This document shows, piece by piece, positions 1 through 64,000 of a DNA stretch of 64,000 nucleotides (the stretch's first letter is position 1; each line of letters begins with the position of its first letter). The stretch is from the IMG/VR virus record IMGVR_UViG_3300017957_000012, positions 8,360-72,359 of that record; one strand, 5' to 3'. The notes under the pieces were generated by a model. That model did no database searches, was not told where the DNA came from, and saw only the letters and a list, made by a program, of their open reading frames with translations. Position numbers and translations under genes: made by a program. Source of the DNA: a virus.

Positions 1-698
1 CCGCGCTTTCCATTTAATAATGACAGCACAAACATATCTTGGAAATGAGCCGAATAGTTTTTATCGATCGTAGATAATCCATCGAACGTAAATTTGTATC
101 GCTCAAAATCCGGACATTGATTGTAAGTAATTGAGTGTGGATAACCCACTTCTTGTACGAGCTGATCAGAAAGTCGCCTATAGTGTGGTCCTTTCTTCAT
201 TCTATATCTAAAGTTGAATAGCGCGTCTCGAGATGATTTTGAACCAAGCCATTTCCAATCTGATAATGCCTTTCCGTAATAAAATGCAAACTTGCCAGGA
301 TAGCCCACGTCTTTAATAGGATCTTCTAGATCATCGAGTTCAAGAGCTCTTAAACCATATTCAGCGTAAAGAAAATGATTCCTCCAGTCTCCCCATGATT
401 CGTAGTGCTTCATCATGAGGTAAAGTGCTTCCGGTCGATTAGGTCTCAGGCGCAAAGCGTGTTGCAATGACATGAGTACACTGTGCTTACGATCTCTTTG
501 TCGACGGTAAGCTTCGGCCATATACACCATACACTTATATTGAAAATCTACGTCTTCTTCTTCGATATCTGCTGCTCTCAAATAAAGACCAATCGCCATT
601 GCGCCTTGCTCAAGCCTATCATATTCTCTAGCCATATCGAATATTTTTTGAGGATTCTTTGAATCAAGTGCAAACTCAGTAACTAACTCATTTAACAT
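1..698 (-). CDS. TPR-containing protein with start of an FkbM-type methyltransferase domain (3' end runs off the window)
   Basis: Not in the ORF track; translated by hand. ATG at 698, just after the TAA of the upstream gene. MLNELVTEFALDSKNPQKIFDMAREYDRLEQGAMAIGLYLRAAD...LQHALRLRPNRPEALYLMMKHYE is TPR-like helical, and the frame stays open to base 1 ending ...KNYSAHFQDMFVLSLLNGKRG, matching the YSQxxQDxFV...GKxxG start of FkbM-family domains. Confidence 0.65.
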   Translation of the reverse strand, partial: MLNELVTEFALDSKNPQKIFDMAREYDRLEQGAMAIGLYLRAADIEEEDVDFQYKCMVYMAEAYRRQRDRKHSVLMSLQHALRLRPNRPEALYLMMKHYESWGDWRNHFLYAEYGLRALELDDLEDPIKDVGYPGKFAFYYGKALSDWKWLGSKSSRDALFNFRYRMKKGPHYRRLSDQLVQEVGYPHSITYNQCPDFERYKFTFDGLSTIDKNYSAHFQDMFVLSLLNGKR

Positions 699-699
699 A

Positions 700-1734
700 T
701 TATCCTCTCACTACGAAATCAAAGAAAACCTCTTGCGGCATCTTCAATATAAAAATTCCATTGTCTTGGAAGCCATAAGAAATCAAAGCATCTGTCCCAG
801 CAAATGCTAGGCCGGTGGCAAACTCAATTACGTGCTGAGATCCTACTCTCCAATCAGTCTGTGAACCCATGAAAGTAAAATCTTTAGTATGACTAATAAT
901 GTTCCAATCATCATCCCAAATGATTGCTCGATGAGCGTAGTGACCGTCTTTTCTTCCATGGCTATCTTTCATCAAATCAACTTCGTGAGTGATCGCCATT
1001 CTTCGATCTGGCGCGATTTGTACAACCTGAGTTCCGCCTCTTACATCACGCCAGAGTGTAGGATAGGTTCGTGTTTGTTCATGCACAATTTGCTCAGTTG
1101 TCCCATCTTCAATGTTAAACTTTACGACCTCTGTGGGATTAGTCCATTTTACGAAGTGCCATGGCTTATCGAGAATTGGCATCCAATTCTTTTCACAGTA
1201 AGATTTATTAGGCGGAGGAGCGGGGATAGGGTACCTTCCAATTTCTTGCCATATACCATCTACAAAATCTATTTCACAAAGCTCCATACGCCCAGTGCCT
1301 TTGTCGTCATAAGCATCTCGTCTTACACCGCAAAGAAACATTCGATCTTCCCATACAAAAAGTCGAGCATCTTCAAGGCCAATAAAATTCCACGTTGGCT
1401 TCGTGTTAAAGTTCATTTTAACTTGGCCAGCAGTGAGCAAATTCATATCAGCGTCAAGCTCACATACGATATTATGTGTCGTTAAGCTAATATCATTTTC
1501 TGGATGGATATATTGAAGAGGCCCATAACAATGGGGAAATTTATGATTTTCACTATGATGAAGCGTATAATTTACATGGCGAACATTCATGAATAATTTT
1601 CCATCTCTATTAAAGAGAGAAGGATTCATGATACCTGTTTCGCCTGTAAGTTCTTTAGGTAAGATAACGGGGTGAATTGACCCACCCCTTTTTAATGCGT
1701 AGTAAACGAGACCATGCAAACGCAGATCATGCAT
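700..1734 (-). CDS. GH130/GH43-like five-bladed beta-propeller glycosidase/phosphorylase-like protein
   Basis: Motifs MNPSLF, GLEDARLF, CEKNWMP, RGGTQ and IEFATGL...LISYGFQD are typical of this propeller family; GGAGG Shine-Dalgarno upstream. Confidence 0.65.
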   Translation of the reverse strand: MHDLRLHGLVYYALKRGGSIHPVILPKELTGETGIMNPSLFNRDGKLFMNVRHVNYTLHHSENHKFPHCYGPLQYIHPENDISLTTHNIVCELDADMNLLTAGQVKMNFNTKPTWNFIGLEDARLFVWEDRMFLCGVRRDAYDDKGTGRMELCEIDFVDGIWQEIGRYPIPAPPPNKSYCEKNWMPILDKPWHFVKWTNPTEVVKFNIEDGTTEQIVHEQTRTYPTLWRDVRGGTQVVQIAPDRRMAITHEVDLMKDSHGRKDGHYAHRAIIWDDDWNIISHTKDFTFMGSQTDWRVGSQHVIEFATGLAFAGTDALISYGFQDNGIFILKMPQEVFFDFVVRG

Positions 1735-1769
1735 AATACCTCCATAATGTATAAATTCAACTCAGAAAA

Positions 1770-2105
1770 TCAAGACCAAGGGAATACTTCTGTTTTCGTT
1801 ACACCTTGTTTGTTGATTTTGTCTTGTATGCATTTATTTATAATTGCAACGTCAGCATCGCTCAAAGACGAAGAAATCCACTGAAGAACAATATCTTCAG
1901 TAAGAGATTCATATGCAACAAAGTCTGCTTCTGCAACCTCTTCAGCAGATAAATGAGTTTTTCCCACATAAGATGCTTCAACATCATCGTCTGTTGTGCC
2001 TGTTTTACTCCAACTAATTTGTATTACAGAGTCAGATAAAACAACACCATCTTGATTCGTCACATCTTTTTTGGAAATTTCTAAAACTTTCCATGAATAA
2101 TTCAT
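1770..2105 (-). CDS. small tail-fibre-associated/assembly protein (DUF7936-like)
   Basis: YSWKV...V..ISW..TGT...FVAYESLTEDIVLQWI pattern; paralogous to 2109-2549 and 20647-21060; follows a long fibre gene. Confidence 0.55.
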   Translation of the reverse strand: MNYSWKVLEISKKDVTNQDGVVLSDSVIQISWSKTGTTDDDVEASYVGKTHLSAEEVAEADFVAYESLTEDIVLQWISSSLSDADVAIINKCIQDKINKQGVTKTEVFPWS

Positions 2106-2108
2106 GAA

Positions 2109-2549
2109 TTACTCCGGTGCAGCAGTGTTTGCACTTTCTCCAAGTTCGTCTTCGCTGGGCGCACCTGGTGTCGGCGTTACTGGCTCTTCAGGGGCCCAAG
2201 GCATTGAAGCATCTCTAACGTTATGCTCACGATCAATGTCTCTCTGCATAACTTCTACGATATGGGCGCTATAAACCCTATCATTATTAACAAAGTCTTG
2301 AATCCAGCCCAAAACAGTTTCTTCTGTCAATGACGAAAAAGATACAAATTCGCCAGCAGGAACGTTTTCAGCAGTAAAAGGTGTTGCACCCTGGTGTATA
2401 GCTGTGTGACCATTTGCATCAGTACCTTCTATTTTCCAAAAAGTCTGAACAACAGCATCGGTCAAAGTATCACCATCAGTGTTAACCTGATTGCGTACTC
2501 TCAAACCAGTCACTTCCCATGTATATGTAAATTCGTCGCTAAGTGCCAT
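2109..2549 (-). CDS. small tail-fibre-associated/assembly protein (DUF7936-like)
   Basis: YTWEV...AVVQTFWKIEGTD...FVSFSSLTEETVLGWI; paralog of the adjacent gene; GGAG SD and late promoter upstream. Confidence 0.55.
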   Translation of the reverse strand: MALSDEFTYTWEVTGLRVRNQVNTDGDTLTDAVVQTFWKIEGTDANGHTAIHQGATPFTAENVPAGEFVSFSSLTEETVLGWIQDFVNNDRVYSAHIVEVMQRDIDREHNVRDASMPWAPEEPVTPTPGAPSEDELGESANTAAPE

Positions 2550-2578
2550 GTTTTTTAATCTCCGTTTGAATTTAAATC

Positions 2579-2586
2579 TATTTATT
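2579..2586 (-). promoter_or_regulatory. T4-type late promoter (AATAAATA)
   Basis: One mismatch from TATAAATA; overlaps the upstream stop codon and precedes the SD of 2109-2549. Confidence 0.5.
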
Positions 2587-3019
2587 AATCTTCTGTTGCG
2601 CCGGCAAAATAATCGAGCGTCTTTAAATATGTGTATGCCTGAGTAACATAATTGTCTGGTGAATCAACATCAATAAACATTACACAGCGATGGTCAAGCC
2701 CCTCAGTACCAATATGTACTTCGGCCTCTACTTCACTTGCATCTATACCAGCCATACCAATAGGTTTCTGGTCATTTTCTCGAGCTTCTTTATTTGCCCA
2801 TATAGTCATAAAAATTTCACCAATGTATCCTTTTTTCCAGTGAACCTCAGTTCCTTCGTCCCAGACTCCACCGTTCGTATAACCAGTGGGATCGTAAGTA
2901 TCTACGGGTGTTTTCAAATCGTGCATTCTTTTATGCACTTTTACGTCCGTAACTACAAAATAGGCGTTTGGTGCTGACAATCCAGTGCCGGGAATTTCGT
3001 AAGATTGAATTAAGGCCAT
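2585..3019 (-). CDS. hypothetical protein, probable tail fibre assembly factor
   Basis: 144-aa ORF directly abutting the long fibre stop; ends QAYTYLKTLDYFAGATED, a C-terminus common in small fibre-linked phage proteins. Confidence 0.5.
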   Translation of the reverse strand: MALIQSYEIPGTGLSAPNAYFVVTDVKVHKRMHDLKTPVDTYDPTGYTNGGVWDEGTEVHWKKGYIGEIFMTIWANKEARENDQKPIGMAGIDASEVEAEVHIGTEGLDHRCVMFIDVDSPDNYVTQAYTYLKTLDYFAGATED

Positions 3020-6000
3020 TTATAGGTTCTCCATTTTTTGCATCATATTATATACCATTTCTTCCAGCTTGTCAATTTTTTCTTGCTGGTTATTTATAAT
3101 TTCTTGCTGATCTTTGTGTGCTTCAACAAGTAGGCCTACCATCTTTGGATAGTCAAGTGCATACTCATCGACTTCCTCTGCATAGGAGACAACTTCTGGT
3201 ACGACCTCAAGAACTTCTTGTGCAATCATACCAAGCTGACGTCCCTTAAAGAGGTCATCACGCTCGTCAATTAAATCTTCTTTTCTTTCGTAGTAAACAC
3301 CGCGCAATTGCAACACTTTATCCAAAGCATTATCAATTGTGACGATATTTTTCTTCTTACGTCTATCTGAGTAAGCAACAACGTTACCGTTACAATAAAG
3401 TGAACCATTAATACGTACACGATATCCTGAAAGCGTCGAAGATGAAGCAAAACCAGTACAGTTTCTGGCACGGTTATGATAGTATACCCAACGTCCTAGA
3501 TCCTGAATATAGTAACCACCACTCGAGCTACCATCAAACATTAAGTGGGGTCTATATGTTGAATCAGAGAATGAAAGACCTCTCCAACCACTTCTAGATC
3601 CGGTGATATTCCAAGAACCATAGCTCGACTGGTTATTTGGATAGAAGGTAGCTGAGTTATAGGTGCTACGGATACCAACACCGCCACCACCAACGTGGAG
3701 CCATGTATTTGAGAAATTATGACTTAAGGTTGATCCCGAACCCCCGTTAATTTGGAATCTTACAGTACTACTGTTATAATCATTAAAGAATCGCATACCA
3801 CCGTAAGATGGGTTAGCAGCAAATGACATACCAGTGTGGTATTGTAATACTAAGTCAGGATATGGATAACTCCAACTACCAGATTCCTGGAAGCCAAATG
3901 AGTATGCTGAGCTACTTCTTGTAATACCAGAGTTACCACCAGGATAAGGTGAGTTAATTCTGTTTGGAGTAAGCTGATTACATCTTGTAGTAGAGTTGCC
4001 ATCAAAATAATAGCCTGCGCTATGGTCATAGTAGATTGCACCATATACTCTATTGTAGAAGTATGCGATTGCGTTGTTACTTTCTCTACCGATATATGCT
4101 ACGTTAAGTGCATTTGTTCTACCATTGTCGTGAATACGTAAGTAAGAGCTGCTGTTATTACTATTCGAATCAAGTCTTATGTTTACGTCATTATAAGAGT
4201 TGATCGATATACTATCACTAAAGTTATTGTTATAGTCAGTCGATGCAATACCATGGAAGCGATAATCGTTCCAACCCGAGCTTCCATTGTTCATTGTAAT
4301 ATAAGAGAATCTATGTAAAGAAGAACTCCGCGAACTATATCCTTGAGCGTAGCCTCTACTCGTGTTCGAACTGAAGTAGCTCGTATTAGTGATAGAAACG
4401 TTTAGACGAGAAGTAGAGCCTGGATCTGAATAGTAGCTCGAGCCATTATTACGATCATAGAAAATATAAGCTCGTAATGTATTAGCGTAGGTCTGACCAT
4501 AAAGTTCATGGTTTGAGTTGCCACTGAAAATACGAAGAGCCCAACCGCCACCACTATGCAATAATCCAAAACCGGAACCATCGTAGTATACGTAACCACG
4601 ACGACCTGTACTACTTCCTTGTGAGCCATTGTAGCGATCGTAGAAAATAAGACCGCCAACATCACTTCTACCATCGATGTGCCAATAGACGTTGCCTGGA
4701 CTATAGAAGTGTCTGCCGTTTGCCTGGCTATATAAGCCTCGACCCGAAGTATAGTTACGGAACCACCCGTAAGTATAAGTTTCATTACTTACTGTAGAAT
4801 TCCATCTTGAAGTGCTTGCTGGGTCGGCATAATAGCCACTCGAATCAGTATCTACAAATCTACGCGCATAAAGGTAACCATTTGAACCACTTGGTGCGTC
4901 ATTCACACCGTACATTGTGATGTGTTTCCAAGAGCTAAATGACGACCATGTATTACGGAATCTTAATCCTGCAATTGGTCCGCCGGCTAGCTGCCAACCA
5001 TATCTGGCTGAGCCATTAGAATAGTGATATGCCTGCACGCCCACCCAGTGAGATGTACCTGAAGGCTGATTAGGTGGATTGCTCCAAGTATCAAAAAAGC
5101 CCGAGCCCCAATCCGCAACACGAGTATTAAAGTCTTGTCTACTCCAGCCTACTGCACCAGTCCAATAATTAGTGTCACTTGTAATAGTCGGCCTTGCATG
5201 GAAATAAGCACTACCACTATAGACAATATCTCTACTATGGCCTGGGCCACCAAGCATTGCTCTGGTTCTTAAACTAAAGCCATTAATATTAGAACTAAAC
5301 AATGAAGCTGGATTTAAGTAATAACCTGTATTCGTCCAATCTGTATAGATCGTAGACGCTGTACCACCGGGATGTATGACTCTATTTGTACCCCAGCCAA
5401 TGTTTCGACCAATTTGGAAATCGCTACCACCATTAAAGTAGACAAAAGATTTAACACTATCTCCACTATCATGGATTGCCATTTCCCAAGTTTCTGAAGT
5501 GTTAGCAAGAATACCCACATTGATTGAGCCGGCCCATGATGTTCCATCCCACGCATAGTTACGATTAGTATGACCGATGTTCAAAGCACCTGGTTGTAAA
5601 TTACCGGCCGCATAGTTAGAGTTCGCAATCTCACCATAAACATACATAGAGAGATCTTCGTTACCATCCCAGAAATATCCAGTCGAGCCGCGAGCTCTCA
5701 AGCGATTAACATCAACTACGTTCATTTGAGACGTAGAAGCAAAATCACCGTAAAAGCCGGGACTATTTCGATCTCTAAATCTCGTCGCGTCAATGTAGTT
5801 ATTAATCAGAGTATTACCATCACCTCTGATAATCATATTCCATTGACCGTCGAGACCACCATCCATGAAGCGAATATCTTCACCACCCGAGGTAGCAATT
5901 CTTAAGTGGCCGTCGTTTGTATCTCGTACCTGAATATAACCACGAAGGTTGTTCGAACCTGGTGCACGCAATTGAATTTGCGCACCATTCATCATAGAAA

Positions 6001-9000
6001 GAGTGCTATACATGTCTATTGCAGCAACACGAGATGTGCTTGCAAAGTCACCATAATAGAAATCATTATCGCTATCGTAATATCTCGAAGCGTAAATATC
6101 TGCACCATGATTATACGTTACACCAGCGGTTGCGATTTGTCTCCACTGTGTCCAGTTCTGACAGCAATCTCTCAATGATCTTACTTGAAGAGGTGTTCTG
6201 TTCGTATTAATCCAGTCGGCTGCAATTTCAAATGCCTTTCCATTATTATTGAAAGACGCAGTAATATCATAAGTAAATGGACTACCCGAACCTCCACTAT
6301 AAGAAGAGTAAATTCCTAGACCTGTACCAACTACCTGACTTCTTCCACTCGGATAAACTTGTCCAGCGTTGTCAAAGTAAAGCTGTCCGTAATTTGGACT
6401 CGGGAAAGACTTAATTTCATTAACATTAAGTCGATTGATTTGTGAAGTACTTGCCGGATCAACGTAGCGGTTGCCTGGGTCGGATCTATCACGGAAAATG
6501 TTAGCGTAAAGATCTCCGCGTACCTGTGTGCTTCCATTTACATCAAGCTTAAATCCGCCTGCCGCGGCAGAGCCACCGCCACCAACAAAAAGATCGCCAT
6601 TACTTTGCCAACGAGAATGAACTCCATTCCCGCCATTACCAAAGTAAATATTATCGCCATCATAGTAATTAATGTATGTTTGGTGACCACTAGCTGCATC
6701 GATGTGTAAGTTACCATCAGTCGTTACGACAGACGCTACACCGGTGTTATTAATATATTCTCTACCATTACCACCAACTTGGATATAATCACCCCAAGTA
6801 TTATTTGGGCCGATGAGCATTCTGCCTCTAAGTCTCGCAGATTCCGTGGTATTCGCTGGTTCTATGTAGTAACCAGTAGAATCACGATCTCTGAATCGAT
6901 AAGCATCAATAAGATCAGCAGTAATATCATCAGCAAGAATATCATTAGCAACGACATTATCGACAAGTAAATTCGATTCTACGTTGCGACGCTTGAGCAT
7001 AATACCGCCATATTGGCGAGTAGCTGGGCCACCGCCTGATGGATAGTTCATAAGAACAATTACACGTACGTACCTACATCCTCCGCCGTCTGATCCATTA
7101 TAAGGTGTGTGAGACGTAGGAATTGTTGTATGGCCTCTGAATGTAGTCCAGCTCGTGCTTGTGTAGTTATTACTACTAACTACGAAGTATGTAATACCAT
7201 CATTGCCAGCAATTGGTCGCTTATCTTTATCGTAACGGCGAACACCCATGTAAACAAGACCGCCAGAACCACTCACGCGCCTAACAGATATTTCACCATA
7301 AATGTCTTCGCCTGGCGCTACAGGAATATAGTCTGAGTCAAAGACTCGATAAGCGCCAGTTTGTACGACTCGTCCAGCAAACGGTGCGTCTTGAACATCA
7401 ACATATTCGCTCTGCGCGATATTATTCGATTCTGCACCTTTGAGCCCAGAAGTGACTTCGGCTTGTGTATATTCAGTAAAGTCGAAGAGAACAAGATCAG
7501 CACCACCAGAACCATAAGCCGGATTAAGCGAAATATCTCCACCACTTCCAGAGATGGCAATATTAGGTGCAGTGAGGTTACCAGTAAAGTGTGCATCACC
7601 ATTGTCTAAATCAATAGAAGCTCTTAGATTTCCATTACCAATAAAGACAATTTCATTCGGGTTTGAAGTACTGAAGTAAGAGCGATATGGATTATTGTTA
7701 CCCGCCCACATAATACCCCAGTCGCCCGCCGTTCTCCAAATCCAATGGGTGTAATCTTGCGTATCGAGTAATACGTTATTGTTACCGTCACCAGAAGTTT
7801 GGAAATTATCTCGACGAATAATGCCTGGGATTCTTAGAGCATAGCTTGTATTACCGGCGTCGAGATCGAGTCTCCAAGTTGTACTATTCGGTGGATGGTA
7901 AATTGGTGCTCGCATTTGGTTTGTAGCAAGCGCATAACCGTTCTCAATCGAGAATTGCTCTCCACCTGCGTAGTATAATCTCGTACCAGCACCACGATAC
8001 CATTGCTGTTGCCATTGATTATCGACATCATTGTACATGCCGTGACGAACAGCATCACCTGGTGTCATCCATACAAAGTGACTAAGTAAGCTCCAACCTC
8101 TCCAACCATTCTTACCGTTGCCGTTAATCTGCAATGAACCATAATCGCCGGATACGTAATCGATATAAATGCTTGTATCATTATCGTACGCAGGATAAAT
8201 TCGATTTGTTCTCAGCGTATTAACACGAGAAGTACCCGATGGATCTACGAACCATGTAGTAGGTGATGTTGTGTCCCTGAAGATTGGTGATCGGATTTCA
8301 TTATTGGCAAGGAAGTATCCACTTTGCGTTTGTGCTTGTATTATGCCGTTATAGTATAAATCGTTAGATCCGTTAAGATCAAATCTCATCAACCATTCAT
8401 TGTCTACGTCATTGTACATTCCGACCGCAGAAGAATTGTTGTGCATAAAGACAACACGGCCGCCGATTGAGAATCCTTCCCATCCGTTACGACCACCGCC
8501 GTCGACCATGAATGAACCATAGTCGCCAGTAGGCTCTCTTAGTTGAACAGCATTACCATCAAGGGTGATTGTATTGAGTCTTGAATCACCGTCTGGGTTT
8601 GCATACCAGTTTGTATTAGTCCAATCATAGAAAATTGGAGCACGAGACGAAGTCAAAGAAGTAGAATTACCTAGGTAGTCTACCCAGAAAGTATCTCGTA
8701 TTGTACCTGCACCAGCACCACCCGATCCAATTGATGTTTGAACAATGAAGTTACCAGAGCCTTCTTTATCTAAATTATCTGCGCTACCAGTATTGTATCC
8801 TGCTCTACCACCAATACGAACTTGAGGTGTATAGTTTGCATTACTATCTCTAAAATTAAATGCAACCCAAGATTCAGGAGCATCAATATCTCCGGTTCCG
8901 TCACCATTGTCAATAGTTAATGCAACAAAATCGTTTTGAGGAGCAGCCTTATTATAAAGCTTTAATGTTCTAAATATTGATTCGGCGTTTGGATCGGCCC

Positions 9001-12000
9001 AGAAAGTAGGATCGTTGCTATCATAGTATCGAGCAAACGATGCAGTCTCGTTACCGCCGTAACCAAAAATATTTCCGTCGAAGGCAACTGGTTTATTAAA
9101 ATAGAATGTATCTCTGTCCGTTTGGAAGTGAACATAGCTTGCATTCATTGAACCGAAGTCTAGATAACCGGTCGGAGTTTGCAATCTCCAAGCGGCCGAT
9201 ACTGCGGGCTCAAAAGAATATTGATTGTTGTCTATATCAAAGAATTTGCGACCATGAATTTCTGATGCACCAAACTTCTCATAGTCATTGCCGGGATTAT
9301 TTCGTATTGCAATCCGACCGTTTGACTCAAGCGCAATATTCGATGCTACAACACCGCCCCAATGGAATCCAAGTTGAGGAGGAGTTGCTGTACCGTTTCC
9401 TGTGTAATTGCTTTCTCTTAATTCGATTGCAGCCGTAGAATAACTTGTGCCCGTAGAAGATGCAGCAAACTCGAAGTTGCCTTCTAATTGACCGCCACCG
9501 CCAGGCTCAATCCAACGTTGCTGGAAGTTTACGTCATAATAGCGATTAGCATAGACGTCACCACTTAATGTTGCGCCTCCGCCCGACAAAATAGTCTTAT
9601 CATTTCTAACACGAAGATACGTGGCATCGGTCATATACCAACCGCCGCCCCATCCGAATCCTAGTTCTTCGTCTCTGAGGAATGATGCAGTTCCTCTACC
9701 GAAGATGATACCATTATTAGCACCGTTGAGGTAGATAGATCCATTAACGTGGAGTTTAGCAGGATCGATTGCTGCAGTAAGGGGTGTATTATCACCGCCG
9801 TCTGTGTACGTAGCACTACTGCCGCCGACCACAATGTCGCCATTGTCATTAATGGTAAGTAGTTCAGAACCGGCCTGCGTCCAATACGATTGTGATGTAC
9901 CGGCCAGTAATAACCAATAAAGGTTACCACTGCTGTCACCACTTAAATTAGTACCAGTCGTACCGTCGTGCCTAAACTCAATATACCTATTACCATCGTT
10001 GAATGGATTAGCATTAGGATCAATTCTATTAAGGTACATTAATGAATAAGAACCAGAGTAATTACCACTAATAGCCACAGTTGTCGATTGACCTACCGCT
10101 CGATCACCTGCGCCTACTAATGAAATACCACCGTCACCAGTAGTATCAGACCAACGATCATAATTACCAATCGTATGAATACGAACACCACTACTTAATA
10201 CCGCAGATAAACTTGCATCAGCAGGATCTAAGTAATAACTATTATTATCGCTATCGATAAACTTAGGTGCGTATACATCAACAGTAAAGTCTGCTGAATC
10301 AGTATCAATACCTAATCTTTCTGTGCCGTCGACCGTGATTGTGAAATCGTCATTGCCGGGGAAGCCCATATAAGTATTTGTATCGCCGCGATGTCGGATA
10401 TATGAATCAATATCAATTTGCGACATTTGTGAAGTGCCGGCAAAATCACCATAATATGTAGTGTCTGGTAGATCATAAAAAATAGGTGATCTTACAGAGC
10501 CAGGCGCTTCTACTCTATTATTGTAAATAACTAGCTCTTCATTACCTCCAGCCGAGAACCCAATCTGATCGGCTCCCTTTCGATACATTCCTGTATTTGT
10601 ATCATTAATAAATGAGTATGCAGGTAATGCTAGTGTTCCGTCACCCGTACGTGCACGGCCCGCGACATTTAAAGAGAGTGTAGTATCGCCGGGATCGAGG
10701 AAGTAAGCGTTATTATCGTTGTCGTAGTATTTTCTGAAGTATGCACCTTCACCATAAACGTCGACGTAATATTCTGCTGCAGTAGATTGTGCAAGGAAAA
10801 TCGTCGTTCCGCCCGCATCCATTTGCAAAGTATCATTTTGTAAGAATCCAATCTTAGTATCTGAATCACCGTTGTGTACGATGTAGTCATCAATACCAAT
10901 CGTCTTCATTACAGACGTGCCATTAGGATCAGCGTAGTAATTGTTATCGTCTGCGTCGTAGTAAATCGAAGCGTATACATCACCGCCGGCGTTAATATCA
11001 CCACTAACACTTAAATTACCAAATACAGAAACACCTGAGTTATTCGCAGTAAGTCTCGTTGCACCTCCGGTGTCGAGATCTATTGTATCAGTAGCAAAAG
11101 TAATTTTCGTGTCTGTATCGTTATTATGAATGAGTGCATCATTAACGATAAGATTAGGTGCGTATAAATCGAGTGAAGATAATGCCCTCGTATTATTAAC
11201 GTCGAATCGAGTGTTTCCACCAGTTTCTAATTTAATATGATCTGTTTCGAAACGTAATCTCGTGTCAGTATCACCATTATGGAATAGGTTATCATCTAAA
11301 CCCAAGCCACTAAAAATCGAGTTACTTGCTGGATCGGCGTAATATGTGTTTGTGTCGGCATCTACAAATCGTTTACCAATAACATCGGTTCCAGCAGTGA
11401 CTGTTGTTGCAGCACTGATTGCACCAGCAGAAGCCGTAATATTACCCGTAGTTGCTGTGATATTATTCTGAGCAGTAATATTATTTCCTGCTGTAACATC
11501 ACCTGCAGTAGCTGAAACATTACCCGTTGTCGCAGTAACATTAACTTGCGCAGTTACACTACCAGCGCTGGCTGATACGTCACCAGTCGTTGCAGTAACA
11601 TTATTTTGTGCTATTACATCTCCAGCTGAAGCAGTAACGTTACCCGTAGTTGCCGTAACTCCAGTGGCACCAATAACATTTCTTCCAGCTTCAACGTCGC
11701 GTTCTACTTCAAGATCACCGTTGGTATCAGATTTTAAAGCCCAGTTAAAGCCTGCGTTAAGGAATCCAATTTCACCATTATCGGCATATAATACTCTATC
11801 TTGACCAGTACCGTTGAGTATAATTTGTGCAGCACCTACATCATCACCAACAGTAAGATCACCTTTGATTGTAATATTACCTTGAGCGGTATCATCAACA
11901 TCTGATCTTAAGAATTGCCAGGCATCAAGTCCATCAACGGTATCTGCATCAAATCCGTTATTAGCGCCTTCATCTGCGGTGGTAATAATTCGGCCGAGAT

Positions 12001-12766
12001 CTACGCCGGCAGAAATGAGTTTAAACCAATCGTTCCCTTCATCCCATTGAATAGATGATGTTGCTAGACTACCACGAAGAACTTCCCAACCAGCATTTTC
12101 TGATGGAGTACCCGACGTAAAATTACTGTTAAGAGTAATGATGTTATCAGACAACAGAATTGTTTCAGTGTCAACATACGTGGTATTACCAGAAACAGTA
12201 AGATCGCCCGTAATAATGAGGCTACCAAACATGGTATCGTCTTCATCTGAGCGAAGGAATTGAGTTGAATCGAGTTGATCAAGAGTTGCAGCGTCGAATG
12301 AACCACCTTGACTTGCTTGGTCAAGAACAGTAATGATTCGATTACCGTCGATCGTGGAAGTAGCAAGACCTTTAAAATCGTTTCCTGTTGAACTAATAAC
12401 TAAACGATCAGAACCGGCATATTGAATTGCAATCCCGTTTGTGTTATTATAGAATCGAATCTTATTATTGCTGCCGGTGTTAGTCAGTTCATATGTTCCA
12501 CCGACTAAGTTTTGAATGAGGAGAGTATCTGCGTCACCGGTAAGTTTAACAAGACTTGCAGCGGGAGTAAAACCACCAGCGCCGGTATTTTCAACCTCAA
12601 GTGACGTGGTAGTAGCCGTGCTATTTTCGATTGTAACGGCACCGGCGAGATTACTAGTTCCTGTAACTTGTAATTCGTCTATGCCATTATCGGTCGTCGA
12701 TCCAATGATCGCGCGGACCGGAGTCAATAAGCCATTTTTGGCTATAAACTTTTTATCATTTGCCAT
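3020..12766 (-). CDS. very long modular tail fibre (~3250 aa) with C-terminal peptidase S74 intramolecular chaperone
   Basis: C-terminus AYSDRRKKKNIVTIDNALDKVLQLRGVYY...GMIAQEV...YALDY plus coiled coil; about 19 YYDxxNxxYYxDPASTS-type joints. Start placed at ATG 12766 (MANDKKFIAKNGL) because the GGGGAG SD is correctly spaced for it, not for GTG 12775. Confidence 0.85.
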   Translation of the reverse strand: MANDKKFIAKNGLLTPVRAIIGSTTDNGIDELQVTGTSNLAGAVTIENSTATTTSLEVENTGAGGFTPAASLVKLTGDADTLLIQNLVGGTYELTNTGSNNKIRFYNNTNGIAIQYAGSDRLVISSTGNDFKGLATSTIDGNRIITVLDQASQGGSFDAATLDQLDSTQFLRSDEDDTMFGSLIITGDLTVSGNTTYVDTETILLSDNIITLNSNFTSGTPSENAGWEVLRGSLATSSIQWDEGNDWFKLISAGVDLGRIITTADEGANNGFDADTVDGLDAWQFLRSDVDDTAQGNITIKGDLTVGDDVGAAQIILNGTGQDRVLYADNGEIGFLNAGFNWALKSDTNGDLEVERDVEAGRNVIGATGVTATTGNVTASAGDVIAQNNVTATTGDVSASAGSVTAQVNVTATTGNVSATAGDVTAGNNITAQNNITATTGNITASAGAISAATTVTAGTDVIGKRFVDADTNTYYADPASNSIFSGLGLDDNLFHNGDTDTRLRFETDHIKLETGGNTRFDVNNTRALSSLDLYAPNLIVNDALIHNNDTDTKITFATDTIDLDTGGATRLTANNSGVSVFGNLSVSGDINAGGDVYASIYYDADDNNYYADPNGTSVMKTIGIDDYIVHNGDSDTKIGFLQNDTLQMDAGGTTIFLAQSTAAEYYVDVYGEGAYFRKYYDNDNNAYFLDPGDTTLSLNVAGRARTGDGTLALPAYSFINDTNTGMYRKGADQIGFSAGGNEELVIYNNRVEAPGSVRSPIFYDLPDTTYYGDFAGTSQMSQIDIDSYIRHRGDTNTYMGFPGNDDFTITVDGTERLGIDTDSADFTVDVYAPKFIDSDNNSYYLDPADASLSAVLSSGVRIHTIGNYDRWSDTTGDGGISLVGAGDRAVGQSTTVAISGNYSGSYSLMYLNRIDPNANPFNDGNRYIEFRHDGTTGTNLSGDSSGNLYWLLLAGTSQSYWTQAGSELLTINDNGDIVVGGSSATYTDGGDNTPLTAAIDPAKLHVNGSIYLNGANNGIIFGRGTASFLRDEELGFGWGGGWYMTDATYLRVRNDKTILSGGGATLSGDVYANRYYDVNFQQRWIEPGGGGQLEGNFEFAASSTGTSYSTAAIELRESNYTGNGTATPPQLGFHWGGVVASNIALESNGRIAIRNNPGNDYEKFGASEIHGRKFFDIDNNQYSFEPAVSAAWRLQTPTGYLDFGSMNASYVHFQTDRDTFYFNKPVAFDGNIFGYGGNETASFARYYDSNDPTFWADPNAESIFRTLKLYNKAAPQNDFVALTIDNGDGTGDIDAPESWVAFNFRDSNANYTPQVRIGGRAGYNTGSADNLDKEGSGNFIVQTSIGSGGAGAGTIRDTFWVDYLGNSTSLTSSRAPIFYDWTNTNWYANPDGDSRLNTITLDGNAVQLREPTGDYGSFMVDGGGRNGWEGFSIGGRVVFMHNNSSAVGMYNDVDNEWLMRFDLNGSNDLYYNGIIQAQTQSGYFLANNEIRSPIFRDTTSPTTWFVDPSGTSRVNTLRTNRIYPAYDNDTSIYIDYVSGDYGSLQINGNGKNGWRGWSLLSHFVWMTPGDAVRHGMYNDVDNQWQQQWYRGAGTRLYYAGGEQFSIENGYALATNQMRAPIYHPPNSTTWRLDLDAGNTSYALRIPGIIRRDNFQTSGDGNNNVLLDTQDYTHWIWRTAGDWGIMWAGNNNPYRSYFSTSNPNEIVFIGNGNLRASIDLDNGDAHFTGNLTAPNIAISGSGGDISLNPAYGSGGADLVLFDFTEYTQAEVTSGLKGAESNNIAQSEYVDVQDAPFAGRVVQTGAYRVFDSDYIPVAPGEDIYGEISVRRVSGSGGLVYMGVRRYDKDKRPIAGNDGITYFVVSSNNYTSTSWTTFRGHTTIPTSHTPYNGSDGGGCRYVRVIVLMNYPSGGGPATRQYGGIMLKRRNVESNLLVDNVVANDILADDITADLIDAYRFRDRDSTGYYIEPANTTESARLRGRMLIGPNNTWGDYIQVGGNGREYINNTGVASVVTTDGNLHIDAASGHQTYINYYDGDNIYFGNGGNGVHSRWQSNGDLFVGGGGSAAAGGFKLDVNGSTQVRGDLYANIFRDRSDPGNRYVDPASTSQINRLNVNEIKSFPSPNYGQLYFDNAGQVYPSGRSQVVGTGLGIYSSYSGGSGSPFTYDITASFNNNGKAFEIAADWINTNRTPLQVRSLRDCCQNWTQWRQIATAGVTYNHGADIYASRYYDSDNDFYYGDFASTSRVAAIDMYSTLSMMNGAQIQLRAPGSNNLRGYIQVRDTNDGHLRIATSGGEDIRFMDGGLDGQWNMIIRGDGNTLINNYIDATRFRDRNSPGFYGDFASTSQMNVVDVNRLRARGSTGYFWDGNEDLSMYVYGEIANSNYAAGNLQPGALNIGHTNRNYAWDGTSWAGSINVGILANTSETWEMAIHDSGDSVKSFVYFNGGSDFQIGRNIGWGTNRVIHPGGTASTIYTDWTNTGYYLNPASLFSSNINGFSLRTRAMLGGPGHSRDIVYSGSAYFHARPTITSDTNYWTGAVGWSRQDFNTRVADWGSGFFDTWSNPPNQPSGTSHWVGVQAYHYSNGSARYGWQLAGGPIAGLRFRNTWSSFSSWKHITMYGVNDAPSGSNGYLYARRFVDTDSSGYYADPASTSRWNSTVSNETYTYGWFRNYTSGRGLYSQANGRHFYSPGNVYWHIDGRSDVGGLIFYDRYNGSQGSSTGRRGYVYYDGSGFGLLHSGGGWALRIFSGNSNHELYGQTYANTLRAYIFYDRNNGSSYYSDPGSTSRLNVSITNTSYFSSNTSRGYAQGYSSRSSSLHRFSYITMNNGSSGWNDYRFHGIASTDYNNNFSDSISINSYNDVNIRLDSNSNNSSSYLRIHDNGRTNALNVAYIGRESNNAIAYFYNRVYGAIYYDHSAGYYFDGNSTTRCNQLTPNRINSPYPGGNSGITRSSSAYSFGFQESGSWSYPYPDLVLQYHTGMSFAANPSYGGMRFFNDYNSSTVRFQINGGSGSTLSHNFSNTWLHVGGGGVGIRSTYNSATFYPNNQSSYGSWNITGSRSGWRGLSFSDSTYRPHLMFDGSSSGGYYIQDLGRWVYYHNRARNCTGFASSSTLSGYRVRINGSLYCNGNVVAYSDRRKKKNIVTIDNALDKVLQLRGVYYERKEDLIDERDDLFKGRQLGMIAQEVLEVVPEVVSYAEEVDEYALDYPKMVGLLVEAHKDQQEIINNQQEKIDKLEEMVYNMMQKMENL

Positions 12767-12800
12767 TCGGTTCACTCTCCCCAGATCTGGCGTTTAGTTT

Positions 12801-12808
12801 TATTTATT
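12801..12808 (-). promoter_or_regulatory. T4-type late promoter (AATAAATA)
   Basis: Intergenic, about 35 nt upstream of the long-fibre start. Confidence 0.6.
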
Positions 12809-15800
12809 TTAATCTACAATAAGGGTAGCCGCTATTTTAAATACAGTTGAAGCACTTTGTGCCGGAGTAACCGTGATTCGAACGTTTGCACCTATAATGG
12901 AAACTTCATAACTTGCTAAATTAGAGCCCGTAGCGATTGTACCAAACTCGGTGGCCGATGCTGTGGTATCATCGTGGACAATTAAAAGCTTTGTGATATG
13001 TCTATTTATTCCTTCTGTTGCAGTGATAACTACTTCTGCACTATTATATGTTGCAAAAGGAAATTCAAATAATGTTGCTGCGTTTTGGCTTGATTTCGTC
13101 ACAGACTCAGTTACGTAATGAGCATGAGATTGTAGAATATCGTCTTGTACAGTTAACGTGGCTTGAATGTCAAGATTGCCTGACATCGTATCGCCGGTAA
13201 CATTAACATATCTCGCATCAGCTTCTTGGACAGTAAGGAAGTCCATTGTACGAGTTGTGTGTGCTATAACGTGACCAAATTGGTCAAAGTCTATACTTGA
13301 AATTACGTCTTTAAATGCTGTGTTTACGTTAGCTACACTTGACGTATCGGCGTGGCCAATAATTGGAACCGCACCTTCGCCTGTTGTGCCAAGGATAATG
13401 ATACCATCTGTGTTTGAAATTGACTCAACATAATCACCAGTGGTGTCTGTACCAAGAGCAACAGAATCAGCCTGTACGGTGGTTGCAATACTGATAGTGC
13501 CATCGCCAAGATTGGTTAATGTAGTATTAGCAGTACCGGCGATGTCACCCGTGAGTGAAACAGTGATGTTTGGATTCCTATCGATTACACCAGCCGTGAT
13601 AGTACCAGTTACATCGAGATTTGCGCTGACTGTCAAATCTCCCGTCATTGTATCGCCATCTACATTAACAAATCGATTATCCGACTCATTTTCTGTATAG
13701 TACCGACCGTCTAACGCACCATTTTGTAATTCTGTTTCTGTATAGTATCGACCATCCAGTGCGCCAAGATTCAATTCTGCTTCAGTATAATATCGATTAT
13801 CAAGTTGACCAGCATTGAGTTCTACTTCTGTATAATATCGATTATCGAGCTGACCGCCATCAAGTGCAGCCTGCGTATAAAAGCGAAGATCAAAATTACT
13901 CGTGTTTGCTGTGAGCACATGACCAAACTGGTCGAATGTCATAGCTTGTATTACTGAGCCAGTATTAAGTAGATTAATGTCAGCAATATCAGACGTGTCG
14001 GCGTGCTCAACAGTTATTGTTGTATTTGAAAATTGGTTGAGTGTAAATGATCCCGAACCTATCAGTCCAGTGTTCGCTTCGATAATGATATTAGCGTTAC
14101 CAACGTTGGACGCTGCATTTGCAATAATGTCTGCAGCATGTTGGCCGTCTACCGTATCTGCGTCAAGTCCAGTAAATTGATCAATTAATTGGTTAAATTG
14201 CTGGCCACTTGTCAAATAAATTTGAAGTGTGTTATTAGCAATTTCCCAATCTGTACTCGCGACTGTCGTACCAGAAGGAGAAGCAATTTCAGTAACATTG
14301 GTAATACGACCATCTTCATCAACGGTAAATTGTGGAACGAATGTACCACTACCATATTGGCCTGGTGTAACACCGGTATTGGCCAATTCTGTTTGTACTG
14401 TCATAATACCGGTATTTGATGTCACATTACCTGTCACTTTACCGGTTAATGTGACAGTAAGATCTTCTTCAATTCGATCGAGCTTTGCACCGTCTAACGC
14501 AATATCTCTTCCATCGACGGTGCCCGAGACAATGATATCACCATTAACTGTAATTTCGTCAAACTCGTCAATATTAGCTTTAAAGACTGAGCCATCACCT
14601 GTAAGTATCGATAAGGTACTATTTGCTGTATACCATGTTACGTCATCGACACCTGCAACCGCGGTGTTCGAAACAACAGTTAATCGTCCATCTTCATCTA
14701 CAGTGATAATAGGAATCTGAGAAGCGTTTCCATACGTTCCCGGCGTTACACCAGTGTTAGCTAACTCGGTGGCGAGTGTCATTACTCCAGTGTTAGAGAA
14801 AGCCGTACCAGTAACTTTACCCGTAAGTGTAAGGTCTAATCCATCTTCGAGTAAGTCAAGCTTGGCGCCGTCTGCAGCTATATCTCGTCCATCGATAAGG
14901 CCGGTTACATGAATATTGTTTGCACTAATATCGCCTTCAACATCGAGAGAATCAAATCCAAGATTAGTAATATTAACTGAGTTTGCGGTCAGGTCTTCGA
15001 CTGTAATATCTTTAAATTGATTAAGATAAATGTTATAGATTGATCCATCACCGGTCGTAAGAACAAGTTGATTATTCGCTGCATCCCAAGTAAAGTCATC
15101 GACACCGGCTACTGCTGTATTACCCGCCGAAGTGATTCGTCCATCTTCGTCGATCGTAATAACTGGAATTTGTGAAGGTGTACCGTAAGTGCCTGGTACA
15201 ACGCCGGTATTTGCGAGCTCTGTAGTGAGAGTCATAATACCGGTGTTAGAAAATGCTGTACCAGTAACTTTACCGTCTAATGTAAGATCAAATGTTGCGG
15301 GTGGTACGTTAAAGAAGTTATTATAGTCGAGATAATACGTACCTTCTTGACCGTCGAGAAGATCTGCATCAAAACCATTGTTAGCGCCTTCGTCGCCGGT
15401 CGTAATGATTCTTCCTAATACGCCGCCCGAAGCAATTTCCCAATAGTCACCTGCCTCGTTCCATTGAAGTGTTACGTTGTTTGCGATTCCTCTTTCAACT
15501 TCAAGGCCAGCGTTTTGACTCGGACTGCCTGTATGATTAGCGTTAAGAGTAATAATATTATCAGCGAGGTTAATCGTTTCTGTATTGACATAGGTCGTAT
15601 TCCCCGAAACAGTAAGATCACCAGTAATAACTAGACTACCCTGTAAGGTATCGTCTTCATCTGACCTTAAGAATTGAGTTGAGTCTAACCCGTCGAGTAG
15701 ATCTGCGTCTAAACCAGAGTTAGCGCCGTCGACTGTTTTAATCAGCGCAAGAAGATCGTTGGGATCTGCACTAAATTCTACTATGACTTCTGTGTTTGCT

Positions 15801-15931
15801 GCGGAGTCGAACTTCTTAATGAAGAACTTACCATCAGCGGTGTTGATCGCGATCTCACCGAACTCGAGTTGCCCTGTAGTCGGCACGCGACCGGGTACAG
15901 CGCTTCGTCGAAGCTTGATTAATGTCGACAT
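12809..15931 (-). CDS. tail fibre/connector protein with Mtd-N-like N-terminus
   Basis: MSTLIKLRRSAVPGRVPTTGQLEFGEIAINTADGK start; three GTYG..SQIP..TVDEDGR repeats; five 15-aa RYYTE repeats; C-terminal beta-sandwich (YNSAEVVITA...LLIVHDDT...EFG). Confidence 0.75.
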   Translation of the reverse strand: MSTLIKLRRSAVPGRVPTTGQLEFGEIAINTADGKFFIKKFDSAANTEVIVEFSADPNDLLALIKTVDGANSGLDADLLDGLDSTQFLRSDEDDTLQGSLVITGDLTVSGNTTYVNTETINLADNIITLNANHTGSPSQNAGLEVERGIANNVTLQWNEAGDYWEIASGGVLGRIITTGDEGANNGFDADLLDGQEGTYYLDYNNFFNVPPATFDLTLDGKVTGTAFSNTGIMTLTTELANTGVVPGTYGTPSQIPVITIDEDGRITSAGNTAVAGVDDFTWDAANNQLVLTTGDGSIYNIYLNQFKDITVEDLTANSVNITNLGFDSLDVEGDISANNIHVTGLIDGRDIAADGAKLDLLEDGLDLTLTGKVTGTAFSNTGVMTLATELANTGVTPGTYGNASQIPIITVDEDGRLTVVSNTAVAGVDDVTWYTANSTLSILTGDGSVFKANIDEFDEITVNGDIIVSGTVDGRDIALDGAKLDRIEEDLTVTLTGKVTGNVTSNTGIMTVQTELANTGVTPGQYGSGTFVPQFTVDEDGRITNVTEIASPSGTTVASTDWEIANNTLQIYLTSGQQFNQLIDQFTGLDADTVDGQHAADIIANAASNVGNANIIIEANTGLIGSGSFTLNQFSNTTITVEHADTSDIADINLLNTGSVIQAMTFDQFGHVLTANTSNFDLRFYTQAALDGGQLDNRYYTEVELNAGQLDNRYYTEAELNLGALDGRYYTETELQNGALDGRYYTENESDNRFVNVDGDTMTGDLTVSANLDVTGTITAGVIDRNPNITVSLTGDIAGTANTTLTNLGDGTISIATTVQADSVALGTDTTGDYVESISNTDGIIILGTTGEGAVPIIGHADTSSVANVNTAFKDVISSIDFDQFGHVIAHTTRTMDFLTVQEADARYVNVTGDTMSGNLDIQATLTVQDDILQSHAHYVTESVTKSSQNAATLFEFPFATYNSAEVVITATEGINRHITKLLIVHDDTTASATEFGTIATGSNLASYEVSIIGANVRITVTPAQSASTVFKIAATLIVD
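13675..13895 (-). repeat. 45-nt (15-aa) tandem coding repeat LDxRYYTExEL, 5 copies
   Basis: FDLRFYTQAALDGGQ/LDNRYYTEVELNAGQ/LDNRYYTEAELNLGA/LDGRYYTETELQNGA/LDGRYYTENESD; DNA tataatatcgattatc recurs 45 nt apart. Confidence 0.85.
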
Positions 15932-15968
15932 ATGTATGCCCTTTCCACTCTATGATCTATATAGATCT

Positions 15969-18900
15969 TTAAAAAGTACCACCGTCTAATTCGGCGACGG
16001 TCACCTCTCCTGCAGTTACATTAAAGTTTGCTGCGGCAAATGAAGCAACACCAATGTTGGCAGTCGTTGCAAGTTCACCTGCGATTAAAATTTGATTATT
16101 ACTTACTTGTGTATTAATCCCTTCGCCGGCACCAAAGGTAATAACCTCACCTAAAGAAACTACATCAGTGTTTCCGGTTTCGGCAGCAAAGGATATAAAT
16201 GGATTAGCGATCTTAGCATTTGCAATACCGCTATCCTTTACTCTTATAACATCATTAACGATTTCTAATGTAACGTCGTCAACGTTAGCACTAAAGGCTG
16301 TATTAGCTACATCGTATGTAAGACCTTCGCCACCAATAAGATTAGATAAGCTAGTCGTTATTTCATTATCTAGATATCTCTTATTTACAACGTCGAGGTT
16401 CCCGACGGGGTCGAGCACATCAGAAATAACCGAGTTAGCAGCTCTAATTATACCCGTGGCTGGATTTAAAGTAATATCAGTAACAACTGTACTAATACTA
16501 TTTACGTCAATTACAAGATTACCAGATCCAACTGCAAGGCTATTGTCGAGCGCAAGTTGTACGAATACTGAATTTGTACCAGATGGATCGAGGAAATAGT
16601 TTGGATTGCTTATATCAACGAATCTTTCGGCCTTTGTATCTCCACCGACAGTCCAAGATGAATCACTTCTATCAGAGTATACTGCAAAATTATATACGTC
16701 ATTTAGAAATCCAATCTTACCGCCAGCCGCATAAAGAATCGAACTTTGGTTAGCAGGACCATCTCTAAACGTTAGCTGAGATACCGCTTGGCCATAACCG
16801 ATAATAGCACTGTTAATTTGAGAAGTTGCAGCAGGTTCAATATAAAAATCGTTATTTGCTGCATCAAGAAGTTTCGGAACAGCAAGGTCACCGGTCATAG
16901 TATCGCCGGTTTCATTAACATAACGATCGTCAGCATTAGCTGTAAAATCAATAGAGGTTGAAATCGTAGTGTTTGAGTTTGCAAGAACTCGTGCCGAACC
17001 AATGACATCACCAGTTAGAATAATGTCGAAGTCATCGACAATGAAGTCCATCGTATCGTTGGCGTCATCGTTGACAACACTGATACCTTGCTGTACACCT
17101 TCTTCAAGCATGAGTGCGATAATATCACGAGATGTCTCAGTGAAGTCTGGAATCGCGTTAGCTTGAAGCTCTACTGGAATCTCAGTCGCAAAATCGATTC
17201 GTCCGTCTTCGGTAATTCTTATTCGCGGTGTAAATCCATCGTTACCATAGATGCCTGTACTTCCAGCCATAGGAGAAGTAAGGCCGATGTCAACGGCGTT
17301 ATTAGCAGAAGAATAAGCTTTAACTTCAAGTCCATTGACGAGTCTAACTTTAGGATCGTCTGTAACTTCGAGATCTCGCTGAGTACCAAGAAGAGGACCA
17401 TCTACAATTCCAAGTGTTGACGAGAAAGTATTTTCTAAATAGTCTAAATTAACTGCATCTGACTGGTTGACAGGAGCTGCAACACCTGTTATAATAGTAC
17501 TACCAACATTAATATTACCGCCCACATCAAAGACAAGATCTTGAGAAGGATCAGTAGTAATCTCACCAGTATTTTCAATAAAGAATCGGCGCGTTCCTTG
17601 CGTAAAGAATTCGAGTCTATCGATGTCAGCAGACGATTCGGCAGTAATCTTAGTATCTTGGTCTACGTCAATGACCGAGCCCGCAAGGCCGGCCCATCGA
17701 GTGCCGTCATATCCTTCGAATCGACTATCCTGAGAATTGAAGCGAATCATACCGGCCGAGCCAGTAGGACGCTCTAAACGATTTCCTATTGGTAGCTTAA
17801 GTGCACCAGCTCCGTCGATCGTAACAATTTCTGTATCAGAAATAATAGTCGGCGTATAAACTCGATACCAATTCTTTCCAATCGTACCGAGAGAGTAATT
17901 ACCGACTTCGTTAGGTACCAAGTCACTTTCAAAATCAGCAGATACTGTGATTGAGTCTGTGGGCGCATCACCAATGATAAGGTTGCCACCAATCGTCAAA
18001 TTGCCATCTACATCAATGTCACCGCCAACAATAAATGTTGATGTATCTGGATTGAATCTAAATGTGGTGTCAGTTAAGAGTCTTCCGTTATCACCAACAA
18101 AGACGACTCTATTTTTATCAAGATCGCCAACGCTTAATTGACCAATCGCCATTGTGCCGGTTACATCAAGATCGCCAGTTACGTCAAGATCTGGTACAGT
18201 GACCAGTCCATTGAAATATGTAAAGTCAGCAGTACCTTCGAGCTCGCCATCTGTTCCAGCAACGACTACTTGAGTAATCGTGAGATCTTCGACGTTTGCA
18301 GAAGCAAATGTAGCTTGGCCAACAGTTTGAAGAGTACCACGAGTAGTCATGTCGCCGGTTGCATAATCGACAGTAAATCGATTAAATGATGTACCGTAGC
18401 GTATGTTACCGGCCGCGTTAATTCTTAGAACGTGTGTTCCATTGGTGAAAAAGTCGAGTTGATCGTTATCGGCACCAGATGATGTCTCTGCGATAATCTT
18501 TGTATCTTGGTCGGCATCGATAACACCGCCTAACCCAATCCATTGTGCTCCGTTATAACCTTCGAACGCGCTGTCCGTAGTGTTATATCGAATCATACCC
18601 TGATCAGCAGTAGAAGGTCTCTGCGAGGTAGCACCATTTGGAATTGTAATTGCACCAACAGAATTAAAGTTTACTGCACCAAGGAAGACTGCGTCTCCAG
18701 TAAGATAGTCAAATGTAATTCTATTTTGAGCTAAGCCGTATCTAAAGTCACCATCTTGATCGATGGACATTCTATTAGTGCCGGCGGTAAAGAAGTTAAT
18801 GTCGTCGTTATCAGTACCGGGTGAAGCTTCAACCTGAATATAGGTATCTTGGTCCGAGTCTTTTAGACCACCAAGAGTACCCCATGCCGTTCCATTATAT

Positions 18901-20561
18901 CCTTCGAATTGATCTGTTTGCTCGTTAAAGCGAAGCATTCCTGGCTCAGCAGGGTTCGGCCTCTCGCTCGTAAAGCCCGATGGAACGATTATCGCCTTGC
19001 GAGATCTGAAATCTACAATACCAATAAATGATGCGTCGCCTGTTGAGTAATCAATAGTAAATCGATTATTTCCAGCACCGTATGTAATATCACCCTGATC
19101 ATCAATAATCAGTCTACGGATATTCGATGTAAAGAATTCGAGATCATCACCGTCGGCTCCGGCCGAGGTCTCTGCTCGAATAAATGTATCTTGATCAGAA
19201 TCAACAACACCGCCTAGGCCTGACCATGTCGTTCCGTTATAAGCTTCAAAGCGAGAATCAGACGTATTATAACGAATCATCCCCCGTTCAGCAGTCGGCC
19301 TGTCATTAGTTGTACCTACCGGTAAAATTAATCCGCCTGAACTATTGACATCGACTACATCAGATGTTATAATTAGACTATCCGACAAACCAGTAATAGA
19401 TGATAAAGTCTGAGCATAATCTACCTCAAACTCAGTATCACCGACAAGAGAAAGTCCGCGGCCAGCAGTGAAAGTACCAACACCTTGGAATTGCACGTAC
19501 GTAATGTCGTCAGTTCCAAGAACAAATCTTTCAGCATCTGCTACAGTAGCAACCCAACCCGTTTTCGCATGAGTTGAACCGTCGGTAACAAAGACCGCGT
19601 TTCCAGCGATTTCTTTATCTTCATTTGTAAGGTCAGATCGCTCAAAAATCCAAGGAGTTACTGCATCACCGACTTGTATTAATTCGTAGTGACCATTTTG
19701 CGTAGCGTCTGTTTGATCTTTAACGAGTAGCCCATCACCTAAACTCCAAACTGTCACACCATCAATGTTAAGTGTACCTGTAGGAGTTCGAGTAATTTGA
19801 TTTCCAGAGAAAACATATCCGCTGGGAAGATTTGCTGTTGTTGCAGCAAGAGCAGTCATTCTCGAAAGAATGTTATCTCGCTGTAAATCTACATATCTTT
19901 TGTTTGCGGCGTCGGTTGGATCAACTGGATCGGGTACTGTATTAAGAGAAGTACCAAGATAACCGAGTGTAACTACATCAGTATTAGCAACAGGTGCCCC
20001 AACATTTGAAATTGTCGCGCCGCCAACACTAATAACTCCGTTATTTGAGCTAAATTGTAGTGATGGACCTGATATTGTATCACCAGCAAAATTTACATTA
20101 CCGACGTTGAACGTGGTTAATCCACTAATATCAGTAGTCGATTCGCCAATCGTAATCGCAGTATTACCAAGTATAATATCCTTGGCTGTAATGAGAGTTC
20201 CGTCTGAAGTAAAGTTCAGAGGATTCAGTTCGGAGTTATAGAACGCAGTGATATGACCAAATTGATCAATATCGATGTTTGTGGTAATACCTAAGAGAGA
20301 GTTATTGGAGCTAACTGCTGATGTCGTAATCTCGTGAGAGATTGTTATTTCGGCGTTTTCTCTATCGTTAGGAGTAACGTCTAATCCGATACCTTCTTGA
20401 ATACTGGCTACATAAGAGCCTACTGTATCTATACCTAACGTAATAGAATCTGGAGTAATGATTGGCTTCTTTTCACCAGCCGCGACGACTGTCCGAGTCG
20501 CGTCTTGCTTCGGTACAGATCGGATTGATTTCGAGCCGCCTACCTTTACCTTGATGCTCAT
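15969..20561 (-). CDS. proximal tail fibre/structural protein with four GMIRxN..FExYxG..W repeats, ending DGGTF
   Basis: Repeated PxGxxxxRP...GM(I/L)R(Y/F)N...FE(G/A)Y(N/D)G..W..L.G..DxDQDT modules; DAANKRYVD and LLVKDQTDATQNG.Y motifs typical of phage fibres. Confidence 0.75.
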   Translation of the reverse strand: MSIKVKVGGSKSIRSVPKQDATRTVVAAGEKKPIITPDSITLGIDTVGSYVASIQEGIGLDVTPNDRENAEITISHEITTSAVSSNNSLLGITTNIDIDQFGHITAFYNSELNPLNFTSDGTLITAKDIILGNTAITIGESTTDISGLTTFNVGNVNFAGDTISGPSLQFSSNNGVISVGGATISNVGAPVANTDVVTLGYLGTSLNTVPDPVDPTDAANKRYVDLQRDNILSRMTALAATTANLPSGYVFSGNQITRTPTGTLNIDGVTVWSLGDGLLVKDQTDATQNGHYELIQVGDAVTPWIFERSDLTNEDKEIAGNAVFVTDGSTHAKTGWVATVADAERFVLGTDDITYVQFQGVGTFTAGRGLSLVGDTEFEVDYAQTLSSITGLSDSLIITSDVVDVNSSGGLILPVGTTNDRPTAERGMIRYNTSDSRFEAYNGTTWSGLGGVVDSDQDTFIRAETSAGADGDDLEFFTSNIRRLIIDDQGDITYGAGNNRFTIDYSTGDASFIGIVDFRSRKAIIVPSGFTSERPNPAEPGMLRFNEQTDQFEGYNGTAWGTLGGLKDSDQDTYIQVEASPGTDNDDINFFTAGTNRMSIDQDGDFRYGLAQNRITFDYLTGDAVFLGAVNFNSVGAITIPNGATSQRPSTADQGMIRYNTTDSAFEGYNGAQWIGLGGVIDADQDTKIIAETSSGADNDQLDFFTNGTHVLRINAAGNIRYGTSFNRFTVDYATGDMTTRGTLQTVGQATFASANVEDLTITQVVVAGTDGELEGTADFTYFNGLVTVPDLDVTGDLDVTGTMAIGQLSVGDLDKNRVVFVGDNGRLLTDTTFRFNPDTSTFIVGGDIDVDGNLTIGGNLIIGDAPTDSITVSADFESDLVPNEVGNYSLGTIGKNWYRVYTPTIISDTEIVTIDGAGALKLPIGNRLERPTGSAGMIRFNSQDSRFEGYDGTRWAGLAGSVIDVDQDTKITAESSADIDRLEFFTQGTRRFFIENTGEITTDPSQDLVFDVGGNINVGSTIITGVAAPVNQSDAVNLDYLENTFSSTLGIVDGPLLGTQRDLEVTDDPKVRLVNGLEVKAYSSANNAVDIGLTSPMAGSTGIYGNDGFTPRIRITEDGRIDFATEIPVELQANAIPDFTETSRDIIALMLEEGVQQGISVVNDDANDTMDFIVDDFDIILTGDVIGSARVLANSNTTISTSIDFTANADDRYVNETGDTMTGDLAVPKLLDAANNDFYIEPAATSQINSAIIGYGQAVSQLTFRDGPANQSSILYAAGGKIGFLNDVYNFAVYSDRSDSSWTVGGDTKAERFVDISNPNYFLDPSGTNSVFVQLALDNSLAVGSGNLVIDVNSISTVVTDITLNPATGIIRAANSVISDVLDPVGNLDVVNKRYLDNEITTSLSNLIGGEGLTYDVANTAFSANVDDVTLEIVNDVIRVKDSGIANAKIANPFISFAAETGNTDVVSLGEVITFGAGEGINTQVSNNQILIAGELATTANIGVASFAAANFNVTAGEVTVAELDGGTF

Positions 20562-20616
20562 CCCTTACTTTCCTATTGTTCTTTTTATAGCTTAAGACAT
20601 ATAAAGTTCCATAAGC

Positions 20617-20624
20617 TATTTATG
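20617..20624 (-). promoter_or_regulatory. T4-type late promoter (CATAAATA)
   Basis: In the 85-nt gap ahead of the 1530-aa gene. Confidence 0.55.
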
Positions 20625-20646
20625 GTTTGTGCACTTACTCAGAAAA

Positions 20647-21060
20647 TTAAAGTACGGGATCCCAATGAGCAGGCCGACCACGATCTATATTCGTGTCGAT
20701 TAAATTTGCGCGCTTATCGCTTACTGTAGTTTCCAACGCAGCTACTTGACTTTCTCCAAGCTTCGTCTTTATCCATGCTACAACATCATCTTTAGGAAGT
20801 TGATCAATCGGTGTAAATGCATCACCGGGTGGATCGAGCTTAATAGATCCGTGTACTGTAACGCCATTCTCGATTGTTTTAGTTTTAGTAGGATCTATGA
20901 TCATTAAATTTTCATCTAAATTATCAGTTTCATCGGGTACAATCATATCATACCAAGCAATAAGTTTATAGAATACTTCTAAAATAACGTTTTCTAATTC
21001 ACCGCTTACTTTAGCGTATTTTATTTGTTCAATTTCCCATGTAATTTCTTCGCGTGCCAT
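20647..21060 (-). CDS. small tail-fibre-associated/assembly protein (DUF7936-like)
   Basis: Start re-called to ATG 21060 (MAREEITWEI; GAGGA SD); FTPIDQLPKDDVVAWIK matches the two paralogs near 1.8-2.5 kb. Confidence 0.55.
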   Translation of the reverse strand: MAREEITWEIEQIKYAKVSGELENVILEVFYKLIAWYDMIVPDETDNLDENLMIIDPTKTKTIENGVTVHGSIKLDPPGDAFTPIDQLPKDDVVAWIKTKLGESQVAALETTVSDKRANLIDTNIDRGRPAHWDPVL

Positions 21061-21071
21061 TTTAATTCCTC

Positions 21072-21599
21072 TTAAGCTGCTATAAACTCGAAATCGAGTG
21101 CTATCCATTCTCTATTTTGATTTCCAGATCCAAACCACCTAATATTTCCACTCGTATCTACTATAAGATTTTCAGGTCCGTCTGCGGATACACTACCCTG
21201 ATTGTGCGGCCAGGACATATTCGGGCCCGTCATTGCAGGAAACATAAGTGTTCTTCCTGGCCTATATCCCGTCGGTAATGTATAAACTATTTCTTCACTC
21301 ATCGATCCTGGCGTGTAATTTAATCGAGAACCAGTGCCACCATAAGTTGAATCACTATTTGGATATGTAGATATTAATCCTTGCACCTTTACAATATTTT
21401 GGTGTTTTGCGTAGCCAGGTGTGAATTGTGTTGTAGAATAATATCCAAAATATCCCGTTAAAAAATTAGGGAACTGTTGGTATCCAAACGTGCCAAAACT
21501 CGATCCGCTAAACGCAATCCATGGCGAGTTACTTGCAGTAATTCCTCCACTAATATTAAAACTACTAATAGAAGAAGATGTAAGTTGTAAGTTAGCCAT
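21072..21599 (-). CDS. putative fibre-tip receptor-binding protein (paralog 3)
   Basis: MANL start; YAKHQNIVKVQGLI...YTLPTGYRP...IVDTSGNI...WIALDFEF beta-sandwich head pattern. Confidence 0.55.
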   Translation of the reverse strand: MANLQLTSSSISSFNISGGITASNSPWIAFSGSSFGTFGYQQFPNFLTGYFGYYSTTQFTPGYAKHQNIVKVQGLISTYPNSDSTYGGTGSRLNYTPGSMSEEIVYTLPTGYRPGRTLMFPAMTGPNMSWPHNQGSVSADGPENLIVDTSGNIRWFGSGNQNREWIALDFEFIAA

Positions 21600-22111
21600 T
21601 ACTCACCCGCCCAAAAAGAAAAATTGATACTCATTGGTTGATTACCTGGATGTGGACATCCATAATCATTTGGAGTACTTCCGCTAATTTCATCGGGTCT
21701 AACCAGCCCGGTGCTAAAAATCCTCCAACGATATCTTATCCGATTACTATTAATTGGTCCGCCGCTAACAATTGGATACACCGCAATTGATGTGCCGCCC
21801 GATCCGTCCTGGTGCTGTGGCCTGTATCCCATCGGAAATTGCCACACGTCTAGATAGGGGGGATCATTACCGGCGGAAGAATATTTTATTATACCTTCGA
21901 CAAAAACGGTTCCATCTATTTTTGTGTATCGAGGTGCGACATTTGCTCCGCTATTCCACAACGCAGAATTAGTTGTAGAATATGGATCGTTACTAAAAGC
22001 AGTCCAGTTATTCAAAGGAGTTATAGAGGTCCATAGCGCGCTATAAGTTGTGGTCGCTGGATCTGATATATACACAGGTCCCGTTACATTAACAGCAACT
22101 AGATTAGCCAT
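21599..22111 (-). CDS. putative fibre-tip receptor-binding protein (paralog 2)
   Basis: Start re-called to ATG 22111 (MANLVAVN; TAATG overlap with the upstream stop); RYTKIDGTVFVEGII...QFPMGYRP...IFSTGLV...INFSFWA. Confidence 0.55.
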   Translation of the reverse strand: MANLVAVNVTGPVYISDPATTTYSALWTSITPLNNWTAFSNDPYSTTNSALWNSGANVAPRYTKIDGTVFVEGIIKYSSAGNDPPYLDVWQFPMGYRPQHQDGSGGTSIAVYPIVSGGPINSNRIRYRWRIFSTGLVRPDEISGSTPNDYGCPHPGNQPMSINFSFWAGE

Positions 22112-22689
22112 TATACAGTTCCCGCCCAATATCTCACTAAAACTGTAGTCCAAGAATTATTATTTGCAATTGTATAAGCAGTTCCACTTGATAAGTTTCC
22201 CGAGTTATTAGGGGCATTACCCCCAAGCGTATCGGCACCAGTTGGGCCAGTGAATGCTTTTACAGAGCCATTACTTCCGCTGATTCGTATTTCAATCGCG
22301 CCTTCGTGTCTTATGTTATCGCCACCGAATGAATTAGTATCACCTGCGACTCGAAGCATACCTGTCGTAATAATAGTATCATATGGTGGTGGTCTAACAG
22401 CTCCTGAATTTGCGTATCCGGTTGGTCTATAACCCACGGGTAAAGTATAAATGACTCGACTTGATACAAAGCCTGGTGCTGAGGTTTCTGCTATCCCATC
22501 TAATTGAATAGCTAAATCAACCCAATCTCCAAATTTCCGGGCAGATAAATTAGCGCTGAGATTCGTAAAATTACCCCAAGGATCTTGTTGCGGATACTCT
22601 TGTTGATCGCTGCTCAAACCGGCCGGCACTGAAAACACAGTACCATAAGTAAATCCAGTAACAGTTGTGCCTGATAAAAGATTAGCCAT
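22111..22689 (-). CDS. putative fibre-tip receptor-binding protein (paralog 1)
   Basis: MANLLSGTTVTG start overlapping the fibre stop; ARKFGDWVDLAI...YTLPVGYRP...VLVRYWA. Confidence 0.55.
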   Translation of the reverse strand: MANLLSGTTVTGFTYGTVFSVPAGLSSDQQEYPQQDPWGNFTNLSANLSARKFGDWVDLAIQLDGIAETSAPGFVSSRVIYTLPVGYRPTGYANSGAVRPPPYDTIITTGMLRVAGDTNSFGGDNIRHEGAIEIRISGSNGSVKAFTGPTGADTLGGNAPNNSGNLSSGTAYTIANNNSWTTVLVRYWAGTV

Positions 22690-25600
22690 TCTTTTCTAAG
22701 TCCTCGATTCTTTTCTCAAGCTTTTGAATGTGATCAATCAAATATGGAATGAGCCTCGAGTATTGAAGACCTTCTGGATTTCCTTCTTCATTATAACTAA
22801 CAACATTGGTACATACTTCTGCAACTTCTTCTGCAATCAAGCCCGGAATATCTTTTCCGCCCGAGTCTTTCTCGTCATATAAGACGGGTCTCAACTGCGG
22901 GATTATTGAAGCGTCTAGGTCTCTTACATTTTCTTTATATCTAATGGATGAAAGCTCAGTAATTGTTCCGCCGACATAGAGATCACTTGCAATACCTACA
23001 CCACCATCGACAATAAGAGCACCAGTAGTAGCAGAAGTAGAGTTTGTAGTATCTTCTACCTCTACTTGCGTAGCAAATTTAGCAATGTTCAGAACTTGAT
23101 TATGCTCTAGTACCTCTACATTGTTATTATAAAGTCTTATAGTTGTGCCACCTACGCCACCATTTGAACACTGAAGACCCGTAGTGCTCGGCGTTGAGAA
23201 ATAGTATCCAGTTGAAGATCCTGAAGTTGCATAATCTACAGTAAGTGTTCCGTTAAATTCAAAGCTTGCGTCTGAAGAAGACCCGAGACTATCAATAAAT
23301 ATGGACTCAAATCGAGAATATTCGCCAGTAGTAGGGGTATTGTTTGCCAGCACTTTTAAAAGCTGTTGCCCGTTTGTTCCACCGGTGAGGAATGTTTCAA
23401 ATCTACCAACTTCTTGCTCACTAGCAACTGCGGTACTTTTTCTTACATGGAAAGGAGCTAGAGGTGTTACACCAATACCAACCTCGCCGCCAGACTTAAT
23501 GCGCATAGCCTCTGTTTGTGCGTTATTTAAAACGGGTGAGAAAACTAGAGCAACATCTCTACTTGCACTGGTGCTAAAGTCTGCATTTTCTTTTTTACCA
23601 AATATTAAGGCACCATTACCTCTCGAATCTGGTGATAAGAATAACGATGCAGTTTGCGTTGTGGTGTTAGAGTTGTCCGTATTGTAAAGACGAATTTGTG
23701 CAGAGCCACCGGTCGCTTCTTCTCTTATATCTAATTTGGAAACAGGTGCATGAGTTCCAATTGCTACATCACCGTTATCTTGAATAGTAAAGAGAGTGTC
23801 AGCACTATTGGTTTTTACTCCAAAAACCCTGTTCGTTTGATCGTTGTCAGAGTCAATATTAAATAAGAGTGACTCTAGCGCATCTATTTGTATACCGTCT
23901 GCAGCATTAAAACTTAAACCACCTACTGTTATTGCGTCTGTAGTTGAACTACCTCGTCCAGTCACAGTAGCAAGTGTATCTGCTTCAGCAGTTAAGTATG
24001 ATTGTAAGTCTGTAATCTGAGACTCAGTAATTCTAATATCTGTTTGATGCTGAGTTACGTCTGTATTCGAAACAGATGTGAGATAACTCGACAAATCGGG
24101 TGGTGTAAAGATAAGCGCTGTATTACCAGAATCGTATGCAAGGCCCGCAGTTCCTGGCGAAGCATTTGAAACAGTAAGATCAGTCGAAAGATTACCCGTT
24201 CCTAAAATATTATTTGTTGGAGTCGATCCATAGATTACAAATGTGAACGGCGAGAATGTGCTTGGGGTACGACTTTGTGTGTCATCATAGAAACCCGCCG
24301 TAAAACCATTTACTGTTTTATTAGAGATTTCAACGAAGTAGTTATCGAAAACATCACAATCGGTAATAACTGCATAGTTAGTATCAGGTTGAGCACTATC
24401 AAATGTAAAGTCGAACGTATAATTAGATCCATTCCAGTTTGACCAGCTAATTCCTGTACCAGAGCCATTCGATGTGCTATTAACAACAGCAAATGCAAAC
24501 GGTGCAATCACACTTGAGGTAGCACCAGAATTGACTTTCCACGTAGAGGTACCATTATCATATGCAAGTATAGATCCATCAACCGCACCTGTTGTATCTA
24601 CATCGCTGAGAACACTTACAGAATCGGTAGTCTCAACCATGTTAGCAATATCGCTATCATTTGCTAGTTTATTCCAGCTACCACTATGAGCAAAATACAT
24701 TGCACCATCGGCATGACTGTGAGCAATCGCACCATGATAAGTCGAAGCATTAGGGAATGCTGCTTGATTAGCATAAAGGAATGGAATGATCGCTGTTGTG
24801 GTAGTAGAGTTTCCTCTCTGTATTACATCGTCAAGAGTAGAAGACTCAGTATAAGTTGTAAGGTATGGTTGCAAATCACTTATCTGGGATTCAGTAATCG
24901 TTAACGCTGCTTCATGCTGAGTTACGTTATTTGCAGAAACCGTTTGATCGAGTAATTGGCCAACAGCATCGAGAGTTGCCGTACCAGAAGGCTGACCTTT
25001 TTCTGCAGTATAAACTGGATCGACTTCAGCAGTCAAATAAGCTTGCAAGTCAGTAATCTGAGACTCAGTAATTCTAATATCTGAATTATGTTGAGTAACA
25101 TCAGTGTTTGAAACGCTTGTCAAATAACGACCTTCTAAATTAGTAATAACTGTCGTGTTATCTGACCGAGTAAGAGTCAAGTCTCCGTTGTTTACATTAA
25201 ACGCACCTGTAGTAATACGAGTTAAGTTTGTATCATCAAATAAAGGATTGAAGTTAACTGTAAATGTAGATGCGTCATCTCTCACAAATGTTGCGATGCC
25301 TGTATTAGCGTCAAGCGTACCACTCACTAATCGAGCCAAGTTAGTGTCATCGACTGCCCAACTGAGATCGACTGCATTAACTGCACCTGTCTCGTCTGTA
25401 AAGCGAAGTTCTTGACTTACACTATTAGCCGTAAGAACTGTCGTCGTTTCAGAAGTGAGGTATGCTTGTAAATCTGTAATTTGAGATTCAGTAATTCTCA
25501 AATCAGCCTGGTGTTGTGTAACATCAGTATTCGATACACCAAGATCTGTGATTTGGCTTTGAGTAATACGAATGTCAGACTGATGTTGCGTTACGTCAGT

Positions 25601-26734
25601 GTTCGAGACTGAGAGAAGATATGGTCTCAAATCAGTAATCTGAGACTCAGTAATTCTCAAATCAGTTTGGTGTTGAGTAACGTCTGTGTTTGATACGTTA
25701 AAGTCTACAATTTGACTTTGGTTAATTCGTATGTCAGACTGATGCTGAGTTACGTCTGTATTTGATACTGCCGTGAGGTAAGCTTGTAAGTCTCCGATTT
25801 GATTTTCGAAGATGATAAGGTTACCTTCATATTGTACGACAGCAGATTGAGAAATAAACTGATCTGGAACTGTGTCCCAAGTTACGTTCGCGGTTAGATC
25901 GTTGATTTCACCGGCTGTAGTAATATAGTTCGCATCATTGGTCCATTGACTAATATTACCGGTCTTATTCGTAAAGTTCATTGCATTATTAGGTAATGCA
26001 TAACCCTGTAGGTCAGTAATCTGAGACTCAGTAATTCGAATATCTGAGTTATGTTGTGTAACGTCCGTATTCGAAACAGAAAGAAGATATGGTCTCAAGT
26101 CAGTAATCTGAGATTCGACTATACGAATATCTGAATTATGTTGAGTGACGTCAGTGTTTGACACATAGAAATCTGTGACTTGAGATTGTAAAATACGAAT
26201 GTCAGATTGGTGTTGTGTGACATCAGTATTAGATACGAACGTCAAATAACCTACGTTATTTTGAAGTGTACTAATGTTTCTACCTGGCTGCAATGCAGAA
26301 TCAGCGAGAGCACCTTGTGCAGCAGTCGCTGCGTCTGTAATTCCATATCCAGCAAGTGTAGTCGGTGTAGACGTCAAATCCCCAAAAGAAACAGACGTCA
26401 AATAATTTTGCAAATCACTAATTTGTGATTCTGTAATAGTGATTCCTGTCTCGTGTTGAGTTACATCTGCAAGAGTAACAGTATAATCAGTAATATAGCC
26501 AGGATCATTTGTGAATGCACTGAGTAATGTAGGAACACCCGTTAAACTTGCATATTGGCCATCGAAATTTTCTCCGATTTCAATAACATCTTCAATACCA
26601 TTTTGAACTGTTTTAAAAAATAGCTTACCGTCATAAGTATTGAGAGCAATTTCGCCTTCGAATAAATCTTCTGTAGTTGGGCGTCTATCTACTACGTTAC
26701 TTCTTTTATGTAGATAAGTGAATGGACTTGACAT
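22682..26734 (-). CDS. tail fibre with Mtd-N-like start, VTQH repeats and C-terminal S74 chaperone
   Basis: HKRSNVVDRRPTTEDLFEGEIALNTYDGKLFFK start; ends ELSSIRYKENVRDL...PGLIAEEV...LQYSRL plus coiled coil. Confidence 0.8.
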   Translation of the reverse strand: MSSPFTYLHKRSNVVDRRPTTEDLFEGEIALNTYDGKLFFKTVQNGIEDVIEIGENFDGQYASLTGVPTLLSAFTNDPGYITDYTVTLADVTQHETGITITESQISDLQNYLTSVSFGDLTSTPTTLAGYGITDAATAAQGALADSALQPGRNISTLQNNVGYLTFVSNTDVTQHQSDIRILQSQVTDFYVSNTDVTQHNSDIRIVESQITDLRPYLLSVSNTDVTQHNSDIRITESQITDLQGYALPNNAMNFTNKTGNISQWTNDANYITTAGEINDLTANVTWDTVPDQFISQSAVVQYEGNLIIFENQIGDLQAYLTAVSNTDVTQHQSDIRINQSQIVDFNVSNTDVTQHQTDLRITESQITDLRPYLLSVSNTDVTQHQSDIRITQSQITDLGVSNTDVTQHQADLRITESQITDLQAYLTSETTTVLTANSVSQELRFTDETGAVNAVDLSWAVDDTNLARLVSGTLDANTGIATFVRDDASTFTVNFNPLFDDTNLTRITTGAFNVNNGDLTLTRSDNTTVITNLEGRYLTSVSNTDVTQHNSDIRITESQITDLQAYLTAEVDPVYTAEKGQPSGTATLDAVGQLLDQTVSANNVTQHEAALTITESQISDLQPYLTTYTESSTLDDVIQRGNSTTTTAIIPFLYANQAAFPNASTYHGAIAHSHADGAMYFAHSGSWNKLANDSDIANMVETTDSVSVLSDVDTTGAVDGSILAYDNGTSTWKVNSGATSSVIAPFAFAVVNSTSNGSGTGISWSNWNGSNYTFDFTFDSAQPDTNYAVITDCDVFDNYFVEISNKTVNGFTAGFYDDTQSRTPSTFSPFTFVIYGSTPTNNILGTGNLSTDLTVSNASPGTAGLAYDSGNTALIFTPPDLSSYLTSVSNTDVTQHQTDIRITESQITDLQSYLTAEADTLATVTGRGSSTTDAITVGGLSFNAADGIQIDALESLLFNIDSDNDQTNRVFGVKTNSADTLFTIQDNGDVAIGTHAPVSKLDIREEATGGSAQIRLYNTDNSNTTTQTASLFLSPDSRGNGALIFGKKENADFSTSASRDVALVFSPVLNNAQTEAMRIKSGGEVGIGVTPLAPFHVRKSTAVASEQEVGRFETFLTGGTNGQQLLKVLANNTPTTGEYSRFESIFIDSLGSSSDASFEFNGTLTVDYATSGSSTGYYFSTPSTTGLQCSNGGVGGTTIRLYNNNVEVLEHNQVLNIAKFATQVEVEDTTNSTSATTGALIVDGGVGIASDLYVGGTITELSSIRYKENVRDLDASIIPQLRPVLYDEKDSGGKDIPGLIAEEVAEVCTNVVSYNEEGNPEGLQYSRLIPYLIDHIQKLEKRIEDLEKNG
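24000..26470 (-). repeat. dispersed/tandem ~24-28 aa coding repeat SNTDVTQHxxDIRITESQITDL (11 copies plus 1 degenerate)
   Basis: Counted in the translation; DNA copies are near-identical (e.g. gtaatctgagactcagtaatt recurs). Confidence 0.85.
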
Positions 26735-26749
26735 TTACTTTTCCTCTAA

Positions 26750-27148
26750 TTAAAAAGTGCCACCGTCACCAACGCCATCAGAAGGCAATTGATTGACTGA
26801 ACTTGGAGTATAGGTTGTTGTGTCAGTGATAGTACCGACTACGATAGCGAGACCTTCAGCGATCTTAGAAATTTCACCGGTTGGCTTTTCCATCAACACG
26901 TCGTATTGATATTTGCCGGGCTTGAGGTTCACTGTGATTTCGTCAGGAAGAACAAGCGTGACATCATTTGTGTCCGGACCTTTCTCAATATCAAAGTCCG
27001 TTATCTTAGTCGTAGAATATAACTTTCGCATAGTAGCAAAAATGTTATAGTTATCTACGTCTAACTCATCATTGTCAGCATCAAAAAGTTCTAGGCTGAC
27101 TCGAAAATCAGCACCCTGATCGATGTAAATATTTGCTCTAGAAGACAT
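26750..27148 (-). CDS. conserved T4-like fibre adaptor (LtfC/BppU-like beta-sandwich) with C-terminal DGGTF extension
   Basis: MSSRANIYIDQGADF...MRKLYST...LKPGKYQYDV...KIAEGLA pattern. Confidence 0.65.
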   Translation of the reverse strand: MSSRANIYIDQGADFRVSLELFDADNDELDVDNYNIFATMRKLYSTTKITDFDIEKGPDTNDVTLVLPDEITVNLKPGKYQYDVLMEKPTGEISKIAEGLAIVVGTITDTTTYTPSSVNQLPSDGVGDGGTF

Positions 27149-27166
27149 GTTAATTCCTTTTTTCTC

Positions 27167-27174
27167 TATTTATA
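27167..27174 (-). promoter_or_regulatory. T4 late promoter (TATAAATA, perfect)
   Basis: Exact consensus, just downstream of a terminator and 18 nt before the ATG at 27148. Confidence 0.8.
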
Positions 27175-27194
27175 ATTCTTCGGATAAAGGAATC

Positions 27195-27217
27195 AAAAGA
27201 AAGGGGCCGAAGCCCCT
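27195..27217 (-). terminator. Rho-independent terminator with UUCG tetraloop
   Basis: Minus strand AGGGGC-TTCG-GCCCCT-TTCTTTT, immediately after the stop of 27222-28028. Confidence 0.9.
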
Positions 27218-27221
27218 ATCA

Positions 27222-28028
27222 TCATTCTGTAGCGTCAAGTGTAGTATTTGCTGGTGTTAAATCTTCTTCTGTGATTCCAGCCAATGTCATATATTCTTGA
27301 ACGAATGAAGATGAAAAATCGTGTGCATCAATTTTAGCATTAACTGCAGCTTCTGCATCAAAGCACATTTGGACTTGTCTAAAAATAAGATTAGAAATTT
27401 CTATTACTTCTTCATTAGACAATTGAATCCAAGTAACATTACCTGTTTGAGCGTCAATAGCTTTCCACGACGATGTTGGTTCTCGTAAACCAGCATTAGC
27501 AGCGACTCGTGCGTTTGACCATCGAGCTTGATCTAATTCACCCATCATAAAAACGAATTCTGTTCCATCGGACTTAGTCCAACGAACACCTAATTGCTCG
27601 TATCCCCACCTATCTGACGCAGCTTTTTCTTTATGATTGTTTATTTTATGTTCTAAATCTTTAGGTTGAACAGTTAGCTGTAACGTTTGTGTACCATCTT
27701 CTGCTTCTACGAGTGTTTGAACTAAATCTTCATTTTCTTGGTCAACGTATGGAAGTGGATCAGTCGTAAACGTTTGTGGGATGTCTATTCTCGTAGAAAG
27801 GTCTACGTTACCAGAAGGTTCGAACGCATCTAAATCAGCCCACATAGCAAATACAGTTTGCGCGTTTAAAATAATTTCTTTTTTAATTTTTTCGTCGTTC
27901 CACTCGCCGGGAGGTATACCCACTCTGAGGACTACGTTGTCTGCTCGATCAATTCCTCGGGCATATAATACCACGACGTGGTTTTCTCTTTCGTCTTCTT
28001 TAAGAATAGTGTAAGTATATTCACTCAT
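27222..28028 (-). CDS. tail fibre assembly protein (DUF4376-like C-terminal domain)
   Basis: RWGYEQLGVRW...DQARW...WKAID...WIQLSNEEV...QVQMCFDAE pattern; follows a fibre and adhesin pair. Confidence 0.6.
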   Translation of the reverse strand: MSEYTYTILKEDERENHVVVLYARGIDRADNVVLRVGIPPGEWNDEKIKKEIILNAQTVFAMWADLDAFEPSGNVDLSTRIDIPQTFTTDPLPYVDQENEDLVQTLVEAEDGTQTLQLTVQPKDLEHKINNHKEKAASDRWGYEQLGVRWTKSDGTEFVFMMGELDQARWSNARVAANAGLREPTSSWKAIDAQTGNVTWIQLSNEEVIEISNLIFRQVQMCFDAEAAVNAKIDAHDFSSSFVQEYMTLAGITEEDLTPANTTLDATE

Positions 28029-28043
28029 AATAATTAAACCCCG

Positions 28044-28682
28044 TTAAATCTGTAATATATATGTCTGTGCTGCGTACGCACGACCATAGCTTGTTCGATA
28101 TCTTTGGCTTACATTTACTGCCATGTTTGTACTTTGATAGCCATAATAAAGATAGCGATTACTGCCAGTTGAAGCATATGACCCAGTACTCGTGGCATTA
28201 GCCCAATTCGTATATGAGCCCGAAAGAAAACCAGATGACCATCCTCTTGCTTGCGCGGCCGCGAAGGCAAAAGTTCTATTTCCATAAAGATAAGACGCAC
28301 CGCGTACAGCGGCCCATCCAAGATAATATCCACCGTAGGAAATCCAACCAACTTCTGCTTGTCCTGAAAATGTAGCGCCTTGGCAAACCGGTGTAGTATA
28401 GCTTGCAAAAAATCGCGTATTATATGCACCAGGGGTGGAATAGAAAACCCCGTTGTTCTGGTTCCAACTATCCTCGCTCATACGATACTCAAAGCCACTT
28501 GCTCGAGCACCGTAAAAATTACTAAACGCTATAGTCCCACTTGTTGGAATATTCAGATTATAACCGTTAGTAGAAACAAGCCCACCGTTGCGATAGTATT
28601 CGCTAATTGAATGAGGAGTGCCACCGCCGAATTCGCCGGCTATATCTAAGAGACTTATGGCACCACTTGTTTGTAAAGGCAT
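28044..28682 (-). CDS. distal fibre adhesin (gp38-like attachment N-terminus, aromatic-rich C-terminus)
   Basis: MPLQTSGAISLLDIAGEFGG.TPHSISEYYRNGG...IPTSGTIAFSNFYGA is the common N-terminus of adhesins encoded right after S74 fibres. Confidence 0.65.
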   Translation of the reverse strand: MPLQTSGAISLLDIAGEFGGGTPHSISEYYRNGGLVSTNGYNLNIPTSGTIAFSNFYGARASGFEYRMSEDSWNQNNGVFYSTPGAYNTRFFASYTTPVCQGATFSGQAEVGWISYGGYYLGWAAVRGASYLYGNRTFAFAAAQARGWSSGFLSGSYTNWANATSTGSYASTGSNRYLYYGYQSTNMAVNVSQRYRTSYGRAYAAQTYILQI

Positions 28683-28698
28683 ATTCTACTCATACTCA

Positions 28699-31600
28699 TT
28701 AAGTGTTGTTTTTCAATTGGTCAATTTGAGCCTGCTGCTCCTTAATTGCTTCAATCAAAACACTTACCACGTTACCATACGCAACACTCTTCAACGTAGT
28801 AGCTTCATCAGTATTCACTACTTGAGGAATAATGTTTTCAACTTCCTGAGCAATGAGTCCAATCTTCTTATCAGATTCACCGATGAGATTATATTCAACA
28901 CCTCTCATAGCTAATACTTTAGTAAGAGCATTTTCAATATCAATAACATTTTCTTTCAAGCGTTCATCGGAGTTTGTAGTAATATCGTTAGTAGCGGTCA
29001 AGCTTCCAGATACATTAACTACACCATCGCTACCGCCGGTTAAATTACCTTCAACATCAAGATTACCATCGACGTCAATATTTTCAACAGTAAGCTTACT
29101 TGTCGAGGCTTGGTAGAAGAAGTTACTGACACTAGAGCCAGCTGGATTGGCACCTGTTGTAGCATAAAGCGTTCTATTACCCGAACCACCCTGTACGAAC
29201 GTTACGAATAATGCCGTAGTTTGTAGCCCGCTAGCGTAAATATTTGCTACGTCGACTGAAGAAGTTGTTCCCGTTCCTCCAGTACCCTGATTACCTTGTA
29301 CACCTTGGAAACCAATCGCACCCTGTGCACCGGGCGCTCCTGCACCAGTCGTACCCTGTGGACCTAAGAAACCCTGAAGCCCCTGTGGACCTTGGAAACC
29401 TTGTGAACCCGCTGCAGTAGAACCGTCGTAACCCTGTACACCTTGTAAGCCATCGGCTCCGGTAAATCCTTGTGGTCCTTGCGCACCCTGTGTACCTTCG
29501 CTTGCGCTACCATCTCCACCTTGTAAGCCCTGCATACCTTGCGGACCTTGGAAACCATCGAAACCTTGAACACCTTGGCTACCGTCTAGTGCTGCTTCTG
29601 CAGGACCCTGAACACCCTGGAAGCCTTGCGGACCTTGGAAACCTTGTACACCATTACCACCCGTACCTGTTGTTCCCTGAATACCGTCAAAGCCTTGAAG
29701 ACCCTGAATACCCTGTGTTCCGCCAGATCCTTGTCCAACAGTACCCTGGAAGCCTTGGAATCCTTGTATACCTTGTACACCTTGCCCACCGAGCGAACCC
29801 GATCCCTGAAGACCTTGTGGACCTTGTAAACCTTGAACACCCTGTGGACCTGTGCCGCCTGATGCAGTAATACCCTGCGGTCCTTGTAGACCTTGCATGC
29901 CCTGTAAACCTTGGACACCTTGGCCACCATTTCCGCCACTACCTGCATTACCCTGAAGACCCTGTACGCCTTGAACACCTTGAATACCTTGGGCACCACC
30001 ACTACCTTGACCGGTTGCACCGTCGTTACCCTGTATCCCTTGGACGCCTTGGTCACCAATTATACCTTGGAAACCTTGAGCACCTTGGTTACCTGCCCCG
30101 CCCGAGCCTACAAAACCTTGCGGACCCTGTGGACCTTGTAAACCTTGAACACCTTGGGTACCCGCACCCGCAGGACCCTGAATACCTGGGCCACCGTCTG
30201 TACCTTGATAACCTTGAACACCTTGAGTACCTTGTGCGCCAGCACCACCGTCGTCACCCTGTAGGCCTTGAAGACCCTGAAGACCCTGAATACCCTGCGG
30301 ACCGGCTGCTGCTGCGCCACCGTCTTGTCCTTGGATACCCTGTAGGCCTTGAAGACCCTGAACACCCTGAACACCCTGTGGGCCATCTGCACCAATGTCA
30401 CCGGTTCGAGCAAATGTAATAATAACATCGTCGCCATTTGTGAATGTTCCAGTTCCGAGTGATCCGTCAACGTAAGAAGACTGTACTCGTGTATATGACC
30501 CAGCATCTACATTACTTCCATCAATTGCGTAAAGAACAAAGTCTTCTGGCGCATTCTTTCTCGATATTCTATAATGACCTTTAATAGGACTTGTAGAATC
30601 GTCAATGGTTTGTAAGAATTGGCTAATATCGATAAAGTTGTCATCTCTATCGTGAATTGCAAGTTCATCAGCAGATGATGCAACAGCGTTATTAAGCTTG
30701 AGGTTACCAGCGGCCGGATTGGTTGCCATATCCGTACCACCCGTGGCGGGTGGCCCGACGAATGTGTAATCAAACGTTACACCACCAAATCCACCGGCCG
30801 CACCTTGGAAGCCTGGACCACCTTGCAAACCTTGAATACCTTGTGCACCTGCACCGTCATTACCTTGTAGGCCTTGAAGACCCTGAACACTTTGAACACC
30901 CTGTACACCTTGAATACCCTGCGGACCATCGTCACCATTTCGGCTAAATGTAATAAAGACGTTTGGATTAGACGTAAAGTAAGCAGCGGTCGCACCAGAT
31001 GAGGCTGCGATAAATGAACTTGTTAATACATAATTTGTTAAGCTGCTCGAGGTTCCAGTTACTGCGTAGAGTACGTAGATTGAAGGATCGTCGACCGAAA
31101 TAACTTTATAGAATGCTTTAATCGCACCAGATGCGTTAACGATATAATTCTGGAAGAATGTATCGAGATTGATACCGTTTTGCGTGGTATCACTAATTCG
31201 CATTTCAGTTGCAGAAGAAAGCGTGCCGTTATTAAACTTCAATTCACCAGAAGGTACAATGCCTGTTCCGGTATCAGAGTTAAAGTCGTAGCTAAATGTT
31301 ACGCCACCGGCTACACCTGCAAAACCCTGTGCTCCAGTAAATCCTTGAACGCCTTGTACACCTTGGACACCCTGATCACCCTTTGGAATAAAGTTGATGA
31401 TCGTTGAGTCACCATATACTGCTGCAGCTCCAGATTGCCATGAAGTGCCTGGGTTGGCGTCAGTCCCACCTAGTAGACCACTGGCCACCCAAGAAATATC
31501 AAAGTGACCCCAATCTTTTCCTGTGCCAGTTGTGCTCCACGTCCAATTAGTAAATTGATAAATGACAAATTCGTATGAATCGTCTGTCGGATCTTTTGGA

Positions 31601-34146
31601 GTTCTAATAAAGATTTGACCTTCACCGACAGTATCTAAATAATCGAACAACCCATCTACACGACGATCAGTTTCCGTAAGATCGTCAACGTATAATTCTG
31701 TTGCCTGAGTAACGTCAGTATTATTGAGCAACCAACTGTTAAGGCCTGGGAAGTTGGTTGCAGCACCTCCTGCAACACCAGTACTGCTATTAAATTCCCA
31801 TCTAAATGTTAAGCCACCACTGAATCCAAGTAGACCCTGTGGTCCTTGAATGCCCTGTAAACCTTGATGACCTTGTAAACCTTGGACACCTTGTCTACCT
31901 TGCAACCCTTGAATACCTTGATCACCTTGTACACCTTGGGCACCACCAATACCTTGAACGCCCGGATCACCTGTTCTTACGAACGTGATTCTAATATCTG
32001 CGTTATTCGTGAACGATGTTGCACCTGCAATATGGTTTACATCAAATGTATGATAACCAGTTGAGTCTACAATTTCCGTATAATTAAATGTAGCGAAATT
32101 AGTAATGTCGGCCGCATCAATAATTCTGAGAAGACCTTTTACACCACTTGCGTTAATGTCTAACTCTGTAAAGAGCGGAGAAAGATCATTTCCTGCATCA
32201 TCAAGGTCGTCGATGTACATCTTAGTTGCTGAGCCAAAGGCAGCATTATCGAATCTTAAAATACCTTGGCCGGGATCGGCTGCTGATGTACTTGTGTCGA
32301 ATGTATAGTCAAAGGTAAGGCCGCCGAAATCACCGACAGCACCTTGAAGGCCTTGCGTACCTTGAGGGCCCTGTACGCCTTGTACACCTTGAATACCCTG
32401 TCTGCCTTGAAGTCCTTGAACACCCTGGAAGCCTTGCGTACCTTGAGGGCCTTGGAAACCTTGCGCACCTTGTAGACCTTGAGCTCCTTGGATACCTGTA
32501 AAGCCTTGGAAGCCTTGGGTACCTTGAATACCTTGGTCACCAGTTCGGCTAAACGTAACAATAACTCGTGGGCTACCAGAATAAACGAGAGGTGTTCCTG
32601 TACCAACAAGGTGAGATACATCAATTTGTAACCAACCACCGTTATCAGTAACATCGGTAATTTGGAAAAGCTCGTACTTAGTAATATCACTTACTTGAGT
32701 AACTCTAATATAACCTTTCGAACTACCTGAAACAGAACCAAAGGATGCGATATAATCTGAAATATCAGTCGATGCACCTGCTTCAATAGCGTCAATATAA
32801 ATCTCTGAAGTGTTTGATATTGTCGTATTATCATTAAACGCTATTGTTCCAAGGCCCGGATCTGCTTGCGCGGTAGAAGTTGTGTAATCATATTCAAAAG
32901 TTACACCACCATAAGAACCCGTTCTACCTTGGATACCGGTGAATCCTTGTAATCCCTGCACACCTTGAGGGCCCTGTACGCCTTGTACACCTTGGATTCC
33001 TTGTGGGCCTTGGAAGCCTTGGGTACCTTGGGCGGCTTGGGGACCTTGAATACCTTGCGCACCACCTTGGCTAAATGTGACGATACAATTTGGATCTGCA
33101 ATAAGATCTGCCGATACAGCAGAACCTGCTACGTATGTTACGTCAAATGTAAACCAACCAGTGTTGTCGGTAATTTCAGTAACATCATAGAGTAAGAATT
33201 TGGTAGGATCACCAATGATGGTGATTCGCATATATGCTTTTGATCCACCGATAACATTATCAAGTGAATTAAAGAAAGCTGAGATGTCAGTACCAGAAGG
33301 TCCTGCTACATCATCGATATAAAGCTGAGTGGAGAGCGCTGCGTCTCCATTGTTATACTTAAAGTTTTGGTTGCCAGGATCTGATGCTGTTGAGTTATTA
33401 ACAAAAGCGTACTCAAATGTTACACCACCATACGAACCAGCATAACCTTGAATACCATCATAGCCTTGAATACCTTGCACGCCCTGTGCGGCTTGAGGAC
33501 CTTGAATGCCCTGTACACCTTGAACGCCTTGAATACCTTGTACACCCTGCGCGGCCTGAGGACCCTGTGTACCTTGCATTCCTTGGAAGCCCAAATCACC
33601 CTGTACGCCTTGAATTCCTTGCGGGCCTTGATGACCTTGGAAACCTCTATAACCGCGAGATCCCTGAATACCCTCTTGACCAAGCGTACCCTGTAGACCC
33701 TGAATTCCTTGGTTACCTTGGAAACCCTGTACACCACGGAAGGAACCAATATTAATCCAATTCGTACCGTCCCAAATCCAAAGCTCATCGTCGGCTTCGT
33801 CAATAACACCGTCACCAATGTTTGGTGTAGGGAATGCGGCAGTGAGTGTGGCTTGAGGATCGCCTCCGGCGTCTACATCAGGTACTGATCCAATAATTGT
33901 GAAGCCTGGACCATAGTCACCTTGTAAACCCTGAACACCTTGGGATCCTTGAAATCCCGTAGTACCTTGCGGACCAGCACCAACGTCGACCCATTGCGTT
34001 CCATCTGAAAGTTTGATCGTCCCATTTTCTGCATAGACAATCGCACCTTCAAAAGGAGCCGGGTCCAATTGAATAGGAAATTCCTGTGGTATACCCTGTC
34101 CAAGTGTAATCGTCTTGGACCCGATAGATCTAAATCTAGTCGACAT
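28699..34146 (-). CDS. collagen-like (Gly-X-Gln) fibre with six globular inserts and C-terminal S74 chaperone
   Basis: Long (QGx)n tracts; six GG(V/L)TF...TFxRxGD domains; ends [20 protein letters not shown]...IGLIAQEVE...SVAYGN. Confidence 0.85.
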
Positions 34147-34591
34147 CGTACTCTTCCGCCTGACCTAATGTGAATGATAAAGTAGCGTCAAGTGATAAAT
34201 CTGCGCCAGCCTTAGCTTCTAAAGTATCCCCAGAAGCAAAGAACTGACCATTAAGCGGGATCGGAATAGTATCATAGGCTGGTACTCTTAAGTTTCTTAC
34301 TAAATAAAATTCTAAATTTTCTACGAAACGATATGCTTTCACATCGAGTGTTACAGTGTTTGCAGTTTTGTTAGAAACAATCAAAGGAGAAATAACTTCT
34401 CCAATGCCCGGCTCAATCGTAGTTGAACCACCGAACACAAGTTCTGGTACTTCAAATTTCGGAACATTAATTAGTTCTTGCCAGTTCGTAGACAATTCTA
34501 AGTTTTTTCCAACGGGCAACGCATCAGGGGCCTGAGTCGTTACAATAACTGTAATCCCCGTATTAGCTTCAGTGTAACTTGTGTATGACAT
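34136..34591 (-). CDS. hypothetical virion structural/adaptor protein
   Basis: 151-aa beta-rich ORF (LIVSNKTANTVTLDV...FFASGDTLEAKA) between the giant protein and the collagen fibre, overlapping the collagen gene's start. Confidence 0.55.
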   Translation of the reverse strand: MSYTSYTEANTGITVIVTTQAPDALPVGKNLELSTNWQELINVPKFEVPELVFGGSTTIEPGIGEVISPLIVSNKTANTVTLDVKAYRFVENLEFYLVRNLRVPAYDTIPIPLNGQFFASGDTLEAKAGADLSLDATLSFTLGQAEEYDVD

Positions 34592-34596
34592 GTCTT

Positions 34597-34604
34597 TATT
34601 TATC
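34597..34604 (-). promoter_or_regulatory. possible late promoter (GATAAATA)
   Basis: Only 5 nt upstream of ATG 34591. Confidence 0.4.
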
Positions 34605-34606
34605 CT

Positions 34607-37600
34607 TTAAATGCTAGCTCTACTATTAGAAGCTCGTCTTGCAAGTTTTCTTACTGATGAAGTAAATGGTCGACCCTCGATTCTTCCTGTTCTACCATTA
34701 ATTCTCAAACCTCGTGCAAAGTATTGGTTATTCAATTCATCGGCACCAGACCATCTTACCCTACCACCGTCTTCACTGAGTACCGAGGCCAACGCTGAAA
34801 TTGGAAGACCAAGGTTTCTAAAGTTAAGTGGCAATGCGTTTCTGTTAACACCTGCCGATGCACCATTAAACTGGTGAGCAATCGATTCAACAAGAGATCC
34901 GAACACAAGCGTTTCAGGTCTCATTACGTTGTCAATCAATCCCCAGTTAATCAGGGCTTTGACCATATCTCTATGATCATTATCTGGTGCAAGAGTAACG
35001 AGATAATCTCTCATCTTCGCCCAAGCTTGTACAAACGAGTTCAACAAATCAACATTGTTTGGACCATCGTTTATCCATGTTGCACCATTCCAATAATATA
35101 CATCCCCTGCGTAGTTACCTCTTACGTCTCCGGTAAATACTCCTGAAGTGTTGGCCATCGCATTATTTATGTCAGTAGCAACAATATATGCGTGGTTCTT
35201 CTTCACTGCAAGATCACCTGTTCTACTTTGAATCTCAGCCAATGCAGTCGTGTTATTTGAAACACTACCCATGTACTTCAGTCCAGTTGTTGTAGGATTA
35301 AAGACTGGGAATACATGCTGTCCATCAAAGTCAAAGAGCGCGGCAGTATAAGCTCGAGTTCTTTGTCTGTCCCCGTTATTCTGGTAATTATCACTAAGTG
35401 GTGGACCAGCCGGGTTAACGGTGCTAAAGTCTTGTCTAATTGCCTTCAGTAAGTTGAGACCATCTCTTCTCGTTAGATTAATGTCGATGTACTGATAAGT
35501 AGCATTGACAAATCTCACTGTATCAAAGGCGAGATCAATCTTATTGAACTCAAGTATAGAACTTACGTCTTTAACAACATCAGGTATCCAAGTATAATCA
35601 GGTTCCTCTATCGCAGGTAAGTATGTTGTATCATTATTTATCTGAGTAAGATAGAAGATATTTGCCAAATCTTCAACTTTATTTGCTTCGACTTCTGTAC
35701 CCGTGCCACTCTTCACCATTTGGCCAGGATATCTGCCAAGAACGATGTCTTTACAAATGCGACCAAGATGCTGATAAGATCTTGCAGTAGGAACACGCTG
35801 ATCTTCAGGAATGCGATAGATTTCGTTCCAGAAGTAGAAGTCTGCGTTCCATCTTGATGCTGTATTACCACCATAGTTAAGGTCATAACTAAATGCATCA
35901 AGGAGATAACCCGTATCTCTGCGACACTTATCTTTGTTGTAATCGAGTACATCAAACTCTCTATGCAAGAAGTGAATAAGATCTTGAGCTAATTCTTGCT
36001 TATTATCTTCGATCATCTCGGCTGTAGCAATAAGATCTGCTGCTATCCAAGATGTATCCGGCTCTTCAAGGACTGGTAGGCCATTTAGAGAATCATTTCT
36101 AATTACACTTTCAATAATTCCAGTTAAGCTTTGAGCCGAAGCACCTTCGGTTGCCGTAGCAGCAGTTCCAGCAATAACTTGTCTTGTGTCTGTATAACTT
36201 GTGTTAGCTGCTGCTACATCAATTTGCTGTACGACATCGCTCATTCGAGCGCCAAGGAAATTGTAAATGTCTGCTGTTTGTGTTCTCGTGTCAGCAGGAA
36301 GTACGCTAATTCCATTTTCGAAGTAAATGCCGGCTGCTATGCGAGTAGCATAGTTACCACCGTATTGTACGTCGTGTGAAACGGCATCGATAAGGTAACC
36401 AACGTCTCTTCTGCACTTACCTCTTGGGAAGCTCAATCCATTATAGGTTGTAGAGATGAAGCTAATTACTTGATCTGCTAAGTTTTCTGAAGCATTTTCA
36501 ATCAAGTTAATAGAGTCTTTATAAACGTCTAGTATCCAATCAGTCTCTGGCATTACCATCGCAGGAATTGAAGTAGTTTCAGGTGTCGCATCATCTACTG
36601 CATTAGCGACAATCTTAACGAGATCTTCTACTCTCATACCAGTCATTGGGTTAGCAGCCACTTCAGCAAAGTCTTGAGTGCGTGTATTACCAACTGTTGG
36701 AGTAACAACCATTTCTCGAGTAATGTGATTCATTACTTTACCCAAATGCAAGAATGCTTTGTTTGCTGGCTGTCTTTGATTGAGAGGTAGACCAACGTTT
36801 ACACCGTTTTGGAAGTAATTATAAGCTGCATTAACTGTAGCTGCATTACCGCCATACTGAATGTCGTGCATTACAGCATCGACGATATAACCAGTATCTC
36901 TTCTACACTTAGTCTCGTCATAAGAAAGTGTATTGAAGTATGTAGAGAGATGACCGAGTACACCATTTTGAATAGTTGGTTTCGTTGTTTCGAGTGCAGT
37001 ATATGCACCTTGGAAAGCAGTCCCGTAAGAAGAAACAGTAGGCTCTTCAATTACTGGCAATCCATCGATACCATTTTCACCAATTGCTTCTGCAACAATA
37101 AGCATCAGTTGCTCTACGACTGCAGAGATACTGTTGCCGGCTGAAGCAGCCGAAGTATCTTGAGATTCTCCGTTTCCTGATGTTGGACTAACGGGATCGC
37201 CATTAGCAATCAATTCTGCTACTGAAGCAAGATGAGTAAATGCTGCTGCTGTTGGCTCTCGCTGATTTTCTGGAAGTACGCTGAGTGCATTCTCGAAGTA
37301 AAGAATCGCGTTGTTTCTTGATGCAGTGTTACCACCATGCTGAGCGTCAAATGATACTGAATCAACAAGATAACCTACGTCTCTCTCGCACTTAGCTACA
37401 TCATAGCTCAGTGAAGGTCTGTTGAGAGCAATCCATGCAGTCATTTCTTTTTGCAAGAATACTTTGTTATTCTGAAGCTGTGCTCGAGCATTGATTCTTT
37501 GAGCACTCACTGCATCAGTACCGAATGACATAGTATTGGCGTTTGCGTAATCTTCTGTGCCACCCATGATATTAATGATAGTATCAAAGGCCGCATTAAC

Positions 37601-40600
37601 TCTTTGGTTTGCAGCGTCGTCTGTTACAGCGTTAGAAGCTTGTAACTTAGCATACTCGACTGCAGAGATTGTTTCTGTTAATTGCTCATTAATAACTGCA
37701 TCGGCACCTACCGTTCCAATTCGATATGCTCGACCATTGAAGTTTGCGTTGAAATTAGATCCAGTTAATACATCTCTCTTTACAGCATCAACGAGCAATC
37801 CAACATCTCGCTTACACTTATCTCCGTCGAAAGTATAGAATTCGTCATTAAGATAAGCAACGACTTCGTCGACAATAAACTCTTTATTGCGCTGGATTTG
37901 CTTACGTGCCACTGTTCTATTTGGATCTGCGACTGGCTTGACCTCTGTTGTAGTCAAGTTATCGAGATCATTATCATCAACAACACCTGAGATGACATTG
38001 AACAAATCTCTTACCGCGGCAGCTGTTGTAGAATCAGCGGCTGTATTATCAAAGTTTTGATATGGACCAGTGCTAATTGAATCAGCGTCTGCAGAAACAA
38101 ATGTATGCACAGCCTGACCTGAACCACCATCTCCAACATTCATTGTAATTTCAGTAGCCGTTACTGCTGTAATTGTAACCGCCTGATCATAGTAAGGATG
38201 GTGTGCCTGGGGTGATGTATGGTTTGTAGGACCGCTACCCATATCACACTGGAACGTAAATCCATTAGGCTTGAGCCAAACTTTACCACCAACTTGGAAT
38301 GAGTGTGCACCAATCGTAGCAGTAAACACTCCAGTCGCTGGATCGTATGTTGCATTAGTTGGACTATATGTTGTATACGTAGTTGCGTATGGAGTTTCTT
38401 GTACAACACTTTGGGCGACTGTAGCTAAGTGCTCAAACGCTCTCTTAGTTGGTACACGTTGCTCGATTGGTAAGATATTAGTTGCTTCTCTTAAACCAGA
38501 GACCGCGGCCAAATCGTCAAGTACTGAGAATTGACCTGTAACTGGTACACTGAGAACATTGCGTGTTCTCAATTCTTCGTAAGAAGAAGCTAATCTTTCG
38601 TCGACAGTGAAGTAGTACTTGGCTGCTTCAATTGTCGAAGCGTTGCCACCATACTCAATATCCTTAGAAACCGCATCAGTAATGAGACCAACATCCCTGA
38701 AGCACTTGTCTTTATTATATGGAAGACCATTATGGAATTCTCTCAAGTACTTAATTACACCACCCTGCAGTGATTCTGTGATGCCGTCGATCTTATTAGA
38801 AGCGTCGAGTGTTGCAGCCGTAGTGTATCCTGGCTCAATATATGTTGGCAACCAATCAAGAGTATCTTCTCGAATAACTTTAGAAACAACTTCGATAAGG
38901 TCGTGTGTTCTAATCGAGTTAATATCTCCAGCGTCTGGGTTTGTCGTATCTTGTGCTTCTGCGTTACCAGTCGTTGGTGTAACTGCTTGTGCTCTTACGA
39001 TAAGAGCTACTACATTAGCAAGGTGCTCCCAAGCTTCTGCAGTTTTAATTTTTTGATCTGCAGGTAATACGCTAACACCTTCATTAAAGTAAAGTCTTGC
39101 GAAGTTAACTACACCAGCATTTGATCTATGTGCAATATCCCAAGAAAGTGCATCAATTAAATAGCCCGTATCTCTGCGGCACTTAGCAGCGTCATATGAA
39201 AGATTCGGGAAGTTTTGTGTAATGTAAGCAATAACTTCTTCTTGTAAGAATGTCTTGTTAGCTTGCAAGTGAAGTTGAGCGTTACCAGCATCTGCACCAG
39301 CAGTTGCTGTCCCGTAATTAATTGCGTTAGCTGCACCGGTTCCATTCGTGAGAATATCAATAATTTCGTTAAACGATGCATTAGAAGCTGCAAGCTCAGT
39401 GCCATCGAGTCGATTAGCTACTTCATCTCTGATGTATCCAATCGCTGCAGCAGTTTGAGTCAATTGATCAGAGATAACATAGTTGCCACTAGCTGTGCCG
39501 GCTCGATAAGCGAGGCCAGAGTAAATGGCGTTATAATTCGATCCTGTTGCAACGTCTCTTCTGACAGCTTCAAGAATAAATCCTGTATCTCTTGAACACT
39601 TATCACCATCGAATACGAAGTATTGGCTATCGAGATAGTGCATAACTTCTTCTTGCAAGAACGTTCTATTTGCTTGCAATTGCTCTCGAGCCCGTTGGCC
39701 GTGTGAGTTATATGTTGTTTTCGCTACGGCCTGGTTAATGCATCTTACAAATGTGTGTGCACCACCGCCGCCGATACCAGAGTTAACTGTAATGTCGTCG
39801 CCGGCAACGTTAGTTACTTCCATTGGTGCATTAAAGTTTGCATCACCTCTTCTTGGATATGAGTGCTCTGTAGCATTACCATCCTGAGCGCATGTAAACG
39901 TAAAGCTATAAGGTGCAAATTCAATCCAATCTCCAACAACAATGTCGTGATTTGGAATTGTAATTACACTTACACCGTTAACTGGATTATAAGTTGCAGT
40001 CGATGGAGTGTAGTACTTCAGAATGCGTGATGGGTCTGTCCAAATAGTCGGATCAGATTCAATTGCACCTACATCGGCACTTACAAATGTATGAGCACCA
40101 CCAGTCGACGCACCAACATTCATCGTAATTGAAGTTGAAGTAACGGCAGTAATCCGTACTGGTGCGTTATAGAATGGGTGGTGACTTTCTGGAACAGCGT
40201 GATTCGTTGAGTTTCCATCGAGAGTACATGAGAATACAATACTCTCAGGTTTGAATTGAACGTAATCACCTTCGGCCAAGTTATGTCGACCGATCGTAGC
40301 TTCAAATACTCCAGTTGCAGGATCGTATGTTGCTGTACTTGGAGTGTAAGAACTAATGTAAGTACCAGATTTCACACTGTCCGGATTTGCGCTTACAAAT
40401 GTATGTGCAGTACCATTCTCGTATCCACCCACATTAACTGTAATCGTAGTTGATGTAGTGGAGTTAATTGTAATTGGCGTTCTATATGCAGGATGCTGTC
40501 TTTCACCTTCGATGGCATCTGCAAGAGCCGATACAAACGTATGAGTTCCGCCGCCATTTATTGCAGCACCTACATTACAAGTAATAGTTGTCGATGTGAC

Positions 40601-43600
40601 CGCAGTCAGTGCAACTGGTTTCTTGTAGAAAGGATGATGTGATTCAGGAGTCGGATGATTTGTTGCATTGCCGTCCATGTCACAAGTAAATACAATTGAC
40701 TCAGGAGCAATCTTAATATGATCACCAACTTGTAAATTGTGCGTTCCTATCGTTGCAGTAAATACTCCAGTTGTAGGATCGTAAGTAGCATTAGTCGGCG
40801 TGTACTTCGTCTTAGTAGTCGTTGGATATGAATGCTGTGTAGTGTTTCCATCCAAAGCACACGTAAATGTAATACTCTCATCTGCTAAGACGACAGTATC
40901 ACCTTCTTGTAAATCGTGGGCGCCAAGAGTAAGCACCATTACACCAGTCGTTGGATCGTATGTCGCGCCGGTTGGTGTGTAAGATTTCTGATTATTATTA
41001 AGGATGTCTACAATCTGATCAAATCCTTCGTCTGACCTATCGATTGCACCTTGATCTGAAATCGTACCACTTGAAAGACCCTTGAGATGATTAATAGCAC
41101 CGACCGTTTCTACAAGCTGGTCCATTACGACTGTTTCTGCGCCTTGTGTTCCAGCGCGATAAGCGATACCAGTTTGCTTTGAATTGAAGTTAGTACCAGT
41201 AATAATATCTCTTTGAATTGCTGGCAAAATGTATTGGAGCATGTCACGCTCACACTTTGCCGAATCGTATAAGAAATAGTTATCGTCAATATATCCCATT
41301 ACGTTATCTTGCAAGAAATTTCTATTCAATTGCAATTGCTTTCTTGCATTACGACGATCGGCTGAGATTCCTGCATCATCGCTAAACGCAATTGGCGAGC
41401 CGAGAGTGATAACAGAATCATCTTCTGCTTCTATAAATGTATGTGCAGAAGTATCAAACGACTTACCAACGTTAACCGTAATCTTAGTTTCGTTTGCACC
41501 AATTACTTCGATTGGTGAGTTAGCGGCAGGGTCAGTAGCTCTTGGATAACCTGTTCTCGATACGTTATTATCTCTGTCGCAACTAAATACGAGGCCACCG
41601 GTTTTGAGTAATACTTTTTGCCCAATGCCCAGACCGTGACCTGAAGTAATAGCATTCTTTACGGCAGATACAAATGTATGTACCTGTTGGCCGTTTGGTC
41701 CACCGCCGCCCACGTTCATTGTAATAGTGTTTGAAGTTACACTAATAATTGGACATGGCTTGTTGTAATATGGATGATGGGCTTCAGGAACTGCGTGGTT
41801 CTGAACACCGCTACCAGCATTACAATTAAATGTCATGCCTTCTGGTTTCAACCAAACATGATCATCTGTAGTTAATTGGTGTGGTCCAATCGTTGCTACC
41901 AAAATGCCAGTAGCAGGATCGTAAGTTGCAGCAGAAGGTGTAAAGCCTTCACTCTCTGCAATTGTTATAACGCTGTATCCAGTTTCTGGATCATATGTGG
42001 CGTTAGTTGGAGTGAACGAAACGCCTCTGTTGTCGAGTGCAGCAATGACTTCGTCAAATGCAGCGTCGACTCTCGATGTACCAATATAAGAGTTGGCATC
42101 AATTAATTCGTTTGTTTGCTCTTTGAGTCTACGATAAGCTGCAATTGTTTCGTTGCGTTGTTGACCAACAACCTTTTCGGCCGACTTCATATAATAAGCA
42201 CCACCAGCTCTCACCGCATTATAATTGGTGTCGAGCAGCATGTCGTACTTAGCGGCCGGAAGAATATAATCAGTTGTATCACGCTTACACTTAACGCTAT
42301 CGTAAGCAAAGAATTGATCGTTGTTATCAATCCAATCGAGAAGTTCGTCTTGGATAAACGATCTATTATCTTGAATGATTTCGCGAGCCGATGTTCTCTT
42401 AGAATTTCTGGTGTCAGCGAATATGATTGGGTTCATATTCTCTTCACCGTATTCTACAACATTATAGAGCTCATTCCAAGAGGTGTTGGCCCGCTCAAAA
42501 ATTTCTGTATTAGCACCATCGAAAATATCGTTGATTCGATCTTGTAAATATCTGTTGGCACCAAGAGTTGCATCGAGCTGTTCGCCTACAACCTTACTTG
42601 AGATTGGTGAACGATAAGTGATACCCGCCAATCGACCCCAGTAGTTGGTGTCAAGTGTCATGTCATAAGCAAGACCGTCGATAATAATCTTAGAATCTCG
42701 CTCACACTTCTGAGCATCATATCCTGTATAACCCAACCCGCCCGATGAAGTATTGGCAGTCAGATAATCGACCATATCTTCAATGATAAGATCTTCGTTC
42801 TGAGTAATGACGTCTGCGAAATCAGTATTACCAATAATCGTACTACCTGATGGTACATCCTTAGGTGCAAAGATTCTCGTAGAACCCTTTGCTCTCATTG
42901 AAATATCACCGAACTGAGTACCCGAGTTGTTCAAGGTCATTTGTCCGCCATTCAATGCATAGAATGCAACACGTACGAAGATGGATAGAGAACCAATACC
43001 GTTAACACCAGCACCGTCTCTTGCTACATAGCCCATACCATTTTGAGAACGAGGTGTGAAACCAAAGCAGAGTACGTATGTGTAGAGAGAATCCGGATCA
43101 AGGACTCTTCGATCCGCAAGCATACAACCACCGCCACGCCCAACAAGTGGGTTGGGGAAGTCATCAATACCAATAGACTCAACAACACCTTGGCCACCCG
43201 ACTCAGACTTGACTAAGTCACCAACAGCAAAACCTTTGTTATTTTTAAGGTTACGCACTCGGATCTTGCGATAAGTTGACTGATCTTTAGTGAGGCCGGC
43301 CGCATCATCGTCGTCATCATCCCAAGAAATAAATCCTGTTGCACCACTTGAGAAAGTAACCTTATCGTCTTTTCTAAATGTACCTGCCGTAATTGGTGCA
43401 GTCAGAATAAATTCTCTACCCAAGTCGAGTACATTACCTTTCGTATTGAAAGGCTGGAGTGGTGGTTCTACATCTTCACGGAGGAAGTTAGAAAGCTGGG
43501 AGCTGTCACGAATATATGGTGAACGGAGTAGCTTAGCACCTGGTCTATAAGCACAAGCAAAGCCACCTTCTGGGAAGTCGAAGTTATCGATCTTCCAGTT

Positions 43601-45109
43601 TTGATATGCAAAACCTTGTACATAACAACCCGAACCGACAAGGACTGCGTTATTATTTTCATAGCCGGGTAGTGCTTCGATCACCGTAGCATACTGACCC
43701 GCAGTAGCTGTCATTGCACAATCATCTGGAAGTGCAATATTACCCTTAGTGTAATAAGTGCCCGGGCCTACCGTGATATGAATGGCGTTATTAATTGCGT
43801 TACGATCGTAAGAACCGCCGGCTTTTTCTAATGCGAGCTCAGAAGCACGCTCAAGCGTTCTGATTGGCTCAAGCAACGAGCCAGGATTCTCATCATTACC
43901 TTTCGCAGCATCAACATAAATCTTAAGGTCAGACTCTGTAGTCTTTGAAATCTCACTAAAGAACTGTGCATATGTAATCTTTTCGACTTCACCTGTCTTC
44001 TCGTTCTTAAGGGCAAACCAGCTGTTTTCATCAATGTGAGGCTCGAATTCTCGATCGATTTCCATGTCGAAATCGACGAGTTTAGATTGATCAATAACAC
44101 CATTTTTAAATGTAGTGTTTTCAATTACACCATTGTCGAATGTAGAATTCTTTTGTGATAAACCATCAGCTGTTGAGCTGGTGATTGACATATTCGTTGC
44201 TACGACACCATCCATCGTGCCTGCAAAAGAAGAATCAACAATCGTTGAATTTTGAATAATACTTTGGTCGACAGTAGTGTTGGTAAAGATATTATTATTA
44301 CCAGTACCATCTGAGAAATCTGAATCAAGAATATCAGATTGAGTAATAGTAACGTTATTTGCTGTTGAGTTTTCAATCGTCCCATCAGCAAACGATGAAG
44401 TAGTAATAGTAAGATCGTCACCCGTCGAAGATGTAATAGCTCCGTTAGTGAATTCACTCTGATCGATTGTAGAGTTTGTGATTGCACCGGTGTCGAATGT
44501 AGAATTCGTAATGGTGACATTGTCAGCAGTCGAATCTGTAATTTCACCATTGGCAAAAGTAGAATTTGTTAAACGTACGTTTGTACCATCTACATCGGCC
44601 ATTGTGCCGGAAGCAAAAGATGAATTAGTAATCGTTACGTTATTGGCAGTAGAATCACCAATGGCACTATCGTCGATAGTTGAGTTAATAAGACGTACGT
44701 TGTCGCCGTCTACATTTTCCATTGATCCGTCGTTAAACGTAGAATCAACAATGGCCGTATCTCTAATATCGCCATCTCGGAAAAGAGAATTATCAATGTC
44801 GAGATTTGTGCCGGTTGAATTTCTGAGCGTGCCGTTATTAAAATCAGTTCGGACAATATTAGAATCTTCCATGTCTGAATTATCGATTTTAACATTATCG
44901 ATATTCAAATCATGGATAAAGGCGCCCGATATATCACCACCAGTGATAGTGATTCTATTGAAAATTTCGTACATGAGAGCTTGAACAAGCTCTTTTCTCG
45001 TGATGTTCTTAGTACCGTCATCACCTTGTACTAGGTTTACGATAACGAATAAATCTTCGGTCCTAGTATTAGCGCCGGTTATCGACCCGAGTTCTGAAAT
45101 CTTAGACAT
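34607..45109 (-). CDS. 3500-aa virion structural protein: N-terminal beta-helix repeats, pectin-lyase-like region, 11 KCxRD helical repeats, 7 Cys/His beta repeats
   Basis: Uninterrupted ORF in the structural operon. KISEL start; ITNSxF pentapeptide-like run; IYVDAAKGNDENPGSLLEPIRTLERA...VGPGTYY beta-helix cap; repeats counted directly in the translation. Confidence 0.85.
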   Translation of the reverse strand: MSKISELGSITGANTRTEDLFVIVNLVQGDDGTKNITRKELVQALMYEIFNRITITGGDISGAFIHDLNIDNVKIDNSDMEDSNIVRTDFNNGTLRNSTGTNLDIDNSLFRDGDIRDTAIVDSTFNDGSMENVDGDNVRLINSTIDDSAIGDSTANNVTITNSSFASGTMADVDGTNVRLTNSTFANGEITDSTADNVTITNSTFDTGAITNSTIDQSEFTNGAITSSTGDDLTITTSSFADGTIENSTANNVTITQSDILDSDFSDGTGNNNIFTNTTVDQSIIQNSTIVDSSFAGTMDGVVATNMSITSSTADGLSQKNSTFDNGVIENTTFKNGVIDQSKLVDFDMEIDREFEPHIDENSWFALKNEKTGEVEKITYAQFFSEISKTTESDLKIYVDAAKGNDENPGSLLEPIRTLERASELALEKAGGSYDRNAINNAIHITVGPGTYYTKGNIALPDDCAMTATAGQYATVIEALPGYENNNAVLVGSGCYVQGFAYQNWKIDNFDFPEGGFACAYRPGAKLLRSPYIRDSSQLSNFLREDVEPPLQPFNTKGNVLDLGREFILTAPITAGTFRKDDKVTFSSGATGFISWDDDDDDAAGLTKDQSTYRKIRVRNLKNNKGFAVGDLVKSESGGQGVVESIGIDDFPNPLVGRGGGCMLADRRVLDPDSLYTYVLCFGFTPRSQNGMGYVARDGAGVNGIGSLSIFVRVAFYALNGGQMTLNNSGTQFGDISMRAKGSTRIFAPKDVPSGSTIIGNTDFADVITQNEDLIIEDMVDYLTANTSSGGLGYTGYDAQKCERDSKIIIDGLAYDMTLDTNYWGRLAGITYRSPISSKVVGEQLDATLGANRYLQDRINDIFDGANTEIFERANTSWNELYNVVEYGEENMNPIIFADTRNSKRTSAREIIQDNRSFIQDELLDWIDNNDQFFAYDSVKCKRDTTDYILPAAKYDMLLDTNYNAVRAGGAYYMKSAEKVVGQQRNETIAAYRRLKEQTNELIDANSYIGTSRVDAAFDEVIAALDNRGVSFTPTNATYDPETGYSVITIAESEGFTPSAATYDPATGILVATIGPHQLTTDDHVWLKPEGMTFNCNAGSGVQNHAVPEAHHPYYNKPCPIISVTSNTITMNVGGGGPNGQQVHTFVSAVKNAITSGHGLGIGQKVLLKTGGLVFSCDRDNNVSRTGYPRATDPAANSPIEVIGANETKITVNVGKSFDTSAHTFIEAEDDSVITLGSPIAFSDDAGISADRRNARKQLQLNRNFLQDNVMGYIDDNYFLYDSAKCERDMLQYILPAIQRDIITGTNFNSKQTGIAYRAGTQGAETVVMDQLVETVGAINHLKGLSSGTISDQGAIDRSDEGFDQIVDILNNNQKSYTPTGATYDPTTGVMVLTLGAHDLQEGDTVVLADESITFTCALDGNTTQHSYPTTTKTKYTPTNATYDPTTGVFTATIGTHNLQVGDHIKIAPESIVFTCDMDGNATNHPTPESHHPFYKKPVALTAVTSTTITCNVGAAINGGGTHTFVSALADAIEGERQHPAYRTPITINSTTSTTITVNVGGYENGTAHTFVSANPDSVKSGTYISSYTPSTATYDPATGVFEATIGRHNLAEGDYVQFKPESIVFSCTLDGNSTNHAVPESHHPFYNAPVRITAVTSTSITMNVGASTGGAHTFVSADVGAIESDPTIWTDPSRILKYYTPSTATYNPVNGVSVITIPNHDIVVGDWIEFAPYSFTFTCAQDGNATEHSYPRRGDANFNAPMEVTNVAGDDITVNSGIGGGGAHTFVRCINQAVAKTTYNSHGQRAREQLQANRTFLQEEVMHYLDSQYFVFDGDKCSRDTGFILEAVRRDVATGSNYNAIYSGLAYRAGTASGNYVISDQLTQTAAAIGYIRDEVANRLDGTELAASNASFNEIIDILTNGTGAANAINYGTATAGADAGNAQLHLQANKTFLQEEVIAYITQNFPNLSYDAAKCRRDTGYLIDALSWDIAHRSNAGVVNFARLYFNEGVSVLPADQKIKTAEAWEHLANVVALIVRAQAVTPTTGNAEAQDTTNPDAGDINSIRTHDLIEVVSKVIREDTLDWLPTYIEPGYTTAATLDASNKIDGITESLQGGVIKYLREFHNGLPYNKDKCFRDVGLITDAVSKDIEYGGNASTIEAAKYYFTVDERLASSYEELRTRNVLSVPVTGQFSVLDDLAAVSGLREATNILPIEQRVPTKRAFEHLATVAQSVVQETPYATTYTTYSPTNATYDPATGVFTATIGAHSFQVGGKVWLKPNGFTFQCDMGSGPTNHTSPQAHHPYYDQAVTITAVTATEITMNVGDGGSGQAVHTFVSADADSISTGPYQNFDNTAADSTTAAAVRDLFNVISGVVDDNDLDNLTTTEVKPVADPNRTVARKQIQRNKEFIVDEVVAYLNDEFYTFDGDKCKRDVGLLVDAVKRDVLTGSNFNANFNGRAYRIGTVGADAVINEQLTETISAVEYAKLQASNAVTDDAANQRVNAAFDTIINIMGGTEDYANANTMSFGTDAVSAQRINARAQLQNNKVFLQKEMTAWIALNRPSLSYDVAKCERDVGYLVDSVSFDAQHGGNTASRNNAILYFENALSVLPENQREPTAAAFTHLASVAELIANGDPVSPTSGNGESQDTSAASAGNSISAVVEQLMLIVAEAIGENGIDGLPVIEEPTVSSYGTAFQGAYTALETTKPTIQNGVLGHLSTYFNTLSYDETKCRRDTGYIVDAVMHDIQYGGNAATVNAAYNYFQNGVNVGLPLNQRQPANKAFLHLGKVMNHITREMVVTPTVGNTRTQDFAEVAANPMTGMRVEDLVKIVANAVDDATPETTSIPAMVMPETDWILDVYKDSINLIENASENLADQVISFISTTYNGLSFPRGKCRRDVGYLIDAVSHDVQYGGNYATRIAAGIYFENGISVLPADTRTQTADIYNFLGARMSDVVQQIDVAAANTSYTDTRQVIAGTAATATEGASAQSLTGIIESVIRNDSLNGLPVLEEPDTSWIAADLIATAEMIEDNKQELAQDLIHFLHREFDVLDYNKDKCRRDTGYLLDAFSYDLNYGGNTASRWNADFYFWNEIYRIPEDQRVPTARSYQHLGRICKDIVLGRYPGQMVKSGTGTEVEANKVEDLANIFYLTQINNDTTYLPAIEEPDYTWIPDVVKDVSSILEFNKIDLAFDTVRFVNATYQYIDINLTRRDGLNLLKAIRQDFSTVNPAGPPLSDNYQNNGDRQRTRAYTAALFDFDGQHVFPVFNPTTTGLKYMGSVSNNTTALAEIQSRTGDLAVKKNHAYIVATDINNAMANTSGVFTGDVRGNYAGDVYYWNGATWINDGPNNVDLLNSFVQAWAKMRDYLVTLAPDNDHRDMVKALINWGLIDNVMRPETLVFGSLVESIAHQFNGASAGVNRNALPLNFRNLGLPISALASVLSEDGGRVRWSGADELNNQYFARGLRINGRTGRIEGRPFTSSVRKLARRASNSRASI

Positions 45110-45132
45110 TTAGTCCTTACCCTTTTTCTTTA

Positions 45133-45167
45133 TATTTATTAAGACGGACACATAAGGTATATTTATC
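45133..45167 (-). promoter_or_regulatory. tandem late promoters (GATAAATA 45160-45167, AATAAATA 45133-45140)
   Basis: Two NATAAATA boxes in the 75-nt gap ahead of the 3500-aa gene. Confidence 0.6.
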
Positions 45168-45184
45168 TTGTCAAACCCGCATCA

Positions 45185-46351
45185 TCACCGAATTTTGTTT
45201 TTCAAATCATCAACATCTTGCTTTAATTCTTTGATGGCTTCAACGAGAAGGCCCATCATATTTTCGTATCGTAGGGCTTTATAATCTTCACCATCATCTT
45301 CAATATATTCGTAAACCACCTCTGGTAAAACTTTTTCTACGTCTTGAGCAACAAGGCCAGTTGCTCTCGAACCTGGCTTATTAATATATTCAAATGTGTA
45401 ACCTGTTAATTCATTGACTTTATCGAGTGCACCTTCAATTTTCTGAAGATCGGTTTTAAGACGAGAGTCAGAGGAACTGTGTTGAGATCTTACGTTACCA
45501 GTAGCATGCACATTTCCGTTAACTTGTACTGTACCATTAAATATGTGTGTGCCTGTACCAAGAGCGCTAAGCTCTCCTCTTGTTTCCAAGGATTGTGTAA
45601 ATTCACCTTCGCCAATAATACTAAGCTTACCGCCGGCGTAAACAGCGCCGTTCTCGCCCTGTATTTGGCCACCGCCGGTTGCAGTTAATAAGTAACCATC
45701 AACATCACCGCCTGCAAACGTAGCACCACTTGTAGAACTACCAGCGTTATCAGTACCAGGCGCCCATTCTGTACCGTTCCATTTTAATACCTGACCTGTT
45801 GATGGTGATGTCGTCGATACATCGGGAATATCAGATAATTCATCAATGCTCGTACCCGAAGTAAATGGATCACCATTTCCATCAAGGTATGTTGTCGCTT
45901 GAATTGTTGGAACGGTAAGAGTTCCTGCTGGCGTTAATACAAATTTAAATGGATTTTCTGTACCGGTATTGATAATAAAATTACCGGACGTAGAATCTTG
46001 TAATCCAACGTCCCACGCGAGACTTCCAGTACTTGTACGAATCCTTGCACCTTGAGCGCCATAAGTAAATGTTGCTACAACTTGTTGACCAGTCGTAACA
46101 TTAATTGGAGAAGTAAAGTCAATGTCAGCGCCCGGTGTTGCAGAAGCAAATGCGTCTCCAGCAATTTGGTTTGTCGCTGTTACGTTAGTAGCCGTAAAGT
46201 CACCGACCAGAGTGGCGTCACCGGTTGTAGTATCACCGCCCGGTGAGGCTGTCATAGCATCAGACTGAAAAATGTCTACCATTTCATTGGTTTTATCAAA
46301 CCAATTCTGGAACGTTACAGTTGTATCGATATTTGCTATACTTTTAGCCAT
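45185..46351 (-). CDS. short tail fibre with C-terminal S74 chaperone
   Basis: TFQNWFDKTNEM N-terminus; LSDIPDV...GQVLKWNGTEW motif; SSDSRLKTDLQKIEGALDKV...TGLVAQDVE...LRYEN. Confidence 0.8.
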   Translation of the reverse strand: MAKSIANIDTTVTFQNWFDKTNEMVDIFQSDAMTASPGGDTTTGDATLVGDFTATNVTATNQIAGDAFASATPGADIDFTSPINVTTGQQVVATFTYGAQGARIRTSTGSLAWDVGLQDSTSGNFIINTGTENPFKFVLTPAGTLTVPTIQATTYLDGNGDPFTSGTSIDELSDIPDVSTTSPSTGQVLKWNGTEWAPGTDNAGSSTSGATFAGGDVDGYLLTATGGGQIQGENGAVYAGGKLSIIGEGEFTQSLETRGELSALGTGTHIFNGTVQVNGNVHATGNVRSQHSSSDSRLKTDLQKIEGALDKVNELTGYTFEYINKPGSRATGLVAQDVEKVLPEVVYEYIEDDGEDYKALRYENMMGLLVEAIKELKQDVDDLKNKIR

Positions 46352-46353
46352 TT

Positions 46354-46536
46354 CTATCTATCTTCTAATTTGTCCATTCGTTGACAAATAGAAACAAGAC
46401 ACTCTCGTATTTCAACAATGTCTTTTTCCATTTGAGTTACTTTACGGTAGTAAGTTCTTTCTCTTTTGTATTTATTCAAAGCTTGAGCATCCACACTCAA
46501 AACTGCCTTAGTCTCAGGATCGCGGTGGTTTTGCAT
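46354..46536 (-). CDS. small conserved coiled-coil protein of T4-like phages
   Basis: RDPETKAVLSVD...YKRER...MEKDIVEIRECL; AGGGA SD; fills the gap after the VrlC-like gene. Confidence 0.6.
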   Translation of the reverse strand: MQNHRDPETKAVLSVDAQALNKYKRERTYYRKVTQMEKDIVEIRECLVSICQRMDKLEDR

Positions 46537-46551
46537 GATGTTATTCCCTTA

Positions 46552-49500
46552 TTAGGTTACAGCAATTGCTCTATAATCTTTTAACGTTGGAGCATTGTGT
46601 ACCGTGTCTGATTCAAGCACGATTTTAATTGCAAATCTTCTAAATGATTGGAAGGTTGGATCAGTACCGACACCACCCGTATCTACCTGGTATGTATAAA
46701 CACCTTGAGAATCTTTATTTGCATCTGCAATTCTATATCCAAACTCGCGGTAATCATGAATGTTTGCTTGTGAAGAGAACATATCTACACCTTCAAACAA
46801 TTCTAATTCAACCCAAGGAAGATCGGCAAATGCAGTAAAGTCAAATCCATTTTGTGCTTTGATAAAGAATCTAATATTAGAATTGGGCGGCCGATAACCC
46901 GAAGCTGCTACGTAAATATCTTCAGCATCAAGATCAACGGCTAATTCAATCTTCTTAGAAATATAAGTCGATGTTGGATTATTAAATTGTTGTCCATCAT
47001 TCAACTTATACTGATAAGCGAGAAGCTTCGATACTTCGAGGTCAACAAACGGCGTTGACGTAACGTTACTTCCATTTTCCATACGAATATTAAGATCAAA
47101 TGCTTGTGCACCAGCCGGATCATTACTTCGGCTATACAACACTGCACCAGCGAAGTTAAAGTGATTATTATCCTTAAACGATAATGGCATATTATACGTG
47201 CTGCTCAAGTTAGCAGGTGGTACAAATGTTCCATCCACATCAAGTGTCGATGTTGAATCTGTCGCCTTCATAATCATTGGCTGGAAGTAACTCAAATTAA
47301 TATTTTGCAGGGCTGTTACAGTGGCAGATTTTTCACTGTCTAGACCATAAATTGTACCTGCAACAAATACTCTATTCGAGTTTGCAGAGCTATCTTCTAA
47401 ATACATTTGAGTAGGATCGTTAATGTCATACCAGCAAAGATTACCTTTTACAACCGGCGTACATGAATCACCTGCGCCAGGAAGAGCATTCTCTTTGTTC
47501 AGCAACATTTGAGTAGCAGACTGTACAGCCACTACTTCAAAAATATCTTTATTTCCGTTGGAGTCTTCAATCAATACAAAATCTCCGTCGAAGTATTTTG
47601 TATCGAGTGCTGTACCAGTTACTGTAGCACTACCGACCGGAATACCAACGGTGTCAGTAGATGCTTTTTCTTGATAAATTTGCTCACCGGGCAGGAATCT
47701 TCCATTCCAGCTATCTACAATAAAGAATTCGTGATCATTATTAGTGAGTGTAACTGTTCCGGAAGAAGTAGCAAAGTTGTGTCTACGTAAGACAAACTTC
47801 AGATCTTCATCCTGATATGATCGCCATGCACTATTATTTGTTGAGCTAAATAGTACACCATCACCCCAGTCTTGTACAACGGCGGCACCTTGTGTAGGTC
47901 CTGGTGTCAAATCTGTTCCACCTATCTGAGAAATATATGCAAGATAGTTGGGATCTTGAGCATCTGGTTTGATTGAAACTGCGTATTCAGCTTCTACATC
48001 GAGTCTTACCGGAGCTTCGAAAGTAAACGTCGTCGCTAAACTTGCGTCATCTGATACATTAACATCAGTAGCAAGCTTATGCACTCTACCGAATGGAATA
48101 ACCTGGCCGGAAGGATAACCGTTAATTACTTCTCTCAATTCAACCGTTACACCATTTGTATCTGACTTTCTCTTGAAGAACAAATCGACTTCTGAAATAT
48201 AAACGCTGTTGCTGCCTTGGCCCATACCTTTCTTAATGAAGAATGTTTGAGCAAGTGGGTCAGCAGCGGGAATTCTTCTTACGACTGTTCTAAACGAAGA
48301 AGAACTATTAATGTCGAAACTTGGTGCTCGAGTTGTTACGCCAAGGGCACTCTTTTCAACTGAGAAGTTGTAAGCCCTATATGTAATATGCCCACGCGAG
48401 ATTCCAGCAGATTCAATTTGACTATAAGTGTCAATGTCTGAAATTTCTAATACTCTGTCACCTACAAAGAATGTTTCTGATGGAAGTGCAAAGACTGCTC
48501 GAAGAACACCATTAGAGTCAGAAGAAACTGCATCACCTTTTTGTCCGGCTCTTTGTACATCATCTGCAGAGTTAACGTTTGTGCCCGGAATAATATGAGC
48601 ATTGACGTCTTCGCCGTCGAAGAAGAAATAATGTCGTGCATTAGGACGGAGGCCCGTCATATAAATGCCAATATCTCTTCCTGCCATAAATGGCTCGAAG
48701 TTAAAGTTACGTACGAACTCACCAACTTGGAAGTTCTGCTGCATGTTTGAAGTATTGAGCTCAAGACTTCTTGTCGTTGTTTCGATTCGAGTTGTAAGTG
48801 TATTGCCACCTCTAAATCGATCCATGAATCCATCGCCAAGGAATGGGAACATATTAGGTGGTGCCCATCCATCTGCGTTACCGAACCAATTATTCTCTGC
48901 TTCTACAACTCTTTCTGTTGTAACGTCAGTCAATGGAATAAACTCTTGTAGATTTTCTACAAAGTCTTGGAATGCAGACGTCATGTCGATATTAATTTCT
49001 GCGGGAGTAACTGTCGTATCATAAGCAGCATCATAGGGTGGAGATAATTCACCAATACCACGATAGCTATAAGCGTTACTTACACAATTACGGAATCCTG
49101 TTGCGTAATCTTGAGAAATTACATCAACATTACTATCCCGGCCAAGTGTTGCAACTTTTGCTTTACTGACCGCTGGGAAAATGCTTGCGCCAGATGCTGA
49201 CTTATATTTCAAATCGAGCGGAATTGTTTTAACAGCAGGAGTCAATATCTTTTGATTAAATGGTACGGCTGCTTTAAACTCCGGATCTCTTACGTCTGCA
49301 ACAGATAAATCATTAAAAGGATCTACAATAAATCCGTTCTTAAATCTGTCAAGTCCATCCTGATCTGGAATGAACATGTTTTGAGTATCTTGCTCGAGTT
49401 GATTCAAAGATATGTAGTACGCCATTCTATCGATTTGCGCACTCATTGCGTGCATATCTTTCATCGTGTAAACTTTTACACCTTTCGATCGAGTGTGTAC

Positions 49501-52137
49501 AGCGTAAGCTTTTCTACCTGTTCTCGAAGCTTGTCTTTGCGAGAGGGCAGGGAAACCCGGGATAAGAACTTCACCAATTTCAAGCTGATCTGGACTCAGC
49601 GATGGTGGTGCTGCGTTTTTCTCTTCTTTACCTTTTACAAGGGAAATTACACCATAAGAGTCTACAACGACAGAATCAATACGCTGCAAATAATAAGTCA
49701 GCGTAGCTGATGCAGTGGCGTTGTGAGCAGGAATCAATGGTATAGGTTTATTCGTAAACGAAAGAAGCCTAGACTTAAGATTTAAAAGTGGAACGCCAGG
49801 ATTACCCGAAGTAGTGTTACTATAACTTACACCAATATCGTTATCAATGTGTGGCCTAAAGTCAAAGCAATCTCTCAAATTGTAATTGATTCCAGACGCC
49901 GATCTATAAACGGGAATATCGTAAGGATCGAGATCATTAGGATAGCTATTAACCGTAAAGAAGTATTGCCCAGTTTGAGGCAATTCAACTTGGAAACACT
50001 TGAACTCAACGAGGAGTGTTGTTCCATTCGATACGATATCACGACCGGGGATATATTCTACATAAGAATGATCGTAGAAAGTATCTTTTTGGTTGTAATT
50101 TAATCTAAAGCTCTTAGTGTAATCTTTTGGATTTCCATTTACCAACTCAGCTGGGTTAGTAATTGCAACAAGTTCAAAAGCATCTGGCACGCCAAGAGTA
50201 TAATCAACCACGTTGTCAGTGTAAGTGATCTGAACAAAAAGAGTTTTGACTGTTTTATCGTAAGCAAGCGCACCATCAGAGGTTGTTCCTACTTCTCTTT
50301 TATTATAATATACCGTAGCGTTAGCAGCCGATCCGTCAGCCGGCTCGAGGTTAATTGTTAGTGTGCTTCCATTCGCGCCCGTTGAATAGCTCGCAACACG
50401 AATGTGTGTATTAGTTGAGTCGACGACAACAATATCATCGTTTTGAACGTTGTAATCTTCACCAGGATTTGCATTAATCGTAAATGTATTATTAGTAATA
50501 CCCGTAACATTCTCGCGAACCCTTACTGGGATTGCAAGATTTTCTGCAGAGAATAAGCTTCTTTGACCGGTTGGAAATACAAGTGCACCTTGCGCAGATT
50601 TCTGGAAGAACGATCCTTTCTGAGGCGCACCATAACCATTGTGCGACATATCGTGATTTCCTTCAAAGGCGATCGCTTCATTAGCTGTCATGTTTGGAGC
50701 GAGCTCGTGAATCTCATTCGAACCCGCACCAGAAAGTACTTCAATGCTTGAGAAGAAAGCTTTTGTTGGTGTAAGGTTAAATAACATACCTGAACCAACT
50801 TCAGAACCACCATTACTCGTTGGACCGTCAGCATCTCGTAAAGTTTCTGGTGTATAATTGAGTGTAGGCGCGAAAGCAGTCAACCATTGACCATTAGCGG
50901 CTCTTTGAATAGGTAATGAATTACCATAATTAAAAGAAATGTTTTGATTGGTTAATGTTTCTGTTTCTTGAATCTGATCAATGACAAAGGATCTTTCTGC
51001 TGAGTTCTCTACTCTAAATCCTTTAACGTAAGCTACACCTTGACCAACCACGGCATGAACCGACGTATTCGAAGAACCTTCTGGAAACGTTTTGTCTGTC
51101 GTTGAAATCTTAAAATCGTTGAGAATGTAGTTACCTGACTCTTCGTATGTTCTTCGAGCAAGCTCTTCTCCAAGTACATTGTACTGAGATACGTCTCGAA
51201 CTGTAACGGCGTTTCCGTTTTGATATTGAACAAGAGTAAAGAAGTCTGCATCTTCTCGTGCAGCACTTGTAGCTTGCACAACAAGCGTTGGTATAAGCTT
51301 GAGTCTATCTGCACCGGGGGCGTTTTCGTTATTCGACCCGTTTGCATTATCGTATAGACTATTATCTGATAGCGCATCAACGTATGTTTCTTCTACTCTA
51401 AAACCTACGGCTACATTAGTTGGATTATTATCATACTTTGATACAACGAGAACCTGGTCGTCTGCAAAAAGGAAATGACCCTTTTGGAAAATAATACCAG
51501 GCGCTGCTTGAATACCAAAAGATTTACCCGAAGTCGTAGTAACGTTTGTTGTTCTTACTGTACCTACTACACTTGGGTTTTGACCAAGAGGCTCTTGAGT
51601 ACTTACTTTAAAACGATACTCATTAATGGTTAATTCTTCACCTGCCTGGAATACACGATTTGTACCAGACTGATTCAAATAGCTAATATAAAAAGTATTA
51701 AGATCAGGTGCACGTACTTCCACACCTCGGTCTGCGGTAATAATGTTTGCAGTGAGACCTGATACAGATCCAGTAATTTGATAAACGTAATCGATTTCTG
51801 TTAATACACCTTGTACTACTTCTTCTTGTCTTTTCGGTATATAAGCTGTTGGGTCAAATGCTGTTTCTGCCGTTTCTAGTGCCGGAGTCCAAAGATCTTG
51901 AATTCTTACGTATTCTAAGTCGTCAAGCTGAGTAAAGTTACAGCCTTTTACAATCGAACCTTCTTTAAAGATGTTATCACCAAACTGCTCAATCTGACTC
52001 TGCAGCATAGTCTGCATTTGAGTCAGCTCTCTTGCTTGAACGGCGTAACCCGGCTTAAACAGCACTCGGTAATATTGATTTTCTAAATCAAAATCATCAA
52101 AGTATGGTGCTGTATTGAGATTTGTATTAATTGGCAT
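46552..52137 (-). CDS. large baseplate/virion structural protein, VrlC/DUF4815 type
   Basis: NLNTAPYFDDFD...YYRVLFKPGYAVQARELTQMQTMLQSQIEQFGDNIFKEGS start; APGADRLK, RTYEESGNY, RFKNGFIVDPF, DPLAQTF and EDLKF motifs. Confidence 0.85.
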   Translation of the reverse strand: MPINTNLNTAPYFDDFDLENQYYRVLFKPGYAVQARELTQMQTMLQSQIEQFGDNIFKEGSIVKGCNFTQLDDLEYVRIQDLWTPALETAETAFDPTAYIPKRQEEVVQGVLTEIDYVYQITGSVSGLTANIITADRGVEVRAPDLNTFYISYLNQSGTNRVFQAGEELTINEYRFKVSTQEPLGQNPSVVGTVRTTNVTTTSGKSFGIQAAPGIIFQKGHFLFADDQVLVVSKYDNNPTNVAVGFRVEETYVDALSDNSLYDNANGSNNENAPGADRLKLIPTLVVQATSAAREDADFFTLVQYQNGNAVTVRDVSQYNVLGEELARRTYEESGNYILNDFKISTTDKTFPEGSSNTSVHAVVGQGVAYVKGFRVENSAERSFVIDQIQETETLTNQNISFNYGNSLPIQRAANGQWLTAFAPTLNYTPETLRDADGPTSNGGSEVGSGMLFNLTPTKAFFSSIEVLSGAGSNEIHELAPNMTANEAIAFEGNHDMSHNGYGAPQKGSFFQKSAQGALVFPTGQRSLFSAENLAIPVRVRENVTGITNNTFTINANPGEDYNVQNDDIVVVDSTNTHIRVASYSTGANGSTLTINLEPADGSAANATVYYNKREVGTTSDGALAYDKTVKTLFVQITYTDNVVDYTLGVPDAFELVAITNPAELVNGNPKDYTKSFRLNYNQKDTFYDHSYVEYIPGRDIVSNGTTLLVEFKCFQVELPQTGQYFFTVNSYPNDLDPYDIPVYRSASGINYNLRDCFDFRPHIDNDIGVSYSNTTSGNPGVPLLNLKSRLLSFTNKPIPLIPAHNATASATLTYYLQRIDSVVVDSYGVISLVKGKEEKNAAPPSLSPDQLEIGEVLIPGFPALSQRQASRTGRKAYAVHTRSKGVKVYTMKDMHAMSAQIDRMAYYISLNQLEQDTQNMFIPDQDGLDRFKNGFIVDPFNDLSVADVRDPEFKAAVPFNQKILTPAVKTIPLDLKYKSASGASIFPAVSKAKVATLGRDSNVDVISQDYATGFRNCVSNAYSYRGIGELSPPYDAAYDTTVTPAEINIDMTSAFQDFVENLQEFIPLTDVTTERVVEAENNWFGNADGWAPPNMFPFLGDGFMDRFRGGNTLTTRIETTTRSLELNTSNMQQNFQVGEFVRNFNFEPFMAGRDIGIYMTGLRPNARHYFFFDGEDVNAHIIPGTNVNSADDVQRAGQKGDAVSSDSNGVLRAVFALPSETFFVGDRVLEISDIDTYSQIESAGISRGHITYRAYNFSVEKSALGVTTRAPSFDINSSSSFRTVVRRIPAADPLAQTFFIKKGMGQGSNSVYISEVDLFFKRKSDTNGVTVELREVINGYPSGQVIPFGRVHKLATDVNVSDDASLATTFTFEAPVRLDVEAEYAVSIKPDAQDPNYLAYISQIGGTDLTPGPTQGAAVVQDWGDGVLFSSTNNSAWRSYQDEDLKFVLRRHNFATSSGTVTLTNNDHEFFIVDSWNGRFLPGEQIYQEKASTDTVGIPVGSATVTGTALDTKYFDGDFVLIEDSNGNKDIFEVVAVQSATQMLLNKENALPGAGDSCTPVVKGNLCWYDINDPTQMYLEDSSANSNRVFVAGTIYGLDSEKSATVTALQNINLSYFQPMIMKATDSTSTLDVDGTFVPPANLSSTYNMPLSFKDNNHFNFAGAVLYSRSNDPAGAQAFDLNIRMENGSNVTSTPFVDLEVSKLLAYQYKLNDGQQFNNPTSTYISKKIELAVDLDAEDIYVAASGYRPPNSNIRFFIKAQNGFDFTAFADLPWVELELFEGVDMFSSQANIHDYREFGYRIADANKDSQGVYTYQVDTGGVGTDPTFQSFRRFAIKIVLESDTVHNAPTLKDYRAIAVT

Positions 52138-52152
52138 TTTTAATCCGCTTCC

Positions 52153-53808
52153 TTAAAATTCGAGAACGATTTTAAACTCTTCTTTTGCTACAGTATTTTC
52201 CACTAAACCATTCTCGACATTTTCTGACGTTCTATTCAATGGGAAGAAATTTTCCATAAAATAAACTTTGCCAGATCTTTGAATATATGGCGAGACAACA
52301 ACATTATCTGCTGCCGGTGTATTTATTTCAATTATCTGGCCCGTCTCGTTTCTCAATGATCGAGTTAAGTCGAGTGAAGTATCACCGTTTCCAGTATTAG
52401 CGTTATTTTGATAAGGGCCCATATAATGAGCTAAATAAATTTTATCATTTGTTTCATCAATCTCATGCACTCGGCCTGAGAAAGTAACGTCTTGTGTTTC
52501 TGAACTAATTTGCACGACCGTTGTATTAGCAGTCACACGATCGGCGTTTGCTGTAGTAATTTCTATACGATTATCAAAAACTTCTGGTGGGGTCAGTGTA
52601 CTAAACTCTGGATTTTTAACAATGCCAACAGAAGCATAAGTGTTTTCATTTGGAATTACATTGTTGTCATCGGTAGTAATATAAGCGTAAAGACTATAAT
52701 GTCTACATCTAAATTCGTTAATTAAATTATAGCCATGATCACTATCAGGCGTAAGAACTGCTCGTATCGAAGCTCTTACGTCTGTTGTTTCTTGGCTGCT
52801 TGGATCAAAATCATAAGCTGGATCGACAACCTGAGCAGTGACATTATTATATCCATCACCGGGATTTAATACAATAATTGTAGAAATTCTTCCATCGACT
52901 ACAGTAGGAATTGCAACTGCACCAGAGCCATCGCCTTCGATTTTGATTGTAGGGAAAATACTAAACGATGCGTTTTGTTTTACTACTGACGATCCGCCTC
53001 CCTGTGTAACAGGATCAATATTCAATCGTATGTCAGCTAGACCCGTTTGATCATCATAATTATATGCTGTAATTTGATAGAGGAACGTTGAGCTATCTGG
53101 ATTCGTAAAATAAATTGATTGTCCTACGTAATAATCTTCGATAGGATTAAACGTACCATCTGGGAAAACTTCGACGACACTATTAACGATATCTGTATCT
53201 GTTACTCGACCAGTTTCTTCTATGTAACCAAAATTATCTTCGTTGTTCTGAACAATAATATCAGATATTCCTCCACCAGTATTGGCAGAAGGATTAGTAT
53301 CAAAGTCACCTACGATAGGAACAAAACCCTGTGAGTTATATGCATCAAATTCTAATTCACTGATAACATACATGTACTTCCAAATATAGCCATCTGCTGT
53401 TCTATAAATTTGATCGACAGATGACTCGTTAAATGCGGGAGGACTTGTTACTCCAGCACCATAGTTATTAAACAGACACTTATAGACTCGGTAATCTCCA
53501 GTGTCATTGTCGTTTGGTCCAACAACGCAATAGAACCTTTGGCCTTCTAATTCTTCTGAGTCGTCATACTGTACAAACACATCATCTCTTTGCCAAGGAT
53601 AGTACTTGATCATGAAATGTGTGTCTCGTGTTTTAATCTTTTTACCAAAAATTACTTTTTCTAAAAATTCTGTTTTAGAGACCTCAGTGTCGGCAGGTAT
53701 AATTTCATTAATTGAAGACGCAAAAATGTAATAGTCGTTATTCTCGACGTCGTTTGCAAACCGGCGTGTTGCGTCTGCTTTAAATTCTGTGGTTAAAATT
53801 TCTGGCAT
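52153..53808 (-). CDS. gp8: baseplate wedge subunit gp8
   Basis: YRVYKCLFNNYG...TADGYIWKYMY motif; position after gp6/gp7; ends EEFKIVLEF. Confidence 0.85.
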   Translation of the reverse strand: MPEILTTEFKADATRRFANDVENNDYYIFASSINEIIPADTEVSKTEFLEKVIFGKKIKTRDTHFMIKYYPWQRDDVFVQYDDSEELEGQRFYCVVGPNDNDTGDYRVYKCLFNNYGAGVTSPPAFNESSVDQIYRTADGYIWKYMYVISELEFDAYNSQGFVPIVGDFDTNPSANTGGGISDIIVQNNEDNFGYIEETGRVTDTDIVNSVVEVFPDGTFNPIEDYYVGQSIYFTNPDSSTFLYQITAYNYDDQTGLADIRLNIDPVTQGGGSSVVKQNASFSIFPTIKIEGDGSGAVAIPTVVDGRISTIIVLNPGDGYNNVTAQVVDPAYDFDPSSQETTDVRASIRAVLTPDSDHGYNLINEFRCRHYSLYAYITTDDNNVIPNENTYASVGIVKNPEFSTLTPPEVFDNRIEITTANADRVTANTTVVQISSETQDVTFSGRVHEIDETNDKIYLAHYMGPYQNNANTGNGDTSLDLTRSLRNETGQIIEINTPAADNVVVSPYIQRSGKVYFMENFFPLNRTSENVENGLVENTVAKEEFKIVLEF

Positions 53809-53836
53809 GTTTATCTCAACCTAAAACGATATTAAT

Positions 53837-53844
53837 TATTTATT
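53837..53844 (-). promoter_or_regulatory. T4-type late promoter (AATAAATA)
   Basis: Intergenic, upstream of gp8. Confidence 0.6.
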
Positions 53845-53847
53845 AAA

Positions 53848-56241
53848 TTAGCCCGTAAGCTTTTTTCGATATCTTGGATATAGCACTCCGGTGTCTGCTT
53901 CTTTGGGCTTTCCAACCGGTCCACGAACAGTCGTAATATATTTACCATTATTACCTCTGTCGATTGCCCAAGGTAATCCTATATGTAAGTTAGTCGATCC
54001 TTGTAATTGAAGAGTTACGTAATCATCATTGCCCGTTGTTCCGGCCGGATGACTAAAGATACCGGTTTCATTGGTCGATGTCTTTGCTGAATAAAAACCG
54101 TCCGGTTGTGTAAAGCCGCCTTTAATTACGTGGTTTGATACAAAGCCTAAGCTTGCCGTAGGCGCATTACTCCAATCATAGCCGGGATCGTCTTTCATTC
54201 TTGGCCGGCCGTAATTTCTCATTCTTGTTTTTAATTGCGCTATCGTTGGATAAGTGCCTGTTCGAATAAAGAAATCTTCGACAAAGCAAGCACCTACACC
54301 GCAAGCTACTGGTGCTGCATTACTCGTGCCTGAGAAGTATGAATAGTATTCTCCAGAACCATTGTTCATATAACCACCGCCGAAGTATCCATTAAAATCC
54401 GGCGCGCCTGCATAATACATTGCGCCTGGAGCCCATAAATCAATTCCCGGACCTCTACAACTATAAGAATCTGGATATGGATATTTCGTACTAGGTTGTG
54501 CAGCTCCAATCGTAATTCCATTTGTTTGACCTTGGTCATAAGTTCGAAGAGGATAATGAGTTAAAGGACTACTTAACGATGGACCACCACCGAGAGATGA
54601 ACTGCTTCCTGACCAATTAACTTGTGTATAACGACTTCCAGCTTCTTGAACAATATAGTTGTCCCATTCTGGTAAATCTTGGTGACCAAAATTAATCGCT
54701 GAATTCCCGGCACTACGGAACCAGTAAAAGCCATCATAATTAGTAAACGTGTTAATTATGTTATCAAGTGCAGTAAAGCGTGAATTTGTATCTCGTGTCA
54801 TAACAAACCACTTAACCTGATTATCATTCTGATCTTGAGCTGTTCGAAGATTAAAGCCAGCCTCACTGAAAGCAGAAAGGTCATTACCCCATCCACCGCC
54901 GGGACGATTAGTAGTGACAAGTGTTCCGTCACTCGTGTAACGACCTATTTGCGTAACATTATCAACTGGAACTAATCTATCAAAGTAATACCATGCGTAT
55001 CCCCATGCAGCCATTGTCACTGTTGCATTTCTTTTGCCTGTTTCTGGATTGACTGGCTTCGAATTATGCCAGTTCAACACTGCGTTAATCATACCTTCTG
55101 GTGTTACGCCACTACCAAAATAAGCTATTCTAACTTCTGATCCTCTAGCGTATCCAGTAAATAAACCTGCAGAACTTGACGCAACGCCAGCTGAATGATA
55201 TCCAAATAATTCACTGTTGCTCAGCTGATTATTTTCTGGCGTATTCATACTACTGTCGTAATTTGACCAATTCATTTTTACTAGGCGACTACCACTCGGC
55301 TTGACAAATTGTATAGTACCAGTCATTGCTGGATGATTGACACAAGTGTATGTAGCGCTATTCAAACCTCCCTCTTCAAACCAATCTGCATAGAGAGTGA
55401 TTGTACTCGCTGTTCCGTTACCAGCCACACCTTCTCGGTAAGGAGGATTGCCGCTACCAGGAATACCGTATGGAGCTTGTGTTGTAACCTTTATTGGGTG
55501 AAAAGAACCGGCGTTATTTGTTATAATAAGCTTATCACCGTAATTCAGCTGTATAGTCGGATTAGATGCATTAGTAAGAGTACCACCTCTATGCGTACCA
55601 TTCACAATATACGCAGACGTTCCATTCGCAGTAAAAGTCAAATTATACGTCTGAGGATCAAACACCGTCCAATTTTCGTGATTTTCAAAATCAGTATTAT
55701 AACTTGTTTGAACATCGCTATTAGATTCGAGACACACAACATCAACGTATCGACCAATTAATTTGTGCCTATGTGTTGTGTTAAAATCTACGGCTTCTCC
55801 ATCCCAATTAAAGTGGCCGATAGGATAACTAGGGTCTGCACCTCCCGAGGCTTGCAGTCGTTGATCTGGCTGTGCGCCTGTAATATACACATGACTTAAT
55901 GGACTATGAGTGGAGCCATGCGAGGCATTATCAGTTATAGCCGAGGAAGAATTAACGTATGCACCACCGTCGAGGTTAATACTTGCTCTAAAACTGGCGT
56001 ATTTTTGAAATTCAGTAACATTGTACGAAAAGGGTATTGGATCCTCTGATTTTTCTACAGAAACAACGTTAGTGCTTTCTTGTAACGTCGTTGCCTCTTC
56101 TTCTGTAAGGTTGAGTATAACCCAATTGTCGAAGTTATTGAGGTTAGTATTAAGATCCAGATTAGCCGCGTCGCCCGTTTCGAGGAACGCCGCTTCGTCT
56201 GTGCCTGGTACAAGTTCAACTCTGTAGGGTGATTTATCCAT
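53848..56241 (-). CDS. subtilisin-like (S8) serine protease with cupredoxin-like insertion
   Basis: His motif GYHSAGVASSSAG, oxyanion RSAGNS, YSCRGPGIDLWAPG, Ser motif FSGTSNAAPVACG; insert with HP...CVNHPAMTGTI. Confidence 0.8.
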   Translation of the reverse strand: MDKSPYRVELVPGTDEAAFLETGDAANLDLNTNLNNFDNWVILNLTEEEATTLQESTNVVSVEKSEDPIPFSYNVTEFQKYASFRASINLDGGAYVNSSSAITDNASHGSTHSPLSHVYITGAQPDQRLQASGGADPSYPIGHFNWDGEAVDFNTTHRHKLIGRYVDVVCLESNSDVQTSYNTDFENHENWTVFDPQTYNLTFTANGTSAYIVNGTHRGGTLTNASNPTIQLNYGDKLIITNNAGSFHPIKVTTQAPYGIPGSGNPPYREGVAGNGTASTITLYADWFEEGGLNSATYTCVNHPAMTGTIQFVKPSGSRLVKMNWSNYDSSMNTPENNQLSNSELFGYHSAGVASSSAGLFTGYARGSEVRIAYFGSGVTPEGMINAVLNWHNSKPVNPETGKRNATVTMAAWGYAWYYFDRLVPVDNVTQIGRYTSDGTLVTTNRPGGGWGNDLSAFSEAGFNLRTAQDQNDNQVKWFVMTRDTNSRFTALDNIINTFTNYDGFYWFRSAGNSAINFGHQDLPEWDNYIVQEAGSRYTQVNWSGSSSSLGGGPSLSSPLTHYPLRTYDQGQTNGITIGAAQPSTKYPYPDSYSCRGPGIDLWAPGAMYYAGAPDFNGYFGGGYMNNGSGEYYSYFSGTSNAAPVACGVGACFVEDFFIRTGTYPTIAQLKTRMRNYGRPRMKDDPGYDWSNAPTASLGFVSNHVIKGGFTQPDGFYSAKTSTNETGIFSHPAGTTGNDDYVTLQLQGSTNLHIGLPWAIDRGNNGKYITTVRGPVGKPKEADTGVLYPRYRKKLTG

Positions 56242-56242
56242 T

Positions 56243-57466
<1,224 letters not shown>

Positions 57467-57484
57467 CTAAAAATTTAATTTAGA

Positions 57485-57492
57485 TATTTATA
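57485..57492 (-). promoter_or_regulatory. T4 late promoter (TATAAATA, perfect)
   Basis: Exact consensus in the gap between gp7 and the gp9-like gene. Confidence 0.8.
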
Positions 57493-57497
57493 TTGCA

Positions 57498-60400
57498 TTA
57501 GTAATTTGTGTTATAGTTGTCTTCCAAGAACTTGTTCAAGAGATTTTCCATATCAGCCGAAACTGTATGTCCAACCGTGTCTGTTAAGAAAACAACGTCA
57601 TCGTATTCTATGATAACACTTTCTGTACCGTATGTTGTTCCATTTGCTAGTTGTGCCTGAGCCCATCCTTGCTTCTGACCCAATGCATAAGCTGAGTCTG
57701 CAGCACTGAGGAATGTTGTACTAGCTACACCCGCTCCACCTGCATAAGGAACAGTTACATCAAGTGAACCATTCATCTGCAAGATCTTTCTTTGTGGTAT
57801 GACACCTTGTAGTGTATCGTATCCTGCATTTGCATAAGCGCTGCCAGTTAAATTATGATTCGATGGATAATAGAAATTACCGCCTCTATATTGATCAACA
57901 TGAGCTTGTGAAATCAAACAAGCGATTGTATCGACAGCGAGGTCAGATATTTCGACAGAAGCTCTGAGTGCTAATGCACCACCATTTGACACACCGACAA
58001 TTCGAATCTTAGTAGCATCGACATTTCGATAGACTTTCAGTTGATCGACCATATCTCTCAACATCTGAATGTCTGGTCCTTTCGATACTTCATTAGTAAC
58101 ATTCCATGATTGCTCGTAACCATCGATTCCAATGAGTATGTGGCCCGGCAGAGTCGAAGCAAACGATTGTACCATACTATTTGCGCTGCCGCCATTACCA
58201 TGTAATAGGATAGCAACAGGATATGGCTCAACACCAACCGACGGCATTCCTACTTCTACTGTATAATCGTGGAATCCTTGACTCCAGTTTCTTCTCAGCG
58301 TTAATTGTGGACCAGACGTCGTTCCAATTGCCGGCAAGCCGGTGCCAGGTGGCTCGTGGTCTGCCGTAGGAATTGTAGCATCTACATAATAGTTAACAAT
58401 ATCCGCAGTCAAGCCTGTTACTGGTGCTTCATCAAGAGGACTACCAGCTGTAATACTATTCATAAGTCTGAGGAACTTGACTTTAGGTGGTGATCCTGTC
58501 AATGCGGTGTATTGGAAATCACCAAACATTTTTGTACCAGCTAAGTGTACATTTTCTTTTAATAGTCGCTCATATTCGCGCCTACCCAAAGTCGATTTGA
58601 TTTGATAAGAATATTCTTGATAGAAATCACTATCCTGAATCTTCATACCAGAGTCATAGTACTCGTAGCTATTTTGATATTCGTACAAGTTAGGATAGTT
58701 TCTAAACCATACCTGCTGCTTAATGCTTGGAGAAATAACATCATTCCAACGATCGATTGCGTATTGAGGTGTATCACTATTACCTTCGGCAATATCACGA
58801 ATTGTTTGAATGTCGGTATTTGAAATCGATGTAAATGTGCTATTAGCAGATTCGTTGAAATCAAAGAGTAGAACACTATCTGCTGCAGCACTTCCAGCCC
58901 ATAGCCCTATTTCGGGTGGTGCAGTAATAAGTCCATCGTAAACTTCTTGAACATAATCTGCGAGGTCGTCTGTCGGTAAAATAGGTGTTGATAAAGTTTG
59001 CGGAAGCTCTTCGAATCCGTTGAGGTGTGAAGAGAAGTCAGACCAGAATCCACCGGTCTTTCCTTGAGTTTCTGCACTTACTATACCGACCGCGTGAATT
59101 TGTTCGTCGACATCTTCAATCGTACATGATTGGCCTGTTACATATCCAAAGCCAGAGTCGACAACATTGACTTCAGAAATCTTTCCGATAGCAAATTCTG
59201 TTTCTGCGTCAATCACCGCGTTTTCGCCAAGGATCGGCGAATCATAATCTATCGACACGCCGCTCACTGTAACATTACCATTCGCTCGAATAATAGGGCT
59301 TCCAGTAAATCCATAGTAATCAAACGCGACGACTGAAATAAATCCTTTCTGCACGTTGATTGCTTTGACTTCACCTCTGATGCCCGTACCAGCTTCTTCG
59401 ATAATTGATCCGACATCAAAAAGTCCGGCTGAGGAAGGCTCAAGAAAACTAATTAATTGACTCTTTCGCTTAAACGTAGAAAAGATATCATCCTTCGCTA
59501 ACGCAAATACATCAAAGGTGTATTCACTACCTGGATTAATATTTTCGAACTCTTCAATTGAACCGATAGTAAGTGTCTGAATATCAAACGCTTGATTCAA
59601 TGGTGTACTTAAATTAACTGGTGAAGCAGTACCAGAGAATGGTGCATTCACTTCGTAGTCTGGAATATTAAGTACTGTTGCTAAGTGAGGAGCAATTAAG
59701 TCTGTAATAACGTCTACGTTAGTTGGATTACCCAGCGCAAGAATTTTGACGTCGTCTGTCGATCCTGTATCAACATACATATCACCGGGCGAAGTATCAT
59801 TCTTTGGAGAAACAAGTCCAACCCACGACGGGTCAATTATCACATTAGGACTACGATCCACTGTAATAAGTGGAAGTCTATTAATACTAAATTCACCATG
59901 AATTCCTGAATAAACTTGTACACCTAAAACGTTATCGGATTGTCCTACTACTCGTGCTTTGTTTCCAGCAAAATCCCTTATTCTTTCATAAGGCTCAAAT
60001 GTAAGATCTTCTCTATTTTCTTCAAATTCTACTTGTTTAAAAAGAACTGATTGGTTAGATACGACGAGACGAGTATTATCGATAGTGTATCCATAGCCAC
60101 CATCTTCGATTGTGTAATTAATTTCTCCGGAAATATCGTCAGACACCTTTGTGACTACGACTTCACCACCTCGACCGGTAGATGTTTTAACTTTATAAAT
60201 GTCACCTACTTTATGTCCGGTTGTTGCAGCCTGATCTCCGTCGTCGATAGCAACAGAATCAAGTGAACCTGCAATCCGACCAAAAGAAACAACTTCACCA
60301 TCAATATTCGTAATGATATCGTCAAACTTTTGGAACGTGCCTAAGACTTCATCGAGATAAATGATTGGCGTAAGGATATTATTAAGAATGACAAAGTTAA

Positions 60401-60944
60401 TTTTGTCAACAGCAGCCTGGGCACCCGAAGATGAACCAGTAATTGTTCTTCCTAAGAGATCTTGGTAGCTATATTCGCTACCCGTGGTGCTAAAGAACTT
60501 ATTCTTATTTGGCACCATTTGTAAATAAATGCCGTTTTTCCACTTAGAGTTCGACACCTTAAACATGTATCGAGCTGGATAAGTAATCTCAGCTTCATAT
60601 TCGTCAAAGAAGAGAGCAAAGAATAATTGTATACCCGCGGGTGTGCCTTTTCTTCGATAGAGATCGAGAATATTTTTAACAATGAATCTAACGCTGTCTG
60701 AATCATTAAGTGGAAGATCTGCAAGAAACTTTTTCTGAAAGAAAATAATCATGCTCTCAAGAGTCGTATCGATATCACGATAATCGAATATTCTTCTTGA
60801 GTTATAGTGTGTTTGCTTTGTATCTGTTTCTAGAAAATTGTAGTATTCTTCAATAAGCGAAACGAGCTCTTCGCCATTTTCCCTGTATATCGCAGGGAAT
60901 TGCGACTGAATAAAAAAAGCAATATTCTTTTCGATTTCCGCCAT
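57498..60944 (-). CDS. gp7: baseplate wedge gp7-like protein fused to a C-terminal alpha/beta-hydrolase
   Basis: IQSQFPAIYRE...YYNFLE, YRRKGT..GIQLFF and KIQDSDFYQEYSYQIKS...VHLAGTKMFG motifs; follows gp6. C-terminal domain has LLHGNGG, GVSNGG, GSLDVTVPY and GH. Confidence 0.8.
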   Translation of the reverse strand: MAEIEKNIAFFIQSQFPAIYRENGEELVSLIEEYYNFLETDTKQTHYNSRRIFDYRDIDTTLESMIIFFQKKFLADLPLNDSDSVRFIVKNILDLYRRKGTPAGIQLFFALFFDEYEAEITYPARYMFKVSNSKWKNGIYLQMVPNKNKFFSTTGSEYSYQDLLGRTITGSSSGAQAAVDKINFVILNNILTPIIYLDEVLGTFQKFDDIITNIDGEVVSFGRIAGSLDSVAIDDGDQAATTGHKVGDIYKVKTSTGRGGEVVVTKVSDDISGEINYTIEDGGYGYTIDNTRLVVSNQSVLFKQVEFEENREDLTFEPYERIRDFAGNKARVVGQSDNVLGVQVYSGIHGEFSINRLPLITVDRSPNVIIDPSWVGLVSPKNDTSPGDMYVDTGSTDDVKILALGNPTNVDVITDLIAPHLATVLNIPDYEVNAPFSGTASPVNLSTPLNQAFDIQTLTIGSIEEFENINPGSEYTFDVFALAKDDIFSTFKRKSQLISFLEPSSAGLFDVGSIIEEAGTGIRGEVKAINVQKGFISVVAFDYYGFTGSPIIRANGNVTVSGVSIDYDSPILGENAVIDAETEFAIGKISEVNVVDSGFGYVTGQSCTIEDVDEQIHAVGIVSAETQGKTGGFWSDFSSHLNGFEELPQTLSTPILPTDDLADYVQEVYDGLITAPPEIGLWAGSAAADSVLLFDFNESANSTFTSISNTDIQTIRDIAEGNSDTPQYAIDRWNDVISPSIKQQVWFRNYPNLYEYQNSYEYYDSGMKIQDSDFYQEYSYQIKSTLGRREYERLLKENVHLAGTKMFGDFQYTALTGSPPKVKFLRLMNSITAGSPLDEAPVTGLTADIVNYYVDATIPTADHEPPGTGLPAIGTTSGPQLTLRRNWSQGFHDYTVEVGMPSVGVEPYPVAILLHGNGGSANSMVQSFASTLPGHILIGIDGYEQSWNVTNEVSKGPDIQMLRDMVDQLKVYRNVDATKIRIVGVSNGGALALRASVEISDLAVDTIACLISQAHVDQYRGGNFYYPSNHNLTGSAYANAGYDTLQGVIPQRKILQMNGSLDVTVPYAGGAGVASTTFLSAADSAYALGQKQGWAQAQLANGTTYGTESVIIEYDDVVFLTDTVGHTVSADMENLLNKFLEDNYNTNY

Positions 60945-60958
60945 TGGAAATAATCCTG

Positions 60959-62824
60959 TTAGTACGCTGTTCTGCTATTTGTATTTCCGTCTATGCTTCC
61001 ATAGGCGTTTGAATCTTCTCTTGAAGCGCTAAATCTTACATCACTGTCTCGAATAATAAACACCCTTCCTTTCGGTGCCTTTATGTCGTCAAGCTTAGTT
61101 CTTGCCATAATCTTAATTGCTGCACCGGGATAACCTTCGACAAATAAATTTGACAAGCGTACATCACCTGTTTTATAATCGACTGTACCAGCTCTTGGCT
61201 CAACAATTTCAGGATTTGTAATGTTATCTGTAATGAGCTGAAGATTTCCTTTACCATCGTCTTGAATATAAACACAGACACCACCTCTCGTATCAAATAC
61301 ACTACTTACGACGGCGGGTTTATAATCACTAAATCCTGTTGTTAAATTAAATGGATACGGTTTTGTGAGTGCTGCTTCGAATTGGAATCTTGGATTAGCT
61401 GCTATTCCAGTGATAGGCGAGTACTCAATAATCGGCATAATATCAATTTGAGTACTTTCGATTGCGGTATCAAGTCCGTCAATCTCAGAAGCAAGCTTAG
61501 ACGATCGTAAGACTGCATCAAACTTTTCAAGATTTGTATCCGAATGTGTTTGAATTGCTTGCCTGACTTTTGACTCAAACTCTGATGCAGATGCTGTTGT
61601 CATCTTACCCGTATAACTAATCTGAGCATGAACATCAGCATACAAGAATTGTGTCTGCACAAAAATTGGTTCAATACTCAAAGGACTTCTTTCGTTAAGA
61701 TATTCAATAAATGTATTTGCTAATGTCGTTGAAATAAGCTGTGCATCATCTCTGAGATAAACACTAATTGCTACCTTACCAAATTGTGGTGGATCGAGCT
61801 CTTCACCACCATAAGCAGATACCGCAGTAATTTCTGGGAATCTCTGCTTAAGCAAAATTTCATAATCCTTTGTAGTAACGGCTCGATCTTGAATTTGAAT
61901 TGACTTTGGTGCAAAGAATCGTATACTATCGAGTGATTCTCTTTCTAATCCACCGACAGCGGCCGAGACTGTTTCGACTCGAATATCACCTTCGGTAAAT
62001 CCTGTAGTAAATACGTTAGCACCGTTTCCGTCTGCACCTGATGTAATACGATATTGAACTCTTACGTCTTCGAAAGGCTCGGGCTGAAGTCCAAACTCGT
62101 TGTTACCAAAATAGATTGCGTATGAGTTATCAAAATATGCTTCTACATAAAACACTTTATCTAAAGGCTGTACACCAAAAATCGAGTTTGCTCTCGTGAA
62201 AATATTCTTATCTTCTGTTTCTTCTGCGTCAACAAATACGACGAGAGATTCAATATCTGTATTGTCGTTAGTTAGCTGAACTCGAAGCTTTCCATCTGCG
62301 TCAATAATAAAGCCTTCCCTTTGGAAGCTCGTAAGTGTTTGGCCTTCGTATAACTCTACACCTTCTGCAACATAAAATGTATCTCCAGTTGCAGCGTCAA
62401 TTGATTTTCTTGCTACATACGTTTCGTCTGTAACAAAGTTAAAATTTTCACCAAGGTAGTTAGAAGAAAAGTCAGTAAACCTTGGAATAGTAATTGTTTG
62501 GTCGTCTCGTGTTTCGTCATAGATTCTTACATTGACGACTGCCTTTGCAGATTTACGAGATCTTGGAACGTAGTTAAGTTCCTTTGCATGAGATACAACA
62601 GAGTTTTTCAATACAGCCGAATCGAGAAACATCTCGTTAAGTGCCATGTTAGTATAAAAGTTATTTTGAAACGTATTATATGCCAAAACATCGAGCAACA
62701 CACTCATGTTCGAACCTTCAAAGTCGTAATCTTTGAATTGTGTTTGAGTTTGCAGATATGATTTAAGCTGTCGTTTTACAGCGTCAAAATCAAGCTCTGT
62801 GATTGGCGTCGATGGAGTGGCCAT
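60959..62824 (-). CDS. gp6: baseplate wedge subunit gp6
   Basis: ITELDFDAVKRQLK...FKDYDFEGSNMSVLLDVLAYNT...NEMFLDSA...SHAKELNYVPRS; QDRAVTTKDY; GGEELDPPQFGKV. Confidence 0.95.
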   Translation of the reverse strand: MATPSTPITELDFDAVKRQLKSYLQTQTQFKDYDFEGSNMSVLLDVLAYNTFQNNFYTNMALNEMFLDSAVLKNSVVSHAKELNYVPRSRKSAKAVVNVRIYDETRDDQTITIPRFTDFSSNYLGENFNFVTDETYVARKSIDAATGDTFYVAEGVELYEGQTLTSFQREGFIIDADGKLRVQLTNDNTDIESLVVFVDAEETEDKNIFTRANSIFGVQPLDKVFYVEAYFDNSYAIYFGNNEFGLQPEPFEDVRVQYRITSGADGNGANVFTTGFTEGDIRVETVSAAVGGLERESLDSIRFFAPKSIQIQDRAVTTKDYEILLKQRFPEITAVSAYGGEELDPPQFGKVAISVYLRDDAQLISTTLANTFIEYLNERSPLSIEPIFVQTQFLYADVHAQISYTGKMTTASASEFESKVRQAIQTHSDTNLEKFDAVLRSSKLASEIDGLDTAIESTQIDIMPIIEYSPITGIAANPRFQFEAALTKPYPFNLTTGFSDYKPAVVSSVFDTRGGVCVYIQDDGKGNLQLITDNITNPEIVEPRAGTVDYKTGDVRLSNLFVEGYPGAAIKIMARTKLDDIKAPKGRVFIIRDSDVRFSASREDSNAYGSIDGNTNSRTAY

Positions 62825-62825
62825 T

Positions 62826-63242
62826 TTATCTTATCCTTTCTAAAATAACGTTAAGTATGATTGGCTGTTGTTGACTTTGTACATAGAATCTTACAGTTAC
62901 ACCGACTTGATTGTCATCAATATTCGATGAAACAGTTACATCAATAAGCTCAGCTCGTGGCTCATAAATTTCAACTGTCGTTCTAACTCTGTCTTCGATA
63001 ATCTTAATAACGGCGGGCGTAATATTTTCAAACAAGAGTGCACGAATACCACCACCAATAAATGGCTGCATTAAACGCTCGCCTGGATCTGTAAGGATCA
63101 GGTTTTTAATTGATTCTTTTACCGAATCTTCGTCTTTCAAAACGGCAATGTCGTTTGAGACAGGACTTTTAGCGAGATCTTTTCTGAAGTCAGAATATAG
63201 GACTGGCTTCTTCGTTCTCGGTGTATATACTTGAACTGTCAT
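62826..63242 (-). CDS. gp25: baseplate wedge subunit gp25
   Basis: SVKESIKNLILTDPGERLMQPFIGGGIRALLFE...YEPRA; directly upstream of gp6. Confidence 0.93.
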   Translation of the reverse strand: MTVQVYTPRTKKPVLYSDFRKDLAKSPVSNDIAVLKDEDSVKESIKNLILTDPGERLMQPFIGGGIRALLFENITPAVIKIIEDRVRTTVEIYEPRAELIDVTVSSNIDDNQVGVTVRFYVQSQQQPIILNVILERIR

Positions 63243-64000
63243 CCTTGCGGCCTCGGCTTAAGATCTAAATGTACAAAACTACTATTTACCTTACAGTAAC
63301 GGAATCCTTTTTCGAGAGCAATCCTACACATTTCGTCTGCGTCTCCAATGATTTCTACATCGACTGCTAAACCAGTCAAATGCGGAGACTCAGGTGATGC
63401 TCCAATTTCTTCGTTATATGCTTCGTCTCTCCAGCCGGCAATCACGTTGAGCTTGCCTTGCCCTAGAGCTTCTTGAAGCCTCACTAAGTAGACCTTTACA
63501 TCGAGATCTATATTAACCCAACCTTCAAGTCCTAATACTTCTGGATCTGTCCAGTCGCCTGAGATCTGTATTTTTGGATCCGTTCCTTCCTTTACTGCTT
63601 TACAGCTAGGAAGACCAAAATATTCTTTTACAGTCGGTGGAGGCGGGTTAACTGTTTCTTCATTCTCATCCCACTGCTGTTCCATACTATTTATTACTTC
63701 TTTCTTACGTTCGTCTGATAAACGAATACCACCATTTCTGACGGCCGTAGAAGTGTTAAGATTGGAAATAGTCTTTAATCTATCAGTAATCCTTCGATAC
63801 CGATTTGTATAATCCGCAAGTGGTTGATTTACATCTCGAATCAGAGCTTCGATTTGTGTAGCATAAGCACAAAATCTCATAATCATGAACTCAATTTCTT
63901 CAAGCTGTGGATTCTGAAAAAGTCCTGCAACATAATCAATTAAGCTTTCTGTTTGCTCCTGAACGCTTTTCTTTTTGTCATCGTTAAGAAGCAAGCAGGC
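63239..64000 (-). CDS. protein with C-terminal peptidase M15 (Zn D-Ala-D-Ala type) domain; 5' end outside the window
   Basis: AGWRDEAYNEEIGASPESPHLTGLAVD...FVHLD gives the H-x6-D...H Zn ligands; the frame is open to base 64000. Confidence 0.75.
   Translation of the reverse strand, partial: ACLLLNDDKKKSVQEQTESLIDYVAGLFQNPQLEEIEFMIMRFCAYATQIEALIRDVNQPLADYTNRYRRITDRLKTISNLNTSTAVRNGGIRLSDERKKEVINSMEQQWDENEETVNPPPPTVKEYFGLPSCKAVKEGTDPKIQISGDWTDPEVLGLEGWVNIDLDVKVYLVRLQEALGQGKLNVIAGWRDEAYNEEIGASPESPHLTGLAVDVEIIGDADEMCRIALEKGFRYCKVNSSFVHLDLKPRPQG

What the first reader, a model, noticed from the sequence alone, without database searches (positions are those of the whole stretch)
35400..42850. Virion protein with 11 phycobiliprotein-like KCxRD domains: a possible bilin-chromophorylated phage appendage
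Seen: the 3500-aa protein has 11 helical ~130-150-aa repeats with consensus (L/I)xxNxxF(I/L)xxE(V)xx(Y/W)(I/L)xxx(F/Y)xxxxY(D)xxKCxRD(T/V)GY(L/I)(I/V)DA(V)xxD(I)xxG(G)N. The Cys is invariant, at codons near 42705, 42288, 41253, 39597, 39180, 38703, 37815, 37389, 36906, 36414 and 35925; a 12th copy near 35470 has LTRRD. Known: phycobiliproteins have a globin-like fold and attach a bilin to the Cys84-type residue in (K/A)CxRD(I/M/L)xY, with the Arg/Asp binding the chromophore. Phycocyanin alpha reads roughly ...VYxKFPY...KCARDIGYYLR...AGG, versus ITQNFPNLSYDAAKCRRDTGYLID here. Marine phages also encode bilin enzymes (ho1/hemO, pcyA, pebS, pcyX, cpeT-type lyases) whose purpose is not fully settled. 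Inference: this structural protein may be the bilin acceptor, giving a pigmented virion appendage for photoprotection, light sensing or light-gated adsorption. No bilin genes lie in this window.
Basis: partly seen in the sequence, partly recalled or inferred. Interest (0 to 1): 0.93.

Follow-up and report, generated by a model that had tools for sequence, protein, structure and literature searches.

The report
Phycobiliprotein-like domain array in phage fibre
A giant tail-fibre-type protein of an uncultured T4-like phage carries eleven domains that are distant relatives of the pigment-carrying phycobiliproteins and keep their pigment-attachment site, so the virus particle may carry a bile pigment, which nobody has tested at the bench.

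Summary
ORF 34607-45109(-), 3500 aa, has 11 K-C-x-R-D motifs at the stated codons. They lie in 11 significant copies of a ~135-165-aa helical domain. The 12th 'LTRRD' copy is not significant (E 0.54).

The fold claim is supported. An AlphaFold model of copy 9 (pLDDT 92.7) matches phycobiliproteins or the ApcE bilin domain in the top 8 of 48,161 chains (Z 14.0-11.2). A profile comparison with 30 cyanobacterial phycobiliproteins aligns Cys, Arg and Asp in register (E 6.1e-5). Pfam's own cut-off is not reached (18 vs 22.2 bits).

Bilin binding is not shown. The record is a 33%-complete fragment without bilin genes. The closest long relative (170 kb) has the orthologous 11-domain protein plus an adjacent heme oxygenase and bilin reductase.

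Against a strict link, Pelagibacter phage Mosig and P-SSM2 have a reductase but no domain.

In 18 cultured phages, domain and CpeT lyase co-occur in 18 of 18. Domain status also matches published light-dependent adsorption in 4 of 4 species; n is tiny.

This scan noted the same thing on other DNA before: 51 notes, at least 47 genomes. I found no paper describing it.

The parts
34607..45109 (-). 3500-aa fibre-type virion protein (P0001)
   Evidence: ORF list and translation. PHROG phrog_5342 'tail fiber protein' E 7e-134 and phrog_701 'virion structural protein' E 2.9e-120. It is flanked by baseplate wedge and tail-fibre genes.
44090..44932 (-). N-terminal pentapeptide-repeat-like region (about residues 60-340)
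   Evidence: Pfam PF13599 Pentapeptide_4, 65.7 bits against a cut-off of 38, best stretch 176-248.
42401..42829 (-). globin-like KCxRD domain 1 (residues 761-903, Cys802)
   Evidence: A2 profile, 88.6 bits; motif.
41972..42397 (-). domain 2 (residues 905-1046, Cys941)
   Evidence: 128.5 bits. The Pfam PF00502 sub-threshold stretch 938-1025 lies here.
41357..41971 (-). inserted beta-rich Cys/His domains between domains 2 and 3 (residues 1047-1251)
   Evidence: Sequence; no Pfam match.
40937..41356 (-). domain 3 (residues 1252-1391, Cys1286)
   Evidence: 109.2 bits.
39701..40936 (-). four tandem beta-rich 'YTPxxATYDPxTG' domains (residues 1392-1803)
   Evidence: Motif copies start at residues 1377, 1436, 1588 and 1700. 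PHROG phrog_1276 and phrog_18802 match here.
39293..39700 (-). domain 4 (residues 1804-1939, Cys1838)
   Evidence: 110.4 bits.
38813..39289 (-). domain 5 (residues 1941-2099, Cys1977)
   Evidence: 157.0 bits.
37922..38812 (-). domain 6 (residues 2100-2396, Cys2136), split by a beta-domain insert that starts at residue 2248
   Evidence: 101.7 bits for profile positions 3-132, plus 12.1 bits for positions 56-146 after the insert.
37511..37918 (-). domain 7 (residues 2398-2533, Cys2432)
   Evidence: 105.4 bits.
37022..37498 (-). domain 8 (residues 2538-2696, Cys2574)
   Evidence: 154.8 bits.
36530..37015 (-). domain 9 (residues 2699-2860, Cys2735), the copy that was modelled
   Evidence: 138.3 bits. 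AlphaFold pLDDT 92.7. Fold matches.
36041..36523 (-). domain 10 (residues 2863-3023, Cys2899)
   Evidence: 148.7 bits.
35582..36034 (-). domain 11 (residues 3026-3176, Cys3062)
   Evidence: 146.1 bits.
35120..35569 (-). possible decayed 12th copy (LTRRD, no Cys)
   Evidence: It aligns by eye, but the profile scores -3.3 bits, E 0.54.
34610..35119 (-). C-terminal 170 residues, unassigned
   Evidence: No Pfam match at E<=0.1.

Best explanation
The gene encodes a giant fibre or virion-structural protein of a T4-like myovirus that is probably not a cyanophage. Its middle and C-terminal two thirds are a string of 11 bilin-binding-globin domains. These are distant homologues of phycobiliproteins and BBAGs. 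They lack the N-terminal X-Y hairpin and keep the C-x-R-D chromophore site (shown). I infer that each domain takes up a linear tetrapyrrole on the conserved Cys while the fibre folds in the infected cell. In this lineage the bilin would come from the phage's own heme oxygenase and PcyX-type reductase, and attachment would be autocatalytic as in BBAGs and ApcE. In cyanophages the bilin would come from the host pool with help from the phage CpeT lyase. The virion would then carry pigment. The most likely use is as a light-responsive element of the adsorption apparatus, with photoprotection as an alternative. That last step is the most speculative.
For: Fold. The model of copy 9 has pLDDT 92.7 and pTM 0.88. 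VIA-align against 48,161 chains ranks phycobiliproteins or the ApcE bilin domain at ranks 1-8 (Z 14.0-11.2, rmsd 2.0-2.8 A over 111-134 residues). Sensor globins and photocobilins follow at Z 10.2-9.7. Foldseek's top 20 listed rows are all phycobiliproteins (E 0.027-0.09, TM 0.50-0.64).

Sequence. hhalign of 61 phage domains against 30 phycobiliproteins gives probability 64.9, E 6.1e-5 and 102 columns, with Cys, Arg and Asp aligned column for column. 11 of the 13 PDB sequences with E<=10 are phycocyanin alpha. PF00502 gives sub-threshold hits on the same ORFs in 14 of 21 phage records, and none in the two cultured phages in that set that lack the domain (P-SSM2, Mosig).

Conservation. Cys 95%, Arg 95% and Asp 98% over 1619 domain instances.

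Bilin supply. G001 (gp6 80% identical, 170 kb) has an 11-copy orthologue and an adjacent hemO-FDBR pair. G029 and the complete G004 also have both. The complete G005 has neither.

Lyase link. All 15 cultured cyanomyoviruses with the domain have a CpeT-like ORF, two of them only by summed score. The 3 cultured phages without the domain have no CpeT candidate at E<=10. cpeT lies 0.3-1.8 kb upstream of a domain-bearing giant gene in S-PM2, S-H9-1, ACG-2014j and Sf-CH3. In Sf-CH3, pcyA abuts that gene.

Phenotype. P-HM1/P-HM2 and S-PM2 adsorb only in light and have the domain. P-SSM2 and P-SSP7 adsorb in the dark and lack it.

Precedent. BBAGs with CXRD self-attach bilins without a lyase (PMC10151467, passages).
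Against: No experiment shows a chromophore. I could not inspect model coordinates, so a pocket around the Cys is not shown. Pfam's gathering score is not met (18 vs 22.2 bits). Single repeats reach at best E 0.15.

The window's own record has no FDBR or heme oxygenase, though it is only 33% complete. Mosig (complete genome, hemO + FDBR) and P-SSM2 (FDBR) have no domain, so the bilin genes do not need it. G003 (100 kb fragment) has hemO + FDBR and no domain. G027 has the domain, covers about 50 kb upstream of gp6, and has no FDBR.

G001 and G004 have no CpeT, so the lyase link fails outside cyanophages. 15 of 16 cyanomyoviruses tested carry the domain, so the phenotype match rests on one informative contrast (P-SSM2). 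The genomes are related and were not sampled at random. Pigmented purified cyanophage has not been reported, to my recall.
Confidence: 0.55

Rival explanations
1. The domains are apo-globin building blocks. A phycobiliprotein or BBAG-type domain was captured long ago and is now used only as a rigid helical spacer in fibres. The C-x-R-D and the other invariant polar residues are kept for folding or for contacts between domains, and no chromophore is bound.
For: The domain occurs in up to 36 copies per protein in 1407 representative proteins, as structural repeats do. Beta domains are freely inserted between and inside copies. Bilin genes and the domain do not always go together. No standalone single-domain form was found.
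Against: A lone Cys kept in 95% of 1619 copies, together with the very Arg and Asp that bind the bilin in phycobiliproteins, is hard to explain by packing alone. The 18 of 18 concordance with a bilin lyase gene in cultured phages, and the adjacency of cpeT or pcyA to the gene in four phages, would be a coincidence.
Confidence: 0.25
2. The domains bind something other than a bilin, or use the Cys chemically. Options are heme or another tetrapyrrole as in sensor globins, a metal shared between chains of a trimeric fibre, or a redox or cross-linking role.
For: Sensor globins and stressosome RsbR-type globins are the next-best fold matches (Z 10.2-7.0). A ferrochelatase gene is annotated in the 6.6-kb stretch upstream of hemO in Mosig.
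Against: No His reaches 70% conservation in the family, so there is no proximal-His equivalent. Copy numbers are odd as often as even (11 here, 9 in S-PM2, 3 in Syn9), which argues against paired disulfides. The best fold and profile matches are the bilin-binding globins, not the heme globins.
Confidence: 0.12
3. The domains act inside the infected cell rather than on the particle, as a sink or decoy for bilins or for phycobilisome or lyase partners. The giant protein is only incidentally structural.
For: Phage bilin genes are usually read as tools to remodel host pigment metabolism (PMC2984593 and PMC11480375, passages).
Against: The gene sits in the baseplate and fibre module and matches tail-fibre and virion-structural PHROGs. 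Relatives are annotated as tail or structural proteins. This lineage lacks psbA and so probably infects hosts without phycobilisomes.
Confidence: 0.08

Closest known systems
Light-harvesting phycobiliproteins (CpcA/B, ApcA/B, CpeA/B; Pfam PF00502) and the bilin-binding domain of ApcE
   Same: Globin-like fold: ranks 1-8 of 48,161 chains, Z 14.0-11.2. The C-x-R-D site aligns in register. The Cys-to-GG spacing in helix E is the same as in phycocyanin alpha, 18 residues (alignment).
   Different: The first ~35 residues (X-Y hairpin) are missing: model residues 1-141 align to chain residues 35/37 to the end. The domains occur as 11 tandem copies in one 3500-aa virion-type chain, not as separate alpha and beta subunits. 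Pfam's cut-off is not reached. About 9-16% identity in the structural alignments. No chromophore has been shown.
BBAGs, bilin biosynthesis-associated globins of non-photosynthetic bacteria (Rockwell et al. 2023, PMC10151467; passages read)
   Same: They are phycobiliprotein paralogues outside phycobilisomes. BBAG-1 and BBAG-3 have CXRD. They are encoded in genomes with a heme oxygenase and an FDBR, and they attach bilins without a lyase. The phage lineage here (G001, G004, G029) has hemO + FDBR and no CpeT.
   Different: BBAGs are small soluble cellular proteins next to their enzymes. Here hemO-FDBR lies about 65 kb from the fibre gene. No BBAG sequence was at hand, so the relationship was not tested by sequence.
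Giant tail-fibre and virion-structural proteins of T4-like cyanophages (e.g. S-PM2p088, S-PM2p218, ACG-2014j gp027 'short tail fiber protein')
   Same: They carry the same domain family with KCxRDxGY kept and have the same kind of giant multi-domain architecture. BFVD models of these proteins match the model at E down to 9e-8.
   Different: Cyanophage copies are fewer (1-11 profile hits per genome) and more diverged (22-28% identity). Those phages have psbA and CpeT. This lineage has neither.
Photocobilins / photoglobins (globin-B12 photoreceptors)
   Same: Globin domain that binds a bilin; fold match Z 9.8 and 9.7.
   Different: The fold match is weaker than to phycobiliproteins. No B12 domain was found here (Pfam).

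Membership tests
Phycobiliprotein (Pfam PF00502 Phycobilisome) | Score at or above Pfam's gathering cut-off (22.2 bits) | tested here: not met
   The whole protein scores 18 bits, E 0.003. Among single repeats, 1 of 11 matches, at E 0.15. In relatives the scores are 13-19 bits in 14 of 21 records. Only one ORF (S-PM2, 3792 aa) exceeds the cut-off, and only by summed score.
Phycobiliprotein (Pfam PF00502 Phycobilisome) | Globin-like phycobiliprotein fold | tested here: met
   pLDDT 92.7. VIA ranks 1-8 are all phycobiliprotein or ApcE, Z 14.0-11.2. Foldseek's top rows are phycobiliproteins, probability 1.00.
Phycobiliprotein (Pfam PF00502 Phycobilisome) | Cys-x-Arg-Asp chromophore site on helix E, in register | tested here: met
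   hhalign aligns C, R and D column for column, E 6.1e-5. The HMM alignment to phycocyanin alpha agrees. The site is kept in 11 of 11 copies here.
Phycobiliprotein (Pfam PF00502 Phycobilisome) | N-terminal X-Y helical hairpin used for alpha-beta pairing | tested here: not met
   Model residue 1 aligns to chain residue 35-37 in free subunits and 53 in ApcE. hhalign starts at phycobiliprotein profile column 31.
Phycobiliprotein (Pfam PF00502 Phycobilisome) | Covalently bound bilin | not testable with these tools
   Needs expression with bilin enzymes, or virion mass spectrometry.
BBAG (bilin biosynthesis-associated globin) | Encoded together with a heme oxygenase and an FDBR | tested here: inconclusive
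   The own record has none, but it is 33% complete. Relatives G001, G004 and G029 have both. Mosig and P-SSM2 have an FDBR without the domain.
BBAG (bilin biosynthesis-associated globin) | Self-attachment of a bilin without a lyase | not testable with these tools
   Shown for BBAGs in PMC10151467 (passages). Consistent here only in that G001 and G004 lack CpeT. CpeS/U-type and E/F-type lyases were not searched.
T4-like tail-fibre / virion structural protein | Profile match to phage fibre or structural families, and a place in the baseplate-fibre module | tested here: met
   phrog_5342 E 7e-134, phrog_701 E 2.9e-120. Neighbours include a gp6-type wedge protein (phrog_219, E 6.6e-140), other baseplate wedge subunits and a fibre tip.
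T4-like tail-fibre / virion structural protein | Presence in the particle | not testable with these tools
   No proteome exists for this uncultured phage. The names of relatives are annotations.
Heme-binding sensor globin | Conserved proximal histidine | tested here: not met
   No His is among the columns conserved at 70% or more in 1619 domain instances. The fold match is weaker, Z 10.2 or less.

The most novel reading that the evidence does not exclude
The bilin-loaded globin array is the phage's own photoreceptor. Light absorbed by pigment on the fibre changes its conformation and permits adsorption. This would explain the long-known light-dependent adsorption of cyanomyoviruses, which does not need host photosynthesis. 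It would also explain why phages carry cpeT, pebS/pcyA or hemO-pcyX, including phages of non-photosynthetic hosts such as this lineage.
Probability: 0.2. Interest if true: 0.95.

Novelty: new variant of a known kind. Interest (0 to 1): 0.8.

Why it matters
Two open questions would become directly testable.

The first is why phages carry bilin-synthesis and bilin-lyase genes, including phages of hosts without phycobilisomes. The 2024 paper on phage tetrapyrrole genes calls the hemO-FDBR pair 'still enigmatic' and names interaction with a BBAG only as a possibility (PMC11480375, passages). A review says it is unclear how pebS and pcyA help phages of Prochlorococcus (PMC2984593, passages). A phage-encoded acceptor in the virion would give these genes a purpose.

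The second is what makes adsorption of some cyanomyoviruses depend on light independently of host photosynthesis. [quoted passage not shown]

A pigment-carrying virus particle would be a new kind of virion component. The domain would also be a large natural library of compact, perhaps lyase-independent, bilin-binding modules.

Tried and rejected
- **First model.** A model from only the 11 paralogous copies was poor (pLDDT 54.7). Its Foldseek matches were already phycobiliproteins but not significant (E about 1). I replaced it with the 61-row alignment.
- **Single repeat against PDB sequences.** Nothing relevant was found.
- **ESM Atlas.** No usable hit.
- **Short standalone relatives.** The search for homologous proteins with the profile at near length gave 11 hits: ten on contigs of 833-2543 bases, probably fragments, and one covering only 13% of the query. 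None had Pfam domains and none was a standalone phycobiliprotein-like protein.
- **FDBR-first co-occurrence test.** 17 IMG/VR records with the reductase had no domain, but all are at most 42% complete and the two genes lie about 65 kb apart, so this says nothing.
- **Domain-first co-occurrence test.** 1 of 16 records had FDBR + HO. Mapping gp6 showed that in G023-G026 the expected site lies off the contig. G027 is borderline.
- **Disulfide pairing of the Cys.** Rejected on copy-number parity and cytoplasmic assembly. This is an inference.
- **P0001 as T4 gp7.** Rejected, because the 1148-aa ORF directly after gp6 takes that place. This is an inference from gene order.
- **Cyanophage origin of the window.** Not supported. 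The best cultured gp6 match is Sinorhizobium phage phiN3/phiM12, 42%. There is no psbA in G001, G003, G004, G005 or G029.
- **Literature.** Searches for a prior description gave 0 papers. A fourth search listed 15 papers holding 3 of 4 terms; none describes it by title or abstract.
- **Not used.** Complex prediction, sequencing-run tools, and a metagenome scan.
- **Supplements.** Supplements of PMC10151467 and PMC11480375 (globin and contig lists) were closed and may bear on whether phage globins were seen there.

Full report
**What is there.** The window is a stretch of a T4-like myovirus. All long ORFs run on the minus strand. They include a gp6-type baseplate wedge protein (phrog_219, E 6.6e-140), further wedge subunits and fibre-tip domains. 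The record that holds the window is a 72,359-base fragment, estimated 33% complete.

ORF 34607-45109(-) encodes 3500 residues. It matches PHROG families named tail fibre (E 7e-134), virion structural protein (E 2.9e-120) and short tail fibre (E 3.6e-69). The N-terminal 340 residues are pentapeptide-repeat-like (PF13599, 65.7 bits).

**The observation.** A profile built from 61 domain sequences finds 11 full copies (88.6-157 bits). One of them, copy 6, is split by an inserted beta domain, so its last helix is found separately. The proposed 12th copy (LTRRD) is not significant (E 0.54). Beta-rich Cys/His domains with the start motif YTPxxATYDPxTG sit between and inside the helical copies.

The domain is a large family. 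1407 representative proteins match at E<=1e-3, with up to 36 copies in one protein. Across 1619 aligned instances from 151 proteins, the conservation is Cys 95%, Arg 95%, Asp 98%, a second Asp 99% and a Tyr 97%.

**Is it phycobiliprotein-like?** Sequence evidence alone is weak but consistent.
- Pfam PF00502 scores 18 bits on the whole protein, below its 22.2-bit cut-off.
- A profile search of PDB sequences gives 13 hits at E<=10. Eleven of them are phycocyanin alpha, best E 0.09. The alignment runs from helix B through K-C-x-R-D-x-G-Y to a GG at the same spacing.
- PF00502 also gives 13-19-bit hits on the domain-bearing giant ORFs in 14 of 21 phage records. It gives no candidate in P-SSM2 and Mosig, which lack the domain.

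I then built an alignment of 30 phycobiliproteins taken from six cyanobacterial genomes. hhalign of the phage profile against it gives probability 64.9 and E 6.1e-5 over 102 columns. Phage columns 3-105 align to phycobiliprotein columns 31-141, and Cys, Arg and Asp fall in the same columns.

Structure evidence is strong. With the 61-row alignment, AlphaFold gives pLDDT 92.7 and pTM 0.88 for copy 9. The unfiltered VIA-align search of 48,161 chains puts phycoerythrin, allophycocyanins and the ApcE bilin domain at ranks 1-8 (Z 14.0-11.2, rmsd 2.0-2.8 A, 111-134 residues). Sensor globins, a sporulation-inhibitor globin and photocobilins come next (Z 10.2-9.7). The tool warns that helical models can reach Z 13-14 by chance. 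Here, though, the top family is coherent, agrees with the sequence evidence, and covers the whole domain. Foldseek agrees.

The model aligns to phycobiliprotein residues 35/37 to the end. So the X-Y hairpin used for alpha-beta pairing is absent. I conclude that the domains are true, distant members of the bilin-binding-globin superfamily, but not phycobiliproteins in Pfam's sense.

**Bilin supply in this lineage.** The window's record has no FDBR and no heme oxygenase. Its closest long relative is G001 (gp6 80% identical, 170 kb, 77% complete).
- G001 has a 3162-aa orthologue with 11 copies.
- G001 also has, about 65 kb upstream, an adjacent heme oxygenase (202 aa) and FDBR (247 aa).
- In G001 that cassette lies about 45 kb beyond gp6. 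The window's record ends about 1 kb past gp6, so it cannot show the cassette.
- G029 (77 kb) has both features at the same spacing.
- G004 (complete, 283 kb) has both. G005 (complete, 285 kb) has neither.
- Against the link: G003 (100 kb fragment) has the enzymes and no domain. G027 has the domain, about 50 kb of sequence beyond gp6, and no enzymes.
- None of G001, G003, G004, G005 or G029 has psbA or CpeT, so the lineage is probably not cyanophage.
- The nearest cultured FDBR is that of Pelagibacter phage Mosig, at 35.5% identity.

**Cultured phages.** tblastn with copies 8-11 hits 68 records, all cyanophages. I ran the more sensitive profile on 18 complete genomes. They were not a random sample: 2 were tblastn hits, 11 were chosen for an FDBR hit (ten cyanomyoviruses and Mosig), 4 for a known adsorption phenotype, and Syn9 was chosen freely.
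- The domain is present in 15 of 16 cyanomyoviruses, all but P-SSM2.
- It is absent from the podovirus P-SSP7 and from Mosig.
- So Mosig (hemO + FDBR, with ferrochelatase a few genes upstream) and P-SSM2 (FDBR) make or can make bilins without this domain. S-PM2, S-H9-1 and Syn9 have the domain without an FDBR. The bilin-synthesis link is therefore not a rule.

**A tighter link to the lyase CpeT.**
- PF06206 matches at E<=1e-3 in 13 of the 15 domain-bearing cultured genomes.
- The other two, P-SSM7 and S-SSM4, each have a 145-155-aa ORF whose two pieces sum to 28.6 and 22.9 bits, above the 21-bit cut-off.
- The three genomes without the domain have no candidate even at E<=10.
- That is 18 of 18 concordant. 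By hand, Fisher's exact p is 1/816. With G001 and G004 added (domain present, no CpeT), p is about 0.009.
- The genomes are related, and the only like-for-like contrast is P-SSM2.

Gene order adds support.
- In ACG-2014j, cpeT ends 291 bases before the 4063-aa 'short tail fiber protein' that carries the domain.
- In S-PM2, cpeT lies 1.4 kb upstream of S-PM2p218, with a 2OG-Fe(II) oxygenase between them.
- S-H9-1 has the same cpeT, oxygenase, giant-gene order.
- In Sf-CH3, the order is cpeT, then pcyA, then the domain-bearing 'virion structural protein', which starts 38 bases after pcyA.

**A phenotype that fits.** Liu et al. 2019 (PMC6628666, passages) report the following.
- P-HM1 and P-HM2 do not adsorb in the dark.
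- P-SSM2 adsorbs in the dark, though less than in light.
- P-SSP7 adsorbs in the dark.
- They cite Jia et al. 2010 (which I did not see) for light-dependent adsorption of S-PM2 that does not need host photosynthesis. They name light-sensitive host receptors or tail fibres as the possible cause.

Domain status follows this pattern. P-HM1 and P-HM2 have 4 hits each, with KCARD kept. S-PM2 has 9 hits. P-SSM2 and P-SSP7 have none. That is 4 of 4 species, since P-HM1 and P-HM2 are one species by their records. Because 15 of 16 cyanomyoviruses have the domain, only P-SSM2 is informative. This is a lead, not a result.

**Context in print.** Rockwell et al. 2023 (PMC10151467, passages) describe BBAGs, which are phycobiliprotein paralogues in non-photosynthetic bacteria. 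BBAG-1 and BBAG-3 carry CXRD, are encoded with HO and FDBR genes, and bind bilins without lyases. The same paper places phage PcyX with alphaproteobacterial PcyA. PMC11480375 (passages) calls the phage hemO-FDBR pair enigmatic and mentions a BBAG partner only as a possibility. My four searches found no paper that describes phycobiliprotein-like domains in phage structural proteins. BFVD entries with this fold bear names such as tail protein or structural protein. Within this scan the same feature was already noted 51 times in at least 47 genomes. Those are unchecked AI notes and do not count as evidence here.

**Verdict.**
- Shown: a fibre-type phage protein with 11 bilin-binding-globin domains that keep the chromophore triad.
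- Inferred, about even odds: they carry a bilin.
- Speculative, about 1 in 5: the pigment gates adsorption by light.

Noticed in passing
window 39701-40936, 41357-41971 and about 38090-38368: Beta-rich domains with the start motif YTPxxATYDPxTG and conserved Cys/His (HHPFY, HTFVSA) are inserted between the globin copies. One is inserted inside copy 6, between its fourth and last helix. They match phrog_1276 and phrog_18802 but no Pfam family.
   Followed up: partly
L397 (S-PM2 AJ630128.1 165928-177267): The record annotates 16 tRNA genes at coordinates inside the CDS S-PM2p218, the 3792-aa open frame that carries the domain. The annotation of this older record looks inconsistent there.
   Followed up: no
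L397, L002 (S-PM2 and S-H9-1): A 2OG-Fe(II) oxygenase gene sits between cpeT and the domain-bearing giant gene in both phages. Mosig has three such oxygenases next to hemO-FDBR. This is a possible further member of a bilin-related module.
   Followed up: no
L088 2015-2812 (G001): A 265-aa ORF with a GHSLGG motif (lipase class 3-like by recall, not tested) lies divergently next to the hemO-FDBR pair.
   Followed up: no
window 53848-56241: A 797-aa ORF inside the baseplate module matches phrog_15006 'tail fiber protein' (E 1e-37). Other first-stage notes call it a subtilase with a copper-site-like insert. I did not examine it.
   Followed up: no
window 3020-12775, 28699-34146, 46552-52137: Three further giant ORFs (3251, 1815 and 1861 aa) lie in the same fibre module. 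None has the globin domain.
   Followed up: partly
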